A stretch of DNA of 64,000 nt from an uncultured Spirochaetota bacterium (GTDB lineage: Bacteria > Spirochaetota > Spirochaetia > SZUA-6 > Fen-1364), in contig CAWGAA010000001.1 of the NCBI GenBank assembly GCA_963820525.1, forward strand, positions 1,728,001 to 1,792,000, given 5' to 3'. A program made the position numbers and the translations under genes. Positions 1-64,000 of the stretch are shown here, piece by piece (positions within the stretch are counted from its first letter, which is position 1; every line of letters begins with the position of its first letter). The notes beneath the pieces were generated by a model. That model made no database searches and was not told the origin of the DNA. It was given only the letters and a program-made list of their open reading frames with translations.

Positions 1-1368
1 AAGCGATCCGCGGATCTCGCCGACATTGCCGTATTCGTCTTGAATCTTCGCGACATAGCTGTATGCCTGCGTGGGATCCGCCCTTCCGCCGCCCGCAAGC
101 TTTCCATCCCAGCTGGCGGGTTCCGCCGGCCACGGACCGTTGAAGCTCGCGGCGGTACGCCCGCGGGAGTCGAGAATGTTCAGCGTCCAGCTCTTCAAGG
201 CCGCGATCTCCGAGCTTCCATACAGTGTGAAGGTGACGGGCTGAATCCCGCCCTTCCCGTCCGCGGCGAGCTTTGCGGGGTTCGCCGAGACGTTGCCCGC
301 CGGCGCCGTGACGTCGAGGACGAACGGGCTGCTCTTTACAAGGACCGGCTTGAAGGACTTGCCGAAGTCTATGGAGAGCAATGCCGTGTAGGTGCCTTCG
401 GGCGCGAGGACGCCCGCGGCGGTCTTTCCATCCCAGGCGACCGATTGGGGAAGGCTCGCGGCGTCTCCTGTCCAGCTTCTCTGAACACCCATCTGCGAAT
501 GCGACACGGAGAGCTTCCACGACTTCAGGGACTCCTTGTTGCCGAAAGTCAGGGCCAGGGTGATGGAACGAGCCATCGTGTCGCTCTTTGGGGAGAATCC
601 GGCAGACTGGGGCTGAACAAGGTTCTCCTGCGTCGCGAGGGGGATGTCGGCCACCGGGACGGCCGCCTTCAATTGAGCGGAGTTTCCGTACTCGTCACGA
701 ACGGTGGCTACGGCGGCATACGTCGTGGCCGGCGAAACGAAGCCTCCGCCAAGCGAGGATCCGTCCCAGGTAGCGGCCGCGGTCGGCCATTGCCCGCTGA
801 AGCTCTTCACCAGTCCACCGGCCGGGTCGTAGATGTCAAGCGACCAACTGTCCATCTTGGCCAGGGCGGAAGTTGCTTTTATCGTCAGTGTCATCGGCCC
901 GGTTACGCCCTGGTCCGATGGGGTGAATTGCGGAGGGTCGAGCACGATGCTCCCCGTGGGCGGCGTCACGTCGAGAACGAAGCTGCTGCTCTCCACGGAA
1001 ACAGACTGGTAGGTCTTCTCGTACTCGATGGAGAGCCGCGCAACGTACGTTCCTTCTGGCGCCATGTTCCCGTCGTCGCCCGCGCCGTCCCAGCTCAGGC
1101 TCGCCGGAAGATTCATCGCGTCGCCGCTCCACGTCCTGCGGGCAACCCCACCCCCGACGATCTCCACCTTCCAGGACTTGATCGAATCCCCGTTGCCATA
1201 GAGAAGGGAGATCTCGATCATGGCCTGGTCTGCAGTCCCCTTCGGCGAGAAACCGGACTTCTCCACCTGGATAGCGCTCTCTGCAGGCGCTATGAGCGTG
1301 GTCTGGCATCCCAGGACCGCGATCAGGAGGGCGGCACACCCGGCCGCCCAGAGGAGTAGCTTTCTCAT
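1..1368 (-). CDS. Lipoprotein with repeated FlgD-Ig-like domains (possibly an OmpA-family protein whose C-terminus lies beyond the window)
   Basis: Manual minus-strand translation: MRKLLLWAAGCAALLIAVLGC (lipobox-like), then repeats such as GFSPKG...IKSWKVEI and WTLNILD...SWDGK...YSYVAKIQDEYGN; runs off the window. The + ORF 40..1359 is its antisense shadow. Confidence 0.75.
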   Translation of the reverse strand, partial: MRKLLLWAAGCAALLIAVLGCQTTLIAPAESAIQVEKSGFSPKGTADQAMIEISLLYGNGDSIKSWKVEIVGGGVARRTWSGDAMNLPASLSWDGAGDDGNMAPEGTYVARLSIEYEKTYQSVSVESSSFVLDVTPPTGSIVLDPPQFTPSDQGVTGPMTLTIKATSALAKMDSWSLDIYDPAGGLVKSFSGQWPTAAATWDGSSLGGGFVSPATTYAAVATVRDEYGNSAQLKAAVPVADIPLATQENLVQPQSAGFSPKSDTMARSITLALTFGNKESLKSWKLSVSHSQMGVQRSWTGDAASLPQSVAWDGKTAAGVLAPEGTYTALLSIDFGKSFKPVLVKSSPFVLDVTAPAGNVSANPAKLAADGKGGIQPVTFTLYGSSEIAALKSWTLNILDSRGRTAASFNGPWPAEPASWDGKLAGGGRADPTQAYSYVAKIQDEYGNVGEIRGSL

Positions 1369-1369
1369 A

Positions 1370-1609
1370 TCAACCCCCTTGTGTGGAATCTATTGAGGCG
1401 GGCGGCTTACCGGATTGAAGGGCCACATAGACCTGGTTTCCGCGTCTTTCGTAGCGGATCCTTCCCTCCCGCGCCAGCCAGCCGAGTGCCTGGTAGGTGA
1501 TCACGCTTCTCTCGGCGAGGTGTTCTGAGAGTCGAAGGATGTTCGCCTCTCCCATCTTTTCGAGAATCATGATGATTTTGTGCGCGCATTCCTCTATCAT
1601 CTTTTCCAC
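1370..1609 (-). CDS. Small winged helix-turn-helix protein (DUF2582-like)
   Basis: AHKIIMILE...YQALGWLAREGRI motif; GTG start preceded by AGGAG. Confidence 0.75.
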   Translation of the reverse strand: MEKMIEECAHKIIMILEKMGEANILRLSEHLAERSVITYQALGWLAREGRIRYERRGNQVYVALQSGKPPASIDSTQGG

Positions 1610-1757
1610 GGCATCTCCTACTTTTCCGAGCCGTGCCATGCAAGGTTCGGACGGCATCAACAGTTTTACGGTATGCCGCGGAGGGAGCGAGCGGTATCCA
1701 AGAAACAATGATATTTGTGTCGAACTTATATGACGCACGAACAGGGGGAAGCAGAAC

Positions 1758-2048
1758 TTGGCCTACCCGGAGCTCTTTGCCGCGATCGCCCCGATCTGCG
1801 GCCCAAGTGACGTCGCCAATGCGCACCGCCTCAAGGAAGTGCCCATCTGGGCCTTCCATGGCGCGCAGGACAGGAATGTCCCACTTTCAGAATCGACGAA
1901 GATGATAGATGCCATCAGGAGCGCCGGTGGCGATACCGCGCTGACCGTGTATCCGGATCTTGGACATGATTGCTGGACCATGACCTACAGGGATTCAAGG
2001 CTTTACTTCTGGTTTCTCGAGCACTGGAGGCAGGGCGCGGACCGATGA
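1758..2048 (+). pseudogene. C-terminal fragment of an alpha/beta-hydrolase (esterase/peptidase)
   Basis: YPELFAAIAPICG...PIWAFHGAQD...YPDLGHDCW; the nucleophile-serine region and N-terminus are missing. Confidence 0.75.
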
Positions 2049-2118
2049 AACCGGCTGGCCGCCGCTCAGGGGGTATCCTGAAGGCAACCGCCTCCAGCCC
2101 CGCCTTGCCCGCTCGACT

Positions 2119-4662
2119 TCATTGAGTCACTGAAGGCCCTGGTTTTCGCCTACTCGCCCGGATGGATGCGATCAGGCTGTCGATGGAAGCGCTCTTGGAA
2201 AGGTAGTCCACAGCCCCTGCATCGCGCATGGCCCTGGCCTGCTTGGGCTCGTCGAACATCGAAAGTCCGATGATGCTCACAGCCGGAAACTCGCCGTGAA
2301 TGATGCGGGCAGCCTCGATGCCGCTCATTCCCGGCATGTTCACATCCATAGTGACGACGTCCGGCTGCAGCGCGCGTGCCAGCTCGACGCCGGTCTTGGC
2401 GTCCGATGCTTCGCCGACGATTTTCATGTCCGGCTGCTGCCCGAGCTGGAGAGCGATCCCATTGCGCACAACGGTATGATCATCGACCAGAAGAATCCTG
2501 ATCGCCCCTCCGCCTGCTCCTGACGGCGAACGCGAGCGCCGCTGACCCATACGCGCCTTCGGCGCTTTGCGCGCCATTGGCTCACCCGCCGGAGTCGCGT
2601 GATCCCCGCTCGCGCTCGGCTGCGGGGCGGACGCCCATACCGTGAAAGAGCTGCCATGGCCGGGAGAGCTCGCGACCTCCATCCCCCCGCCTGCGAGCGC
2701 GAGCCTCTCGCGGATGCTGAAAAGGCCGATGCCGCCCGACGCGGTTCCAAAACCGGCCAGTTTCGACATATCAAAGCCTACCCCTTTGTCGCTCACGGTG
2801 ATGAGCACTCGTCCGTCCGAATCCAGACCCAGCCGCAATGAGGCGGTCTTCACGCCGGAATGTTTGACCACGTTGAAGAGGAGCTCGCGGGCGGCCTGCA
2901 ACAACATGATACGGGTCTCCTCGGACTCCATTGCGAGGGATTCCACGGACTCCAGTTCAACCTCCAGACCGTGCTTGTCCTTCATCCACGCGGCTAACCA
3001 CTCCAGGGCCGCCGCCAGATCGGGCTCGGAGAACGCGGGATGGCTGATCTCCGAGGTGAGAGATCGTGAAATGCTTATGCATTCCCGCAGTTGTCCGCTG
3101 AGATCGGTGAAGCTTTCCTGGCGTTCGGCCTCGGATCCCGCCGTCCGCAGGCTTTTCAGGCCGTACAGCGTCGCGGCCAGAAGCTGCTGGAGCTGGTCGT
3201 GGAGGAGCTGGGCGATTCTCTGCCTTTCCCGCTGCTCCGTCCGCACGATCTCGCCGGCAAGCATCTGCAGCTGGGAGGCCTTAAGCTCCAGCGCCCGCTG
3301 CGCCTCATCGCGCTCGGCCCGAGCGTTCAGGGATGCGATGCCGAAAGCGAGATCATCCGCCAGCTCTTTCAGGATGTTGACCTGGCCCTCCTCGAAGTCG
3401 GGAAGCCTGTCGGAGTAGATGAGCAGAACTCCGAAGGCGGACTTCTCCATGCTCAGCAAGGGGAAAGCCGCCATGGTCCTGAATCCTCTGGCGAGCGCCG
3501 CCTCCTTCCATGGCGCTTCCTCCGAAAGGTCCGCGATGTTGCGGCTGACCACGGGAGCCCCCGAGCGGATCGCGTCGCCGGCCGGGCCTCCTGAAAGAGC
3601 GGCGTCGCCCCACCTTGCCTGGATGTCTTCAAGAAAGCCATCGCGGTCTCCCGCCGAAGCGACGCACGTGAGGATACCTCCTCCTCCGCTCTCGGCAAAT
3701 CCCACCAACACGAGCGGGTAGCCCCCTTCGTCCCGGATGATCTGGCAGATGACGGCGGTCAGTTCCCGCTCGTCGGATACCTGCACCAACGCCTGATCGC
3801 ACTCGCTGACCAAACGCAGCATCCTGTTGGCCTTCTGCAATTCGGAGGTCCGCTGCTGCACTTTCTCCTCCAGCTGGTCATGCGCTCTCTGCAGCTCCTG
3901 CTGAACGCGTTTCTGGTCCGTGACATCGCGGTCTATCTCCAGCACTCGCTCTTCTCCATCGAGCCCGCTGCCGATATGCAGGCGGGAAGAGACGATCACC
4001 TCACGGCCGTCCTTCGTGACATGGCAAAGCTCTCCATTCCACTGACGTTGTTCGCGCAAAATGTTCTCGAAATCCGGCACCGTTATTGCATGCGACGTGC
4101 GCAACAGCTCATGAATGTCGTGACCCAGCGCCTCGCTCTCCGAGAAGCCGTACAGCTCCTCCGCCCCCCTGTTCCAGCTTTCGATCCCTCTTCCCATCCG
4201 CCATACGATAACCGCATCGAATGAAAGCTTCAGAAGCTCCGCTTGCTGGCGGAGAGCCGCCTGACTCTCTCTCAGCGCCTGTTCCTTGTCATACGCTGCG
4301 GCCTTGAGCCGATTGCGGCGGTACAGCTCGGCGACCATGCTCAGGAACGCGCACACGCCGATGAAAAGGCCAAGGCCGATGAAATTCGATATCCTGAGCG
4401 TCAGGATGGGATCGTGCATGGGAATCACCCACAGCACAACGATCATCACCGCGATTGTTGCAATGGTGAACAGCGCCGGCCAAAAACCCGTCAAAAGCGC
4501 TACGATCATCACGGTGGGATAAAACACGAGGTATTCTGGAAAATCGGGACCCACCGCGAGGGACAACACCTCGCGGAGGACGAAGGCGAGAATGGCGGCG
4601 GCCACGCCGGCGAAATACCGGGCAATCGGCCTTTTCAAGAGGGTTGCTCTGGATGCACGCAT
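2119..4662 (-). CDS. Hybrid sensor histidine kinase (TM-PAS-GAF-HisKA_3-HATPase-REC)
   Basis: N-terminal TM helices, SWNRGAEELYG PAS, ERQRIAQLLHD H-box, DKGVGF and GIGL boxes, C-terminal LLVDDH...MDVNMP receiver. Confidence 0.9.
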   Translation of the reverse strand: MRASRATLLKRPIARYFAGVAAAILAFVLREVLSLAVGPDFPEYLVFYPTVMIVALLTGFWPALFTIATIAVMIVVLWVIPMHDPILTLRISNFIGLGLFIGVCAFLSMVAELYRRNRLKAAAYDKEQALRESQAALRQQAELLKLSFDAVIVWRMGRGIESWNRGAEELYGFSESEALGHDIHELLRTSHAITVPDFENILREQRQWNGELCHVTKDGREVIVSSRLHIGSGLDGEERVLEIDRDVTDQKRVQQELQRAHDQLEEKVQQRTSELQKANRMLRLVSECDQALVQVSDERELTAVICQIIRDEGGYPLVLVGFAESGGGGILTCVASAGDRDGFLEDIQARWGDAALSGGPAGDAIRSGAPVVSRNIADLSEEAPWKEAALARGFRTMAAFPLLSMEKSAFGVLLIYSDRLPDFEEGQVNILKELADDLAFGIASLNARAERDEAQRALELKASQLQMLAGEIVRTEQRERQRIAQLLHDQLQQLLAATLYGLKSLRTAGSEAERQESFTDLSGQLRECISISRSLTSEISHPAFSEPDLAAALEWLAAWMKDKHGLEVELESVESLAMESEETRIMLLQAARELLFNVVKHSGVKTASLRLGLDSDGRVLITVSDKGVGFDMSKLAGFGTASGGIGLFSIRERLALAGGGMEVASSPGHGSSFTVWASAPQPSASGDHATPAGEPMARKAPKARMGQRRSRSPSGAGGGAIRILLVDDHTVVRNGIALQLGQQPDMKIVGEASDAKTGVELARALQPDVVTMDVNMPGMSGIEAARIIHGEFPAVSIIGLSMFDEPKQARAMRDAGAVDYLSKSASIDSLIASIRASRRKPGPSVTQ

Positions 4663-4833
4663 ATCCTCACTCCTCGCGCTCGATGATGGTCATGTCATCG
4701 TCATGCAGGCCGGAGCTATTCACTCTCATGAATATAGTGAGGCGGTAGAAGAGCATCAACATAGCGACGTGATTCGCGCCGCCGGTCACGCCCCTTCGCG
4801 GGGCGGGCAAGAGGGAGCCTTATCGTGTAGCCT

Positions 4834-5913
4834 TTACCGCGCGGGAAGCAGGGACTTCACCATCTCGCGGTTCTTCCACAGGGCGCAGCCGCCCTCGGTC
4901 TCCACCAGCTTGTCGTGGTTCTCCCGAAGCGAAAGGAGGAACGGCGACTTCAGGGCTTCCATCAGCGGCACGCTCTTCAGGTTCGTGTCCGAATACGGGG
5001 CAAAGGGACACGGCTCGAGGTCCCCTTTGGCGCTGATGTGCACGAAGCCCCTGCCCGAGGCGAGGCATCCGCCCGTTTCCTCCTCGTCCCAGGGGACCGC
5101 GATGAAGACCGAGGAGAACTTCTTCCTGAAGCCTGCGATGAGATCCTTCATCCGCTCCCGCTGATCGTCGGTGATCGCCCACTCGTCGGTCCCTTCCCGG
5201 ATGGGGGTGTACTCCATGAAGATGAACAGCCGGCAGCCTGCGGCCACGGCGGCGCTCACGAACCCGGGGTCCGTCACCGTCTCGTAGTTCGAGCGCGTGA
5301 CGGTCAGGGAGATGCTGAAGAAAAGCCCCTCCTTCTTCAACTGGACCATCTTGGCCTGGAGCCGCTCGTGCACTCCCCTGCCCCTCCTCTCGTCGGTTTC
5401 CGCCTGGTTTCCCTCGAGGCTGAGAACGGGGACCGTGTTTCTCTGTTCCTTCAGCTGCTGGATAAGCCGCTCGTCCAGGAGAAGGCCGTTTGTGATGAGG
5501 AGGAATACTATGTGGGGGAAATCCCGGGCGATATCCAGGAACTCGGGCCGCGTCAGCGGCTCTCCCCCCGCGATCACGAAAAAGGAGATGCCGAGGCTGT
5601 CGGCCTGCGCCACGATGTCGCGAAGCTCCATCCCGGACAGCTCGTCGGGAGCGTCGCCGCGGATGGCCTGTGCGTAGCAGCCCTTGCACCTGAGGTTGCA
5701 GCGGTTGGTGATGGAGAATATGGCGATCGGGGGAACGTGGAGACCCTCCGCCCTCCAGCGCGCGCGAAGACGGGCGGCTTTCCTCTGCCAGCTGGCTACC
5801 TTCAGAAAGTGGAGCGCCTGGGATGGCCGCGAAAGGCTTACCCGCACGAACTCGGAGAAAAAGATGCGAAGGCCGCGGTTGAGGATATTGGTGTAGCTGG
5901 TCTTGGATTCCAT
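4834..5913 (-). CDS. Radical SAM/SPASM-domain protein
   Basis: CNLRCKGC, GGEP, GCLASGRGFVHI...PCPF. Confidence 0.9.
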   Translation of the reverse strand: MESKTSYTNILNRGLRIFFSEFVRVSLSRPSQALHFLKVASWQRKAARLRARWRAEGLHVPPIAIFSITNRCNLRCKGCYAQAIRGDAPDELSGMELRDIVAQADSLGISFFVIAGGEPLTRPEFLDIARDFPHIVFLLITNGLLLDERLIQQLKEQRNTVPVLSLEGNQAETDERRGRGVHERLQAKMVQLKKEGLFFSISLTVTRSNYETVTDPGFVSAAVAAGCRLFIFMEYTPIREGTDEWAITDDQRERMKDLIAGFRKKFSSVFIAVPWDEEETGGCLASGRGFVHISAKGDLEPCPFAPYSDTNLKSVPLMEALKSPFLLSLRENHDKLVETEGGCALWKNREMVKSLLPAR

Positions 5914-6229
5914 CGGTTCTCGTACGCTCCTGATAATATGTAACACCAAAGTGTGAGGAAATCGGGAATCATCCCCTCATGAAGGACAGCCCGTGCTCCT
6001 CCAACGGCCGGATGATCCTGGAGGACTCTACCTCGTTGAAGGGATGAATGTCCACGGGGTGGGTCGCCCACAACCTCCCACTTCAGAGTGCAAACGCGTC
6101 GAGCTCGAAATCGATCGAATACATTCCCTGCGGTATTCCGTACGAATCCTTTTCTGTCGCCAGCGCCTGCTCCAGTTCGGGGTTGGAGCCTGCGCTCGCC
6201 GGTGTTCCCTCCACGGGTGCGACGGCCTC

Positions 6230-6400
6230 GCCGGCCCGCTGTTCTACGCGGCAGCCTTCGGGATCTCGTTCCTGAACGCGTCGGCGGGAATGATCTTCTG
6301 CGGGGCTCTTGCGGCATTCTTCGGCTTCCGCCTCGTGTTCTACAGAGGTGAGGGACCGAGAACAAAGCCGGCCGCCGTAACGGCGGCCGGCTTTCCCTGA
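6230..6400 (+). pseudogene. Hydrophobic C-terminal fragment of a membrane protein (TMEM175/DUF1211-like)
   Basis: GPLFYAAAFGISFLNASAGMIFCGALAAFF; no plausible start or upstream continuation. Confidence 0.35.
6364..6394. terminator. Strong hairpin, probable bidirectional terminator
   Basis: AAAGCCGGCCGCCG-TAA-CGGCGGCCGGCTTT between convergent coding ends. Confidence 0.6.
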
Positions 6401-6427
6401 ACAGGGCTCCCATAAGCCCCTCCGCGC

Positions 6428-7940
6428 CTAGGGGGCCAGAATCATCGTGGATACCACGGTGGCCTGGACCCGCTCGGGGCTGACAGGGAGATTGATCGAC
6501 TCTCCCTTGATGAACTTCCCCACCATGTCGTCGTAGTGCGGGTGGCCGGGCTGCCCGGACTGCCCCAGGGGTGCAATGATCGACATCCCGTCCAGATCGG
6601 ATAGAGAGACGATCATCCGCAGGTTCGGGATGACAAAGGAGTAGTATTCGTCCCGGGCCGGCACCGGGGCCCACGAGTTGAGTGTCGTCCCGTCACCGTC
6701 CACGGGGTAGGTGCCGCTGTTGAGCAGGAGTGCGTTGAGCCCGCTGCCTCCCCCGGGGTGCTTCCAGTAGACGGTGTGCAGGCGGCCCCATGACCAGGAG
6801 CGCCGGTCGGTGCCGAGCCGGCCCTCCAGCCAGCGGATGGTCCTCGAAAGGGACGCCTCCAGTATCTCCTGCGGCCCCTCCCGCTGCGGCGTGTCCCTGC
6901 GGTCCCAGAGGGTCGAATCCGGCCGGTCAAGGATCACGTCCTGGATCAGGTACCTCTTGAAGGAAAAGTTGAAGTAGTAGAAAAGTTGGTCCCCCAGCTC
7001 GTCTTCCAGGAGCTGCCGCACCCACTCGGTGAGGAAGACCTCGTATACCGCCGCCGCCTTGCTGCCGGTGAGCACCTTGCGGTCCCAGCTCTTGAGGATG
7101 TCCGCAGCTTCCCGGGCGCGGGGGTCCTTGAAGGAATAGGCCAGGAGCTTGGGCAGGATCCTTTCCGCTTGAAGAGAATAGGCGTCGAGCTGCATCCTCC
7201 TGAAGTCCTCTGCCGAGGGAGATGCCAGCTCCTCGAGCAGCGACAACGCGCGCTCAATACGATAGGGGGCGCTCCAGCTGTTGGAGATCTGCTGCGGCTC
7301 ATCATCAGCGACAACCCGGTTGTTGCAGTTCGCGATCCTGCCCTCGGCCGGATTGAAGGCCCCAGGCAGCTCATCGAAAGGCGTAAAGCCCTCCCACCCC
7401 ATGGTGCCTGAGGAGCCGTCCGCGGGGAGCCTGCCGGAATACCCGCGCCGGATGGGAGCCGCGCCGGCGGAGTGCCAGCCGATGTTGCCGTCCACGTCCG
7501 CAGCCAGGAAGTTCAAGCCCACGATCCTTGTGTACCTGGCGTTTTCGATCACATCCCGCGCGCTCCTGCAATCCATGAGGCCGAGCATGGTTCTCATGGT
7601 CAGGTCTTCCAGCTCACCCTCCTTGAGCGTGCCATACCAGTGCAGGGCGACTGCAGCATCGATTCCCTTGTCCAGTGCCGTGATCACCGGACCGTAGGTC
7701 GTACGGAACACCGTCATGGTCCGGGACTTTCCTCCGGGGAGCGTGAGGACCACCGCCTGCCTTTCCATCTCCCGGACCTCATCGCCCACGTAGTAGCGCG
7801 TGGGGTTCTGCGGATCGACCCGCACCATGAACAGGTCCAGGGAGTCGACGGGCAGGAAAGTCAGGCCCCAGGCCACTTTCTGGTTGTGGCCGATAATCAC
7901 CCCCGGAGCCCCGGGGGCGGACGCGCCGGCAATTCCACCG
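6428..7940 (-). pseudogene. Penicillin acylase (Ntn-hydrolase) beta-subunit part, N-terminus missing
   Basis: AGASAPGAPGVIIGHNQKVAWGLT, NFLAADVDGNIG, GQSGQPGHPHYDD; no SNxW catalytic start and no alpha subunit. Confidence 0.85.
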
Positions 7941-8135
7941 GGGAAAGGGACCAGTAGTCGTTGCTCATGTTGAGGAGCAGGTCCGCCCCGGAGCACAAAG
8001 CGGCGCGCGTGGTCGAAGAACACATCCTCGAAACAGATGGGTGTCGCGAAGCGGATCCTCGGGTGACTGAAGACGACCATTTCACCGCCTACGCCCCAGT
8101 CCGATATTTCGTAGCTCTGGAACACCTTTCTTCGA
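7935..8135 (-). pseudogene. lnt: Internal fragment of apolipoprotein N-acyltransferase, frameshifted near 7990
   Basis: RFATPICFEDVF then, in a shifted frame, GADLLLNMSNDYWSLSPVE. Confidence 0.75.
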
Positions 8136-8246
8136 AATGAAAACGGGGCGGGGGGGGCTAGCGCTTTGTGACTCAGGTTCGTCACTCTTGGTTACCCGTC
8201 ATCCTTTCCCCAAAGCGACAGATCGCTTCCCTGCGTTCTTTCATTT

Positions 8247-8645
8247 GTGGATTCGACTGCCGAGACACCTGTCGTACCGACCGCCCGGCCGGACTACCGT
8301 CCACGGCAACCGGGATTCCTCCGGAAGCTGTTCCGGCAACGCTTCCCGGCCTTCGAAGCGCTCTACGAGGAGCAGTATGCCTCCTTCTACGGCAAGTTCC
8401 GTCTCCCGCTCATCGCTCACGCTGCCTCCGCGTTCCGCCTCTGCGGTGACTGGAGCCAGGGCATCGCCCGCATTCGCTGTCCGGACTGCGGCTACGACTT
8501 CTTCCGCCCTTTCTCCTGCAAGAGCTTCTTCCCCTAGGGCGGGCAACTGCATCGCCTCTGCCGCTCCTGTGCCCAGACGCGGACGCTCCTTCTAGGGGAG
8601 CACCTCAGCGGGGACCTCCTTCTCAACCTGCCCCACCGCCAGTTC
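8247..8645 (+). mobile_element. IS91-family transposase, N-terminal zinc-binding domain (pseudogene)
   Basis: CGDWSQGIARIRCPDCGYDFFRPFSCKSFF-[24-nt insert with TAG]-LCRSCAQTR...LPHRQF. Confidence 0.85.
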
Positions 8646-8804
8646 TTACCATGCTTGTTCAACGGCTTAACGTTGGATCATGGAACCGATCAAGCGGATC
8701 CGCGACTCTCCGGAGCGTGACAGAACATGATGCCGGATGTGTTTCATTGAATGCGCGCCTTCATAGGGCGCGTGAAATCCTCCAAGCTCACACGAGGGGC
8801 GGAT

Positions 8805-9416
8805 ATGGTAGGCTATTATTCCCTGAAGACGAACATCAGCTATGTCGGATTGTTTTTCTCCAATCCCCGCCGCTGCATCTCGGAGTTCGCCCGAAACCCG
8901 TCGATCTGGTTCGGCGTCGTGATGTTCGCAGCCTATATGCTGGTCTGCGAGTACGGCTGGCTCAGCGCGTATGCGTCCGGGTATCAGCAGGCGATCAGTC
9001 CGATGCCCAAGATCCTCCCGATCCCCGATGACCAGTACTTGCTCTATCAAGCCATCTTCGGGCCTTTTCTCAAGGCGGCGTGCTTTCCTCTCTTTGCCGG
9101 GAGCCTGTGGGTGCTCGCCAGGCTCCTCAACCTCCGGAGCCTCACTATCTGGCCCGTGATGTCGTTCTTTGCATTCACCGGGTCCGTGATGGGCTTGATA
9201 GCATTCGCGGTCGACCAGATCATCGTCTTGAGCGTGGTCCAGGGGTGGATGCGGTTCGCCCTCAGCTGCATCCACCCGATCGCATTGACCATCGATATGG
9301 TCTACGTGACTGCGTACGTTGCCAGGAGCTATTCGACGCCGCTATGGAGAGCGCTCGTGGTCGTGATTCCCAGCATGATCATTGCCGGCCCGGTTCCGGG
9401 ATTTCTCTTCAGGTGA
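8805..9416 (+). CDS. Yip1-like polytopic membrane protein
   Basis: LFFSNPRRCISEF start followed by about five hydrophobic helices; purine-rich RBS upstream of ATG 8805. Confidence 0.55.
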   Translation: MVGYYSLKTNISYVGLFFSNPRRCISEFARNPSIWFGVVMFAAYMLVCEYGWLSAYASGYQQAISPMPKILPIPDDQYLLYQAIFGPFLKAACFPLFAGSLWVLARLLNLRSLTIWPVMSFFAFTGSVMGLIAFAVDQIIVLSVVQGWMRFALSCIHPIALTIDMVYVTAYVARSYSTPLWRALVVVIPSMIIAGPVPGFLFR

Positions 9417-9855
9417 GACGTGGAGGGCGGAAAAGCACAGGGGAAAGCTGCCGTGCTCTTAAAAGAGGTTCCCTTGGGCAAAAGGGCTGATGCCTGGAAA
9501 ACACCCCTATGCCCTGAGGGAACGCCTGATGAAATGATTTTCAAGCTGCATCTCTTCAACTTTTCAAGGACGCCCGGTACAATCTCCAGCTGACGGGGCT
9601 CGCCGGAACATGGGGCTCGCTATCTCTTTCGTGACCGCTTCCGGCCCTTTGCCGGCGCTAGGACAAAAAGGTTCTCGCAGGCATTCATCGCGGCTGTTCG
9701 ATCGGACAAGTCGTGGGCATCGTCGAACTGGCGTCGCCCGTCTACCTCTTGAGGGCGGGTGCGTTGACGGGCATCACCGAAGCGGGCAGTATGGAATCGT
9801 TTACTCATGCCGACGAGGCATGTCGAGGGAATCGTAGGCCGCATCGGAGGTGCGC

Positions 9856-11634
9856 ATGAACATCGCCGTCACGGGAGCCGCGGGATACATCGGAAGAAAA
9901 ATCATGACGAGGATGCGTCGCGAATCCGACATCTGCCTCTTCGGCATCGACGTGAGGGCGCCCCGGCCCTCACCTTCAGAAACCTTTTACCGCATGGACA
10001 TACGTGATCCGGGGATTGCCGGGGTGTTTCGAGAGAACACGATCGACTGTGTCTTTCACCTCGCTTTCCTGATGCCGCCGTTCAAGGACAAGCAAAAGGC
10101 GTACGACAACGACGTGAACGGCACACGGAATGTGCTGGATGCCTGCCGGAAGGCGGGCGTCCGCAAGTTCATCCTTCCCTCAAGCACCACAGTGTACGGG
10201 GCGAATCCGGACAATCCGCGGCTCATCTCGGAAGATGCCCCCTACCGGGGCGACCCGGACTACTATTATTACCGCGATAAAGTGGACGTGGAAAAGGTCT
10301 GCCTGGAGTTTTTTACGAACAATCCCGAGATGGAATACGTGATCTTCCGAATCTGCGAAGTGTACGGACCCGACGTCGACGCGTATTACACGCGGAGCCT
10401 GGAAACCCGGAAAGTCCACCTTTTCGAAGGTTTCGATCCGGAGTACCAGTTCGTCCACGTGGACGACGTTGCGGAAGCGTTCGTAACGGCGGCGCGGAAG
10501 TGCGCACGGGGAGTTTTCAATCTCGTCGCGGACGGCGTGATGAAGCTGAGCGAAACCACTGCGGTAACGGGACGCCAGCTCGAGTGGACAAGATTGAATC
10601 CGTCCATGCTCGGGACTCTGCGGGCACTGTACAGGCTGGGGCTTTTTCAAACGCCAGTCGAATCCTTCTCCTACTGGCAATACAGGTGGACGGCGTCAAA
10701 CGAGAAGCTGAAGAGGGAGCTCGGTTTCACGCCGCGCTTCACGACGCGGGAGGCCTTCGAATCCAAGTACTTCACCGAGGACGATCCAATCGTTCGGATC
10801 GATTCCCGGTTGTGCACGTGCTGCGGCGCGTGCGTTCGGAGCTGCCCCCTCGCGCTCTTCCGCGGGTCTACGGGCACGATCCCCGCGATACGGGACGCCG
10901 ACCTCTGCATCGTCTGCGGGCACTGCATCCTCTCGTGTCCTGTCGGCGCGGTCCGCCACGGTTCCGCAGCCGCCGTGAAGATCCACGCGGTTAGATCGGA
11001 GAGACTTCCGGGAAAGGAATCTGTGCTGGAGTTCTTCCGAACCCGCCGATCCGTCCGGTGTTTTTCGAATGAGACGGTCAGCCGTGACGTGATCGAAGAA
11101 GTCATCCGGGGCGCCGGGCTCGCCCCGAGCGCCCATAATACCCAGAGCACCAAGTACCTGGTCCTCCGCGATCCCGTTCTGATTGAAAAACTCGGCGATG
11201 AGTCCCTGGCCTTCTACCGGAGGGTCCGAAACATGACGGGCAACCCTCTCAATCGATTCTTTATCAACCGATTCGCCGGAAGCGAAATGAGGAAGGTAAT
11301 GCGGGAGATGGAGATCGCGGTGAAGCAAGGCAAGATGTATTTCACCCACGGCGCGAAAACGTTCATCGTCTTCTATTCTGACCCCTCTCTCCGGTACCCG
11401 GAAATAAACGCGCACCTGGCATTGTATCAGGCGCTTCTGACCGCGCATGCCTTGGGTTTAGGCGGTTTTATTGCCGGGTATCTCATGATGGGGGCCCTCA
11501 AGAGCAGGAGGATAAGATCGCTTTTGGGGTTGAATAGAAGGCAGCGGATCCACGGTATCCTGGCGCTGGGATATCCGGAACAGAAGATCGATCGGTGGGT
11601 GGAGAGGAAAGAGCCGGAGATACATTGGCTGTAA
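9856..11634 (+). CDS. Fusion: NAD-dependent epimerase/SDR + 2x[4Fe-4S] ferredoxin + nitroreductase
   Basis: TGAAGYIG and YYRDK; CTCCGACVRSCP and CIVCGHCILSCP; RRSVRCF...APSAHNTQ...LALGYP. Confidence 0.85.
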   Translation: MNIAVTGAAGYIGRKIMTRMRRESDICLFGIDVRAPRPSPSETFYRMDIRDPGIAGVFRENTIDCVFHLAFLMPPFKDKQKAYDNDVNGTRNVLDACRKAGVRKFILPSSTTVYGANPDNPRLISEDAPYRGDPDYYYYRDKVDVEKVCLEFFTNNPEMEYVIFRICEVYGPDVDAYYTRSLETRKVHLFEGFDPEYQFVHVDDVAEAFVTAARKCARGVFNLVADGVMKLSETTAVTGRQLEWTRLNPSMLGTLRALYRLGLFQTPVESFSYWQYRWTASNEKLKRELGFTPRFTTREAFESKYFTEDDPIVRIDSRLCTCCGACVRSCPLALFRGSTGTIPAIRDADLCIVCGHCILSCPVGAVRHGSAAAVKIHAVRSERLPGKESVLEFFRTRRSVRCFSNETVSRDVIEEVIRGAGLAPSAHNTQSTKYLVLRDPVLIEKLGDESLAFYRRVRNMTGNPLNRFFINRFAGSEMRKVMREMEIAVKQGKMYFTHGAKTFIVFYSDPSLRYPEINAHLALYQALLTAHALGLGGFIAGYLMMGALKSRRIRSLLGLNRRQRIHGILALGYPEQKIDRWVERKEPEIHWL

Positions 11635-11695
11635 GGTGATTGATCGTTAAGTTGCAGTATCAGCTGGGTTTGCCGCCCCTCATTTACAAAATAGG

Positions 11696-12001
11696 CACGC
11701 TCTGGTGCTGGAAGGAGGCTTCACCCCCGACGCACGGTTCCTGTTCCTTCCCCTCCACGACACGCAGAAGCTCTCCGAGACCTTCCGTCGTGCTGTCATC
11801 AAGCTCTTTCTCTCCAAGGCTCTCATCAGCGAGGATTTCGCCTCCACTTGATCGCCGTCAAACGCCCTTCGGGCGTTTGACGAGTGGAATGATTGTCGTG
11901 CCCGCCTTTCGGCGGGCTGCGTCATCCGCGATATCGCAGAGATCCGGACCATCATCGCGTGTTTGGTCAAGCACGGCAGGGGCCCGCCCGATGAGGGATG
12001 A
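11696..12001 (+). mobile_element. IS91-family transposase, middle and C-terminal remnants
   Basis: HALVLEGGF...FRRAVIKLF (11696-11851, starting at the second His of the HUH motif) and VIRDIAEIRTIIACLVKHGRGPP (11921-12001), separated by two hairpins. Confidence 0.75.
11856..11917. repeat. Two REP-like hairpins
   Basis: CGTCAAACGCCC-TTC-GGGCGTTTGACG and GCCCGCC-TTTC-GGCGGGC. Confidence 0.6.
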
Positions 12002-12279
12002 GCCGTTCCTCTCTACGGATCACCACCCGCGTAAATCCCGGGCAGTCAACCGGCTGTTCCCGGTCTGCCTTCCCTGTGGTGGGCGATTGGCACGACCATG
12101 CCCTGCAGCACTCAAAATCGAGTATGCGGAACGCGGAATCGTTCTTGAAAAAACTGTCGGCAGTGGGTCACTATGACGTTGACGGCGGGCCCGAATTCAG
12201 GATAGGGACGTCGCAAGCAGCGGATATGGTCGGAGTCCGGTATGGTTGCAGAACCGGAGGCTATAAAACCGCCTATCAC

Positions 12280-12688
12280 TTACCTGGGAGACGGGATCAT
12301 GGCCCTGTTCCCCCGCTCCAGCGCCGACGCGGTCAACCTCGCCTCGCGGCTGGAGAGGCTCACGAAGACCTACGGCGCCTGGATCATCGTCGCGGACGAG
12401 GTGCTGCGGGGCATGGGCGAGAACGTGCCCGATCACCGTTTCCTCGGCCGCACCACGGTCAAGGGAAGGAGCGAGCCCGTGGTGATCAACGAGGGGTTCG
12501 CGGCCGATCCAATGTACGACCTGAAGATGAAGCGCTGCACCAGGCGCTACTTTGAGCAGGGGGTGCGCCTGTACCTGAAGGGGAAAACGCAGGAGGCCCT
12601 GCGCTATTTCAAGGCCGTGCTCAGGGCGCACCCGGCGGATCGCGCCGCGCAGTATTACGTGTCGGCGTGCAGGAAGAGGGCGGGGTGA
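12280..12688 (+). pseudogene. Class III adenylate/guanylate cyclase fragment with internal deletion and TPR-like tail
   Basis: YLGDGIMALFP joined directly to DAVNLASRLE...VKGRSEP. Confidence 0.8.
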
Positions 12689-12897
12689 GATGCCGCCGGA
12701 TATGGCGGCCGTGTGCTCGCCCGCGGAGGTAAAGCATCCCCCCGGCACCCCGGCGTGTTGGAACTGCCGGTTTCCGGACGCCAGGTCCTCGGAAAAGACC
12801 ATTAAGCCAAAGGGCACAGACGGTCTCGAAGGCTTAGAAAACACTTGCATAACTCTCTTCTCTGCACAATAATAGAGAGAAATAGGAGAGAACACGT

Positions 12898-13698
12898 ATG
12901 GCGGAAAAAGAAGGAACATCATCGATAGCTGACGCGAGCCGCCCCAATGCTGGACGAATCTATGACTATCTCCTTGGCGGGAGCCATAACTTTGAAATCG
13001 ATCGAATCGCCGCGAAACAGCTCATGAGCCAGGTGCCCGACATGCCGCAGTGGGTGCGGCTCGTCCGATGGTTCCTGGGTGAAGCGGTGCGGCGCCTGCT
13101 TGAGGAAGGTTTCACGAAGTTTGTCGACTTCGCCTCCGGCCTTCCCACCGTCGATCACATTCACCAAATCGCGCCGAAGGGCTGTGTTGTCGTCTACTCG
13201 GACATCGATCCCGTCACCGTCGCCTACGGCCAGGAGATCGTCAAGGACCTTCCAGGTGTCGCCTTCGTCCACGCGGACGCGGGAGAGCCGGAGAAACTGC
13301 TGAAGCTCGAGGTCGTCGAAAAGCTGATCGGTGCGGAACACAAGGCTGCAATCGGGTTCAACGGGATTGCGTTCTTCCTGCCCGATGAAAAGATCGCCCA
13401 CGCTATGCAGGTCCTCTACGATTGGGCCGAGCCGGGATCCAAGCTTTTCTTCTGCGATATCAATCACGAAGTCGCGACGAACATGAATGAGCAATTGATG
13501 AAGTTCTACTCCCAGGTGAAACAGCCGGTCTTTCTCCGTTCCAGAAGCAAGCTCAAGGAGCTCCTCGGTAGGTGGAGGATCTGCGATCCTGGGATCCAGC
13601 CTCTGGAACGATGGCTTCCGATCGAAAAGACGAAGACCGAGGCAGCATCTCAGCAATTGGGCGGCAATCTCATTGGAGCCATCGTCGAAAAGCAATGA
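12898..13698 (+). CDS. SAM-dependent methyltransferase (Methyltransf_19 family)
   Basis: RPNAGRIYDYLLGGSHNFEIDR, FVDFASGLPT, YSDIDP; RBS AGGAG. Confidence 0.9.
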   Translation: MAEKEGTSSIADASRPNAGRIYDYLLGGSHNFEIDRIAAKQLMSQVPDMPQWVRLVRWFLGEAVRRLLEEGFTKFVDFASGLPTVDHIHQIAPKGCVVVYSDIDPVTVAYGQEIVKDLPGVAFVHADAGEPEKLLKLEVVEKLIGAEHKAAIGFNGIAFFLPDEKIAHAMQVLYDWAEPGSKLFFCDINHEVATNMNEQLMKFYSQVKQPVFLRSRSKLKELLGRWRICDPGIQPLERWLPIEKTKTEAASQQLGGNLIGAIVEKQ

Positions 13699-13711
13699 CG
13701 GGGAGCTTCTC

Positions 13712-15706
13712 GTGAACCCTCCCCCGAGCGGTCCGCTGCGCGGCGGCAGGGAGAAGCTCATCCGGCTCTTCTCCGAATCGCTTCTTGCCAACGCATTCAA
13801 CAACCGCTTCACCCTGCATCCGCGGAAACTGGCGGAGATGGCCGTGGAGGAAGCGGATGCTTTCTTCGACTTTCTCGATTCTCAGGACTCCGGCCAGGTC
13901 TTCAGCCGCGGCCTTTCGCTCGCTCGGCAGGGTATGGGAGAAAAGAGCCTCCTTTCGCTCATGTCTTCACTGCGATCATTCTGTCGGGAAGAGCTTGCGG
14001 AGAGAAACAGGGAATCCATTGACGCCGCGCTTAATGCCGTTGAGATCTACAGCTCCTCCCTTCTATTGGGATTCATCGATGCGCGCGAGTCACAAATCCT
14101 CACGGACCAGGAGCAGCTGCGCAGGGCCCTTTCCACCGCCTTGCAGGAACAGAGCAGGGAGCTGCTCGTCCGGGGCCACGCCATCGCCACTTCAATCAAT
14201 GGGATCATGTTCGCAGACCTGGACGGTCGGGTAACCTATGTGAACCCCTCTTTCCTCTTTCTCTGGGGCTATCGCTCCTCGGAGGAAGTGGTGGGCGCGC
14301 TCGTGAGTGACGTTCTGCCCAGCGAAGAAGCACGCGCGATCATTGAAACCCTCCCTCGGACGGGCGGCTGGAGGGGCGAACTTGAGGTTCGACGCAAGGA
14401 CGGGGAGGCGCTCACCGTGACGATTTCCGCCTCACTCATCAAGAATGAAGCCGGAACGCAAATCGGCATCATGACCTCCTTCATGGACACCACGGAGAGC
14501 AGGCGGCTGCAGGACCAGATGCAGCAGCTCCAGAAAATGGAAGCCCTGGGGCAGCTCGCGGGCGGGATCGCCCATGATTTCAACAACCTCCTCACGGTGA
14601 TCAGCGGCTACCTCCAGCTCCTCCTCCTGGAGGCGGCCCCTGAGACGTCCATGCACCAAGACATGCTTCAGATCAAGGCCGCGGTGGACCGCGGCGCAGG
14701 GCTCACGAAGCAGTTGCGGTACTTCACACGGCAGGCGAACGGCAAGCGCGAGGTACTGAATCTCAACGACATAGCCCAGGAGACCTCCGAGCTATTTAGG
14801 CGAACCTTCCCCCCCGACATTTCCGTTGTCCTGGCCCTCGCCCCGACACTGTGGGCCGTGAAGGCGGACCCCAACCAGATGAGCCAGGTACTGGTCAACC
14901 TGTGCGTGAACGCCCGGGACGCCATCACCGAGCGGGGCGGCGCCGGGGCAGGCCAGCCCAGGTCAGGGCTCATCACCATCCGCACGGAAAATGTGGTTCT
15001 CGCGGAGAGCGAGGCGAAAAAGTACGCCGGCGCCGTCCCGGGAAATTACGTTTTGTTACGGGTGAGCGACACGGGTGTGGGAATGCCGCCGAAACTTCTG
15101 GAAAAGCTCTTCATCCCCTTCGTCACCACCAAGGCCGAAAGGCGCGGCACAGGGCTTGGCCTCGCAGTGGTGTACGGGATCGTGCACGGCAATCGGGGAT
15201 TTATTGACGTGGCGAGCAGCCTTGGAGTCGGCAGCACCTTCTCGGTGCATCTCCCCATGGCGGAGCGCACGGCGGACGCGGTGGAGGGCGGGGCCGAACC
15301 CGTTCTGGCGGGCGGTACGGGCGCGATCCTCCTGGTGGATGATGAACCGCAGGTACGGGACCTGATGACCCGGACACTCGACCAGTGCGGCTACCGCGTG
15401 CTCTCCGCTCCCGACGGAAGGAGCGCCCTCGCCCTCTACGAGGAGAACATGGCGGAGATCGATCTGGTGATCCTGGACATGATCATGCCGATCATGGGGG
15501 GCCGAGAGACCTTTCTCCGCATAAGAGCCGCGGACCCCGCCCTTCCTGTGCTCATCATCACCGGCTATACCACCGACGGCCTCGCCTACGAGCTGGCGCG
15601 AAGCGGCGCAACCTCCGTTGTAGAGAAGCCGCTGGACCTGGGGGTGTTCACGGAGAAGGTGCGCGAGCTGATCAGAAAGCATCCTCCCAGAAAGCAGGCG
15701 TCCTAG
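13712..15706 (+). CDS. Hybrid histidine kinase: helical N-terminal sensor, PAS, HisKA, HATPase, REC
   Basis: LAGGIAHDFNNLL, NLCVNARDA, DTGVG, GTGLGL, VDDE...LDMIMP. Confidence 0.9.
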   Translation: MNPPPSGPLRGGREKLIRLFSESLLANAFNNRFTLHPRKLAEMAVEEADAFFDFLDSQDSGQVFSRGLSLARQGMGEKSLLSLMSSLRSFCREELAERNRESIDAALNAVEIYSSSLLLGFIDARESQILTDQEQLRRALSTALQEQSRELLVRGHAIATSINGIMFADLDGRVTYVNPSFLFLWGYRSSEEVVGALVSDVLPSEEARAIIETLPRTGGWRGELEVRRKDGEALTVTISASLIKNEAGTQIGIMTSFMDTTESRRLQDQMQQLQKMEALGQLAGGIAHDFNNLLTVISGYLQLLLLEAAPETSMHQDMLQIKAAVDRGAGLTKQLRYFTRQANGKREVLNLNDIAQETSELFRRTFPPDISVVLALAPTLWAVKADPNQMSQVLVNLCVNARDAITERGGAGAGQPRSGLITIRTENVVLAESEAKKYAGAVPGNYVLLRVSDTGVGMPPKLLEKLFIPFVTTKAERRGTGLGLAVVYGIVHGNRGFIDVASSLGVGSTFSVHLPMAERTADAVEGGAEPVLAGGTGAILLVDDEPQVRDLMTRTLDQCGYRVLSAPDGRSALALYEENMAEIDLVILDMIMPIMGGRETFLRIRAADPALPVLIITGYTTDGLAYELARSGATSVVEKPLDLGVFTEKVRELIRKHPPRKQAS

Positions 15707-15748
15707 TCCGCATCTCTCATTTCATCATAACAACCTATCACTTACCGC

Positions 15749-16402
15749 TTATTCGAGATCTTTCAGGTATAGAATCAGGTCTTCAACGGCCTTGCCCAGG
15801 GCCGCCCGAAGGCATTCACCCGCCAACGATTCGTCGTAGCCGCCGCTTCCGCCGACGCCGACGGCTGAGCTGATTGTTTTTTGTGCACTCGCGTCGCCGT
15901 ACGCCGAATACACTATCTGCGCGGTTTCCACCTTGATCAGCTGTATATCGACTTCCACTTTCACGCTCTGAATCTTCTGCTTGGCCAGGATCAGGTCCAC
16001 GCCTTCGGTCTTGACCCCGAAATTGCTGATCGTCCCGGTGATTATATACGTACAATTAAGGATCCTGCCGACCTGTGCGGCGGTTGCGTTGTCCGTCAGG
16101 TCCGATACCTGCAGCTCCATCTCCTTGACGACCTTGTCAAGGTTCTTACGCTACACCAGTATGAAATTCCTGGAGCGCGAAAGCTCTGAGGTCAGGATTT
16201 CGGCCGCCGCGTCCGAAAGGTTTCTGGCACCGTACTTCGTCTTGTTCATCACGTCCATGACGGCGACCGAGACCTGGGCCTTGAGCCGGTCGTACGTATC
16301 GACTTTGGTTACCGTTGTTTGAACGCTCGCGCAGGAAATGCAGAGGAATAAACATACTGCCGTTCCCGTGACAGCAACCCCTTTCACGATTGTAGTCACC
16401 AT
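15749..16402 (-). pseudogene. CsgG/HfaB-family lipoprotein interrupted by an in-frame TAG at 16151-16153
   Basis: FILV-TAG-RKNLDKVVKEMELQ (the family has VER here); the two ORFs share a frame; lipobox-like LCISC. Confidence 0.8.
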
Positions 16403-16446
16403 TGGGTACTCCTCGATTCTCAATGTATGATCGTTCGTTGCCACTC

Positions 16447-16890
16447 CTACGGCAGCGTGCTGGCGCTCCACGTGCACACGTTTCTCAGATGTTTGATGAG
16501 CGGATGGCTGTTCAGGGCCTTCATGATCACGTCGCTTCCGGCCTCGATCAGCAGTTCTTCGCCAGCCGTTTTCAGCATTTCCGTGGGATCTATCACAAGC
16601 TTGCTTTCCTCCGATTTGCGCTCATCCTCCCACATGGTGGCGCCGCTTGCGCTAATTATTTTAAACTCGATCTGGACTTTTTTGTTGAAATATATCCCGA
16701 GCATCAGCCTTTGAGCGTCCAGGATGTTGCCGTACAATAGAGAGTCGCACTGAATCGTCCGCGCCAATTCCTCCGCGGTGACGGTGGGCAGTTGACCGCC
16801 TTCGGTGATGCCCAGCTCATTGAGCTTCGCGTCGATTGTGTCGAGGTCGACGACGGTGAAATTGCGTTCTTTCAATTTTTCAACCATCAC
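16447..16890 (-). pseudogene. C-terminal part of a DUF799/GNA1162-like lipoprotein
   Basis: IDAKLNELGITEGGQL...CDSLLYGNI; adjacent to the CsgG-family gene; 5' end missing. Confidence 0.65.
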
Positions 16891-16892
16891 AA

Positions 16893-17296
16893 GCCTCGGG
16901 GAGAACTTCGAGCACTGGAAGTGGGGAACGGTGCACACCGCAGAGTTCCGCAACCAGAGCCTGGGCAAGTCCGGCATCATGCCGATCGAACGGATATTCA
17001 ACCGGGGCCCGATTGCAGTGTCGGGAGGCAACACGACCGTCGCCGCCACCGGGTGGGATCCGAAGAAGCCATTCGAAGTGAAGCTCATCGTGTCGGAGCG
17101 AATGATCATAGACCTGGGTGACATAGGAGCCTCTCTGATGGCCCACACAACGGGACAGAGCGGGCACCCGACGAACCGGCACTACGCGGACTTCATCCTG
17201 GATTGGCGCGATGTCCGGTACCATCCCTCGCTGTGGACTCGCGCGCAGGTGAAGGCTGCATCATCTGAACGTCTGTGGCTTGAGCCTAATAAGTAG
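16893..17296 (+). pseudogene. C-terminal fragment of a second penicillin acylase family gene
   Basis: WKWGTVH...SERMIIDL...GQSGHPTNRHYAD. Confidence 0.8.
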
Positions 17297-17372
17297 CCAG
17301 AGCTTCTGCCCCGGTCCGCGCAGGATCTGCCGCAATTCGCCCTTCATCTTGTTCCCTTCCTTACTTCAGGTT

Positions 17373-18053
17373 CTATCCCAAGGGCAGAAGCCTGTGCCGC
17401 ACCCTCGCGGCGTACTCGGCATAGCCGGGAAGCTCCTTTTGGAGCGTTGCATCCTCAAGGAACGTTCGAACCACCAACAGGCAGGCGGCGAGGCCCTGCG
17501 GGATCACGGCGCACAGCGACCCCAGAATGAGGGGGGTGGTGACCGTGAACAGCACGCCTCCAACATACCCTGGGTGCCTGACGAAGCGGTAAGGGCCCGT
17601 ATCGCAGACGGTCTGACCCCGGTCGCTCTGGATCCTCACCACTGTGGCGAACCACCTGTTGGTGCCCTTTGCCCAGAAGTGTATCCCCTGGCCGATGCAA
17701 TACACGATCCAGGAGACGATATACGCCCAGGCGGGCAGCGGGGGGCTCCATGAGAACCGTCCCGCGTCCACCGCGGCCAGCACGACCGTGACGAAATAAA
17801 GCGGCGTCGTGACGGCGAAATAGAGCTTGTCCCACCATTTCGTCCCCTGGCCGGGAGAAAGGCGCTCCTCTATGAGATCCGGCCGTCCTCGCAGGATGAG
17901 CAGGTTCACCGCCAGCGCGGCAAGGCCGGACAAGCCGTACGCCCAACCCTGCCAGTAGCTGACCCTCCCCGCCGCGACAAGCACGATCGCCAGTATGAAA
18001 AGAGGATACACGATGCTTCCGGCGACCGCTCGCGCAATCACTTTGCTCTTCAT
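17373..18053 (-). CDS. Isoprenylcysteine carboxyl methyltransferase family membrane protein
   Basis: VRIQSDRGQTVCDTGPYRFVRHPGY...EDATL...LPGY. Confidence 0.9.
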   Translation of the reverse strand: MKSKVIARAVAGSIVYPLFILAIVLVAAGRVSYWQGWAYGLSGLAALAVNLLILRGRPDLIEERLSPGQGTKWWDKLYFAVTTPLYFVTVVLAAVDAGRFSWSPPLPAWAYIVSWIVYCIGQGIHFWAKGTNRWFATVVRIQSDRGQTVCDTGPYRFVRHPGYVGGVLFTVTTPLILGSLCAVIPQGLAACLLVVRTFLEDATLQKELPGYAEYAARVRHRLLPLG

Positions 18054-18225
18054 GTGACCGCTCCTCCATCACCCCGGCAGACAGCGTGTTTGCTCCCTCT
18101 CTTGAAGCGCATGCTAACCATAAAAGGCGGAGAATTCAATCGAAAACAGGGAATTGGCACGAATCGGATGAAAAAGCCGCGCCGCCGCGGGGAACGGCAG
18201 GACTGCCATCAGGCGGCGCGAATGT

Positions 18226-18780
18226 TTACTCCAGGGTGACTTCCTGAGATCCGCGGAAGGAATGTATGGGGGACGAGTCCGCGGCGGCAAGCGCGTAGAT
18301 GATGTCCAGGGCCTGCTGCCCATCGGCGATATACGTCGCGGATTTCAGAGCGAGCTCGAGAGTGGTCTTGCCGCCGTCCTCCTTCATCGCATAGGAGACT
18401 ACAGAGTCGGCGATTTCCTTGTTCTCGGCATCGGAGTGTTTGTGGCCGATCCCCACCTGAGGCTTGAACACAGTCTTTCCATCGGCCACGAAGCCCATGA
18501 AAATCGTGGAGCCGTCCATCTTTCCAGGGCCAAGGCCTACGGAGACCCACCCTGTTGTGTTGCCCGTAAACCCGATGTAGATGGTACTGTCGGTCCGGCT
18601 CAGGTACAGCACCGCTTTCCCGAGGTCCTTCTGGAAAGCGTACTCGCCAGCGGCGATCACCCCGTCAACCTCGGGCTTCTTGGAGCCGGCCTTGAGGGAC
18701 GCATCCTGGGCAAAACAGGCGGCGCCGATAAACGCGAACAATACTACAAACCCCGCCGAACGGTGAAATGACTTCATCAT
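18226..18780 (-). CDS. Secreted DOMON-domain protein
   Basis: Signal peptide, TGWVSVGLGPGKMDGSTIFMG, C-terminal His. Confidence 0.7.
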   Translation of the reverse strand: MMKSFHRSAGFVVLFAFIGAACFAQDASLKAGSKKPEVDGVIAAGEYAFQKDLGKAVLYLSRTDSTIYIGFTGNTTGWVSVGLGPGKMDGSTIFMGFVADGKTVFKPQVGIGHKHSDAENKEIADSVVSYAMKEDGGKTTLELALKSATYIADGQQALDIIYALAAADSSPIHSFRGSQEVTLE

Positions 18781-18937
18781 GATGGAGATTCTCCTTTGCG
18801 GAAGAAAATACTCACGCCGAGGGGCTCCTGGCAACGCGGGCGGCGGAGAGCCGGAATCCGGGGAGCGCGGCTCCCGAGGCCGCCCTGCGAGACACGGAAA
18901 AAGTACCAAGAACCCGGGACGCGCGACCACAGAACGT

Positions 18938-18966
18938 TGACAGCCGGCTTTCTCCATGCCAGCATG
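18938..18966 (+). promoter_or_regulatory. Putative sigma70 promoter of nrpR (probably leaderless); coordinates approximate to a base or two
   Basis: TTGACA-17 nt-CAGCAT about 6 nt before ATG 18972; no Shine-Dalgarno. Confidence 0.5.
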
Positions 18967-18971
18967 AGGCC

Positions 18972-19979
18972 ATGCAGGAGCGCATCGAGCGAAAGCGCCT
19001 CGTCATGCTTCGCATCCTCCAGGAGGCGGACAATCCCGTGGGCAGCGACCTGATCACAAAGGAGCTGAAGCAGCACGGCTACGACATGAGCGAACGCACG
19101 GTTCGCTTTCACCTCCTGGCCATGGACAAGGCGGGGTACACCCGCTACATCGGAAAGCGGGGGCGGCGCATCACGGAAAAGGGCAAGCTCGAGCTCTCCA
19201 ATGCCATGGTCCACGAGAGGGTGGGTTTCCTGGCCGCGAAGATCGACCAGCTCACCTACCTCATGAAATTCGACATCGCGAAGCTCCAGGGCAGCGTGGT
19301 TGTCAACACAAGCCTCATCGAGAAGAAGGAGCTGGAGCGCACCTACCCGTTCGTACAGAAGGTATTCGAGGCGGGCTACGCCATGGGCAAGCTCCTTACC
19401 CTCTACGAGCCGGGATGCAGGGCGGGGGAGATCGTGATCCCGCCCGGGTTCGTGGGTTTGGGAACGATCTGCTCGATCACCGTCAACGGAGTGCTCCTCT
19501 CCCTGGGAATCCCAACCCACTCCCGCTTCGGCGGGCTTCTGGAGATGCAGGAGAGGAAACCACTGCGCTGGACGGCCATCATCAACTACGACGGCACCAG
19601 CCTGGACCCGCTGGAGATCTTCATCAGAAGCGGCATGACCGATTACGTTGGAGCAACCGAAGTGGGAAGCGGCCAGATCGGAGCCAGCTTCCGTGAGGTC
19701 CCTGCAGGCAGCCGCGACAGCGTGGTGGAAATAGCGGGAAAGCTGGAAAAGATCGGTTTGGGTGGATTCATGGAGATCGGCTGGCCTGGCCAGCCGCTCC
19801 TGGGGATCCCCGTGGACGAGAACAGAATCGGGGCCATCGTCATCGGGGGGCTCAATCCCGTCGCCATCCTGGAGGAAATGGGGGTCACGGTATATTCGCG
19901 GGCTCTCTCGGGGCTCGTGGATTTCCATAAGCTCTTCCATTACAAGGAGTTGGGAGAGCGGATCAGAAAAATGAAGTAA
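18972..19979 (+). CDS. nrpR: NrpR-family nitrogen-responsive repressor (wHTH + NRD domain)
   Basis: SERTVRFHLLAMD...GRRITEKG, TICSITVNGVL, YDGTSLDPLEIF, GGLNPVA. Confidence 0.85.
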   Translation: MQERIERKRLVMLRILQEADNPVGSDLITKELKQHGYDMSERTVRFHLLAMDKAGYTRYIGKRGRRITEKGKLELSNAMVHERVGFLAAKIDQLTYLMKFDIAKLQGSVVVNTSLIEKKELERTYPFVQKVFEAGYAMGKLLTLYEPGCRAGEIVIPPGFVGLGTICSITVNGVLLSLGIPTHSRFGGLLEMQERKPLRWTAIINYDGTSLDPLEIFIRSGMTDYVGATEVGSGQIGASFREVPAGSRDSVVEIAGKLEKIGLGGFMEIGWPGQPLLGIPVDENRIGAIVIGGLNPVAILEEMGVTVYSRALSGLVDFHKLFHYKELGERIRKMK

Positions 19980-20013
19980 TCGGGCTTTTATTCACGTTTT
20001 TTATAAATTTTCA

Positions 20014-20042
20014 TTGACAGCAGACGCCTTCTATGGTAATTT
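20014..20042 (+). promoter_or_regulatory. sigma70 promoter of the nuoEFG-like/glutamate synthase operon
   Basis: TTGACA-17 nt-TAATTT with an AT-rich upstream tract. Confidence 0.65.
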
Positions 20043-20056
20043 GTCGAAAAATATTC

Positions 20057-20105
20057 ATGGCAATGGTTTGCCATAAAGAGTTGTTACCGGCTTGTCTTTG
20101 CCATA
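20057..20105. promoter_or_regulatory. Tandem putative NrpR operators
   Basis: ATGGCAATGGTTTGCCAT (perfect 7-bp arms) and GGCTTGTCTTTGCCAT, exactly 30 bp apart. Confidence 0.6.
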
Positions 20106-20159
20106 AGGGAGAGATTTTCGTCAAGTCGGGGCGTCCCGTCCGCCCGCCAGGAGGGATTC

Positions 20160-20657
20160 ATGGAAACGACCACAAAAGATTCCCTTGAGCAAATCCTCAC
20201 CCGTCACGGGCGGAAACGCACCCAGCTCATCGAAGTCCTTCACGACATCCAGAAAAGCTTCAGCTACCTTTCCGAGGATGCGCTCAAGACCGTATCCGAC
20301 AGCCTTGAAGTGCCTCTCATCGAAGTCTTCAGAGTGGCCAACTTCTACAAGGCCTTCAAGCTGAACCCCCAGGGCCGGCACCTTCTCACCCTCTGCATGG
20401 GCACTGCCTGCCACGTGAGGGGAGCGGACAAGCTCGCCGACGAGGTGAGCGGCCAGTTCGGCATCAAACCGGGGGAGACCACTCCCGACGGAGAGCTCAC
20501 CCTGGAGACCGTCAACTGCCTGGGGGCCTGCGCCCTGTCTCCCATCGCGATTCTCGACGGCAAATACTACGACAGGATGACCTACGCGAAGCTTCGCTCG
20601 CTGATCGAGAGGGTCACCGGAAACTCCCGCGAAAAGAAAAGCGTCACGTCAGGATGA
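20160..20657 (+). CDS. NuoE/HydC-like [2Fe-2S] subunit
   Basis: CMGTACHVRG...VNCLGACALSP. Confidence 0.92.
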   Translation: METTTKDSLEQILTRHGRKRTQLIEVLHDIQKSFSYLSEDALKTVSDSLEVPLIEVFRVANFYKAFKLNPQGRHLLTLCMGTACHVRGADKLADEVSGQFGIKPGETTPDGELTLETVNCLGACALSPIAILDGKYYDRMTYAKLRSLIERVTGNSREKKSVTSG

Positions 20658-22516
20658 AACCCATGGCAATAAAACCCACGACCGAGACCCTGAAGAGACT
20701 GGCCGATACCCGCCTGAAGGAGGACAGCGCCTACAGCCGGATCGCCATCGTGTGCGGCGGGCCCGGCTGCAGCGCCTCCGGCTGCCAGACCATCGTCGCA
20801 TGCCTCCAGCAGGAACTTGCCCGCAACGGGATCGGCAAGAAGATCAAGGTGAGGACCACGGGCTGCCACGGCTTCTGCGAGCAGGGACCCCTCATGGTGA
20901 TAGAACCCGAGAACCTCTTCTATTGCAGGCTCAAGCCGGAAGATATCCCCGAGATCGTCGCCGAGACCCTCGGCAAGGGCACGGTGATCGAGCGGCTCCT
21001 CTACACGGACCCCGCCACGGGCCGCAAGGTACAGAAGGAATCCGACGTTCCCTTCTACAAGGCCCAGGACAGGGCCTTGCTCGAGCAGAACAAGAATATC
21101 GATCCCTGCGAGATCGGGGACTATATCGCCCACGGCGGATACTCCGCGCTTTCCAAGGTCTTGACCACCCTGAAGCCCGAGGAGGTGATCGCCGAGATCA
21201 CGGCTTCGGGATTGCGGGGACGGGGAGGCGCTGGATTTCCCACGGGAAGGAAGTGGGAAACGTGCAGAAAGGCGGCGGGCTCGCCCAAGTACGTGATCTG
21301 CAACGCGGATGAGGGCGATCCGGGCGCCTTCATGGATCGCTGCATCCTCGAAGGCAATCCGCACGCCGTCATCGAGGGAATGCTCATCGGCGCATTCGCC
21401 ATCGGGGCGGAGCACGGCTACATTTACGTGAGGAACGAATACCCCGTCGCAGTGGATCACTCGAAGATCGCCATCACGCAGGCCGAAGAGATGGGCCTCC
21501 TGGGGAAAAACATCCTGGGGACCGGCTTTTCATTCGATATCACGGTGGCGCGCGGCGGTGGGGCATTCGTCTGCGGAGAGTCCACGGCCCTCATGGCCTC
21601 CCTGGAGGGGAAAGTGGGGGAGCCCCGGCCAAAGGACATTCACAGCACGGAAAAGGGCTTCATGGATCTGCCGTCCAATCTCAACAACGTGGAGACCTGG
21701 GCCAATGTTCCCTCGATCATCAATCGCGGTTCCGCCTGGTTCGCTTCGAAAGGCACCGCCCAGAGCACGGGGACCAAGATCTTTGCCCTCACGGGCAAGG
21801 TGAAGAACACGGGGCTCGTCGAAGTTGCCATGGGCACCACGCTGCGCCGTATCGTCACCGACATCGGCGGCGGCGCTCCCGACGGCAAGCGGGTGAAAGC
21901 GGTACAGATCGGGGGGCCATCCGGCGGCTGCCTGCCCGAGAGCCTGTTCGACCTTCCCGTCGACTTCGAGGCTCTGACGGCGCATGGGGCAATGGTCGGC
22001 TCCGGCGGCCTGGTGGTCATGGACGAAGGCACCTGCATGGTGAACGTGGCCCGCTACTTCCTGAAGTTCCTCCTGGAGGAGTCATGTGGCAAGTGCGTGC
22101 CGTGCCGCCTTGGAGTGAAGCGCCTCCACGAAACGGTGAGCGAGATTGCGGAGGGCCGGGGCACGGAGGGGATGCTGGAGCTCCTCGCCGACACGGCGGA
22201 GACGGTATCGGTGGCTTCCCTCTGCGCGCTGGGAAAGACTGCTCCCAACCCCCTCCTGACCACCTTGAAGTACTTCCGTGAGGAGTACGAGGCCCATATC
22301 AGCGACAAAAAGTGCCCCGCGGGGGTCTGCAGGGCCCTGATCCATTATTCAATCGACGATGCCGCCTGCAATGGATGCGGCCTGTGCTTCACGGCATGTC
22401 CGCACGGCGCCATCCAGCGGATCGACAAGAAGGTCTATCGCCTCGACGAGGCAAAATGCAGCAAGTGCGGCATCTGCCGGGACGCATGCAAGCACAGCGC
22501 CATCAGGGTCGCGTGA
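20654..22516 (+). CDS. NuoF/HydB-like FMN/NADH-binding subunit, long form with extra FeS domains
   Basis: N-terminal CGGPGC...GCHGFC; GRGGAGFPTG; NADEGDPGAFMDR; ESCGKCVPCR; H...CPAGVC; two C-terminal CxxCxxCxxxC motifs. Confidence 0.93.
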   Translation: MKPMAIKPTTETLKRLADTRLKEDSAYSRIAIVCGGPGCSASGCQTIVACLQQELARNGIGKKIKVRTTGCHGFCEQGPLMVIEPENLFYCRLKPEDIPEIVAETLGKGTVIERLLYTDPATGRKVQKESDVPFYKAQDRALLEQNKNIDPCEIGDYIAHGGYSALSKVLTTLKPEEVIAEITASGLRGRGGAGFPTGRKWETCRKAAGSPKYVICNADEGDPGAFMDRCILEGNPHAVIEGMLIGAFAIGAEHGYIYVRNEYPVAVDHSKIAITQAEEMGLLGKNILGTGFSFDITVARGGGAFVCGESTALMASLEGKVGEPRPKDIHSTEKGFMDLPSNLNNVETWANVPSIINRGSAWFASKGTAQSTGTKIFALTGKVKNTGLVEVAMGTTLRRIVTDIGGGAPDGKRVKAVQIGGPSGGCLPESLFDLPVDFEALTAHGAMVGSGGLVVMDEGTCMVNVARYFLKFLLEESCGKCVPCRLGVKRLHETVSEIAEGRGTEGMLELLADTAETVSVASLCALGKTAPNPLLTTLKYFREEYEAHISDKKCPAGVCRALIHYSIDDAACNGCGLCFTACPHGAIQRIDKKVYRLDEAKCSKCGICRDACKHSAIRVA

Positions 22517-22531
22517 CGAGGAGCGGAAGCG

Positions 22532-23230
22532 ATGAATGAAACGGTAACCTTGAGGATCGATGGCGCGCCCGTCAAGGCGGCCCAAGGAACCTCCGTTCTG
22601 GAAGCGGCCCTCGATTACGGGATCTGCATCCCCCACCTCTGTAACATCAAAGGGGTGAGCCCCGTGGGAGTGTGCAGGCTGTGCATCGTAGAGGTGGAAA
22701 AGAAAGGAAAGTCGAGAATCACCGCCTCCTGCACCCTGGAGGTGGAAGAGGGCATGGAGATCAAGGCCCACACCGAGAAGGTCAACCGCATCAGGAAGGG
22801 TGTCGCGGAGCTCCTGGTGGCTGAAGCGCCCAACTCGCGGGCCGTGCAGGACATCGCCGTGCTCTGCGGCGTCACCTCGGTGCGCTACCCGTTTCGAAAC
22901 GAGCAGTGCGTGCTGTGCGGCAGGTGCGTGAGGGTCTGCACGGAGGTATGGCGGGGCAACGCCTTGGGCCAGGTTGGCCGCGGGGAGCTGCAGCACATCG
23001 CCCTCCCCTTCGACAAGAGGCCGGATTCCTGCAAGCGGTGCAATGCCTGCATCACCGTCTGCCCGATGATGATCACCCCGTGCGACGGCCCGATGAAGAC
23101 GGGGCAGGAATACCTGTGCGGGAAGTGCGCTTCCCAATTGAGCATGAGCGCCCACGCTCCCGGCAGTTGCGTCCGCTGCAGGCTGGGAAAGGGATTCGAT
23201 TGCATCCGGCAGGTGCCGGTCATCTATTAA
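22532..23230 (+). CDS. NuoG/HydA N-terminal-like FeS protein without a catalytic domain
   Basis: IPHLC...GVCRLC...SC, CVLCGRCVRVC, CKRCNACITVCP, additional Cys-rich tail. Confidence 0.88.
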   Translation: MNETVTLRIDGAPVKAAQGTSVLEAALDYGICIPHLCNIKGVSPVGVCRLCIVEVEKKGKSRITASCTLEVEEGMEIKAHTEKVNRIRKGVAELLVAEAPNSRAVQDIAVLCGVTSVRYPFRNEQCVLCGRCVRVCTEVWRGNALGQVGRGELQHIALPFDKRPDSCKRCNACITVCPMMITPCDGPMKTGQEYLCGKCASQLSMSAHAPGSCVRCRLGKGFDCIRQVPVIY

Positions 23231-23276
23231 GGGGACATCCAGCGAGCCCACAGGGCGAGCTTCAAGGGGGGAATGA

Positions 23277-24866
23277 ATGAACCTGCAGAGACCCAATTCC
23301 AATGACGTGACCCAGACGGTCAATCGTTCCGAGAGCGTCGTGGCAAGCTCCGGCTTGTGCACGCGCTGCATCGACGGCTGCCGTGGAAACTGCGAAGTCT
23401 TCCGCTCCACCTTCAGGAGCCGCGAGGTCATCTACCCGGGGCCATTCGGCGAAATCACCGCCGGGGGAGACAAGAACTACCCCATCGACTATTCCCACCT
23501 CAACATCATGGGCTACGCCATGGGCGCCAAGGGGCTTCCGCAGGGCGTCGAGCCGGGCCCCGACACGGCAATCTTTCCCGCGGTCAATACCGAGACCGAG
23601 TACGGGTGGAGCTCCAAGGTGAAGATGAGGGCGCCCGTGTTCACCGGCGCGCTCGGGTCCACCGAGATCGCGCGGAGGAACTGGGAGCATTTCGCAATCG
23701 GCGCGGCCATCTCGGGAATCACCCTGGTGTGCGGCGAGAACGTGTGCGGAATCGATCCCCAGCTCGAGCTGGACTCCAAGGGAAAGATCGCCAAGTCCCC
23801 CGATATGGACAGGCGCATCGAGACGTACAAGCGCTTCCACGACGGCTACGGAGAGCTCCTCGTACAGATGAACGTCGAGGATACCCGCCTCGGCGTGGCG
23901 GAGTACGTGAGGAAGAGGCACGACCTGAAGACCATCGAGCTGAAGTGGGGCCAGGGCGCCAAGTGCATCGGCGGAGAGATCAAGGTGAAGAGCCTGGAGC
24001 GCGCCCTGGAGCTGAAGAAGCGCGGCTACATCATCACCCCGGACCCCACCTTGGAGGCGGTTCAGGCCGCGTACAAGGACGGGGCCATCCGCGAGTTCGA
24101 GCGCCACTCCCGCCTGGGTTTCGTGACCGAAGACGGATTTTTCAAGGAGATCGAGAGGCTGCGCAAGCTCGGCTTCGAGCGCATCACCCTGAAGACCGGC
24201 GCCTACTCAATGAGGGAGCTCGCCATGGCCATCAAGTATTCCTCCATGGCGCATATCGACCTTCTGACCATCGACGGGGCGGCAGGGGGAACAGGCATGA
24301 GCCCCTGGCGGATGATGGAGGAGTGGGGAATCCCCACCTTCTACCTGGAGTCGCTCACCTATGAGTTCGCAGAAAAGCTCGTAAAGAGGGGAATGCGCCT
24401 GCCGGACCTTGCCATCGCGGGGGGCTTCTCCACCGAGGACCACCTGTTCAAGGCGCTTGCCATGGGCGCCCCGCACATCAAGGCCGTCTGCATGGGCCGC
24501 GCCATGATGATCCCCGGAATGGTGGGCAAGAACATCGACCTCTGGATTAAGGGCAACGACCTTCCCACAACCGTGTCGCGCTTCGGCAAGACCCCCAACG
24601 AGATCTTCGTGTGCTTCGACGAGCTGGCCGATAAGTACGGAAAACAGATGAAGGACATCCCGCTTGGTGCCGTGGGCATCTACAGCTTCTCCCAGAAGCT
24701 CAAGATCGGGCTCCAGCAGCTCATGGCGGGCACCAGGAACTTCAGGCTCTCGACCATCTCCCGCAAGGACCTGATGTGCCTCACCGAGGACGCTTCGAAA
24801 GTTTCGGGCATCCCCTACCTCATGCAGGCGTACCGGGAAGAGGCGGAGGCGGTGCTTCAGAGCTGA
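23277..24866 (+). CDS. Stand-alone FMN-binding glutamate synthase family protein
   Basis: IELKWGQGAKCIGGE, TIDGAAGGTGMSP, AGGF...KALAMGA; N-terminal CTRCIDGCRGNC; no amidotransferase domain. Confidence 0.9.
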   Translation: MNLQRPNSNDVTQTVNRSESVVASSGLCTRCIDGCRGNCEVFRSTFRSREVIYPGPFGEITAGGDKNYPIDYSHLNIMGYAMGAKGLPQGVEPGPDTAIFPAVNTETEYGWSSKVKMRAPVFTGALGSTEIARRNWEHFAIGAAISGITLVCGENVCGIDPQLELDSKGKIAKSPDMDRRIETYKRFHDGYGELLVQMNVEDTRLGVAEYVRKRHDLKTIELKWGQGAKCIGGEIKVKSLERALELKKRGYIITPDPTLEAVQAAYKDGAIREFERHSRLGFVTEDGFFKEIERLRKLGFERITLKTGAYSMRELAMAIKYSSMAHIDLLTIDGAAGGTGMSPWRMMEEWGIPTFYLESLTYEFAEKLVKRGMRLPDLAIAGGFSTEDHLFKALAMGAPHIKAVCMGRAMMIPGMVGKNIDLWIKGNDLPTTVSRFGKTPNEIFVCFDELADKYGKQMKDIPLGAVGIYSFSQKLKIGLQQLMAGTRNFRLSTISRKDLMCLTEDASKVSGIPYLMQAYREEAEAVLQS

Positions 24867-24890
24867 TCGCTCGCGGTCACGCATGACGGC

Positions 24891-24926
24891 AAGGCGGCCG
24901 GTCACCCCCGGCCGCCTTTTTATTTT
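24891..24926 (+). terminator. Rho-independent terminator
   Basis: AAGGCGGCCGG-TCACC-CCGGCCGCCTT followed by TTTATTTT. Confidence 0.85.
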
Positions 24927-25013
24927 GGCGGGACCTTTCAGATGCTTTCTGTGTTGTCCGAGGAATCGGCCCGCCGTTAAAGGCCTGACCCCCTCGGCAG
25001 ATGCGGCTTGATC

Positions 25014-27917
25014 CTACCGCCCGGCGTCCTTCGGCGCGAGATCGTTTCCGATGCCGAGATAAACCGGCTTGAATCCCCCTCCGTAATCCAGCTGCGTCGT
25101 CCACACCTGGACCGTGCCGGCGGCCTGCCAGACCCGGCCCTTCTGCGACTTGGCGGTCAAGAGGTAGCCAACGGTCGCTCCTTCGGGCAGGTTCATGGAT
25201 TGGCCGAAGCCCAGCGCGTTGCCCCTCGGCGCCCCAGGCTTTGTCCAGACCATATCGCTGCCGAGAGGCTTCCCCGCGGATGCGTCAATGACGCTCACCG
25301 CTATTCCATATTCTCCCGCGGAATTCTTCTCGAAGTCCTCGCGGTCGGCAGCGCGTTCCTTTCCCGCCGCCCGCGATATATAGCCTGCCACCTTCACGAG
25401 CGTGCCGACCTTGGGCCAGATCGCCCGGGGGCTGCTGCCGAAAAGCAGGAAGGGAACATTCAGCCCCACAATGCCGCCTGAAGGCATCGCCTCGGCATAA
25501 TAGAGGTAATTGCCGCCGCTGGTTGGGACGGCAACTTCAACCTCGACGAGGCGGTTTCTGTCCAGTGTTACCCCCGCCGAGCTGTATTCGATGCTCACGG
25601 CCTGATTTCGGCCCAGGGAACGCACCTGTACGGGAACGGATCCCTGCGCCACGATTTCATCGCTGCGGTAATAGCGCACCGTCACGCGAGCCTGGTCGCC
25701 GATCCGCTCCTTGTTCAATGCAAGGGCATCCGCTTCACGCTTCTCGAGGCGCAGGTTTCTGGCCATCACTGAGATGCGGTCGTTTCCCGTCGGCTGCGCC
25801 GGCTGGGGCGTGACGGGCATCGGCTGAGGTCTGAGGGGCTGTGGCTGCTCTTCTCGGGAAACACGGAGGGTATATCTGGCCGTGCTTCCATTCTCCGCGG
25901 TTACGTCAATGGCGACAACCCGGGTGGCACCCGGATCCACGGCAACGGTTCGACCTGTCTTCTCCAGGGGCGAGCCGTCGACCGTGATGGCTGCCTTCGG
26001 GCTCTGAGCTGATGCCATAAGGAGCACGGAAGGCACGCCGGCGCCGATCTTGGCATCGTAGATGATGATGCCGGGGGAGAAAACGGGCTGGAGCGCAACG
26101 CCGGCGAGCTGGAGCGTATTCAGCATGGTGTTGCCGTCCTTGCCGACCTGAGGCACGACGGGGGCGGGATTAGCGGGCTCTACCGGCTGGGGAGTCACTG
26201 CGGGCTGAACCGGAGACACATCTCGGCTCACCGTCACCTGGTAAAGCCGCTGCGAGCCATCCTCCGCAGTCACCACGAGGCTGACGATGGCGCTCTTGCC
26301 GGGGTCAACAGCCACTGTGACGGTCTTGCTGGAAGCTGGGGCCGCGCCCTGCTCTCCCGCGAGGGAGATGACAGCCCGCGGGCTTGCCGTCATCGTCGTG
26401 AGCTGGACGTTCGTAACGCCCGAGGACAGCGCCAGGCTGTACGATACGACACGGGGAGAAAACGGCGGGAACAGCGCTCCGGCTGAAACGGCCAGGGAGG
26501 CAAGGTCGGCATTGCGGTCAGGGGGCGCCCTCCTGATGACGAGGGAGTAGCGGAAGACATTCCCGTCCTGCGCGGTCACGGTGACCGACATGGGCAGCAG
26601 GTTTCCCTTCTCGAAATCCAGCAGCACTCCCGCCGGGTCCGCCGGGCTTCCCTGATATGAGAAGCCCACGGCGGCCGCGCCAGCCGCGGAGGCCGGCATC
26701 TCCAGGGCTACGCGCGCATACGCGCTTCGCGGCTGGGCATGCACCGTGAGCTGCTTGGTCGCGAAAGGCACGCTTGCGTCGAAGGAGGCGATATTGGGGC
26801 CGAATGTTGGAGAGAGCACGCCCCCGTCCACCGAAAGTACGGCCAGCTGGTAATCGTGATCGGGCTCCGCGCGCACGATTTCAACCGCGTATTGCTGCGC
26901 GCTTCCATCCTGCGCGGTAACCGTCACGATAAAGGGGAAACGCGCGCCGCTGGCGAAATCGAGGACGGCGCCGTTTTTATCCGAGACATTCCCGCGGAAC
27001 GCTCCGACGGCCCCACCGCCCTCCTGGGAGGCCGTCTGCCCGGGCACGCCGATGGCAAGAACGGCATACGGGCTCTGCGGACGGGCGCGGACCACCAGCT
27101 GCCGTGTTTCGAAAGGCACAGAGACCACGTAGGTGAAGCGGGAAGGCGTGAACAGGGGCGCAAGAGATGCGCCCTGTATGTCAAGTGCGTCCAGGGCGGC
27201 GTTGGAATCCGGCGCGGCCCGGGAAAGGAGAAAAGTATATTTCTGGCGCGTGACTCCATCCTCGGCCAGCGTCTCGATCACGATCGTTTCCTTCTGCCCC
27301 GTGGCGAAGTCCACGCTCGCGCTTGCCGCGGCGCCCTGATACTCGACGCCGGCAATGGAAATGCTTTTCACGGTGCGGCTCTGAGCCCGGGCTTCGATGT
27401 GCAGAGTTCGAGTGGCGAAGGGGACCTGGATGGCATAGCGAGTCACCGCCGGGCTGAAAGCGGGCTGGATCACCGCCCCGGAAGGCAGGGAGATCTGCGC
27501 AAGCCCGGCGGAGGCCTCGGCTTCCCGGACGACCACCCGGTAGCGCCATGGCTCCTTCTGGCCCGAGACCTCGATCGAGTACATCACGGGAGCCGAGAAA
27601 TCGTTGGCAGTGACGCCGTTCTGCTGGAGCACGCGCGTTCCGCTGGAAACAACGGAAATGACAGCCTCCGTGCTCAGGGAGAGCGTGGCGATCAACGTCG
27701 ACCTGTCGGTGCCGGGCGGAACGACGAGCTCGACGTCCCTCGGGTCCGCCAGCTCGTTTATCGTCCCCTGCACGTTCTGCGTCAGCCCGGGATTCGACGC
27801 CGAAAGCAGGAGAAACGAATCCACGGGGCCCTTGCCGCGCCCCGCGAATGTGACGCAGCCGCCGAGACCCGCGAGCATGAGCAAGGCAAACACGGCACGG
27901 CAGGCGAGCTTTCGCAT
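25014..27917 (-). CDS. Large lipoprotein with tandem cadherin-like beta-sandwich repeats
   Basis: Lipobox-like LGGC; about five repeats of NA.L..L.V....L.P.F.P....Y...V...VTAEDG...Y; Pro/Gln linkers. Confidence 0.85.
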   Translation of the reverse strand: MRKLACRAVFALLMLAGLGGCVTFAGRGKGPVDSFLLLSASNPGLTQNVQGTINELADPRDVELVVPPGTDRSTLIATLSLSTEAVISVVSSGTRVLQQNGVTANDFSAPVMYSIEVSGQKEPWRYRVVVREAEASAGLAQISLPSGAVIQPAFSPAVTRYAIQVPFATRTLHIEARAQSRTVKSISIAGVEYQGAAASASVDFATGQKETIVIETLAEDGVTRQKYTFLLSRAAPDSNAALDALDIQGASLAPLFTPSRFTYVVSVPFETRQLVVRARPQSPYAVLAIGVPGQTASQEGGGAVGAFRGNVSDKNGAVLDFASGARFPFIVTVTAQDGSAQQYAVEIVRAEPDHDYQLAVLSVDGGVLSPTFGPNIASFDASVPFATKQLTVHAQPRSAYARVALEMPASAAGAAAVGFSYQGSPADPAGVLLDFEKGNLLPMSVTVTAQDGNVFRYSLVIRRAPPDRNADLASLAVSAGALFPPFSPRVVSYSLALSSGVTNVQLTTMTASPRAVISLAGEQGAAPASSKTVTVAVDPGKSAIVSLVVTAEDGSQRLYQVTVSRDVSPVQPAVTPQPVEPANPAPVVPQVGKDGNTMLNTLQLAGVALQPVFSPGIIIYDAKIGAGVPSVLLMASAQSPKAAITVDGSPLEKTGRTVAVDPGATRVVAIDVTAENGSTARYTLRVSREEQPQPLRPQPMPVTPQPAQPTGNDRISVMARNLRLEKREADALALNKERIGDQARVTVRYYRSDEIVAQGSVPVQVRSLGRNQAVSIEYSSAGVTLDRNRLVEVEVAVPTSGGNYLYYAEAMPSGGIVGLNVPFLLFGSSPRAIWPKVGTLVKVAGYISRAAGKERAADREDFEKNSAGEYGIAVSVIDASAGKPLGSDMVWTKPGAPRGNALGFGQSMNLPEGATVGYLLTAKSQKGRVWQAAGTVQVWTTQLDYGGGFKPVYLGIGNDLAPKDAGR

Positions 27918-28151
27918 GAAGACCTCCACTCTCAGATCTCGAATATAGTCCTTAGACGCCGGCAAAACCGGCATGTCGGAGCATACCGAAGAGGCACGGA
28001 TTGTATTTCGATATCATCCGGGCGGTATACTAACCCAAGGGGTTCACCATGCAATATACGATCATGCCCTCTGTGAAGGCCATCAAGAAGGCTCAGGGCG
28101 GCAACGTCGACATCATCGTCGGACCGTCCGCGGGGGAAGCCGCCCGCCGGC

Positions 28152-29006
28152 TCAGCCGATGTCTGCCTGCCGGGCGCGTTCCTTCATCAACCTGCTGAAA
28201 GTGACGCGGGGTACCGGCTCCCGCGGCCGGGCCTTGAGGGTGATCTTCTCTCCCGTGGCGGGATTGACTCCCACGCGCGCCTTCTGCGCGGGACGCATGC
28301 GCAGGAACAGCCTGCCCAGCTTGCCCAGGGGAACCCGCTGGCCCAGGAGCATCCCCGACTCGATCATCGTAAGATAGTCGTCGACGATCCGCCTGGTCTG
28401 CTTCTGGCTCAAGCCGTTCTTCCGCGCGAGGTAGGTGATGATGGTTTTCATGGTGAACTGGTCCGGCACTTCCTGTCCGGCCGGAACCACCGTGCGGTTG
28501 ATCTTCAAGAACCCATTGGTGAGGTAGATGGTGGCTTCCCGGATCCGTTTCTCCTGCTCTTCCGGCGGCACGTCGGGAGCGCAGGCGGCGATCTTCAGGA
28601 GAGCGGAGGTATTCTGGAGCTGTCCCCCACGGAAGGCCGCCTCCTGATCCTGGACGGCATCCGCCTCGAGCTCCGCGCTCTCCATCACGATCAGGTGCGG
28701 CACATCGGTTCGAAGCTGGATGCTTGCGTACTCGACCCGCCGCCCCCCCTTCTCCAGGGGCCCCAGGCTGACGAGGGATCCGGAATAGGTCAGCATCAGC
28801 GCACCCCTCTTGTCGGCGGCATCGAATGACTCCAGCTCCACCATGTCCAGGGCGCGGATCTGGCCTTCGAACATCTGCTTCTTCTCGAACCAGACCCGAG
28901 CCATGTCCTCCAGGGTCTGCGGCGTGTCGGGAAGCCCCGAGCTCTTGATCAGGCCGGCCAGATGGGAGCGGATCGTCTCGTTCAGCTTTCCAGCGTAATC
29001 TGACAT
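28152..29006 (-). CDS. Unknown ~175-aa domain fused to a C-terminal HU/IHF DNA-binding domain
   Basis: C-terminal LARKNGLSQKQ...VPLGKLGRL...RPAQKARVGVNPATGEKITLKARP; RBS AAGGAGGT before MSDY. Confidence 0.85.
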   Translation of the reverse strand: MSDYAGKLNETIRSHLAGLIKSSGLPDTPQTLEDMARVWFEKKQMFEGQIRALDMVELESFDAADKRGALMLTYSGSLVSLGPLEKGGRRVEYASIQLRTDVPHLIVMESAELEADAVQDQEAAFRGGQLQNTSALLKIAACAPDVPPEEQEKRIREATIYLTNGFLKINRTVVPAGQEVPDQFTMKTIITYLARKNGLSQKQTRRIVDDYLTMIESGMLLGQRVPLGKLGRLFLRMRPAQKARVGVNPATGEKITLKARPREPVPRVTFSRLMKERARQADIG

Positions 29007-29144
29007 TCCCACCTCCTTTTCTTCCATGGTAATACGAATTGACTCGGCCCGCAATTGAATGATTCGACGGTGTTGGGTATATTGCTTTGCGCGGGCTATA
29101 TTATATGTCGGTGTACGTTTTTCCATGCAACGAAGGAGGACAAA

Positions 29145-29675
29145 ATGGGAGAGCACTTGGATCAAATTCCGGCGCAAATCCAGAGCCACATCCGTCAGAT
29201 CACCAAGACATCCGGCCTGCCGGACACAGAGGATTCGGTTGAAATGATCGCCCAGGGCTGGCTCGAAAAAAAGGGCCTGTTCGAGAAGCAGGTGGCCGGC
29301 ATGAGCCTTGAGCAGATCGACATCCTCGAGAAGACCGACCAGCGCGGCTGCCTCGCAATGACATATTCCGGCTCCCTCCTGAACATCGGCCCCATGCGCG
29401 AGAATGGAAGGACCGTCCAGTACGTGAGCATCGGCTTGCGGCAGGACGTGCCCGAAACCGCCAACAAGGAAGGATCGGCCCTCGGCCAGGACGTGCGCGT
29501 CGGCGCGCCCGTTTCCTTCTCCACGGGTCCCATTCAGAGCTCTTCCCCCGTATTCGCCATCGCGGTCACGAGCGAGGACCTGGACCTGGAGGAGCAGGAG
29601 CGCCAGATTTCCAAGGCCACCCAGATCCTGACCCGCGAGTTCGTGGAGGTCAACAAAGAGCTGGACGCCGAGTAA
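29145..29675 (+). CDS. Hypothetical protein, stand-alone paralogue of the N-terminal domain of the HU fusion
   Basis: RBS AAGGAGG; shares SGLPDT, W.EKK..FE.Q, D.RG.L..TYSGSL...GP, Y.SI.LR.DVP and EEQE..I..AT..LT..F with 28152..29006. Confidence 0.85.
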   Translation: MGEHLDQIPAQIQSHIRQITKTSGLPDTEDSVEMIAQGWLEKKGLFEKQVAGMSLEQIDILEKTDQRGCLAMTYSGSLLNIGPMRENGRTVQYVSIGLRQDVPETANKEGSALGQDVRVGAPVSFSTGPIQSSSPVFAIAVTSEDLDLEEQERQISKATQILTREFVEVNKELDAE

Positions 29676-30698
29676 GTGACGCTCGAAGAGAGGCTGTGGG
29701 AGATCTTCCGCCGTGAAGGTCCTCCCGAAACGGAACCCTATCAGGAGTCCCTGCTGGAAACATTGGAGGTCATGGCCGCCGAACCGGGCAGCGTGCGGCC
29801 GCCCGACTCCAACGGCATTCCCGGCGGGCTGGTGATGCTTGCCCGCGACCTTCCCACGATCATCGTGCCCGACCTCCATGCGCGGATGGATTTCTTCCTG
29901 AGCGTGATGGGCTACGAGGCGGAGCCGGGCAGGAAAGCCCTCGAGCTCATGGACGCCGGACTCCTCCAGATCGTGTGCCTGGGAGACGGCGTCCACGCGG
30001 AGGGGCGCGCCGCGCGGCGCTGGAAGGCGGCCCTGCAGGAGTTCCAGGACGGTTTCGAGCGCCACCAGAGCATGGACGAGGAGATGCGGGAGAGCCTGGG
30101 AGTGATGGGCATGGTGATGGAAGTGAAGAGAGCCTGTCCAACGCGCTTTCATTTCCTCAAGGGCAACCACGAGAACATCTCCAATGAGATGGGCGGCGGC
30201 AACTTCCCCTTCCGCAAGTTCGCCCTGGAAGGCCTGATGGTCCTGACCTACATGCGCCAGTTCTACGGCGATGAGCTGTTGGGCGCATACTCGCGCTTCG
30301 AGAAGGATCTGCCGCTCCTCGCTTCCGGGCGGGGATTCCTCATCTCGCATGCCGAGCCGGCGGCCTTCTTTCCCCGCTCCCAGCTCATCGACTACCGCTC
30401 ATACCCCGATGTGGTTTCCGGGCTGACATGGACGGACAACGACGAAGCGGACGAGGGAAGCGTGCAGCAGATGCTGGACCACTACCTGGGCCCCCAGGAG
30501 GGGGAGAGAGGCTTCTACTTCGCCGGGCACCGTCCCGCTGCGGGGGGATACCGGCTGCGGGCCGACGGCAGATTCGTGCAGATCCACGACCCGGATCGCT
30601 TCGTCATCGCCCACCTTCCGGCGTCGGGGGATATCGACCTCGGCCGGGATATCAGGGAGATCGACGATACGTCCGTCATGGCGGAGGAGTATGGATAA
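29676..30698 (+). CDS. Calcineurin-like metallophosphoesterase
   Basis: PDLHA, LGDGVH, KGNHE, SHA and GHR motifs in the expected order. Confidence 0.85.
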   Translation: MTLEERLWEIFRREGPPETEPYQESLLETLEVMAAEPGSVRPPDSNGIPGGLVMLARDLPTIIVPDLHARMDFFLSVMGYEAEPGRKALELMDAGLLQIVCLGDGVHAEGRAARRWKAALQEFQDGFERHQSMDEEMRESLGVMGMVMEVKRACPTRFHFLKGNHENISNEMGGGNFPFRKFALEGLMVLTYMRQFYGDELLGAYSRFEKDLPLLASGRGFLISHAEPAAFFPRSQLIDYRSYPDVVSGLTWTDNDEADEGSVQQMLDHYLGPQEGERGFYFAGHRPAAGGYRLRADGRFVQIHDPDRFVIAHLPASGDIDLGRDIREIDDTSVMAEEYG

Positions 30699-32577
30699 CA
30701 GACAGACCAAGAAGATCGGCAAGTACGAGCTCATCGCAAAAGTAGCCCAGGGAGGGATGGGCGCCCTGTACAAGGCGAAGCATCCCACCCTGGGCAGGGT
30801 CGTGCTCTTGAAGAAGCTCGCCCTGCGGGGAGGCAGCCAGTTCGTGGAGCGCTTCAAGAGGGAAGCCCGCATCATGATGGATTTCAAGAACGATCACATC
30901 GTCCAGGTCTACGACCACTTCAAGGAAGGCCTCCACTACTTCATCGTGGAAGAGTACGTGGACGGCATCTCGTTGGACGCGCTGATCAGGAAGGAGCGCT
31001 ACCTCACGAACGAGGCGGCCATGCTGATCCTCTACGAGGTATGCAAGGCCCTGAAGTACGCCCATGACAAGCAGGTGATCCACCGCGACATAAAGCCGGG
31101 CAACATCCTCATCTCCAAGGAAGGGGAGGTGAAGCTGGTGGACTTCGGGATCGCCACCTCCCTGGAAGAAACGGACGACGGTCTGACGCGCGACGGAATG
31201 ATGCTGGGCACTCCCGCCTACGTCCCGCCCGAGCAGATCGACAACGCCAAGAACGTGGACAGGCGCGCTGACATCTACTCCCTCGGAGTGGTGATCTACG
31301 AGATGCTCACGGGCAAGACCCCGTTCCCCGGTTCCTTCACGGCGGAGACGATCAACCTGATCCACAAGGGCAGGTACGTGCCGCCGCAGCGCCTCAATCG
31401 CAAGATCGCCCCCCTCATGGCCCGCATCGTGCGCAAGTGCATGCGGGTAAGGCCGAAACGGCGCTTCCAGGACCTGCATGAGATCATCCGGCTGCTGGAA
31501 AAGCGCATCAAGCGCAAGGATCCCGTCTCCATCAAGCACGCCATAAGAAACGTGCTCGCTGATAAAGACATCAGGGACATCTTCAAGAGGAGGAGCTCCT
31601 GGCCGGGGCGCATCATTGCCGCCGTTGTCCTTCTGGCGGCCCTTGCAGCGGGCGGCTACTACCTGTACCAGCAGGGCGCCGTCTTCGAGTACCTTGCCCC
31701 GGATCGCTACGGCGCGCTTATCATCTCCGCCCAGGTTGCCTCCTCCTACAAGGACCCCGGGGAGATCTACTTCAAGCCGGTGCTCTACAGGGAGAACGGA
31801 AACGACATCACGCGCCTGGACGGAATAGATTTCGGCCTGCACGAAAACACGGCCAAGCGCGCGGGCCAGAGCTTCGTCCTGGAAACCAGGCGCATCTACC
31901 TCGAGGCGGGAAGGTACAGGCTGAAAGTCGGCCTGGAAGGCCAGCTGTACTGGAGCTCGTTCACCCTGTCCCCGCGCCTGGTTCAGAGGCAGCTCCTGGC
32001 CACCGTGGACGGCATGCGCATCGACCTGCGTCAGGGAAGCGGCGCGCCGCAGCCGCTCCAGGTGATGGAATCGGTGAGCGACGCGTACACGGGGGAGGAC
32101 CTTTCGTATTCGGCGGATATCAACCTCTGGATCAATGACCGCTTCGTTCCCGGGGGCCTCGCGGGCAGGGACAAGCTCTTCTCGGGGGCGACCTACCGGT
32201 TCGTCGTATCCATGCAGGGCTACTATCCCCAGACCTACAACCTGATTGTGAAACCCTACCAGACCGTCGTGAATCTCCAGGCGAGCCTCGTGCCTCACCC
32301 GGGAACCCTGGTCCTGCGCTCCTCCACCGACGGCGTGAGCCTTCAGCTGAACGGCTCCGACTTCTACTCGACGGGCGGAATGAAACCAGAGTACAAGAAG
32401 CTCGAGCCCCTCGGCGTGGAGAACCGGCGGCTCGCGGTGCAGCCGGGACAATACACGATGACGGCCAGGAGGTTCGCATCCTCCCGGACGCTCACATTCC
32501 ACGTGGATCCCGACGCCTCCCTCGAGATCGACTTCTCATTGGACAATGGGAGCCTGAACGCCATGGTGAAACCATAG
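30691..32577 (+). CDS. Membrane-anchored Hanks-type Ser/Thr protein kinase with beta-rich extracytoplasmic region
   Basis: QGGMG, HRDIKPGN, DFG, GTPAYVPPEQ, DIYSLG; single TM helix after the kinase domain. Confidence 0.95.
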   Translation: MDNRQTKKIGKYELIAKVAQGGMGALYKAKHPTLGRVVLLKKLALRGGSQFVERFKREARIMMDFKNDHIVQVYDHFKEGLHYFIVEEYVDGISLDALIRKERYLTNEAAMLILYEVCKALKYAHDKQVIHRDIKPGNILISKEGEVKLVDFGIATSLEETDDGLTRDGMMLGTPAYVPPEQIDNAKNVDRRADIYSLGVVIYEMLTGKTPFPGSFTAETINLIHKGRYVPPQRLNRKIAPLMARIVRKCMRVRPKRRFQDLHEIIRLLEKRIKRKDPVSIKHAIRNVLADKDIRDIFKRRSSWPGRIIAAVVLLAALAAGGYYLYQQGAVFEYLAPDRYGALIISAQVASSYKDPGEIYFKPVLYRENGNDITRLDGIDFGLHENTAKRAGQSFVLETRRIYLEAGRYRLKVGLEGQLYWSSFTLSPRLVQRQLLATVDGMRIDLRQGSGAPQPLQVMESVSDAYTGEDLSYSADINLWINDRFVPGGLAGRDKLFSGATYRFVVSMQGYYPQTYNLIVKPYQTVVNLQASLVPHPGTLVLRSSTDGVSLQLNGSDFYSTGGMKPEYKKLEPLGVENRRLAVQPGQYTMTARRFASSRTLTFHVDPDASLEIDFSLDNGSLNAMVKP

Positions 32578-32580
32578 GGG

Positions 32581-33477
32581 GTGCTCATGACTACGCTCAT
32601 TCGAAGACTGATTATCCTTGCCCTGGGAGTGCTCGCCGGTATCGCCGTCTGGCCGGCGGCCGAGCTCATTCTTTTCCTCCAGAGCGGCTTCCCCTCCTAC
32701 CTCGCCTTCCTCGCGGTCCTGGGCGCGGTCGTCGGCGCCCTCATGGGGGCTTTCTTCGGCGTGGCCGAGGGGATCACCTCGAGGATAAGGCTGAGAATTC
32801 CAAACGGCATGGCCCTCGGCGCCGCGGTTGGACTGGTGGGAGGGGCCCTGGGAGCCCTCGTCGGCCAGGCCGCGCTGTGGCTGATCGGCGGCCTGGTCCT
32901 CCGGTCCTACGCCAACTTCCAATGGGTGGTGCTCCCCGTCTCCCGGGCGATCGGGTGGGCGGTGCTGGGCATCTTCGTCGGGGCGGGGGAAGGTGTACGC
33001 GCTTCCTCACCGAAGAAGATCACGGTGGGAGTCATTGGAGGGCTCCTGGGCGGAATCGTGGGGGGTTTTGCCCTGGAGTACTCGCGCCTGCTTCTGCCCC
33101 ACACCTTCTTTTCGAGGCTCATCGGGCTTCTGATCCTGGGTTGTGCCATCGCTTTCTTCTACGCCCTGATCGAGCAGGGCATGTCGTTCGGCGTCGTTCG
33201 CATCCTCACCGGGGAGCTCAAGGGAAAGGAGTTCCTCATCAACCAGGGCAGGATGCGCATCGGCCGCTCGCGGCGGGCCGAGATCGCCCTGCCGACCTAC
33301 GAAGACCTGGCGGACACCCAGGCCGAGCTTCGAATCAGGAAGGGGGATCTGTACCTGGCCAACCTCGAGCCGAGGCTCCCCATGCTCGTCAATGAGAAAA
33401 AAACAGAGGAGCAGAAGCTGAAGCTCGGGGACGTGATCAAGATCGGCTCCGCCAAGATCTTCTACAAATACGAGTGA
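32581..33477 (+). CDS. Gly-rich polytopic membrane protein with C-terminal FHA-like domain
   Basis: About six GxxxG-rich helices; GKEFLI...IGRS...VNE...LKLGDVIKIG. Confidence 0.85.
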   Translation: MLMTTLIRRLIILALGVLAGIAVWPAAELILFLQSGFPSYLAFLAVLGAVVGALMGAFFGVAEGITSRIRLRIPNGMALGAAVGLVGGALGALVGQAALWLIGGLVLRSYANFQWVVLPVSRAIGWAVLGIFVGAGEGVRASSPKKITVGVIGGLLGGIVGGFALEYSRLLLPHTFFSRLIGLLILGCAIAFFYALIEQGMSFGVVRILTGELKGKEFLINQGRMRIGRSRRAEIALPTYEDLADTQAELRIRKGDLYLANLEPRLPMLVNEKKTEEQKLKLGDVIKIGSAKIFYKYE

Positions 33478-33488
33478 GGGAGAAACCC

Positions 33489-34910
33489 ATGCGCATGACA
33501 CGCTTTTTGATACCGCTCGCTCTTGTGGCGAGCTCCGCTTTCGCAATCAATGTGAGCCTGGCGCAGATCGACGCCTCGGGCCTTCTTCTCACGCAGAACG
33601 TGAACGCGTACATCAGCGTCACCGACGACCAGGGGCTCCCCGTGGAGGGATTGTCCCGTGAGGCGTTCGCCGTTATGGAATCGTCGGACGGGCAGAGCTT
33701 CCAGAGAATCGACAGGATTACCGGCTTCAAGCCGGCCGCCGGCTCCAGCGAGGGCATAACATTCATGCTCCTCATCGACAACTCGGGAAGCATGTACGAT
33801 ACGCTGGATGGAAAGCCCACAACGGATCCCGCCCAGATGCGCATCACCCTGGTCAAGGAGGCGGTCCGCACCTTCCTCTCCAGCATGACGAGCCCCCGGG
33901 ACAGGGTCGGGCTCGTCGCTTTCAACACCTTCTATACGAAGGTATCGGGGCCCATCGCGGATCGGGCGCACATCGCACGCCTCCTGGACGAGATCAAGAG
34001 GCCCACCCCCGACCAGGCCTACACCGAGCTGTACGCCGGCCTCTCCCTGGCCGCGCGTGATTTCGCGGGAGTGGGCGGGCGCAAGGCCATCATCGTCCTC
34101 ACGGACGGCGAGAACTACCCCTACGCCCAGTACTCGGGAAAACCACACCCGGTTTTCGGATCCCGGATAGCCGAGTACGGCGAGCCCATCCAGGCGAGCC
34201 AGGAGGAGGGCGTCACCATCTACGGCATCAATTTCGCCAAGGCGAACGACAAGAACATGCGCGCCATAACCCTCGAGACCGGCGGACAGATGTTCGACGC
34301 CAAGAACGGCGAGGAGCTGGCCGGGGTCTACCGGACCATCCACCAGCGGGTGGCGGGCGAGTACCTCCTCACCTACCGCGCCCTCACCACCCCCGCGGAG
34401 AAGAAATACGTCCGGGTGGACGTCAGCGCGCAAGGCGCCGAGCAGTCCGCCACGCGCTTCTACTTCGCCAGCACCGTTTTCGGGCTTCCGCTGAGCAGGC
34501 TCACTTTCCTGCTCCTGATTCCCTTCATTCTCGCCTTCCTCCTGGTATGGGTCCTCACTCTCCTGAAGCTGGAGAGGGGGCTCGGGCCCGCCAACCTCGA
34601 GGTGATCCAGACGCAGGTCGGTTTCCCGTCGGCCAAGACGATCCCCCTGGGAAGCGCCAAGACGGTGATCGGAGGGGGCAAGAGCGCGGACCTCACCATC
34701 GTGGGGGCTCCCCAGGTGAAGGAGCAGCACGCCACGATCCTCTTCGACCCCAAGGACAAAAGCTATACGGTCGTGGGCGGAGGGGATATCACGGTGAACA
34801 ACCAGCCCGTGAAGACGAGGAAGCTCGAGCCCGGAGACGTCATTGACGTGGGCGGCGCCACGATCGTGTTCGACGAGGGGAAGGAAGAGGAGAAAAAAAA
34901 GAAGGGGTAG
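33489..34910 (+). CDS. Signal peptide-vWA-TM-FHA-like protein
   Basis: MIDAS DNSGS...T...TDGE; TM helix; VIGGG...QHA...VNN...LEPGDVIDVG. Confidence 0.88.
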   Translation: MRMTRFLIPLALVASSAFAINVSLAQIDASGLLLTQNVNAYISVTDDQGLPVEGLSREAFAVMESSDGQSFQRIDRITGFKPAAGSSEGITFMLLIDNSGSMYDTLDGKPTTDPAQMRITLVKEAVRTFLSSMTSPRDRVGLVAFNTFYTKVSGPIADRAHIARLLDEIKRPTPDQAYTELYAGLSLAARDFAGVGGRKAIIVLTDGENYPYAQYSGKPHPVFGSRIAEYGEPIQASQEEGVTIYGINFAKANDKNMRAITLETGGQMFDAKNGEELAGVYRTIHQRVAGEYLLTYRALTTPAEKKYVRVDVSAQGAEQSATRFYFASTVFGLPLSRLTFLLLIPFILAFLLVWVLTLLKLERGLGPANLEVIQTQVGFPSAKTIPLGSAKTVIGGGKSADLTIVGAPQVKEQHATILFDPKDKSYTVVGGGDITVNNQPVKTRKLEPGDVIDVGGATIVFDEGKEEEKKKKG

Positions 34911-35874
34911 GCAGCCGCACGCGGGCGAGGTACACGCTCGCCCTGCCCTCATGCGAGGAGTAGTAACTCACCCAGAGAAGCCCTCCGTGCCAGGCGAGCC
35001 CGGGATAGCTGCAGTCGCCTTCGCTTGGAAGCTCCAGCACGGGTCGATACTCCCGCGGTCCAATGGCCGCGATGACGGTGCGATACCCATCCCCCGTGTA
35101 AGCCCTGCCGGCGGCCCATATGCTCCCATCCGGCAGCACGATGAAGTTGGGCCCGCCGATCCGCTGGCCGGCCGGATGCCACTTCCATTTCGCATACGGC
35201 GGCGGGCTCGTCCCGATCCAGGCCTGCCTGTCTCCGCCCTCCCGGCGGACAAGAGCCATGGCGCTGCCGTCGGACAGGAAGCGGAGAGTGGTCTCGTTTG
35301 GCTTCCCGGGCACGGCCAGGCGGCACACCTCCCGGTAGTCGACCCCGTCGCCGCTTGAGACGAGGGTGATGTCCCATCTCTCTGCGTTTCTTATGGTGTA
35401 GGAGACCCCGTACGCCCTGCCCTGGTGCCACGTCACCCTCCAGAGCCAGTCGCCGTCCGCCAGGATCGCGAGAGGCCTGCTCCATCGGCGGTCCTTGCCC
35501 TGAAACGAGACGCGAGGCCTGCGTCCGGGGGATCCGCACTCCCCCCGCGCTGTGCCGCCCATCAGAAGCATGAGTCGTCCGTCTGGAGTTGTGCAAAGCT
35601 TCGGGTCGCGCAGGTCCACACCCTGCTCCGCGATGATGGCCGCCGGCTTCCATGATCGGCCGTCGGCGGACTCGATGATGCGGACCCTGCCGTCGCCCTC
35701 CACGTGAGAGGAGGCTTCCCGAAATGCGCAGTACCACTTCCCCCGCAGGCGGATGAGGTCCGTGAAGGCGCTGTGCTCCGCGCGGTCCCAGATCTTCTCA
35801 AGCGATAGGATCCTGGCGGCGCCCGTGGTCCCCTGCCGCGCTTTTCCTGAAGCGTTGCGGGCGGCGCCGCTCAT
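34840..35874 (-). CDS. Sialidase-like (Asp-box) beta-propeller protein
   Basis: HSAFTDL, SADGRSW, DLRDPKL, SGDGVDY, GDCSYPG, YYSSHEG. Confidence 0.75.
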   Translation of the reverse strand: MSGAARNASGKARQGTTGAARILSLEKIWDRAEHSAFTDLIRLRGKWYCAFREASSHVEGDGRVRIIESADGRSWKPAAIIAEQGVDLRDPKLCTTPDGRLMLLMGGTARGECGSPGRRPRVSFQGKDRRWSRPLAILADGDWLWRVTWHQGRAYGVSYTIRNAERWDITLVSSGDGVDYREVCRLAVPGKPNETTLRFLSDGSAMALVRREGGDRQAWIGTSPPPYAKWKWHPAGQRIGGPNFIVLPDGSIWAAGRAYTGDGYRTVIAAIGPREYRPVLELPSEGDCSYPGLAWHGGLLWVSYYSSHEGRASVYLARVRLPTPSFFSPLPSPRRTRSWRRPRQ

Positions 35875-36566
35875 GTCACCGGGCGGACGAGGTAGGAGAG
35901 AATGTCGCTCATGATGGGGGAGGCGTTTTTGTAGAGCTCGGCCGGCGCCGAGAGGATCTCCTCCTCGGATTGCACGGAGCCGGCTGAGGAGAGATCGCTC
36001 CGGTAGTTTTTAATCAGGAGGGCCACGCTTTCCGGGGTGCACTCCAGGTGGAACTGCAGGCCGATGATCCTCTCTCCGATCTGAAACGCCTGGTTTTCGC
36101 AGCCCTCGCTTCTGGCCAGGAGGATCGCTTCCTTGGGAACGTCGAAGGTCTCTCCATGCCAGTGAAACGCCATGAACCTGACGGGAAGCCGCACCATACC
36201 GGCCGGGACGGGAACGGACCAGACGGGAAACCAGCCGATCTCCCTCACCTTGTTGGGGCGGATGCGCGCGCCATAGGCGTCCGCGATGAGCTGGGCTCCG
36301 AGGCAGACGCCCAGCATCGCGATACCGAGGGAACCTGCCTCCCGGATGAAGCGCTTTTCCACCTTCAGCCAGGAATGCGCGGCCTCCTCGTTCGAGCTCA
36401 TGGGCCCTCCCATGGCGATCACGAGGTCCAGCCCGCTCGGATCCAGCGGTATCTCATCGAGAAAGAAGCGTGTGCTGCTGACTTCGGCTTCATGGTCCCT
36501 GAGCCATTCGCGGATGCTCCCCAGACCCTCGAATGGGACATGCTGAAGGATGTGGACTTTCATCAT
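35871..36566 (-). CDS. Type 1 glutamine amidotransferase (GMP-synthase-like, stand-alone)
   Basis: MGGPMS, GVCLGAQL, QFHLE. Confidence 0.9.
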   Translation of the reverse strand: MMKVHILQHVPFEGLGSIREWLRDHEAEVSSTRFFLDEIPLDPSGLDLVIAMGGPMSSNEEAAHSWLKVEKRFIREAGSLGIAMLGVCLGAQLIADAYGARIRPNKVREIGWFPVWSVPVPAGMVRLPVRFMAFHWHGETFDVPKEAILLARSEGCENQAFQIGERIIGLQFHLECTPESVALLIKNYRSDLSSAGSVQSEEEILSAPAELYKNASPIMSDILSYLVRPVT

Positions 36567-36647
36567 TCGGCCCCCGCGCGTATGCTATCGAGCTTTCCCG
36601 AGGGGAACAAGCCCTGCACTGTTTTTTTTGGTACGTTATAGCCTACC

Positions 36648-37541
36648 ATGAAAACGAACCTGGAAAGGCGCTCCGAGATGCATCTGGCGGCGGCGATCGC
36701 GCAGAGCGCCCTGATCATATCCCTCATGGGCGGGGTGTGCGCCCTACTCGCGTGGTCTCTTTTCGGACCGGAAGCCCTTCCCTGGGGCGCCGGGATCGCG
36801 GTGGCAGCCCTTCTTGTCAGCCCGAGAATCTCGCCCCAAACGGTCATGCGCATGTTCAGGGGGCGCCTCCTGGCGCCCGCGCAGGCTCCCGAGGTCTTCG
36901 ACGTTCTGGAGTCTCTGGCAATACGGGCGGGGCTTTCCGTGACTCCGAGGCTGTATCTCGTGCCCTCCGCTGAAGCGAATGCCCTCTCGGTGGGAAGCAG
37001 GAACAACTCAGCGGTCGCGCTCACCCAGGGGCTCATCGACTCCCTCAGCTTGAGGGAGCTTGCCGGGGTGATCGGCCACGAGATCGGCCACATCGCCTCG
37101 GGAGATCTCTGGGTCATGAACCTCGCCCGGACGGCGAGCCAGATCACCTCGGGCCTCGCGTTCATCGGGCGGATCCTTCTGCTGATCAACCTGCCCCTGA
37201 TCCTCTTCGGGGCGGCAGGGCTGCCCTGGCTGTTCGTGCTTCTCCTGGTGGCCGCGCCGCTTGCCACCAGCCTCCTGGAGCTTGCCCTCTCGCGGGCACG
37301 GGAGTTCGCCGCGGACAGGATCGCAGCCGATCTCACGGGAGATCCCAAAGGCTTCGCCTCGGCGCTGGAGAAGATCGACCGGCGTTCCTCCCTGCTTGCG
37401 CGGATCTTCGGGATTCCCGGCCGCCGCGGCGGCTCACCCTTTTTGAGCACCCACCCGCCGAACGAACAACGGATCAAGAGGCTTCTGGAAAACAGGGAGC
37501 GGCGGGACCTGGAAACCTCTCCGGGCGTTCCCTTTCTCTAG
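36648..37541 (+). CDS. M48/HtpX-family zinc metalloprotease
   Basis: HEIGH, SRAREFAAD, STHP. Confidence 0.9.
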   Translation: MKTNLERRSEMHLAAAIAQSALIISLMGGVCALLAWSLFGPEALPWGAGIAVAALLVSPRISPQTVMRMFRGRLLAPAQAPEVFDVLESLAIRAGLSVTPRLYLVPSAEANALSVGSRNNSAVALTQGLIDSLSLRELAGVIGHEIGHIASGDLWVMNLARTASQITSGLAFIGRILLLINLPLILFGAAGLPWLFVLLLVAAPLATSLLELALSRAREFAADRIAADLTGDPKGFASALEKIDRRSSLLARIFGIPGRRGGSPFLSTHPPNEQRIKRLLENRERRDLETSPGVPFL

Positions 37542-37559
37542 AAGGGATCAGCGGGCCGC

Positions 37560-38675
37560 TCACTGCGCGAGAGCATGAAGGAACTCCTCCAGGCGCGATA
37601 CGGCTTGCCCGAGGTTCGCCCGGCCGAACCCGACGCGGAAATGCTCGTTGTCATTGCCGAACACGGTGCCCGGCAGAAGGAGCACTCCCACTTCCCTTAC
37701 CAGCGAGTCGCAGAAGCCTTCGGCCCCTCCGCCAAGCAGGCGTGGGAAGGCGACCGGACCGGCCTTCGGGGGCCGCCACTGGAACCGCGCGGGGTATCGC
37801 GCGAAGAAGGCGTCCAGAACCGGAAGGTTTTCCCCGATGATACGCCGGCTTCGGGCTGCGAGGGCCTGCCTGTGGCGGAGCGCAAGCTCGGCCAGGAACT
37901 CGCCGGGCGCGCTGGCGCAGATCGTCGTGTAATCCTTCATGCGCGCCATATCGGCCAGGAGCCGCGAGTGCCGCGTGGCAACCCAGCCGATACGGAGCCC
38001 GGGCAGGCCGTACGTCTTGGACATGACACCCAGGGACACGGCGCGATCGGAGAGGTCGCAGGCGGCGGGGAGCCGGTCTTCCTCCCTGTGCTCCGATTCC
38101 CGGTACACCTCGTCACAGAAGAGGATGATCCCGGCGGCATCTGCGATCCTGGCCACCTCCTGAAGAACGTCCCGGCTCATCAGATAGCCGGTGGGATTGT
38201 GGGGCGTGTTGATGATGATGGCCTTCGTTTCGGGACGCACGAGGGCGCGGAGCTCTTCGGGATCGAGGGCCCATCCCTCCTGTTCCCGGGCGATCCACCG
38301 CGACACCGTACAGCCGATGCTCGAGGCGATCTCGAAGAGCGACTGGTAGCAGGGCCAGTGAACGATGACGTGATCCGCGGCCGCCAGGGCTGCATGCATG
38401 AAAGCGAAGATCGCCTCCTCGGCTCCGCTGAAGACGAGGGTGTCATCCGGCCGGATGGTCCGGTATATGCCGCTGATCTCCCGACGCAGCGATGGATTGC
38501 CCGGGCTCTCCGTGTATCCGAGGCGAAGGGCGAGGAGGCTTTCTCGGGCGCCGGGCTCGAAGAAGAGAAGCTCATTGACGCTCATCGACTCGCAGTCGGA
38601 GGCGCACAGCACGTGCCGCACGGCGAACTCATAGCGCGCGAGATACCGCTCCAGGGCGAAAGGTGTGATCTTCAT
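37560..38675 (-). CDS. PLP-dependent aminotransferase class I/II
   Basis: PHNPTG, DEVY, MSKTYGLPGLRIGW. Confidence 0.9.
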   Translation of the reverse strand: MKITPFALERYLARYEFAVRHVLCASDCESMSVNELLFFEPGARESLLALRLGYTESPGNPSLRREISGIYRTIRPDDTLVFSGAEEAIFAFMHAALAAADHVIVHWPCYQSLFEIASSIGCTVSRWIAREQEGWALDPEELRALVRPETKAIIINTPHNPTGYLMSRDVLQEVARIADAAGIILFCDEVYRESEHREEDRLPAACDLSDRAVSLGVMSKTYGLPGLRIGWVATRHSRLLADMARMKDYTTICASAPGEFLAELALRHRQALAARSRRIIGENLPVLDAFFARYPARFQWRPPKAGPVAFPRLLGGGAEGFCDSLVREVGVLLLPGTVFGNDNEHFRVGFGRANLGQAVSRLEEFLHALAQ

Positions 38676-38770
38676 GATTGCACGACCATACCCCTTGCGC
38701 TAGAAAACATCAAACAGAGCACCGCTTTGCCTTATTCCGCCGCCTTCGCTACCTTTTCACTGGCTGGTAT

Positions 38771-40024
38771 ATGAACATGAAAATACGAGCGCGACGATTC
38801 CTCATCCCTCTCCTCGCGGCTCTGGGCCTGATCGTCGTCTTTCTGACCGGCGTGGCGGCGGATCGCTACTTCCTTGCGGGACCGGACCCCCAGGACCCCG
38901 CGGCGTCCGTTCCGAACTTCCCCCTGGTTCAGGAAGCGTGGGACATGGTCAACCGCGTCTACGTGGATCGATCCGCCCTGCAGAGCAAGGCCCTCACCTA
39001 CGGCGCCATCAGCGGCATGGTCAATGCCCTCGGCGATACGGGCCACAGCACCTTTCTCACGCCCGAAATGGTGCGGGATGAAAAGTCGTTCATGCAAGGC
39101 GAATACGTCGGGGTTGGCATCCAGATCGAGATGAAGAATGGCCAGGTCGTCATCGTGGCGCCGCTGGACAACTCTCCGGCCGAGAGGGCGGGAGTCAGGC
39201 CCGGAGAGCAAATCGTCAAGGTGAACGGCGAGAGCACGGCAGAGGCGACCATAGACCAGGTCGTGCAGCACATCGTCGGGCCGGCAGGCACCTCGGTGGT
39301 CCTCACCCTCTTCGATCCGCGATCCCAGAGCACGACAGACGTCACCCTCACGCGCGCCCGCATCACCGTCGAAAACGTCTCATGGCAGCCGATCCCCGGT
39401 TTCCCGTACGCGGACATCAGGATCGCCGCGTTCAGCTCCGGTGTGTCGAGAGAGCTTGAAAACGCCCTCCAGCAGATCCAGGCCCAAAAGTATGCCGGTG
39501 CCATCCTGGACCTCAGAAACGATCCCGGCGGCGAGCTCGCGGAAGCCGTTGGCGTGGCAAGCCAGTTCCTGAAGGCAGGGAACGTCCTGTTGGAGAAAGA
39601 CTCAAAAGGAGTGACGCACGCAATCCCCATCCGGCCGGACGGGGCGGCGCTCTCGATCCCCCTCGTCGTGCTCATAAACGGCGGGACGGCAAGCGCGGCT
39701 GAGATAGTAGCGGGGGCCATCCAGGATGCGAAGCGCGCCCCCCTCGTGGGCGAAACGACCTTCGGCACGGGCACCGTGCTTCAGCTCTTCCGGCTTTCTG
39801 ACGGCTCCGAGCTCATGCTTGCCACCCGTGAATGGCTCACGCCGCTGGGCAGGACTATCTGGCACAAGGGAATCGCCCCGGACATCTCGCTCACCCTCCC
39901 CTCGGGGGCGGACCTTGTTACTCCGCAGCTCATGAAGCAGATGACGGAAGCCCAGATGAAGTCCAACGGGGATCTCCAAGTGCTCAAAGCGATCGATCTG
40001 CTCTCCAGACCGGCCGGAAGCTGA
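38771..40024 (+). CDS. S41 carboxyl-terminal protease (CtpA-like, with PDZ)
   Basis: GVGI PDZ, LDLRNDPGG, TASAAEIVAGA, TFGTG. Confidence 0.92.
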   Translation: MNMKIRARRFLIPLLAALGLIVVFLTGVAADRYFLAGPDPQDPAASVPNFPLVQEAWDMVNRVYVDRSALQSKALTYGAISGMVNALGDTGHSTFLTPEMVRDEKSFMQGEYVGVGIQIEMKNGQVVIVAPLDNSPAERAGVRPGEQIVKVNGESTAEATIDQVVQHIVGPAGTSVVLTLFDPRSQSTTDVTLTRARITVENVSWQPIPGFPYADIRIAAFSSGVSRELENALQQIQAQKYAGAILDLRNDPGGELAEAVGVASQFLKAGNVLLEKDSKGVTHAIPIRPDGAALSIPLVVLINGGTASAAEIVAGAIQDAKRAPLVGETTFGTGTVLQLFRLSDGSELMLATREWLTPLGRTIWHKGIAPDISLTLPSGADLVTPQLMKQMTEAQMKSNGDLQVLKAIDLLSRPAGS

Positions 40025-40069
40025 ACCGCAGGGGGCATCCCCCGGCGCCCCTCAGACGACGCCCCTCTC

Positions 40070-40088
40070 GCGCGCCGAAGGCGCGCTA
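40070..40088. repeat. REP-like hairpin GCGCGCC-GAA-GGCGCGC
   Basis: An identical core recurs at 40681-40697. Confidence 0.65.
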
Positions 40089-40111
40089 GATGAGCCGCAG
40101 AAAGCGGCGGC

Positions 40112-40480
40112 TTATTTCAGATGCTGCAGCGAGAGCTCCGTGCGGCCGATGAGGACGATGTCCGAGTGGTTGATCCGCATGTACTTCCAGGGGGGAACCG
40201 ACTGTCCATTGAGGAATGTTCCGTTTGTGCTGCCGAGGTCCTGGATGAAGTACTCCTCCTTCACCTTCTGAATGATCGCGTGCTGGCGGGAGGCGAGGAT
40301 ATCTTCCAGAACGATCGAGTTGTCCTCTCCCCGGCCTATCGAGGTCCTGCTCACGATGGGGAGGCGCTTTCCCTGGAAAACAATGTACATCGTCCCCGGC
40401 TTGTGTACCTTTGAGAGGCGTTTGCCGACCGTGCTCTCGTAGTGAATCGTCCTGTTTGGATCATCCGTCTCGATCGACAT
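40112..40480 (-). CDS. Small stand-alone FHA protein
   Basis: Canonical IGR, SRQHA and DLGSTNGT; RBS GAGGAGG. Confidence 0.9.
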   Translation of the reverse strand: MSIETDDPNRTIHYESTVGKRLSKVHKPGTMYIVFQGKRLPIVSRTSIGRGEDNSIVLEDILASRQHAIIQKVKEEYFIQDLGSTNGTFLNGQSVPPWKYMRINHSDIVLIGRTELSLQHLK

Positions 40481-40578
40481 GCAGCCTCCTCGCGCGGCTT
40501 CCGCCCGCTCCTGCCTGTGCGCGAAAGCCGTCCCCCGGACACGTGACCCCAGTATAGCCGCGCCTGAGGCTGTTTTCA

Positions 40579-40740
40579 ACTCAGCGGCGGCTCAACCGCG
40601 CGAAGCGCCCCGGAACGCCACTCAGCGGCGGCTCAACCGCGCGAAGCGCCCCGGAACGCCACTCAGCGGCGGCTCAACTAGCGCGCCGAAGGCGCGCTAA
40701 AGGGGCCCCGGCGCGGCAGCGGTTTGCGAAGCAAACTGCG
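40579..40740. repeat. 41-bp tandem repeat (about 2.4 copies) followed by two GAA-loop hairpins
   Basis: ACTCAGCGGCGGCTCAACCGCGCGAAGCGCCCCGGAACGCC at 40579 and 40620, partial at 40661; TAGCGCGCCGAAGGCGCGCTA; GCGGTTTGCGAAGCAAACTGC. Confidence 0.85.
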
Positions 40741-40777
40741 GGAGCGCTGGGGATCGTCTTGCGCCCCGGACCGCCGC

Positions 40778-42891
40778 TCACTCCGCCGCTGCTTTCTCCC
40801 TGTCGCCCATTGAGAAGCGAGCTGCGGCCCGGGCAACCTCCTCGATCATGTCCTTGGTGGAAACGGCCAGGTCGAGCACGTTCCCTACCGCCTTGGTGAT
40901 CTCCCCGGTGCCGGAGGCGATCTCGCCGACATTGCCGCGCACGGCGCTGTTCACGTCCGCCAGGCGCGCGATGGAGGAGAGAATCTGCCCACTTCCCTCC
41001 TTCATCTGGATGGAGCCGTCCTGCACCTGAACCGTGACATCATTGATGTTCTTCAGGCCGTCGAGAACCTGGCGGCTTCCTTCGTTCTGCTCGGCCATGG
41101 CGCGTTCGATCTGGCGCACGATGTCTCCGACCTTTTCAACCTTTTCGAATACGATTCCGAATGCCTCTCCCGTTTCCTGGGACGTCTTGGCCACCTCGTC
41201 GATGCTCGTCTTGATGCCGCTCAAGCGCTTGGCGATCTCCCGGGATTGGCGCGATGCCTGCTCGGCGAGATGCCGGATCTCCTCCGCCACCACGGCGAAC
41301 CCCTTCCCCCATCTCCCGGCGTGCGCCGCTTCTATCGATGCGTTCATGGCGAGGAGGTTCGTGTTGGCGGCGATCCCGGCGATGAGCTTGGCGGCCGCCA
41401 TGAGGTCCGCTGACTGCCGTGCTATCTGGTCAATGGCCGCGATCACCGTCGTGAGTTTCTTCTTCCCTTCCCCGGAAACGTCCAGGAGCTCGCCGGTGAA
41501 GGCATGCGCCTGCTCCGCGCTCGAGCTCACCGAGCCGATGTTGGAGACCATCTGCTCGATCGCGGCCGACGACTCGGTGACGGCGATCGCCTGCCCGTCG
41601 ATCATTGCGCCGAGTCCCTCCACCGTGAGGGAGACCCTCTCGGCCGTCTGGGAGGTTCGCTCCACGGCGGCGGATTGTTCGGCGATCTGATTCTCCGTGG
41701 AGGCGATGCTCGCGTTGATCTGGTTTACCGCGGCGGCCGTCTGCTCCATGTCCGTGGTCAGCGAGAGCCCGGTCTGCTTCAAGCTCTCCATCCGCTCATT
41801 CAGGGTATCGATCACGGCTCTGAAACCGGCCAGAAGGGCGTTGAGCGAAGCCGCCGCCATGCCGATCTCGTCGCGGGAGCGCACGACGGCGCGCGCGGAG
41901 AGGTCCCCCCGATCGCCTTCTGGAGAGCGGCCGAAAGCAGCCCAATGCGGCGCGTCACGAAAAGCCGCACCAGGAGCATGAGAAGGCCGATGAGGAGCAG
42001 CAGACAGGCCGCCCCGCTTCCCGCGATGATCAGCATGAGCGCGCGGGAGAAGCCGGTCGTTTCACCTTGCGGCATCGTGACGCTCAGGTACCACGGCATG
42101 CTTTGCAGGCGCACCCATCGGGCGGAAAAGAGCGCTCCGTCGCGGCTGAACTCGGCGGATCCGCCCGCATCGGAAGAGGCGGTGATGCGCTCCGCGAGGG
42201 CGGCGGGAACCGCGTGCGTCATGATCAGGCTCTCATCGGGGCTGGCAATGATGGTGGAGGTTTCGTCCATTATCGCAAAAGTCCCGATGCTTTCAAACCC
42301 GCGGTCCTTGAACAGCGCGCGGGAGAAGCCCGTTATGTCGAGGGAGGCGACGAGGAGCCCGCGAAAAGCCGCCCCCGAGCGGATCGGCGCGGCGATCATC
42401 AAGGCAGGCTTCTTGGCGGAGAACGACCGTGTGGGATACGGAGTGACGAAATACGGGAGGTCCTTTCCCACGAAGGCCTTCCACACACCGAGGCCTGCGA
42501 TGCTGGTGCCGGGAAGATTTCCCTTGTCCGCAGCCACGATCGTGCCGCTCGCATCCGTCAGGAAGACCTCCTGCAGGATTCCCCTGTCCTCCTGCTGCCC
42601 CGAGGGAAGCAGCCCCTGGATGCTGACAGCATCGCTCCCGGAGGTCTTTTCCGTGGAAATCCTTGCGGCATTGAAACGGAGCAGAATCGCGTAATCGTGG
42701 AACCAGAGGTCGATATATCTTTCAAGCGTCGCCAGCTCGTGCAGGGAAGCGTTTTCACGGGCACGGTGGACCTCCCCGCTCACTCGAGAGGAGCTGAAAA
42801 AGGTCAGCGCGGCGAAGGTCGCGGCCACGAGCAGGAAGACGCCGATCGAGATCCTGGCCGAAAGGCCCAATCCTTTCCTGAAGGTTTCCAT
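40778..42891 (-). pseudogene. Methyl-accepting chemotaxis protein (Cache-HAMP-MCP) with a frameshift near 41905
   Basis: [16 protein letters not shown]...[10 protein letters not shown]; adding one base to the G6 run restores [20 protein letters not shown]. Confidence 0.85.
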
Positions 42892-43086
42892 GACCCATCC
42901 TCCAAAGCCGGAGCTAACGCTAGAGTCGCGTAGGCCAGACGCGATGTCAAGCAAAGGGGTTTTTCACAGGCCGCCGTGCGGCGGCATGAAATCTCACCGC
43001 GGTCGCCCGGCGCGGCGGCTATCGGGGACCCCCGCTGCGCGCCGGCGACTATCGGGAGGCCTCCGCCGCGGCGGCGCGGCGGCGCT

Positions 43087-43467
43087 TCAGCTGCGAGGCC
43101 CGAGCGAGGTCACGAGCACCGTAACCCCGGCGATGATGATGAACAGGGGCCACACCTTCCCCCAATCGAGGTTGAACAGGAAGATGGCCGTGACCAAAAG
43201 AAGGATGATCCCGCCCATCAGGGGGCCGCGCGCGGCAACCGTGAGCCGCCTGCCGCTTCGCTCGTAGATGGCGTACGCGGAGGCAAGGGCTCCGAAGGAA
43301 GGGATAAGGATGAAAAGGGCCCACCAGTTGTTGAGCTCGAAGCCCATAACGTTTCGCAGGATGAAAATAACTCCGAGCAGGATCAGCGCGCCCCCGATCA
43401 CCCAGGCTGAGTAGCGCGAGGCCGGCGGCTTGTTTCCGCGATCATCGTCCGACGGTGGCTGGCTCAT
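43087..43467 (-). CDS. Small membrane protein (LiaF/DUF5668-like repeats)
   Basis: GGALILLGVIFIL...NWWALFILIP and WGKVWPLFIIIAG. Confidence 0.75.
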   Translation of the reverse strand: MSQPPSDDDRGNKPPASRYSAWVIGGALILLGVIFILRNVMGFELNNWWALFILIPSFGALASAYAIYERSGRRLTVAARGPLMGGIILLLVTAIFLFNLDWGKVWPLFIIIAGVTVLVTSLGPRS

Positions 43468-43491
43468 GTGTCTACACCTCCATTCATGCCT

Positions 43492-44241
43492 TCAGTAGAG
43501 AAAAGGGATCACCCGCTTCCTCTCAGCCGGGTAGTCCGGGAAATGGCAGCGGTACCAGTTTCTGTGGGCGTGAGCCCGGGGGATGAGATTGGCCGCTGTG
43601 AACAGGGCGAAGGCCAGCCCGGCGAGGGACCACGCCGCAAGGGCCCACCCCGTCCACTGCGCGATCTCTCCAAAGTAGTTCGGGCAGGCGATCTTTTCGA
43701 AGAGGCTCCCTCGGGGGATGCGATATCCCGTCTCTCCGGGGGCTCGCAGGCCGCGAAGCACCGCGTCGGCCCACGTGTGGATGACGAACCCCGCCACGAA
43801 CAAGGCCAGGCCGGCGCAGAAGCGGAGATCCGGGAGAAGGCCGGCGTGAGCCAGGGGAAGCATGTCGGCGAGTGATGTTCCGTTTGCGTAGCCGTTCATG
43901 CTGTTGAAGATCACCGCGATGACGATGAGGAGAACGGGGAATCTCTTGCCCCTCTCGCGGATGAGAAAAGGGAAGATCAGGGTTCGATATACGTAGTGAA
44001 GCTCCCAGAAGAGCAGGAGCAGCAGAGCGGGAAAAGCGAGCCTCCGGCCCATGGAGAGGGCCGTCACGCCGATCACGGCAAGGGCGGGCAGCTCCATGAG
44101 GATCCATCCCGCGCGCGCACCCACGGAGGGGCCCCATCCCTCAGCGGAGTATCTGCCGTAGGGAGCCGGGAGAATGAGGAGGGCGGCGAACATCGCGGGC
44201 GTCGAGACAAAAAGGATGAGAAGTGAAACCGTTTGGAGCAT
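43492..44241 (-). CDS. Steroid 5-alpha-reductase family membrane protein
   Basis: APYGRY, WILMELP, HYVYRT, PNYFGEI, NLIPRA..H. Confidence 0.88.
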   Translation of the reverse strand: MLQTVSLLILFVSTPAMFAALLILPAPYGRYSAEGWGPSVGARAGWILMELPALAVIGVTALSMGRRLAFPALLLLLFWELHYVYRTLIFPFLIRERGKRFPVLLIVIAVIFNSMNGYANGTSLADMLPLAHAGLLPDLRFCAGLALFVAGFVIHTWADAVLRGLRAPGETGYRIPRGSLFEKIACPNYFGEIAQWTGWALAAWSLAGLAFALFTAANLIPRAHAHRNWYRCHFPDYPAERKRVIPFLY

Positions 44242-44434
44242 GGTGCTGCGACCGTCCAGCGTGCCCGACGGCCGCATCGACTCTATCCGATCACCGCCCG
44301 GGGCGCAAGATGCGCGGCTGGTAGGGCGAACCGATCATGGTATACATTGCGGGCGTGGAGAAGATCGTGCTCGTCTCCCTGGTGAGAATCCCGGCGGAGG
44401 CAGCCGGCTGACACCGCGGCGCAAGGAGAACGTC

Positions 44435-45535
44435 ATGAGAAAGCTCGCGGCTTCGATCCTTTTCGCATTTCTCGCGGCAGCGGCTCTCGGCGCTGAATCA
44501 CCCGACGCGCCGGCTTCCTTCACCCGTTACACGATGTCGGCCGCGGGGATCGAATACCCCGATGGCTGGCAGGTGTCCGGTATGGAAGGCGGAGGACTCG
44601 CCGTCGCCTTCTTCGCACCGGACAAGGGCCTGGAGGATCCGTTCGACAGCACGGATATCGAAGGCCTTCTCGACAGGGGCAGTGCGTTCGCCCTCTTCTT
44701 GATCGCGACCCCGCAGATGGCGGATACGTTGAGCATCGGCACGGGAGAGATCGAATCCATCATCGACAGCGCCGTCAATCGTCTCGGCCCCGAAGGGGAA
44801 GCCGTGCGGATCGAGGACACGTCCCTCGGCGGGCTCGCGGGCAAGCTCAAGACGGGGCGCTGGGGGGGAGAGGAAGCCGCCACTGCCTCAGTAGCGGCGG
44901 CAAAGACCGGCCAGGGATCGATTGTCCTGTTCGTCTGCCTTTCCACGGACGCGGAGGGAGAGCGTTTCGATGAAGCGTTTAGCCGCATGCGCCAATCCAT
45001 CACGATCGGCGGTACGGCTCTCCCCAAGGCGGGAGGCGGGCCGGGGTACGGCAGACTGAGGAACGCGACCCTCCTGATAGACTACCCCGGGGATTGGCAC
45101 CCTGTCTGGCTCGAGACGCCCGAGCTGAAAGTGGCGCTTTTCACCTCGATGGAGCTCGACTTCGCCTCCCTTGAAGAGATGGATTTTCCGCCGGCGGATT
45201 TCCGACAGACAATGGCAGTGGTGGTCATGGCATCGGGTGAAACGGGCGCTGATGTCGGAGGGATGCTTGCCTCAGGAATGGAGGAGATGCTGGATTCCCT
45301 GGGATCGGACCCGAAGGCCGTCGAGCGCGGCCCCATCAACCTTGCCGGAACTGCAGGCACCTGGCTGTCCGCGACCGTCACAAGCTCAACAGACCAGAGG
45401 ATCGGCGCGTATATCGCGGGCATCTCAGACGCGAAGAAGGGCGCCGTCATTTTCCTTGGGCTGTCGCCGGTCCAGGACTTCACCAAGGCAAAGAGGCAGT
45501 TCGAGACGATGATCAAGAGCTTCACGCTTCAATAA
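44435..45535 (+). CDS. Secreted protein with two tandem PsbP/DcrB-like domains
   Basis: Signal peptide; IEYPDGW...F..MRQSITI and IDYPGDW...FETMIKSFTL. Confidence 0.65.
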   Translation: MRKLAASILFAFLAAAALGAESPDAPASFTRYTMSAAGIEYPDGWQVSGMEGGGLAVAFFAPDKGLEDPFDSTDIEGLLDRGSAFALFLIATPQMADTLSIGTGEIESIIDSAVNRLGPEGEAVRIEDTSLGGLAGKLKTGRWGGEEAATASVAAAKTGQGSIVLFVCLSTDAEGERFDEAFSRMRQSITIGGTALPKAGGGPGYGRLRNATLLIDYPGDWHPVWLETPELKVALFTSMELDFASLEEMDFPPADFRQTMAVVVMASGETGADVGGMLASGMEEMLDSLGSDPKAVERGPINLAGTAGTWLSATVTSSTDQRIGAYIAGISDAKKGAVIFLGLSPVQDFTKAKRQFETMIKSFTLQ

Positions 45536-45629
45536 AGAGAAGGGACAATCACTTCTAATGGCGGCCGGAAACGCGGCGTGCGCTCACCGGATCCGCGCGC
45601 CGGCCGCTCGATAATGGGAAATCAGGGCG

Positions 45630-46067
45630 TCAATACGATTTCTGCGGTGCCGCCTTGAAGGATGGGTTGACCATGACGCCTTTGACCATCACGGGGACAT
45701 CGGGCCCGGGGAACTCGTAGACCCCCACCTTTCCCGCGTCCGTGTGGAGCATCGCATAGAAAACCGGCGTCGCTTTGTCCGCGTCGATGGCCACCGTCAC
45801 GTCGGAGTTGTTCCCCTCGTGCACGGCGCTGTACCCGATGACGGGTCCGGGCGCACCGTTCGCCTGAATATGGATGACGATCCAGCCGGGGCTGTCGCTC
45901 ACCACCTTGGCGATCAGAACCCTCGAATCATCGATGGCCTGGTCCGCCACGCTTACCGTTGGGATGAACTTCATGGCCTGCGCGCCGGCGGCGAGAGCGG
46001 GAATGAAGAGGAGAATCGCGAACAACGAAACAATGTATCCCGTGAAGGATGCTGCTCTGTCACGCAC
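45630..46067 (-). CDS. Secreted DUF7282-like protein
   Basis: VSVADQ...GWIVIH...PGPVIG...YAMLHTD...YEFPGPDVP. Confidence 0.7.
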   Translation of the reverse strand: MRDRAASFTGYIVSLFAILLFIPALAAGAQAMKFIPTVSVADQAIDDSRVLIAKVVSDSPGWIVIHIQANGAPGPVIGYSAVHEGNNSDVTVAIDADKATPVFYAMLHTDAGKVGVYEFPGPDVPVMVKGVMVNPSFKAAPQKSY

Positions 46068-46126
46068 TTTGAGCCTCCTTGCCGTTTGATCTCCGGCGCC
46101 GCTCTTCGGCGGCGCTTGTACAGGGA

Positions 46127-46155
46127 TATACGGACGGGACAGACGCTTGGATCTC
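46127..46155 (-). promoter_or_regulatory. Putative ECF (SigK-type) promoter
   Basis: GATCC-16 nt-CGTATA, matching the site upstream of the sigma gene. Confidence 0.6.
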
Positions 46156-46158
46156 CCC

Positions 46159-46911
46159 TTACAGGGTGCCGTTCAGCACGCTGAGCCCGGTCGGGGCTGG
46201 GCTCCCTCCCGCGGGCTCGACGGTGACCGCGTATGCGCGGCATTCGGAGAGCGGATACGGGGCGGAGACGCTGAATGCGGCCGCGCCGGCATCGTCAACG
46301 CTGAAGACCCCGCCGTTGATCCGCTCGTCATCCTTGTACATCCACAGCTGGTATTCGCGGCCGGGGGGCAGAGGCGCGAGCCGTGAAACGACAAATACCC
46401 CGGTGGTCTTGCGGCCGGAGAAGAATACGGTTGCGTTGGCAGAGGGGGCTGAAGCGGTCCCTCTCAGGCTCACCGCCACGGAGCTCTCGCCCCGGAACGC
46501 CGGAAATCCGATCCGCCGCAGAAGCACGACATCCAGCGCACCCAAAACCGCGATCAGAAGGAGGCAGGCGGCCAGAGCGGCGGGAGCGATGGAAGGGGAA
46601 ACGAGGAACTTCCCGGTCAGGCGCAGGAAGAACCTCAGGGACCTCGGCGGCGCCTCGAGGCGTTTGCTCCGCGTCATCTCGGCGCGGTATGTGGCGAGCA
46701 GGCGGAACTCGAAATCGGGCGGAGGAGAGAGAGGCGGGGCGGCGTAGCCAATGCGCGCCGTGACGACGTCCCAGCGGGCAAGCTCCGATCTGCACTGAGG
46801 GCATCCGCGAAGGTGGGCCGAAACATGGCGCGCCTCCCGGGGGTCCAGGCAGCCGAGGGAATACGCTTCCAGGAGGTCATTCACATGCCGCGTTTCACGC
46901 ATCTGATCCAC
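46159..46911 (-). CDS. Anti-sigma factor (zinc finger + RskA domain)
   Basis: HLRGCPQC, TM, YQLW, AVTVEPAGGSPAPTG. Confidence 0.9.
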   Translation of the reverse strand: MDQMRETRHVNDLLEAYSLGCLDPREARHVSAHLRGCPQCRSELARWDVVTARIGYAAPPLSPPPDFEFRLLATYRAEMTRSKRLEAPPRSLRFFLRLTGKFLVSPSIAPAALAACLLLIAVLGALDVVLLRRIGFPAFRGESSVAVSLRGTASAPSANATVFFSGRKTTGVFVVSRLAPLPPGREYQLWMYKDDERINGGVFSVDDAGAAAFSVSAPYPLSECRAYAVTVEPAGGSPAPTGLSVLNGTL

Positions 46912-47533
46912 CCCATCTCGCGGAGGACAGATCCGCGTCCGCCAGAAGGTCGCGCAGCTTCTGCATCCCCAGCCGGATCCTGGTCTTCACCGTGCCGATC
47001 GGTAGTCCAAGAGCCTGGGAGATCCGGGAATGGGTATAACCCTGGAGAAAGGCGAGCGCAATCGCTTCACGCTGTTCCGCCGGCAAAAGGAAGATGGCCT
47101 GACGCACCCTCCCTCGCAGCTCTGCGCCGGCCACCTCGGCCTCCGGGTCCTCCCGAGCATCGGCGATATCAAAGGCGCAATCGGCGTCCCAGTCCAGAGT
47201 CAAGGGCTGCAGCCGCACTCTGCGCCTTCGGATTTCATCTATCGCGCGGTTTCGGGCGATCCTCATGATCCACGTCTCCACGGAAGCCTTCTCCGGCTTG
47301 TACTGCCCGGCGTTTCTCCAGACGCGGGCGAAAACATCCTGGGTGATCTCCTCGGAGGCGCCCTGGTCCTTTGTCACCTGGAACGCAAGGCTGTAGACAT
47401 GCCGCCCATACCTGCCGTACAGGACGGAAAGCGCGGCTTCGTCTCCCGCCGCGAGCCTCTCGATGAGCCTGGAGTCCTCCGCGGCCGCTTTGTTCATACG
47501 GCTTCGAAGCCCGGCCGCGGCTGCCTCACCCAT
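46895..47533 (-). CDS. ECF RNA polymerase sigma factor (SigK-like)
   Basis: EEITQDVF, WIMRIARNRAID, PIGTVKTRIRLG. Confidence 0.92.
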   Translation of the reverse strand: MGEAAAAGLRSRMNKAAAEDSRLIERLAAGDEAALSVLYGRYGRHVYSLAFQVTKDQGASEEITQDVFARVWRNAGQYKPEKASVETWIMRIARNRAIDEIRRRRVRLQPLTLDWDADCAFDIADAREDPEAEVAGAELRGRVRQAIFLLPAEQREAIALAFLQGYTHSRISQALGLPIGTVKTRIRLGMQKLRDLLADADLSSARWGGSDA

Positions 47534-47540
47534 AGTTCAC

Positions 47541-47568
47541 TATACGCGCGCGATGGCAGCCTGGATTC
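47541..47568 (-). promoter_or_regulatory. Putative autoregulatory ECF promoter
   Basis: GAATCC-16 nt-CGTATA. Confidence 0.6.
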
Positions 47569-47665
47569 ACCCTGCACGAAAAAGCCTCCGCCTCCTCGCC
47601 TCGATCGGGAGAGCACAGTATTTCAATGCTGCACTTAATATAGCGTCAGGGAGGCCCGGCGTGCA

Positions 47666-50253
<2,588 letters not shown>

Positions 50254-50256
50254 GCG

Positions 50257-51108
50257 TCAGCCCTTGATTCCGCCAGAGGTGAGGCCGGAGATGAAGTATT
50301 TCTGGAAGAAGAAAAAGACGATGATGATCGGAACGGAGGCCACGCAGGACCCCGCGATGAGCATGTCGTAGTTGTTGCCGTAGGGGGTCAGCAGGCTGTT
50401 CAGTCCGATCGTGAGCGTGAACATGTTTCCCGTGCGTACCACGATCAGGGGCCAGAGGAAGTTGTTCCAGCTCTGCTGCGCGACAAGAATCGCCATGGCC
50501 CCATACGCGGGGGTCATCAGGGGCGCCGAAATCCGGAAGAATATCGAATACTCATTCAGGCCGTCGATCCGTCCCGCGTCGAGGTAATCCAACGGAATAC
50601 CCACGGCGTACTGCCGGAAAAAAAATATGGCGAACGGAGAGACGATGAACGGCAGCAGCACCCCGGGAAACGTGTTCATCGTATGCAGCGTCGTCATGAG
50701 CTTGTACAGGGGAAGAATGAGAATCTGCAGGGGAACGATCATGATGAAAAGCACGAGGAGCGTCAGCGTGTTCCTCCCCTTGAACCGGTATACTCCCAGG
50801 CCGTATCCCACGAACGAGGAAAACACAAGGGTGAGCACGGTCTGCGAGACTGCAAGGAGGAGGCTGTTCCTGTACCACACCGGGTACGCCCCGCTGTGCC
50901 CCGTCAGGAGCGCGGCATAATTGTTGGCATTGAATACGTTGGGAATCAGGCTGGTAAACGCGATGCCGTAGCGCATCAGATCACGGCCGGGTCTGAAGGA
51001 CGCGAGGATGAGGGAATAGATGGGGAAGAGAAAGAGCAGCCCCAGGATCCCCAGCAGGGCGTATTTCGCCATCTCTAATGTGCGGTCGCGTGCCGTGAAG
51101 GCTGCCAT
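50257..51108 (-). CDS. Carbohydrate ABC permease (AraQ-like)
   Basis: LDAGRIDG EAA loop, WNNFLWP. Confidence 0.9.
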   Translation of the reverse strand: MAAFTARDRTLEMAKYALLGILGLLFLFPIYSLILASFRPGRDLMRYGIAFTSLIPNVFNANNYAALLTGHSGAYPVWYRNSLLLAVSQTVLTLVFSSFVGYGLGVYRFKGRNTLTLLVLFIMIVPLQILILPLYKLMTTLHTMNTFPGVLLPFIVSPFAIFFFRQYAVGIPLDYLDAGRIDGLNEYSIFFRISAPLMTPAYGAMAILVAQQSWNNFLWPLIVVRTGNMFTLTIGLNSLLTPYGNNYDMLIAGSCVASVPIIIVFFFFQKYFISGLTSGGIKG

Positions 51109-51109
51109 C

Positions 51110-52000
51110 CTACGACTCCTTCTTGAAGAAGCCGAAAGACCTGAGGGCGATGACGCTGACGACGAAAATCACGACCATCAGGACTATGCCGATGGCGGAG
51201 GCGAGTCCCATACTGCCGGTCTGAAAGCCCTTCTTGTATATCAGCCCGACCATTGTCAGGCCGACATTGTTCGGCGATTGACCCTGCCAGAAGATGAAAC
51301 TCTCCTCAAACATGGCGAACCCGCCGAAAATGCTTATCGTCGTGACGAAGATGATGGTGGGCTTCAACAGGGGGAGGGTGATATAGAACAACCGCCCGAA
51401 GGGATTCACTCCATCCATATCCGCGGCTTCGTAGAGCTCCGTGGGGATGGCCTGAAGGCCCGAGAGAAAGTATACGATGTTCACCCCCGTCCAGCGCCAC
51501 ACGGCGATCATGACCATGAGAAACATTGCCTGGGCGGCGCCGCCCAGAACCCAATCCGTGGCCCGTCCGCCCAGAGCCACGATCACCGCGTTGATGACCG
51601 CCCGTGGAGAGTAGGCGAACATGAGACGGAATATGGTCCCCGCGACGACGACCGAGACAAGCGAGGGAAGAAAAAACAGCGCGCGGTACACCGCGTTTGT
51701 CTTATGACGGGGAGTGTTGAGCATCACGGCGAGAATCACCGGTATGGGGATCAGTATGAGGATGGTAAGGGCCGTATATTTGAAGCTGTTGCCCAGCGCC
51801 TTGTAGAAATCCTCGGCGAACATCTTCATGTAGTTCGCGGTTCCGATGAACCGCGTCTCGCCGGGCACAACGTCCTGGAAGCTCATGATGACCGTTCCAA
51901 TGATCGGATACAGATAAAAGAGCAGGACCGAAATGATGAAAGGCAGCACAAAAACGTAGGGCGCTCTCCGCATCGAGCTGTAGAACACGCTCTGCTTCAC
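51110..52000 (-). CDS. Carbohydrate ABC permease (AraP-like)
   Basis: GLQAIPTELYEAADMDG. Confidence 0.9.
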   Translation of the reverse strand: MKQSVFYSSMRRAPYVFVLPFIISVLLFYLYPIIGTVIMSFQDVVPGETRFIGTANYMKMFAEDFYKALGNSFKYTALTILILIPIPVILAVMLNTPRHKTNAVYRALFFLPSLVSVVVAGTIFRLMFAYSPRAVINAVIVALGGRATDWVLGGAAQAMFLMVMIAVWRWTGVNIVYFLSGLQAIPTELYEAADMDGVNPFGRLFYITLPLLKPTIIFVTTISIFGGFAMFEESFIFWQGQSPNNVGLTMVGLIYKKGFQTGSMGLASAIGIVLMVVIFVVSVIALRSFGFFKKES

Positions 52001-52048
52001 GTTTGCTTACCTCCCCCGATCCGGTCTGTGGCGGCGGTCCAAACGAGA

Positions 52049-52074
52049 ACCGCGGGGGAGTGTTCCCCCGCGGT
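52049..52074. other. Intercistronic hairpin after the binding-protein gene
   Basis: ACCGCGGGGGA-GTGT-TCCCCCGCGGT; usual position for an mRNA-stabilising stem. Confidence 0.6.
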
Positions 52075-52096
52075 CCCCTCGGTCTTTGCGGACGCC

Positions 52097-53380
52097 CTAT
52101 TTCCGCAATTGCGCGGCGGCGTCTTTCAGGGCTTGAGCCGGAGTCTTGGACTGTTCCACAAGAACTTGATAGGAAACGTTGCGCTTGAGGATGTCGATGA
52201 TCTCGGGATAGTTGCCGCTTACGTTCGTGGTGTTGAGCGCGTCTTTCACGGCCACCATCATGCCGAAGATATCATTGTTCTGGAAGTATCGCGTGAACTT
52301 GTTCGGCTCTCTCATGGCGGGGTCGGTCCACACGTCCCAGCGCATGGGGTCGAAGCCGAGCTGCTGCCAGATCGCTAAATTGGCTTCCTTGGATCCCTTC
52401 ACCCATACCAGGAACTTCTTGGCGAGGTTGATGTTCTTGCTCTGCAGGGTGACCGCCGTGCCCGTGCCGCCCATACCTGTCGAGAGGAACTTGCTCTTGA
52501 TGCCGTTCACGGATCCGTCGAAGATCGGCATGGGGCGAATCGCCATTTTCCCCTTCAGGTCCGGCATGTAGTCGGTGAACCGGCCCATGTACCAGAGGGG
52601 CATCCAGATGGAGGCGGCCCCGCCGTCGTTCATGAACCCGTAGTACTGCTCATTATGGTGGAAGCCGCCCGGCGTCCCGATGGCGATCTTGTACTTGTAC
52701 ACCATGTCGGAGAGCATCTGCAGAACCCTGATGTTGGTGTCATTGTCCAGGATCACCTTGTTGTTCTTGTCCAGGACGTCGGAGCCGGCAAGGGAGAACA
52801 GGGGATAGACCGACCAGTGCTCGGTGGTTTCCAGGGTGCACATGGGCTTTCCGGTCTTTGCCACGACCTGCTGGCCGGCCTTGATGTAGTCGCTCCATGT
52901 CTTGATCTTGTCGATGTCGACGCCCGCTTCCTTGCAGATTTCATTGTTGTAGTACATGACCTCCATGCCGACATGGAAATCGATCCCGTAATACTTCCCG
53001 CCCTTCTGGTAGAGCGCCAGGCGCGATTGGAAAAATTTGCTCTTGATGGGATCGAGCAGGTCATTCAGCGGGGCGAGCTGGATTTTTCCCTTGAGATAGT
53101 TGGCGAACTTGCTCACCTCGATGTCAGCCAGGTCGGGAGCACCCACCCCGGACTGGAGGGCTACCAGGAGCTTGTTGTGCAGGTCGTCATAAGGAAACAC
53201 CTCTGGCTTCAGCACGATCTGCTGATTGGGGTTTTCCTGGTTCCACACCGGAACCATGCTCTGGTAATAGTTCGCGTGGAGCTCCTGGAAGGTCCAGAGG
53301 GAGAGCTCTGTCTCCTGCGCGAACACGCCCAGAACCGGCAGCAATGTGAGAAGAAGCAGCAACACTACCAGTTTGCGCAT
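52097..53380 (-). CDS. Arabino-oligosaccharide ABC substrate-binding protein (AraN-like)
   Basis: WTFQELH, HNKLLVALQSGVGAPD, GMGGTGTAV; locus context. Confidence 0.88.
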   Translation of the reverse strand: MRKLVVLLLLLTLLPVLGVFAQETELSLWTFQELHANYYQSMVPVWNQENPNQQIVLKPEVFPYDDLHNKLLVALQSGVGAPDLADIEVSKFANYLKGKIQLAPLNDLLDPIKSKFFQSRLALYQKGGKYYGIDFHVGMEVMYYNNEICKEAGVDIDKIKTWSDYIKAGQQVVAKTGKPMCTLETTEHWSVYPLFSLAGSDVLDKNNKVILDNDTNIRVLQMLSDMVYKYKIAIGTPGGFHHNEQYYGFMNDGGAASIWMPLWYMGRFTDYMPDLKGKMAIRPMPIFDGSVNGIKSKFLSTGMGGTGTAVTLQSKNINLAKKFLVWVKGSKEANLAIWQQLGFDPMRWDVWTDPAMREPNKFTRYFQNNDIFGMMVAVKDALNTTNVSGNYPEIIDILKRNVSYQVLVEQSKTPAQALKDAAAQLRK

Positions 53381-53473
53381 CTTTCACTCCTTTTTTGCTG
53401 TTCAGCTGAACAGACTCTATAAATCGCCTGAACTCCATGGTTCAAGCATCATCGGGCAACGCCCTGGATGCCG

Positions 53474-53502
53474 ATTCTAAGGTAGGCACAGGTATTTGTC
53501 AA
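53474..53502 (-). promoter_or_regulatory. sigma70 promoter of the arabinan operon
   Basis: TTGACA-17 nt-TAGAAT on the minus strand. Confidence 0.8.
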
Positions 53503-53604
53503 GTTAATTATGATAAAGACCAGATTTATGGATTTATTTATGTAAAATAACAAACTTTGCCGTTAGAAAATGATTTTTAGCCAATTTATATCTCTAATAA
53601 CTCT

Positions 53605-53631
53605 ATATGTATCATATTTAATGATACATAT
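53605..53631. promoter_or_regulatory. Palindromic putative operator
   Basis: ATATGTATCAT-ATTTA-ATGATACATAT. Confidence 0.55.
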
Positions 53632-53668
53632 CCTCATTTCTTAGCACAAAATTGCTCTAAAATGATCC

Positions 53669-53697
53669 TTGCAATAAATCTGATTTTCTGATATTCT
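53669..53697 (+). promoter_or_regulatory. sigma70 promoter of the regulator gene
   Basis: TTGCAA-17 nt-TATTCT. Confidence 0.7.
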
Positions 53698-53720
53698 ATC
53701 AAAATTAGAGAGCAAATAGA

Positions 53721-54644
53721 ATGAGCGGCCAAAACATCCTGATCATCAATCCCCTCGAAGATGGCGGTATTCTCAAAGGCCTGGCGTCCGAGATGCGGGT
53801 ACGGATCCTCGAGCTGCTTCACTCCCAGAGCTTGAACGTCAATGAACTGACTCAGGCCCTCGGCATGCCGCAGTCCACGGTGGCTACCAACGTTCAGATC
53901 CTCGAGAACGCGGGACTGATACGCACGGAGACCGTCAAGGCAAAGAAGGGAAGCCAGAAGATCTGCCACAGCATGTATTACGAGATTCTGATCCAGTTCC
54001 CTCAAGCGAAGAAGCCGGAGGACGACCTTATCGAAGTCGAAATGCCCATCGGCCTCTTCACCAGCTTCGAAGTCTCCCCGCCCTGCGGGCTGTGCTCCAC
54101 GGACGCCATCATCGGCTTCCTCGACGTTCCCGACGATTTTCTCAACCCCGGACGGATGAAAGCGGGGCTGCTCTGGTTCGAAAAGGGATTCGTCGAGTAC
54201 AAGTTTCCCAACAACAGCCTCTACAAGGAAAAGCCGGTAAAGAAGATCGAGCTCTCCGTGGAGCTTTCCTCGGAAACTCCGGGAACCGACAAGAACTGGC
54301 TCTCCGATATCACCCTATGGATCAATGACGTGGAAATCGGCTACTGGACATCGCCGGGAGACTACGGCGACAAGAGAGGAAAGCTCACTCCCCTGTGGTG
54401 GAAGCTGGAAGGCTCCCAGTACGGCCTGCTCAAGCATTGGATCGTCACGGAAGAGGGCTCATACGTCGATGGGGTTCGCATCTCGGACGTGAAGCTCAAA
54501 GACCTCGACCTGCCCGCGCACCATTCGATCCGCGTCAGGATCGGAGTCAAGGAGAACGCCGAGCACCTCGGCGGCATGAACATCTTCGGCAGGGGCTTCG
54601 GAAACTACGACCAGGATCTGATCCTCAGGCTGCACTTCAGCTAA
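53721..54644 (+). CDS. ArsR-type HTH regulator with large C-terminal beta domain
   Basis: LASEMRVRILELL...QSTVATNVQILE; PPCGL, SPGDYG, SQYGLLK. Confidence 0.85.
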   Translation: MSGQNILIINPLEDGGILKGLASEMRVRILELLHSQSLNVNELTQALGMPQSTVATNVQILENAGLIRTETVKAKKGSQKICHSMYYEILIQFPQAKKPEDDLIEVEMPIGLFTSFEVSPPCGLCSTDAIIGFLDVPDDFLNPGRMKAGLLWFEKGFVEYKFPNNSLYKEKPVKKIELSVELSSETPGTDKNWLSDITLWINDVEIGYWTSPGDYGDKRGKLTPLWWKLEGSQYGLLKHWIVTEEGSYVDGVRISDVKLKDLDLPAHHSIRVRIGVKENAEHLGGMNIFGRGFGNYDQDLILRLHFS

Positions 54645-55657
54645 TTCGGATCGAGGGGCTCCCCGGGGAGCGGCCATCCGTCCTCCGTCCAGGTTATCCG
54701 GCGGACCCGAAGCACCGCCGTTCCCCCCCGTCTCGCGTCATACACGTGATGGATGAGCCAATACATCCCGCCATCCTGGAGCACCGCGTTGTGCCCGGGG
54801 CCGTGATCGTCGCCAGCGGTCTCGAGGATGACGGTCCCGCCTCCGCTCATCATCTGCCCGCCCTCACGGTCCACGTAGGGTCCCGTGATCCGGGGCGAGC
54901 GTCCAACCGCGATCTTGTAGTCGCTGCGCGTCCGTCGACAGCAGTAGTCGAAGGACACGAACAGGTAGAAGAACCCTTCCCTGCGGATTATGTAGGGAGC
55001 CTCGATGGGGTCGTTTTCCACGCCCGGGCGGGCGGCAAGGGACAAGAGCTCGGGCGGGTTTTTCAAGGGCCTGCCCGATTGGGGATCCATCTCCGTCATC
55101 TTGATGCCGCCCCAGAAAGAGCCGAATATAAGCCAGTATCGACCCGTCGCATCCACGGCGAGATTGGGATCGATCGCGTTCCAGAAATCCCTGCCGGGCA
55201 GCGACTCGATCACCTTGCCCAGGTCCGTCCAGCGGTAATCGGGGCTCTTCGGGTCCAGGGTCGGGCTCACGGCGAGGCCGATGCAGGATCGGTTCTGACC
55301 GAACGAGGATACGGCGTAATACAGGTGGTAACTGCCGTTGAAATACGAGATATCGGGCGCCCAGAGATCCCCGTTGAATCCGGGCACATCCTGCCAGGCC
55401 CAATCAGGAGCCTTGCCGAACACCGGCCCCACGTACTCCCATTTGATGAAATCCTTGGTCCGGCTTACGGGAATCCCTTGTCCCGTCGAGAACACGTAGT
55501 AGTACTCCCCCTCCTTGATGGCGGAGGGATCGTGGGCTGCCATCGTCGCCCCCGCGCTCATCAGGGGAAAGGCGAGAAACAATGCGGCAAAAAGGCCGCG
55601 CGGCGAAATGCCGTCCGCCCGAATCCCCGACGCTTTCCTTCGTGAACCCGCTTTCAT
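54641..55657 (-). CDS. Endo-1,5-alpha-L-arabinanase GH43
   Basis: AHDPS, WAPDI, NAIDP, FGSFWGGIK, IEAP, GPGHN. Confidence 0.9.
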   Translation of the reverse strand: MKAGSRRKASGIRADGISPRGLFAALFLAFPLMSAGATMAAHDPSAIKEGEYYYVFSTGQGIPVSRTKDFIKWEYVGPVFGKAPDWAWQDVPGFNGDLWAPDISYFNGSYHLYYAVSSFGQNRSCIGLAVSPTLDPKSPDYRWTDLGKVIESLPGRDFWNAIDPNLAVDATGRYWLIFGSFWGGIKMTEMDPQSGRPLKNPPELLSLAARPGVENDPIEAPYIIRREGFFYLFVSFDYCCRRTRSDYKIAVGRSPRITGPYVDREGGQMMSGGGTVILETAGDDHGPGHNAVLQDGGMYWLIHHVYDARRGGTAVLRVRRITWTEDGWPLPGEPLDPN

Positions 55658-55667
55658 AGGTGAACCC

Positions 55668-56705
55668 CTACTGCCCTTGGAGCACTTCGATCATCGCCGC
55701 GACGTTCTCCGCCCTGGCGTCCTTGGGGATGTCGTGGGCGGGAGAGGCGATATAGCCGCCCTTCTCCCCCACTCCCTCGATGAGCCGCCTCACCTCGTCC
55801 TTCACCTGCTGGACGGTGCCGTAGGGAAGCGTTTTCTGCGTGCTGATGCCGCCGAAGAAGCTTATCCGATCGCCGTAGCGCCGCTTGATGTCGTAGACGT
55901 CCATCACCTCGGGCTGGAAGGGATTGAACACGTCCACCCCGCACTCGATGAAGTCCGGGAAAAGCTCGTCCACCTTGCCGCAGGAGTGGATGAAGACCTT
56001 CCTGCCCGCCGCCTTCACGGCGGCATAGAGCCTGGCGATCCTGGGCTTGAGGAACTCGCGCCAGAGGGGGGGGCCCATGAGCAGGCCGCGCTGCTGGCCC
56101 CAGTCGTCGCCGAAGCGCATGCCGTCGATGTCAAAGGAGAGGGCGTTCTTCACGACGGCCAGGTCGTACTCCAGTATGGCGTCGAACAGGGAATTGGCGA
56201 AATCCTTGTCCTCGATCATCGCCACCAGGATGTTCTCCATCCCCGCCAGCGTCCATGCGCGCTCGAAAAGGGAGAATCCCAATGAGGCCACGACGAACGT
56301 GTCCCCCCGACGGGAAATCTCATCGGGGAAGCCCGAGAAGCGGGAAGGCGCCTCGGGATCGGGGAAGGCGTACTGCCTGAAGTTTTCCGGGGTGACCCGC
56401 TGGTTCGACACCGTGCCGATATCGACGTCCACCCTCCTGTCCCAGAGCACGCCGAACTCGTCCGCCCAGATCCCCGGACGGTCGGGAAGCTCGATCTCGG
56501 GGAGGCTCGTGGAGAGGATGGTGAGGCAGTTGCCGAGCGAGTCTTCGAAGTTGTCCCTGCCGAAATACTGCGCCATGGTCCGGCGGGCCGGCTCGGTGAA
56601 GCTGATGTGGTACGGCGTGACATCCGGCTGCCGGTGATCCAATGCGGCGATCACCCGCTCTCTCGGGGTGGCGGCAGGGGCCCGCCCGCCCTGGCCGGCG
56701 TTCAT
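55668..56705 (-). CDS. Uroporphyrinogen decarboxylase/methyltransferase family protein
   Basis: TPRERV...H..PD, GDDWG, HSCG, FFGGISTQ. Confidence 0.85.
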   Translation of the reverse strand: MNAGQGGRAPAATPRERVIAALDHRQPDVTPYHISFTEPARRTMAQYFGRDNFEDSLGNCLTILSTSLPEIELPDRPGIWADEFGVLWDRRVDVDIGTVSNQRVTPENFRQYAFPDPEAPSRFSGFPDEISRRGDTFVVASLGFSLFERAWTLAGMENILVAMIEDKDFANSLFDAILEYDLAVVKNALSFDIDGMRFGDDWGQQRGLLMGPPLWREFLKPRIARLYAAVKAAGRKVFIHSCGKVDELFPDFIECGVDVFNPFQPEVMDVYDIKRRYGDRISFFGGISTQKTLPYGTVQQVKDEVRRLIEGVGEKGGYIASPAHDIPKDARAENVAAMIEVLQGQ

Positions 56706-56706
56706 C

Positions 56707-58479
56707 CTACTCCTTGTCCTTCACCACCTTGAGGTGAAGCTCGGCGAGCTGCCGCTCGTCGACCTCTGAGGGAGAGTCGTCCATGGGACACACTCCGAGG
56801 GTGTTCTTGGGGAAGGCAATGACGTCCCTGATCGTGCTCTCCCCCGCCATGAGCGCCACAAGCCTGTCGAAACCCGGCGCGATTCCGCCGTGCGGCGGCG
56901 GACCGTAGCGGAATGCTTCCAGGAGGAAGCCGAATCTCCGCGCCGCCTCCTCGTCCGAGATCCCCAGGAAGCGGAAGACGCGCTTCTGGAGCTCCGGGTC
57001 GTGGATCCTGATGGAGCCGGAGGCCAGCTCCACACCGTTTCCGACGAGGTCGTAGAGGTCTCCCTTCACCTCGCCGGGCCGCTTCTCGAAATCCGCGAGG
57101 AAGCGGTCCTGCGGCATGGTGAACATGTGATGGGCGGGGTTCCACTTCTTCTCATCCGCGTTCCACTCGAAGAGGGGGAAATCGACGATCCAGCAGAACA
57201 TGAAGTCCTTGGCGTCCGCCAGCCCCAGCTCGCGGCCGAGCTGAAGGCGCACGGCGCCCAGCGAGGTGCATGCCTTTCTCCAATCGGCCCCCACCAGGAG
57301 AATGAGGTCTCCCGGTTTTGCGCCAAGGGCGGAGACGATGGCGGCGGCCTGCTGCGTATAGAACTTGGAAATCCCGCCGTCCAGGCCGCCCTCGGTCACC
57401 TTCATGGATGCAAGGCCCGCGGCTCCGTACACCTTGGCCGTCTGCTCCAGCTCCCCGATTTTCTTGCGGGAAAACTCCCCGCAGCCCGGCGCCACGATGG
57501 CCTTCACGGCGCCGCCCTCCGCAATCGTCTTCTTGAAGACCTCGAAGCCGCCCTTCTTCGCGAAGGGCGTGAAATCTGCGAGCTCCATGGCGAAGCGGAG
57601 GTCGGGCTTGTCTGAGCCGTAGAGGTTCATCGCGTCGTCATAGGCAAGCCGCTGGAAGGGGACCTTCAGGTTCACGCCCATAGTCTTGGAGAAGATGTGC
57701 CCGAAAAGCCCCTCGACGAGCTCGAACACATCTTCGCGGCCCACGAAGCTCATCTCGATGTCGATCTGGGTGAACTCGGGCTGGCGGTCGCCGCGGGCGT
57801 CCTCGTCGCGGAAGCAGCGGGCGATCTGGAAGTATCTGTCGAAGCCGGAGACCATGAGGATCTGCTTATACAGCTGCGGCGACTGCGGCAGGGCATAGAA
57901 CTTCCCCGGGTTGATTCGAGAGGGAACGAGGAAGTCCCGGGCGCCCTCCGGAGTCGACTTGATGAACATGGGGGTGTCGATCTCGAAGAACCCTCTGCCG
58001 ACCAGGTACTCTCGAGCGGCAAAGGCCACCTTGTGGCGAAGCTCGATGTTCCTCTGCATGGCGAAGGTCCGGAGGTCGATGTAGCGGTAGGTGAAGCGCA
58101 GGTCCTCCCGCGCATCCGCCCTTTCATCCACCATGAACGGAAGAACCTCCGAGCGGCTCAATATCTGGATGCTCTGCGCCTTGACCTCGATCTCTCCGGT
58201 TGAAAGCTTCGGGTTGACCATGGCGGGCGGGCGGGGGCGAACGGTCCCTTCCACGGCGATGCAATACTCGAACTTGAGCTCCGCCCCGAGGGCGCGAAGC
58301 TCCGGGGATGCGTCGGCGTCGATCACGACCTGGGTCACCCCGTAGCGGTCCCGCAGGTCCACGAAGCGGATGCCGCCGTGGTCGCGGTGCCTGTGAACCC
58401 AGCCGTTGAGAACTACGCCTTTTCCGTCATCCGCCTTTCTCAGGGCTCCGCAGGTGACGGTTCTCTTCATCCGTTCCAT
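56707..58479 (-). CDS. aspS: Aspartate--tRNA ligase
   Basis: STPEGARDFLVP, LPQSPQ, CFRDED, PPHGGIAPG, IRDVIAFPK. Confidence 0.97.
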   Translation of the reverse strand: MERMKRTVTCGALRKADDGKGVVLNGWVHRHRDHGGIRFVDLRDRYGVTQVVIDADASPELRALGAELKFEYCIAVEGTVRPRPPAMVNPKLSTGEIEVKAQSIQILSRSEVLPFMVDERADAREDLRFTYRYIDLRTFAMQRNIELRHKVAFAAREYLVGRGFFEIDTPMFIKSTPEGARDFLVPSRINPGKFYALPQSPQLYKQILMVSGFDRYFQIARCFRDEDARGDRQPEFTQIDIEMSFVGREDVFELVEGLFGHIFSKTMGVNLKVPFQRLAYDDAMNLYGSDKPDLRFAMELADFTPFAKKGGFEVFKKTIAEGGAVKAIVAPGCGEFSRKKIGELEQTAKVYGAAGLASMKVTEGGLDGGISKFYTQQAAAIVSALGAKPGDLILLVGADWRKACTSLGAVRLQLGRELGLADAKDFMFCWIVDFPLFEWNADEKKWNPAHHMFTMPQDRFLADFEKRPGEVKGDLYDLVGNGVELASGSIRIHDPELQKRVFRFLGISDEEAARRFGFLLEAFRYGPPPHGGIAPGFDRLVALMAGESTIRDVIAFPKNTLGVCPMDDSPSEVDERQLAELHLKVVKDKE

Positions 58480-58499
58480 GGAGCCGACTATAGCCGGGA

Positions 58500-58515
58500 T
58501 GGCACGGGGATTGCA
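58500..58515 (+). promoter_or_regulatory. sigma54 (-24/-12) consensus site upstream of the ABC operon
   Basis: TGGCACGGGGATTGCA (GG-N10-GC). Confidence 0.5.
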
Positions 58516-58637
58516 AGAATGCGGGCCGCGGCCCCGAAGTGGCGCGCTGTTTTTGTCTTCCCCTGCCCTCTTGCGTACATTAGAGTGAGTGAATAAGTAT
58601 TGAAGAGATGAGAAATCCGCTGAAGAGGAGCGTTCGA

Positions 58638-61151
58638 ATGAACAAAAGGATCATCGCTGCGGCGCTTTTCTTCTGCGCGGCCGCGTTCGCATTTTCCCAG
58701 GGCGCGAAGAAGGGCCCCCTCGTGGACCGCGTCTACTTCGACATCAGGATCCAGCAGGACATTGCCATCAAGGACACGGCGGAAGGCAAGACCGACGTCT
58801 TCCTCTATGGCGTCCAGGGCAACGACTACCGCGCCCTGTCCGAGGACACCCGGGACAAGCTGGACGACTACGAGATCCCCTCCGGTTCGTGGTCTCTGGA
58901 GTTCAATCCCGTGCCCAACGCGGCGCCGTACACGGTCACGGTGGGTGCGAGGACGTTCTTCAATCCCTTCGCCATCCGTGAGGTGCGCTTCGCCATGAAC
59001 TTCCTCGTCAACAGGAAGTACATCGTGGACGAGATCCTGGGTGGGAGCGGGGCTTCCATGTTCACCATGGCCACCCCGGGGCAGCCCGGCACCTTCCGCT
59101 ACAACCTCATTCCGCCGCGGCTTGGGTTCACGGCAACGGGCAATGAGAAGCAGGCCATCGCGGACATCACCGCCGCCATCGCCAAGGCATCCGAGCTTCC
59201 CGAGCTCCAGGGCAAGCTCGTGAAGGAGGGAGACTGGTGGATGTTCGACGGCGAGCCCGTCTCGGTGAAGTTCCTCATCAGGGTTGACGAGCCGAACGGC
59301 AGATTGAAGGAAGGCAGGTACATCGCGGACCAGATCGAAAAGGCCGGCATCAAGGTGGAGCGGCTGGAGTACGACAGACGGAAGTGCATCACCCTCGCCT
59401 ATGACGGAAACCCGGCCGACTACCAGTGGAATATCTACACGGAGGGCTGGGGGGCCGGAGCAACCCGCGCATGGTGGGACAACATCGTGGCGCAGGCCTA
59501 CGCCCCATGGGTAGGAAACATGCCCGGCGGCCAAAAACCTGAGTTCTGGAACTATGCAAACCGCGAGATAGACAGGCTGACGCAGAAGATACAAAACGGC
59601 CAGTTCATCGGCGAGGCCGACTACTGGGATTCCATCCTCAGGGCAACGGAGTTGGGAATCCGGGACGCGGTACGCGTGTATATCTGCGACCAGGACCAGT
59701 TCTACCTGGCCAACAAGGCCCGCTTCAACCAGCGGATGGTCTACGGCCTGGGGGACGGCCTGGACGACTGGTCCCTCGTCACGGCGGACGTGAAGCCGGA
59801 GAAGAACAGCGGGGAGAAGATCCTCCATGTCACGCAGCTTTCCGCCAAGGGATCTCTTTTCATGGGAGCGTGGGACCCCGTGGGGGTGGACGGGTTCAAC
59901 GACATGTACAGCCTCAACGTGGTCCAGGCGTGCGCCGACATGGGCTCCTTCGAATCGCCCGTCACCGCGCTTGACACGCCATGGCGCGTGAGCTGGAAAG
60001 ACGTTCAGTCCAGCGTCAAAGCGGGTAAGGATGGCACCCTGGCAGGCCAGATCCCCGTGCCGGAGGACGCCGTTCTCTACGCCTCCGCCTCCAAGACATG
60101 GAAGAAGGTGGGACCCGGGGTGACATCCTTCAGCAAGGCCACCTACACCTACAAGTGGGGCAAGTGGCACACGGGAAGGCCCATCACGATCGCGGACATC
60201 ATGTACGCACAGGCCTTCACCGTGGAGTGGATGAACAAGGATGGGCCCGATGACAGGTACTACGACGCCACCTACGAGTCCAGCGTAAAGCCCGGACAGC
60301 AGACGCTCAAGGGGATCGTGCTGAACAAGGACGGCACGTTCACCACCTATTACAATTTCAACCATATCTCGAAGGAGAGGATCGGCGCCTCGGGCTCCCT
60401 CGGCCTGTCCACGTACGGAGCCGCCCATCCCGTGCTCGTGTCGTGGGAGATCTCGGAAGCGCTTTCCAAGATGGTGGCGGAAGGGAGCAAGTCCGGCACC
60501 GCGTGGAGCTTCTCCTCGGACCCGGCCTTTACCGAGGTCGACGTGCTCAACCCCAAGTGCCTCGACGACATCAAGGCCAAGCTCCAGGAGTTCAAGGCGG
60601 CCCGCTACGTGCCGGGCCCGATCAGGCAGTGGAAGACGGCCGCGGAGGCGGTTGCCAGCTACGATGCGTCTATCGCGTGGATCGACGCCCACAAGAACGC
60701 CTACATCTCCAACGGTCCTTTCTTCATCAACAACGTGGACCTCTCCTCCGGCTTCGTAGAGCTTCGGGCCAACCGGGATCCCAGCTATCCCTTCGAGGCA
60801 GGCTACTGGAACAGGGCCTTCCGCACGGTGACCTCGCGGATCGACGCGGTCGAGCCCCCCGCTTTTGCCACGCACGGCCTTGAGGCCTCCATCACGGTGA
60901 GGGTATCCCAGGTGGACTATCCCGCCGGAACGGCCAAGCCGGCCGGCGCTTCCACCCGGGTGAGCCTGAGCCTTGTCTCCCCGGCGGGAGAGAAGGTGTT
61001 CAAGGCAGCGTACCTGCGGCCCGGCGTGTTCGTCGTGAAGATCCCGGCCGCCGACATGAACCTTGCGGCGGGAAGCTACACCATCGTCGCGCAGTCAGCG
61101 GTCGGCGCCGAATCGCCCTCCGTGGCGCCGGCGTCGCTGAACGTGTTCTAG
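58638..61151 (+). CDS. Large family-5 (Opp/Dpp-type) ABC substrate-binding protein
   Basis: Signal peptide; FNPFAIREVRFAMNFLVNR, YTEGW, KWHTGRPITIADI, ISNGPF. Confidence 0.88.
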   Translation: MNKRIIAAALFFCAAAFAFSQGAKKGPLVDRVYFDIRIQQDIAIKDTAEGKTDVFLYGVQGNDYRALSEDTRDKLDDYEIPSGSWSLEFNPVPNAAPYTVTVGARTFFNPFAIREVRFAMNFLVNRKYIVDEILGGSGASMFTMATPGQPGTFRYNLIPPRLGFTATGNEKQAIADITAAIAKASELPELQGKLVKEGDWWMFDGEPVSVKFLIRVDEPNGRLKEGRYIADQIEKAGIKVERLEYDRRKCITLAYDGNPADYQWNIYTEGWGAGATRAWWDNIVAQAYAPWVGNMPGGQKPEFWNYANREIDRLTQKIQNGQFIGEADYWDSILRATELGIRDAVRVYICDQDQFYLANKARFNQRMVYGLGDGLDDWSLVTADVKPEKNSGEKILHVTQLSAKGSLFMGAWDPVGVDGFNDMYSLNVVQACADMGSFESPVTALDTPWRVSWKDVQSSVKAGKDGTLAGQIPVPEDAVLYASASKTWKKVGPGVTSFSKATYTYKWGKWHTGRPITIADIMYAQAFTVEWMNKDGPDDRYYDATYESSVKPGQQTLKGIVLNKDGTFTTYYNFNHISKERIGASGSLGLSTYGAAHPVLVSWEISEALSKMVAEGSKSGTAWSFSSDPAFTEVDVLNPKCLDDIKAKLQEFKAARYVPGPIRQWKTAAEAVASYDASIAWIDAHKNAYISNGPFFINNVDLSSGFVELRANRDPSYPFEAGYWNRAFRTVTSRIDAVEPPAFATHGLEASITVRVSQVDYPAGTAKPAGASTRVSLSLVSPAGEKVFKAAYLRPGVFVVKIPAADMNLAAGSYTIVAQSAVGAESPSVAPASLNVF

Positions 61152-61154
61152 CCG

Positions 61155-62195
61155 ATGTATCGCAGGTACCTGGTCCGCCGGATAGCCAACGGCCTCGTCA
61201 TCTACGTCGTTCTCATGGCCCTGTTCTCGCTCCTCTTCAACACGACGAATGAAGCCACGGCCAAGGCCCAGATCGAGGAGTCCATCCGCGCGGAGGTGGG
61301 AACGCTTCGAAACATGAGCGCGGAGCAGGTCCAGAAGTACGTGGCGGACCGGCGCGCCTTCAAATACCACGTCTATCACCTGGACAGGCCGTTTCTGGAG
61401 CGCGTGTTCTGGAGGACCGTGGACACCATAACGCTCAACTACGGGCAGTCCACAATCATCAGAAGCTCGCAGGGCGACCGGGAGGTTTGGAAGATCATCC
61501 TGGAGGTCACGCCGCGCACAGTCCTTCTCTTCACCACGGCCATCGTCTTCGAGATCGGCTTCGGGCTCTGGCTGGGCCTCAGAAAGGCCCAGCGGGCGGG
61601 GGGGGTTCTGGACAGATCCACCGACGTCATGACCATGGTGGTCTACGGCATGCCCACGTGGTGGGTGGGGATGCTCCTGATCATGCTCTTCGCCTACATC
61701 GTTCCCATCTTCCCCTCGGGGGGACTGCACGCGCTTCCGCCCCCCCAGGGCTTGGCGGGCCTCCTCGACCTTCTCTACCACATGTCGCTGCCGCTTCTCA
61801 CGCTTCTCCTCGTCGGGTTCTGGGGGGTGGCGCTCCTCACGCGCAACATCGTGCTGGGAATTCTCCAGGAGGACTACATCATGGCGGCGCGGGCGCGGGG
61901 TCTTCCCGAGAGGAGCATCCTCTTCGGCCACACCATGCGCACGGCCGCTCCTCCCATCACGACGATCGCCCTGCTCTCCCTGCTCGCCTCCGTGTCCGGC
62001 AACATCATCTTCGAGGGCATCTACAGCTGGCCCGGAATGGGGAACCTCTACTGGATAGCCGTGGAGCAAAACGACATTCCCGTGCTGATGGGCCTCCTTT
62101 CCGTCACCACGGGGCTTTACGTGGCGGGGCTCGTGGCCCTCGACCTCATCTACGGCCTCCTGGATCCCCGCATCAAGGTGGGAGGCGCCTCATGA
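61155..62195 (+). CDS. OppB/DppB-type permease
   Basis: EDYIMAARARGL, WPGMG, LDPRI. Confidence 0.92.
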   Translation: MYRRYLVRRIANGLVIYVVLMALFSLLFNTTNEATAKAQIEESIRAEVGTLRNMSAEQVQKYVADRRAFKYHVYHLDRPFLERVFWRTVDTITLNYGQSTIIRSSQGDREVWKIILEVTPRTVLLFTTAIVFEIGFGLWLGLRKAQRAGGVLDRSTDVMTMVVYGMPTWWVGMLLIMLFAYIVPIFPSGGLHALPPPQGLAGLLDLLYHMSLPLLTLLLVGFWGVALLTRNIVLGILQEDYIMAARARGLPERSILFGHTMRTAAPPITTIALLSLLASVSGNIIFEGIYSWPGMGNLYWIAVEQNDIPVLMGLLSVTTGLYVAGLVALDLIYGLLDPRIKVGGAS

Positions 62196-63595
62196 TGGCG
62201 GAAGACCTGCGCTCCCGGCTTTCCGAGTTCTGGAGCGAGTTCAGCAAGAAGGCATCGGGGATCGTCGGTCTGGTCTTGCTGGCTCTCTTTCTGGCGGGAG
62301 TGATCTTCGAGGGGTCTCTCATCCCGTTCCCCAGGACCAATTCGAAGTGGAACGACATCACCTACTGGGACGACAACCCCAAGAGCGCTCCGCCCGCGTG
62401 GACGAACCTGTTCAGCAGGGAGAAGTCCGCGATCACCGAGGTGGTCCGGAAAAGCACGCTCACGGAGCAGCGGTCGGACACGGTGAAGCTTCTCACCCGG
62501 AGCTTCACATACACCTTCACGTACGACCTTCCCCCGTTGGACGTGATCATGCACTTCACCGGCACGGGCAATATCCCCCTCGTCGTGAGCGTCCAGAGGC
62601 CTGACGGCCGTGAAATCACTCTCTATCAGGAGCAGGCTACCGCGGGTCAGAGCCAGGATGTGCGAATCTCGCTCGCCAGAAACTCATCCGACGCCTTGTT
62701 CGCCTTCGTCCAGGGCTTCGAGAGCCAGGGAACGCTTTCGACGGCGGATGTCGATCAGCTGAAGCCGGCCACTCTCCTCTTCGCCAAAGCGCAGGCCGGA
62801 ATGCTGGAGGATCCCCAGCCCCTTCAGGGCGCCTACGTCTTTACGCTTGCCACGCTCATCCTCGACGCGAGCGACAAGGTGGAGAATCCCTTCATGGTGG
62901 TATCCGGCAGGGTCTCGGGAATCCTCGGAACCGACACGTCGAAGCGCGACATCTGGAGCGGCCTGATCGCCGGGATCAAGTGGGCGCTGCTCATCGGGCT
63001 TCTCACCTCCTTCGTGGCCGTGGCTGTGGGCGTGGTGTACGGGATAACAAGCGCCTACTTCGGAGGCGTCACGGACGCGCTCATGCAGAGAATCTTCGAG
63101 GTGTTCGTCAACATGCCCCTCCTGCCCATCATCATCGTGCTGAGCGCCGTGTTCAAGCCGAGCATCTGGTTCATGATTCTCATGATGAGTGCGTTCTTCT
63201 GGGTGGGGCCCGTGAAGACGGTCCGCTCCATGGCCTTGCAGATAAAAGAAGAGACCTATATCGAGGCTTCCCGGGCCCTTGGGGCGGGAAACGCGAGGAT
63301 CATCTTCCGCCACATGGTGCCCCTCCTGGTGCCGTACTCCTTCGCCTCAATGGCGCTCTCCGTGCCGAGCGCCGTTGTCTACGAGGCCTCGGTGAGCCTC
63401 CTGGGCCTCGGCGACGCTACCATCGTCACCTGGGGCCAGATCCTGCACGACGCTTTCACGGGCGGGGCCGTGCTGAACGGGCTGTGGTGGTGGGTCGTGC
63501 CGCCGGGAATCCTCATCGCGGCAATGGGCATGACCTTCTCCTTCATCGGGTTCGCCCTGGACACGATCCTGCACCCGAAGCTGAGGACGCGCTGA
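62192..63595 (+). CDS. OppC/DppC-type permease with a large inserted extracytoplasmic domain
   Basis: LGTD...RDIW, YIEASRALGA, WWWVVPPG. Confidence 0.9.
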   Translation: MMAEDLRSRLSEFWSEFSKKASGIVGLVLLALFLAGVIFEGSLIPFPRTNSKWNDITYWDDNPKSAPPAWTNLFSREKSAITEVVRKSTLTEQRSDTVKLLTRSFTYTFTYDLPPLDVIMHFTGTGNIPLVVSVQRPDGREITLYQEQATAGQSQDVRISLARNSSDALFAFVQGFESQGTLSTADVDQLKPATLLFAKAQAGMLEDPQPLQGAYVFTLATLILDASDKVENPFMVVSGRVSGILGTDTSKRDIWSGLIAGIKWALLIGLLTSFVAVAVGVVYGITSAYFGGVTDALMQRIFEVFVNMPLLPIIIVLSAVFKPSIWFMILMMSAFFWVGPVKTVRSMALQIKEETYIEASRALGAGNARIIFRHMVPLLVPYSFASMALSVPSAVVYEASVSLLGLGDATIVTWGQILHDAFTGGAVLNGLWWWVVPPGILIAAMGMTFSFIGFALDTILHPKLRTR

Positions 63596-64000
63596 TGGAG
63601 CCCGTGATAGACGTCAAGGACCTGGCGCTCTACTACTTCACCAGCAAGGGCCCCGTGCGCGCCGTGGACGGGGTGAGCTTCAGCCTCCTGCCCGGCGAGA
63701 CGCTGGGAATCGTCGGAGAGTCGGGTTGCGGAAAAACCACGCTGGGAGCGGCCCTGCTGAACATGCCTGCGCCTCCCGGCCGCATCATTTCGGGAAGCAT
63801 CCTGATGGACGGCATGGATATAGCCCGGCTTTCCGAAAAGGATCTTCGCCGGGCGGTCCGCTGGGAGAAGATCTCCATGGTGTTTCAGGGCGCCATGAGC
63901 TGCCTGACCCCCGTCTACACGGTGGGAAGGCAGATGATCGAGACCCTGCAGAAGCACCGAAAGATGGAGAAGCGCGAAGCCGAGGAGAGGATCGCCAGGT
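63595..64000 (+). CDS. OppD/DppD-type ABC ATPase (truncated by window end)
   Basis: Manual translation MEPVIDVKDL...AVDGVSF...GESGCGKT...MVFQ. Confidence 0.92.
   Translation, partial: MEPVIDVKDLALYYFTSKGPVRAVDGVSFSLLPGETLGIVGESGCGKTTLGAALLNMPAPPGRIISGSILMDGMDIARLSEKDLRRAVRWEKISMVFQGAMSCLTPVYTVGRQMIETLQKHRKMEKREAEERIAR

Follow-up and report, generated by a model that had tools for sequence, protein, structure and literature searches.

The six-gene locus described here, part of a 64,000-nucleotide stretch of an uncultured Spirochaetota genome (the window), raises the question of whether a membrane Ser/Thr kinase and its neighbours could relay envelope signals to the chromosome; to our knowledge, Ser/Thr signalling in spirochaetes has been little studied. 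The initial annotation of this DNA had proposed that the six genes form a complete circuit with a nucleoid protein as its output. On the minus strand (28152..29006), ORF, Pfam and alignment evidence define a 284-aa protein, X-HU, in which a domain that we call X (residues 1-176) is followed by an HU/IHF domain (about 180-280, pI 11.3). A divergent intergenic region of 138 nt (29007..29144) separates it, start to start, from five plus-strand genes. These encode a stand-alone X domain of uncatalogued alpha/beta fold (29145..29675; 176 aa, pI 4.6), a calcineurin-like metallophosphoesterase that is probably an accessory PPP-type Ser/Thr phosphatase (29676..30698), a PknB/StkP-like membrane Hanks kinase (30691..32577; 628 aa), a polytopic, Gly-rich membrane protein ending in a degenerate FHA fold (TM-FHA; 32587..33477, 296 aa), and a protein with a signal peptide, a vWA domain, one TM helix and a degenerate FHA fold (vWA-TM-FHA; 33489..34910, 473 aa). 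The X and phosphoesterase genes abut (0 nt) and the phosphoesterase and kinase genes overlap by 8 nt; depending on whether alternative GTG starts at 32581 and 33474 are used, the kinase/TM-FHA gap is 3 or 9 nt and TM-FHA and vWA-TM-FHA overlap by 4 nt or lie 11 nt apart. GC3 of the five genes is 0.83-0.87. Checks of ORFs and Pfam agreed with the coordinates, gaps, spacer and domain calls first given for these genes, Pfam finding HU, Pkinase, FHA/YscD and VWA and leaving X without a family. An ORF at 28152-30350 was set aside as the X-HU frame run further upstream, the true start being taken as 29006. The spacer holds one sigma-70-like site (29055-29083, plus strand), no excess over chance (1 found, 1.2 expected), and the terminator scan gave 7 sites against 4.6 expected over the region scanned.

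Among 401 Spirochaetota genomes, X was patchily distributed, occurring in 55. X is also present in all 50 genomes where the membrane domain of TM-FHA has a strong match, and conversely this domain occurs in 50 of the 55 X genomes. X and the kinase occurred together in 39 of 48 loci, with TM-FHA in all 39, vWA in 37 and the phosphoesterase in 33. This linkage is far past chance and is kept across many Spirochaetota families. The unit first proposed, in which X heads the kinase, phosphoesterase, FHA-fold and vWA genes and X-HU is linked to them (24 of 39 loci), is thus conserved as well as undescribed; its portrayal as six genes making up a complete circuit was not supported, for the reasons given below. 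The open reading frames at 25014-27974 (cadherin-like) and 34840-35874 had no counterpart in any of the 48 loci and are therefore not regarded as parts of the module. One TM-FHA homologue, P0203, is labelled Deltaproteobacteria. Our literature search, which covered PMC7159879 through passages containing the search terms, returned no paper on the spirochaete cluster.

The kinase is predicted to be an intact Hanks-type membrane enzyme. K41, E58, H131-R132-D133, N138 and the DFG motif D151-F152-G153 are the same in all 21 rows, hydropathy places a single TM helix at 302-327, and all 14 matches at E 1e-60 or better were bacterial Ser/Thr kinases, most of them named StkP or PknB. Its C-terminal ectodomain is divergent and poorly conserved; Pfam found no PASTA repeats in it, and NF033483, the Stk1/PknB equivalog for PASTA kinases, scored 269 against a cut-off of 450 and over the kinase domain only. 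The window genome encodes one further Hanks kinase and two more canonical FHA proteins elsewhere, the module thus holding one of only two Hanks kinases. The metal ligands of calcineurin-like/PPP enzymes follow the series DxH, GD, GNH, H, GH, and the corresponding phosphoesterase residues (D66, H68, G103, D104, G163, N164, H165, H225, G284 and H285) are invariant in 30 of 30 sequences. Pfam gave no match to the window enzyme itself and matched Metallophos in 24 of 30 homologues, and the second motif reads GDGxH (GDGxHxExR) as opposed to the PPP GDxVDRG or GDxxD. Its profile matched 47 PDB sequences at E up to 1, every one a PPP-family phosphatase or listed next to such enzymes, including PP1, BSU1, PP5 and one entry named FAP15; the E-values were weak (0.009 at best) and the matches spanned about 30 residues. 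The enzyme is probably PPP-like, with putative Ser/Thr phosphatase activity.

We then considered which protein might read a phosphorylated residue. The vWA-TM-FHA protein has a signal-like segment (6-25) and a TM helix at about 329-365, and all 27 rows retain its MIDAS residues (D-S-S, T, D), consistent with an exported vWA joined by one TM helix to a cytoplasmic FHA fold; TM-FHA has about six hydrophobic segments. Although both membrane proteins carry the FHA folds first assigned to them, both folds are degenerate. Canonical phosphothreonine-binding FHA domains have the motifs GR, SxxH and NG (passages of PMC3162421). At the binding positions of TM-FHA we found Arg in 2/30, Ser in 6/30 and His in 26/30 sequences, and at those of the vWA protein 0/27, 0/27 and 17/27, while NG was not among the three commonest residues at its columns in either fold; the window TM-FHA keeps GR and is missing S, H and NG. 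Since the binding residues are lost, the membrane FHA folds are probably scaffolds, not readers, and the six genes encode no canonical reader. A 122-aa protein 5.2 kb from the module, overlooked when membership was set at six genes (40112..40480, minus strand), has GR, SxxH and NG all intact (Pfam FHA, E 2.7e-21). Judging from its relatives, it is probably a displaced seventh member and the likely reader and substrate. In 16 of the 40 module genomes that have it, the stand-alone FHA gene lies within 600 nt of an X-domain match; it gave no match at E 1e-12 in 10 of 50 module genomes and is not exclusive to the module, X being missing from 36 of the 77 genomes that carry it. All 9 locus copies of this kind begin with M-x-D-[DE]-T-I, and the window copy has a short arm with R-T-I. 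A glutamate synthase-like gene (23277-24866) lies nearby and hinted at a GarA-type link; we rejected that link, as the gene does not recur in the loci.

The explanation we favour, and hold to be somewhat on the probable side, is a chromosomal Spirochaetota pathway that senses the envelope through Ser/Thr phosphorylation at a membrane complex and acts through the stand-alone FHA protein and X-HU. The kinase, vWA-TM-FHA and TM-FHA would form an inner-membrane receptor complex, in which the metal-binding periplasmic vWA and the kinase ectodomain may sense a ligand or the state of the envelope and so trigger kinase autophosphorylation. The two cytoplasmic FHA folds would serve as phospho-independent docking surfaces or as substrates, since residue loss makes them unlike the usual phosphothreonine binders. 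X would be a soluble adaptor of the complex, a role to which its invariant co-occurrence and a vWA-TM-X fusion both point. The signal would have at least two exits: phosphorylation of the small FHA protein on its N-terminal Thr, by analogy with GarA/OdhI, and delivery of an X domain onto DNA by X-HU, altering local nucleoid structure or transcription. The PPP-like enzyme would reset the system and can be lost. Counting against this pathway are the module genomes in which X-HU was not found or sits outside the operon, the incomplete overlap of the stand-alone FHA gene with the module, the weak PPP matches, the X class of the fusion, and the further Hanks kinase and canonical FHA genes of the window genome.

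How central X-HU is to this pathway was examined from its sequence and distribution. Residues 185-277 match Pfam HU (PF00216; 47.7 bits, cut-off 22.4) and the arm N-P-x-T-G is kept (N 32/43, P 35/43, T 39/43, G 38/43); NCBIfam HU/IHF models scored far under their cut-offs. X-HU resembles the DNABII proteins in being basic and in retaining this match and arm, which predict DNA binding, and differs from them by its 176-aa N-terminal X domain; searching an HU superfamily survey (PMC5499826, main text) by term gave no fusion of this type. If X-HU were the main kinase substrate and output, with nucleoid remodelling as the purpose, the six genes could be a closed circuit. Consistent with this, X-HU lies inside the 24 loci in four arrangements (18 divergent, 4 tail-to-tail downstream, 1 co-directional downstream and 1 co-directional upstream), and its X domains form one side of a branch with 100/100 support (27 rows). 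Passages of PMC6213207 also give a precedent for Hanks kinases phosphorylating HU, Myxococcus xanthus HU-alpha losing DNA binding once phosphorylated by Pkn2. However, the branch support is inflated, because the rows of the tree included about 20 residues past X that only X-HU shares, and X-HU sits outside the operon in several other genomes. Furthermore, none of 5 chosen module-keeping genomes, which are 90-96% complete, yielded X-HU, and three module genomes that are 93-94% complete yielded no phosphatase. Such dispensability in some near-complete genomes makes HU one output only, and with no canonical reader among the six genes we consider the closed circuit unlikely.

The part classes of the module also occur in conflict systems, and a pathway like Esr, vWA-MoxR or TerY-P might sense an attacker through the vWA and the ectodomain and switch on a transcriptional defence. 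Esr, which senses epibionts, is built of the same classes, namely vWA, Ser/Thr kinase, phosphatase and an FHA output (passages of PMC13622651), and the poorly conserved ectodomain, the patchy distribution of X and a fusion of X to DUF2442 would fit such a role. Yet the genes that recur in the loci include none for MoxR, a beta-propeller or an effector: the first two were found neither in the recurring ORF clusters of the 48 loci nor among the Pfam matches (E 1e-15) of 119 flanking ORFs from 33 loci. The flanks consist of unconserved housekeeping genes, not defence genes; PADLOC matched 11 of the 119 ORFs, mostly generically (ATPase, methyltransferase, HTH, ankyrin), and Pfam added one transposase and one Fic protein. 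PADLOC 2.0 matched only the kinase, by its kinase domain, and none of the other seven of eight proteins, so the locus fits no catalogued anti-phage system. X had no match in 72,556 plasmids, 50,697 phages or 9 viral candidates, and 48 of the 50 module genomes have a single TM-domain match; as Esr is itself chromosomal, these points do no more than weaken a conflict role, which we regard as decidedly improbable.

A third possibility is that the FHA folds build a ring or patch, as in MxiG/YscD and EssC of secretion machines, serving secretion, division or motility under control of the kinase. Both folds score better than or equal to FHA with Pfam Yop-YscD_cpl and do so without binding residues, MxiG-N likewise does not bind phosphothreonine (passages of PMC3162421), and TM-FHA has many invariant glycines. 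However, none of the genes that recur in the loci codes for an ATPase, a channel, a substrate or a flagellar or division protein, and X-HU and the canonical FHA protein would be left unexplained, which makes a structural assembly very unlikely.

The favoured envelope-sensing pathway assigns X the role of adaptor, and we asked what its fold might say. X (176 aa) belongs to no family in Pfam, NCBIfam or PADLOC. It shares 37% identity over 171 aa with the N-terminus of X-HU (E 2e-42), keeps W39, K42, F46, T73, S75, G76, S77, R89, Y93, S95, R99, P103 and S134, and is modelled confidently (pLDDT 93.5). Its profile matched no PDB sequence, and neither full X nor its beta core had a Foldseek match in the PDB at E 0.001. 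With full X, a wide fold search gave a best Z of 4.9, helices dominating the match, and a second look 3.3. The best ESM Atlas scores, 0.86 for X and 0.82 for the TM domain, are leads only. The beta core matched the NucS N-terminal domain best (2vld_B; Z 6.1, rmsd 3.8, 81 aligned residues), at 9% identity a level that unrelated folds can reach; the next match had Z 4.5, and several Sm/Lsm chains gave Z 3.2-3.9. A PH-like reading of the core, a label that we take to cover the NucS and DM10 domains, was dropped, as the one paper found gave no confirmation. Fusions bear on X as well. The vWA-TM-X fusion, one protein cluster carrying a third X class rather than the operon X, ties X to the membrane complex; the search for long fusions, in which 0 of 7998 candidates scored, was insensitive, since P0061 exists; and P0113 (3183 aa) was set aside as an X relative because its match spans only 63 residues, in repeats. 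That X and X-HU bind nucleic acid or nucleotide through a NucS/Sm-like barrel and signal damaged or single-stranded DNA outwards to the kinase is the least probable of these readings and very unlikely, for although the NucS domain is Sm/OB-like and binds ssDNA (passages of PMC4929162), the conserved residues of X include W, Y, K, two R and several S/T, and a Deinococcus vWA/kinase/FHA/PP2C operon is tied to DNA damage (bioRxiv 10.64898/2026.01.23.701218, abstract), the match is in the range of unrelated folds and X is acidic. More speculatively, and rather doubtfully, X could be a new type of adaptor that recognises a phosphorylated site through its invariant Arg/Lys/Ser/Tyr cluster, in place of the degenerate membrane FHA folds. 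By shuttling between the receptor complex and its HU-fused paralogue, it would serve as a dedicated relay between envelope and nucleoid, with outputs that could be exchanged: HU, a second helical domain of unknown identity, or DUF2442.

For the envelope-sensing pathway that we favour, the natural HU fusion allows a direct test of whether an envelope kinase can reach the nucleoid by way of a dedicated adaptor. The pathway would combine pseudo-FHA scaffolds with a true FHA reader, X is uncatalogued as a domain and its invariant residues are defined, and every part is small or standard enough to be reconstituted in vitro.

Finally, we compared the module with known systems. PDB matches of the vWA included ArnB (8s05_A) and those of the stand-alone FHA included ArnA (5a8i, 8s05_C) and GarA; 8s05, labelled only 'Conserved protein', we take to be ArnB/ArnA. 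The module resembles the Sulfolobus Arn network (ArnA FHA, ArnB vWA, kinase ArnC, PP2A) in its four part classes, including what is here probably a PPP-type rather than PP2C eraser (abstract of PMC7472852). It differs in being one operon with a scaffold, X and an HU fusion, and in its exported vWA, separated by the membrane from the degenerate FHA fold; the predicted topology, vWA outside and FHA inside, would disallow the direct ArnA-ArnB heterodimer described there. Deinococcus radiodurans DRA0331-DRA0334 likewise unite vWA, Ser/Thr kinase, FHA and phosphatase in one operon, but with a PP2C bearing a KI-FHA domain and a canonical FHA, and nothing like X, TM-FHA or HU is named in the abstract (bioRxiv 10.64898/2026.01.23.701218). 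Esr shares surface sensing by vWA, kinase and phosphatase and an FHA protein phosphorylated on Thr that acts on transcription, whereas its MoxR AAA+ ATPase, beta-propeller/Ig sensor, transglutaminase and Esx link do not recur here and Esr is confined to Actinomycetes (passages of PMC13622651). TerY-P also joins vWA, kinase and phosphatase in a single gene unit; in contrast, our module has a calcineurin-like enzyme and no PP2C, no zinc ribbon or OB fold on the kinase, a kinase with TM and ectodomain, a membrane vWA and no restriction-system context (passages of PMC11090510). PknB/PknG with GarA/OdhI offer an analogy for the FHA route, having a PknB-like kinase domain and a small FHA with a short Thr-containing N-terminal arm; the arm here is D-[DE]-T-I (R-T-I in the window) as opposed to ETTS (passages of PMC8546545) and the kinase has no PASTA, and a GarA-like way of working may still apply. 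Kinase/phosphatase/FHA/vWA signalling is itself known; judged by the papers searched, its arrangement with X appears to be new, and it may provide a previously unrecognised path by which the envelope signals to the chromosome.

All six open reading frames lie where the initial annotation had placed them. X-HU, an X domain fused to HU (28152-29006, minus strand), and the stand-alone X gene (29145-29675, plus strand) have their start codons at 29006 and 29145, 138 nt apart, and the five plus-strand genes, encoding X, a phosphoesterase, a kinase, TM-FHA and vWA-TM-FHA, abut, overlap or are separated by at most 11 nt. The two X domains share 37% identity across 171 residues. Pfam matched HU, the kinase, vWA and both FHA/YscD folds as previously called, and gave no match on X or on the window's own phosphoesterase copy; NCBIfam and PADLOC added no assignment for X. 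Close relatives come from uncultured Spirochaetota, and the genome containing the window is 5.05 Mb and 96.7% complete.

We analyzed the distribution of the system among 401 genomes of the phylum Spirochaetota. X was matched in 55 genomes, as was the membrane (TM) domain of TM-FHA; after removal of five genomes with weak TM-domain matches (E 1.5e-8 to 1e-3) and no X, X was present in all 50 that were retained. The five X genomes without the TM domain comprised three from one family, one with a marginal match and one that is 82% complete. A TM-FHA homologue, P0203 (49% identity), is labelled as from a Deltaproteobacteria MAG, which may reflect transfer, mis-binning or a wider range. Gene linkage was examined in 48 loci, a sample neither random nor independent that combined eight relatives with 40 regions chosen around X matches. 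X stood with the kinase in 39 of these, bearing out its predicted linkage to kinase, FHA and vWA genes elsewhere, with an unvarying gene order of X, phosphoesterase, kinase, TM-FHA, vWA; TM-FHA was present in 39/39, vWA in 37/39 (one truncated where its contig stops) and the phosphoesterase in 33/39. The phosphoesterase was also not found in three genomes (93-94% complete) whose loci lack it, with both controls positive. Split kinase or vWA genes (L001:11549-13456, L054:7763-9671, L050:5118-6598) are probably long-read or assembly frameshifts, and two genomes of one family, f44, carry extra stand-alone X copies at sites other than the operon head (L062:5127-5675, L061:7159-7695).

X-HU occurred within 24 of the 39 loci, in four arrangements, and alone in five further loci; that it is kept near the operon even where the arrangement differs speaks for a functional link. 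It was not found in any of the five module genomes searched (90-96% complete), which had been picked for showing one X match. Of the proposed six-gene neighbourhood, X, kinase, TM-FHA and vWA-TM-FHA are conserved and form the core of the system, whereas X-HU and the phosphoesterase are not constant, and the proposal of a complete circuit whose output is the nucleoid protein is not supported as stated. A strict model with X-HU as the output, which the functional link favours and these absences weaken, is unlikely.

The surroundings bear on whether the system senses threats. No further recurring genes were found across the 48 loci beyond close kin. PADLOC matched 11 of the 119 ORFs taken from the flanks of 33 loci, mostly via generic domains, and together with Pfam it supplied no family for X; by Pfam the flanking ORFs serve metabolism, transport and regulation, and they include a single transposase and a single Fic protein. 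Searches for X in the plasmid and phage collections and among candidate viral contigs gave no match. We read the system as a chromosomal pathway that has been inherited and patchily lost. Threat sensing is unlikely. Within the window, a probable lipoprotein of 986 aa with five cadherin-like beta-sandwich repeats lies directly downstream of X-HU (25014-27974, minus strand); none of the 48 related loci matched it. An NrpR-type regulator, Fe-S/flavin oxidoreductase subunits and a glutamate synthase-like gene (18972-24866, plus strand) form an ordinary nitrogen assimilation cluster, and a methyl-accepting chemotaxis gene (40778-42954, minus strand) is read as two overlapping ORFs (Cache 41812-42954, signalling 40778-41884), probably through a frameshift or assembly error.

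The kinase has a single TM helix by hydropathy and no PASTA domain, and its closest solved relatives are StkP and PknB. Its catalytic residues, reported earlier as intact, were invariant in all 21 aligned rows, as was activation-loop Thr166, and the vWA MIDAS was likewise kept in 27/27. The phosphoesterase retained its calcineurin-like metal ligands in 30/30 rows, and 24 of the 30 homologues matched Metallophos. Its 47 weak PDB matches (best E 0.009) were to PP1/BSU1/PP5-type phosphatases, one named FAP15. A PPP-like enzyme is the best reading, short of proof because the second motif reads GDGxH. A distant homologue (23% identity) lies unlinked at G000:C3:427640-428680.

Phosphothreonine binding by FHA is defined by GR, SxxH and NG (PMC3162421). 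The GR arginine was kept in 2/30 TM-FHA and 0/27 vWA-FHA rows and the SxxH serine in 6/30 and 0/27, and NG was not seen in either alignment. Because these residues are mostly or wholly lost, the membrane FHA folds, to judge from their alignments, are probably not canonical phosphothreonine readers. Structural assembly as the system's function is improbable.

A canonical stand-alone FHA gene adjoins X or X-HU in 14/48 loci. In nine of them it is of the same type as the window gene (40112-40480, minus strand; 38-56% identical), in four it belongs to a second type, and in one it carries an HTH-like tail. Genome-wide, the window FHA was matched (E 1e-12) in 40 of 50 module genomes, and in 16 of those 40 the match is no more than 600 nt from an X match. 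The gene is a shared property, not exclusive to the module: X is missing from 36 of the 77 genomes that carry this type. Each of the nine locus copies starts with M-x-D-[DE]-T-I, and the window copy has R-T-I in its arm. GarA/OdhI is phosphorylated on an N-terminal Thr (PMC8546545); the stand-alone FHA resembles it in having an N-terminal Thr and differs in having no ETTS motif. We infer that the window gene, 5.2 kb from the vWA gene, belongs to the system. Two further canonical genes (G000:C1:1430119-1430475, 57-60% identical to the window FHA, and C1:2350445-2350830) each carry K-T-L in a short N-terminal arm.

X matched about 157 clusters at 50% identity and, in a separate count, 591 proteins among 3478 candidates. 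Among the 120 listed, none had a Pfam domain, nearly all were named hypothetical protein, and the four with organism labels were from spirochaetes. Three classes, all present in the window genome, were distinguished: X on its own, X-HU, and X joined to a different, uncharacterised helical domain. In a 61-row tree, the 27 X-HU rows make up one side of a branch, and so do the 12 rows of the third class; the tree left out protein-cluster rows of X and X-HU, and its branch support is inflated by rows extending about 20 residues beyond X. W39, K42, F46, T73, S75, G76, S77, R89, Y93, S95, R99, P103 and S134 are common to all classes. In a single cluster, P0061 (701 aa; five contigs, four sources), X and the third-class domain together take the place of the FHA fold in the system's vWA-TM protein, which puts an X domain at that protein's cytoplasmic side. 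The third X gene of the window genome (G000:C3:30041-30946; L041:8042-8947) has the helical C-terminal domain, on which the relative P0060 has no Pfam match, and points away from two genes, one encoding a proline-rich OmpA-domain protein and the other a YARHG protein; no kinase gene lies close by. P0022, on a 1.3-kb contig, joins X to DUF2442 (Pfam E 6e-11). A stand-alone HU (G000:C1:3071731-3072087), 47% identical to that of X-HU, is a possible heterodimer partner; comparable genes occur at L069:1531-1908 and L073:15331-15708, at a distance of 2.5-3.5 kb from the operon, with X-HU elsewhere in both loci. In the X model (pLDDT 93.5), a beta core is preceded by two N-terminal helices and followed by a long C-terminal helix; modelled alone, this core (pLDDT 92.2) may resemble the NucS N-terminal domain (Z 6.1, rmsd 3.8, 81 residues; next-best Z 4.5), a lead only. 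Nucleic-acid sensing by X, to which that likeness would point, is very unlikely.

We modestly favour a reading in which three proteins would form a membrane receptor complex and X would act as the soluble adaptor of that complex; in this reading the stand-alone FHA would be both reader and substrate, X-HU an optional nucleoid output and the PPP-like enzyme the eraser.

As in the initial annotation, which recognised no named system, no description of this spirochaete cluster was found in the literature searched, most subscription papers being outside its scope; the main text of PMC5499826 showed no X-HU fusion, and its supplement, which covers HU architectures, may bear on whether X-HU was noted. 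In its manner of working the system is comparable to three others, the Sulfolobus Arn network (PMC7472852), the DRA0331-0334 operon of Deinococcus (bioRxiv 2026.01.23.701218) and Esr (PMC13622651), and on the features tested it falls outside TerY-P (PMC11090510), vWA-MoxR/Esr and PASTA kinases. The cluster is real; its kinase/phosphatase/FHA/vWA plan is known, and X is a new domain family.
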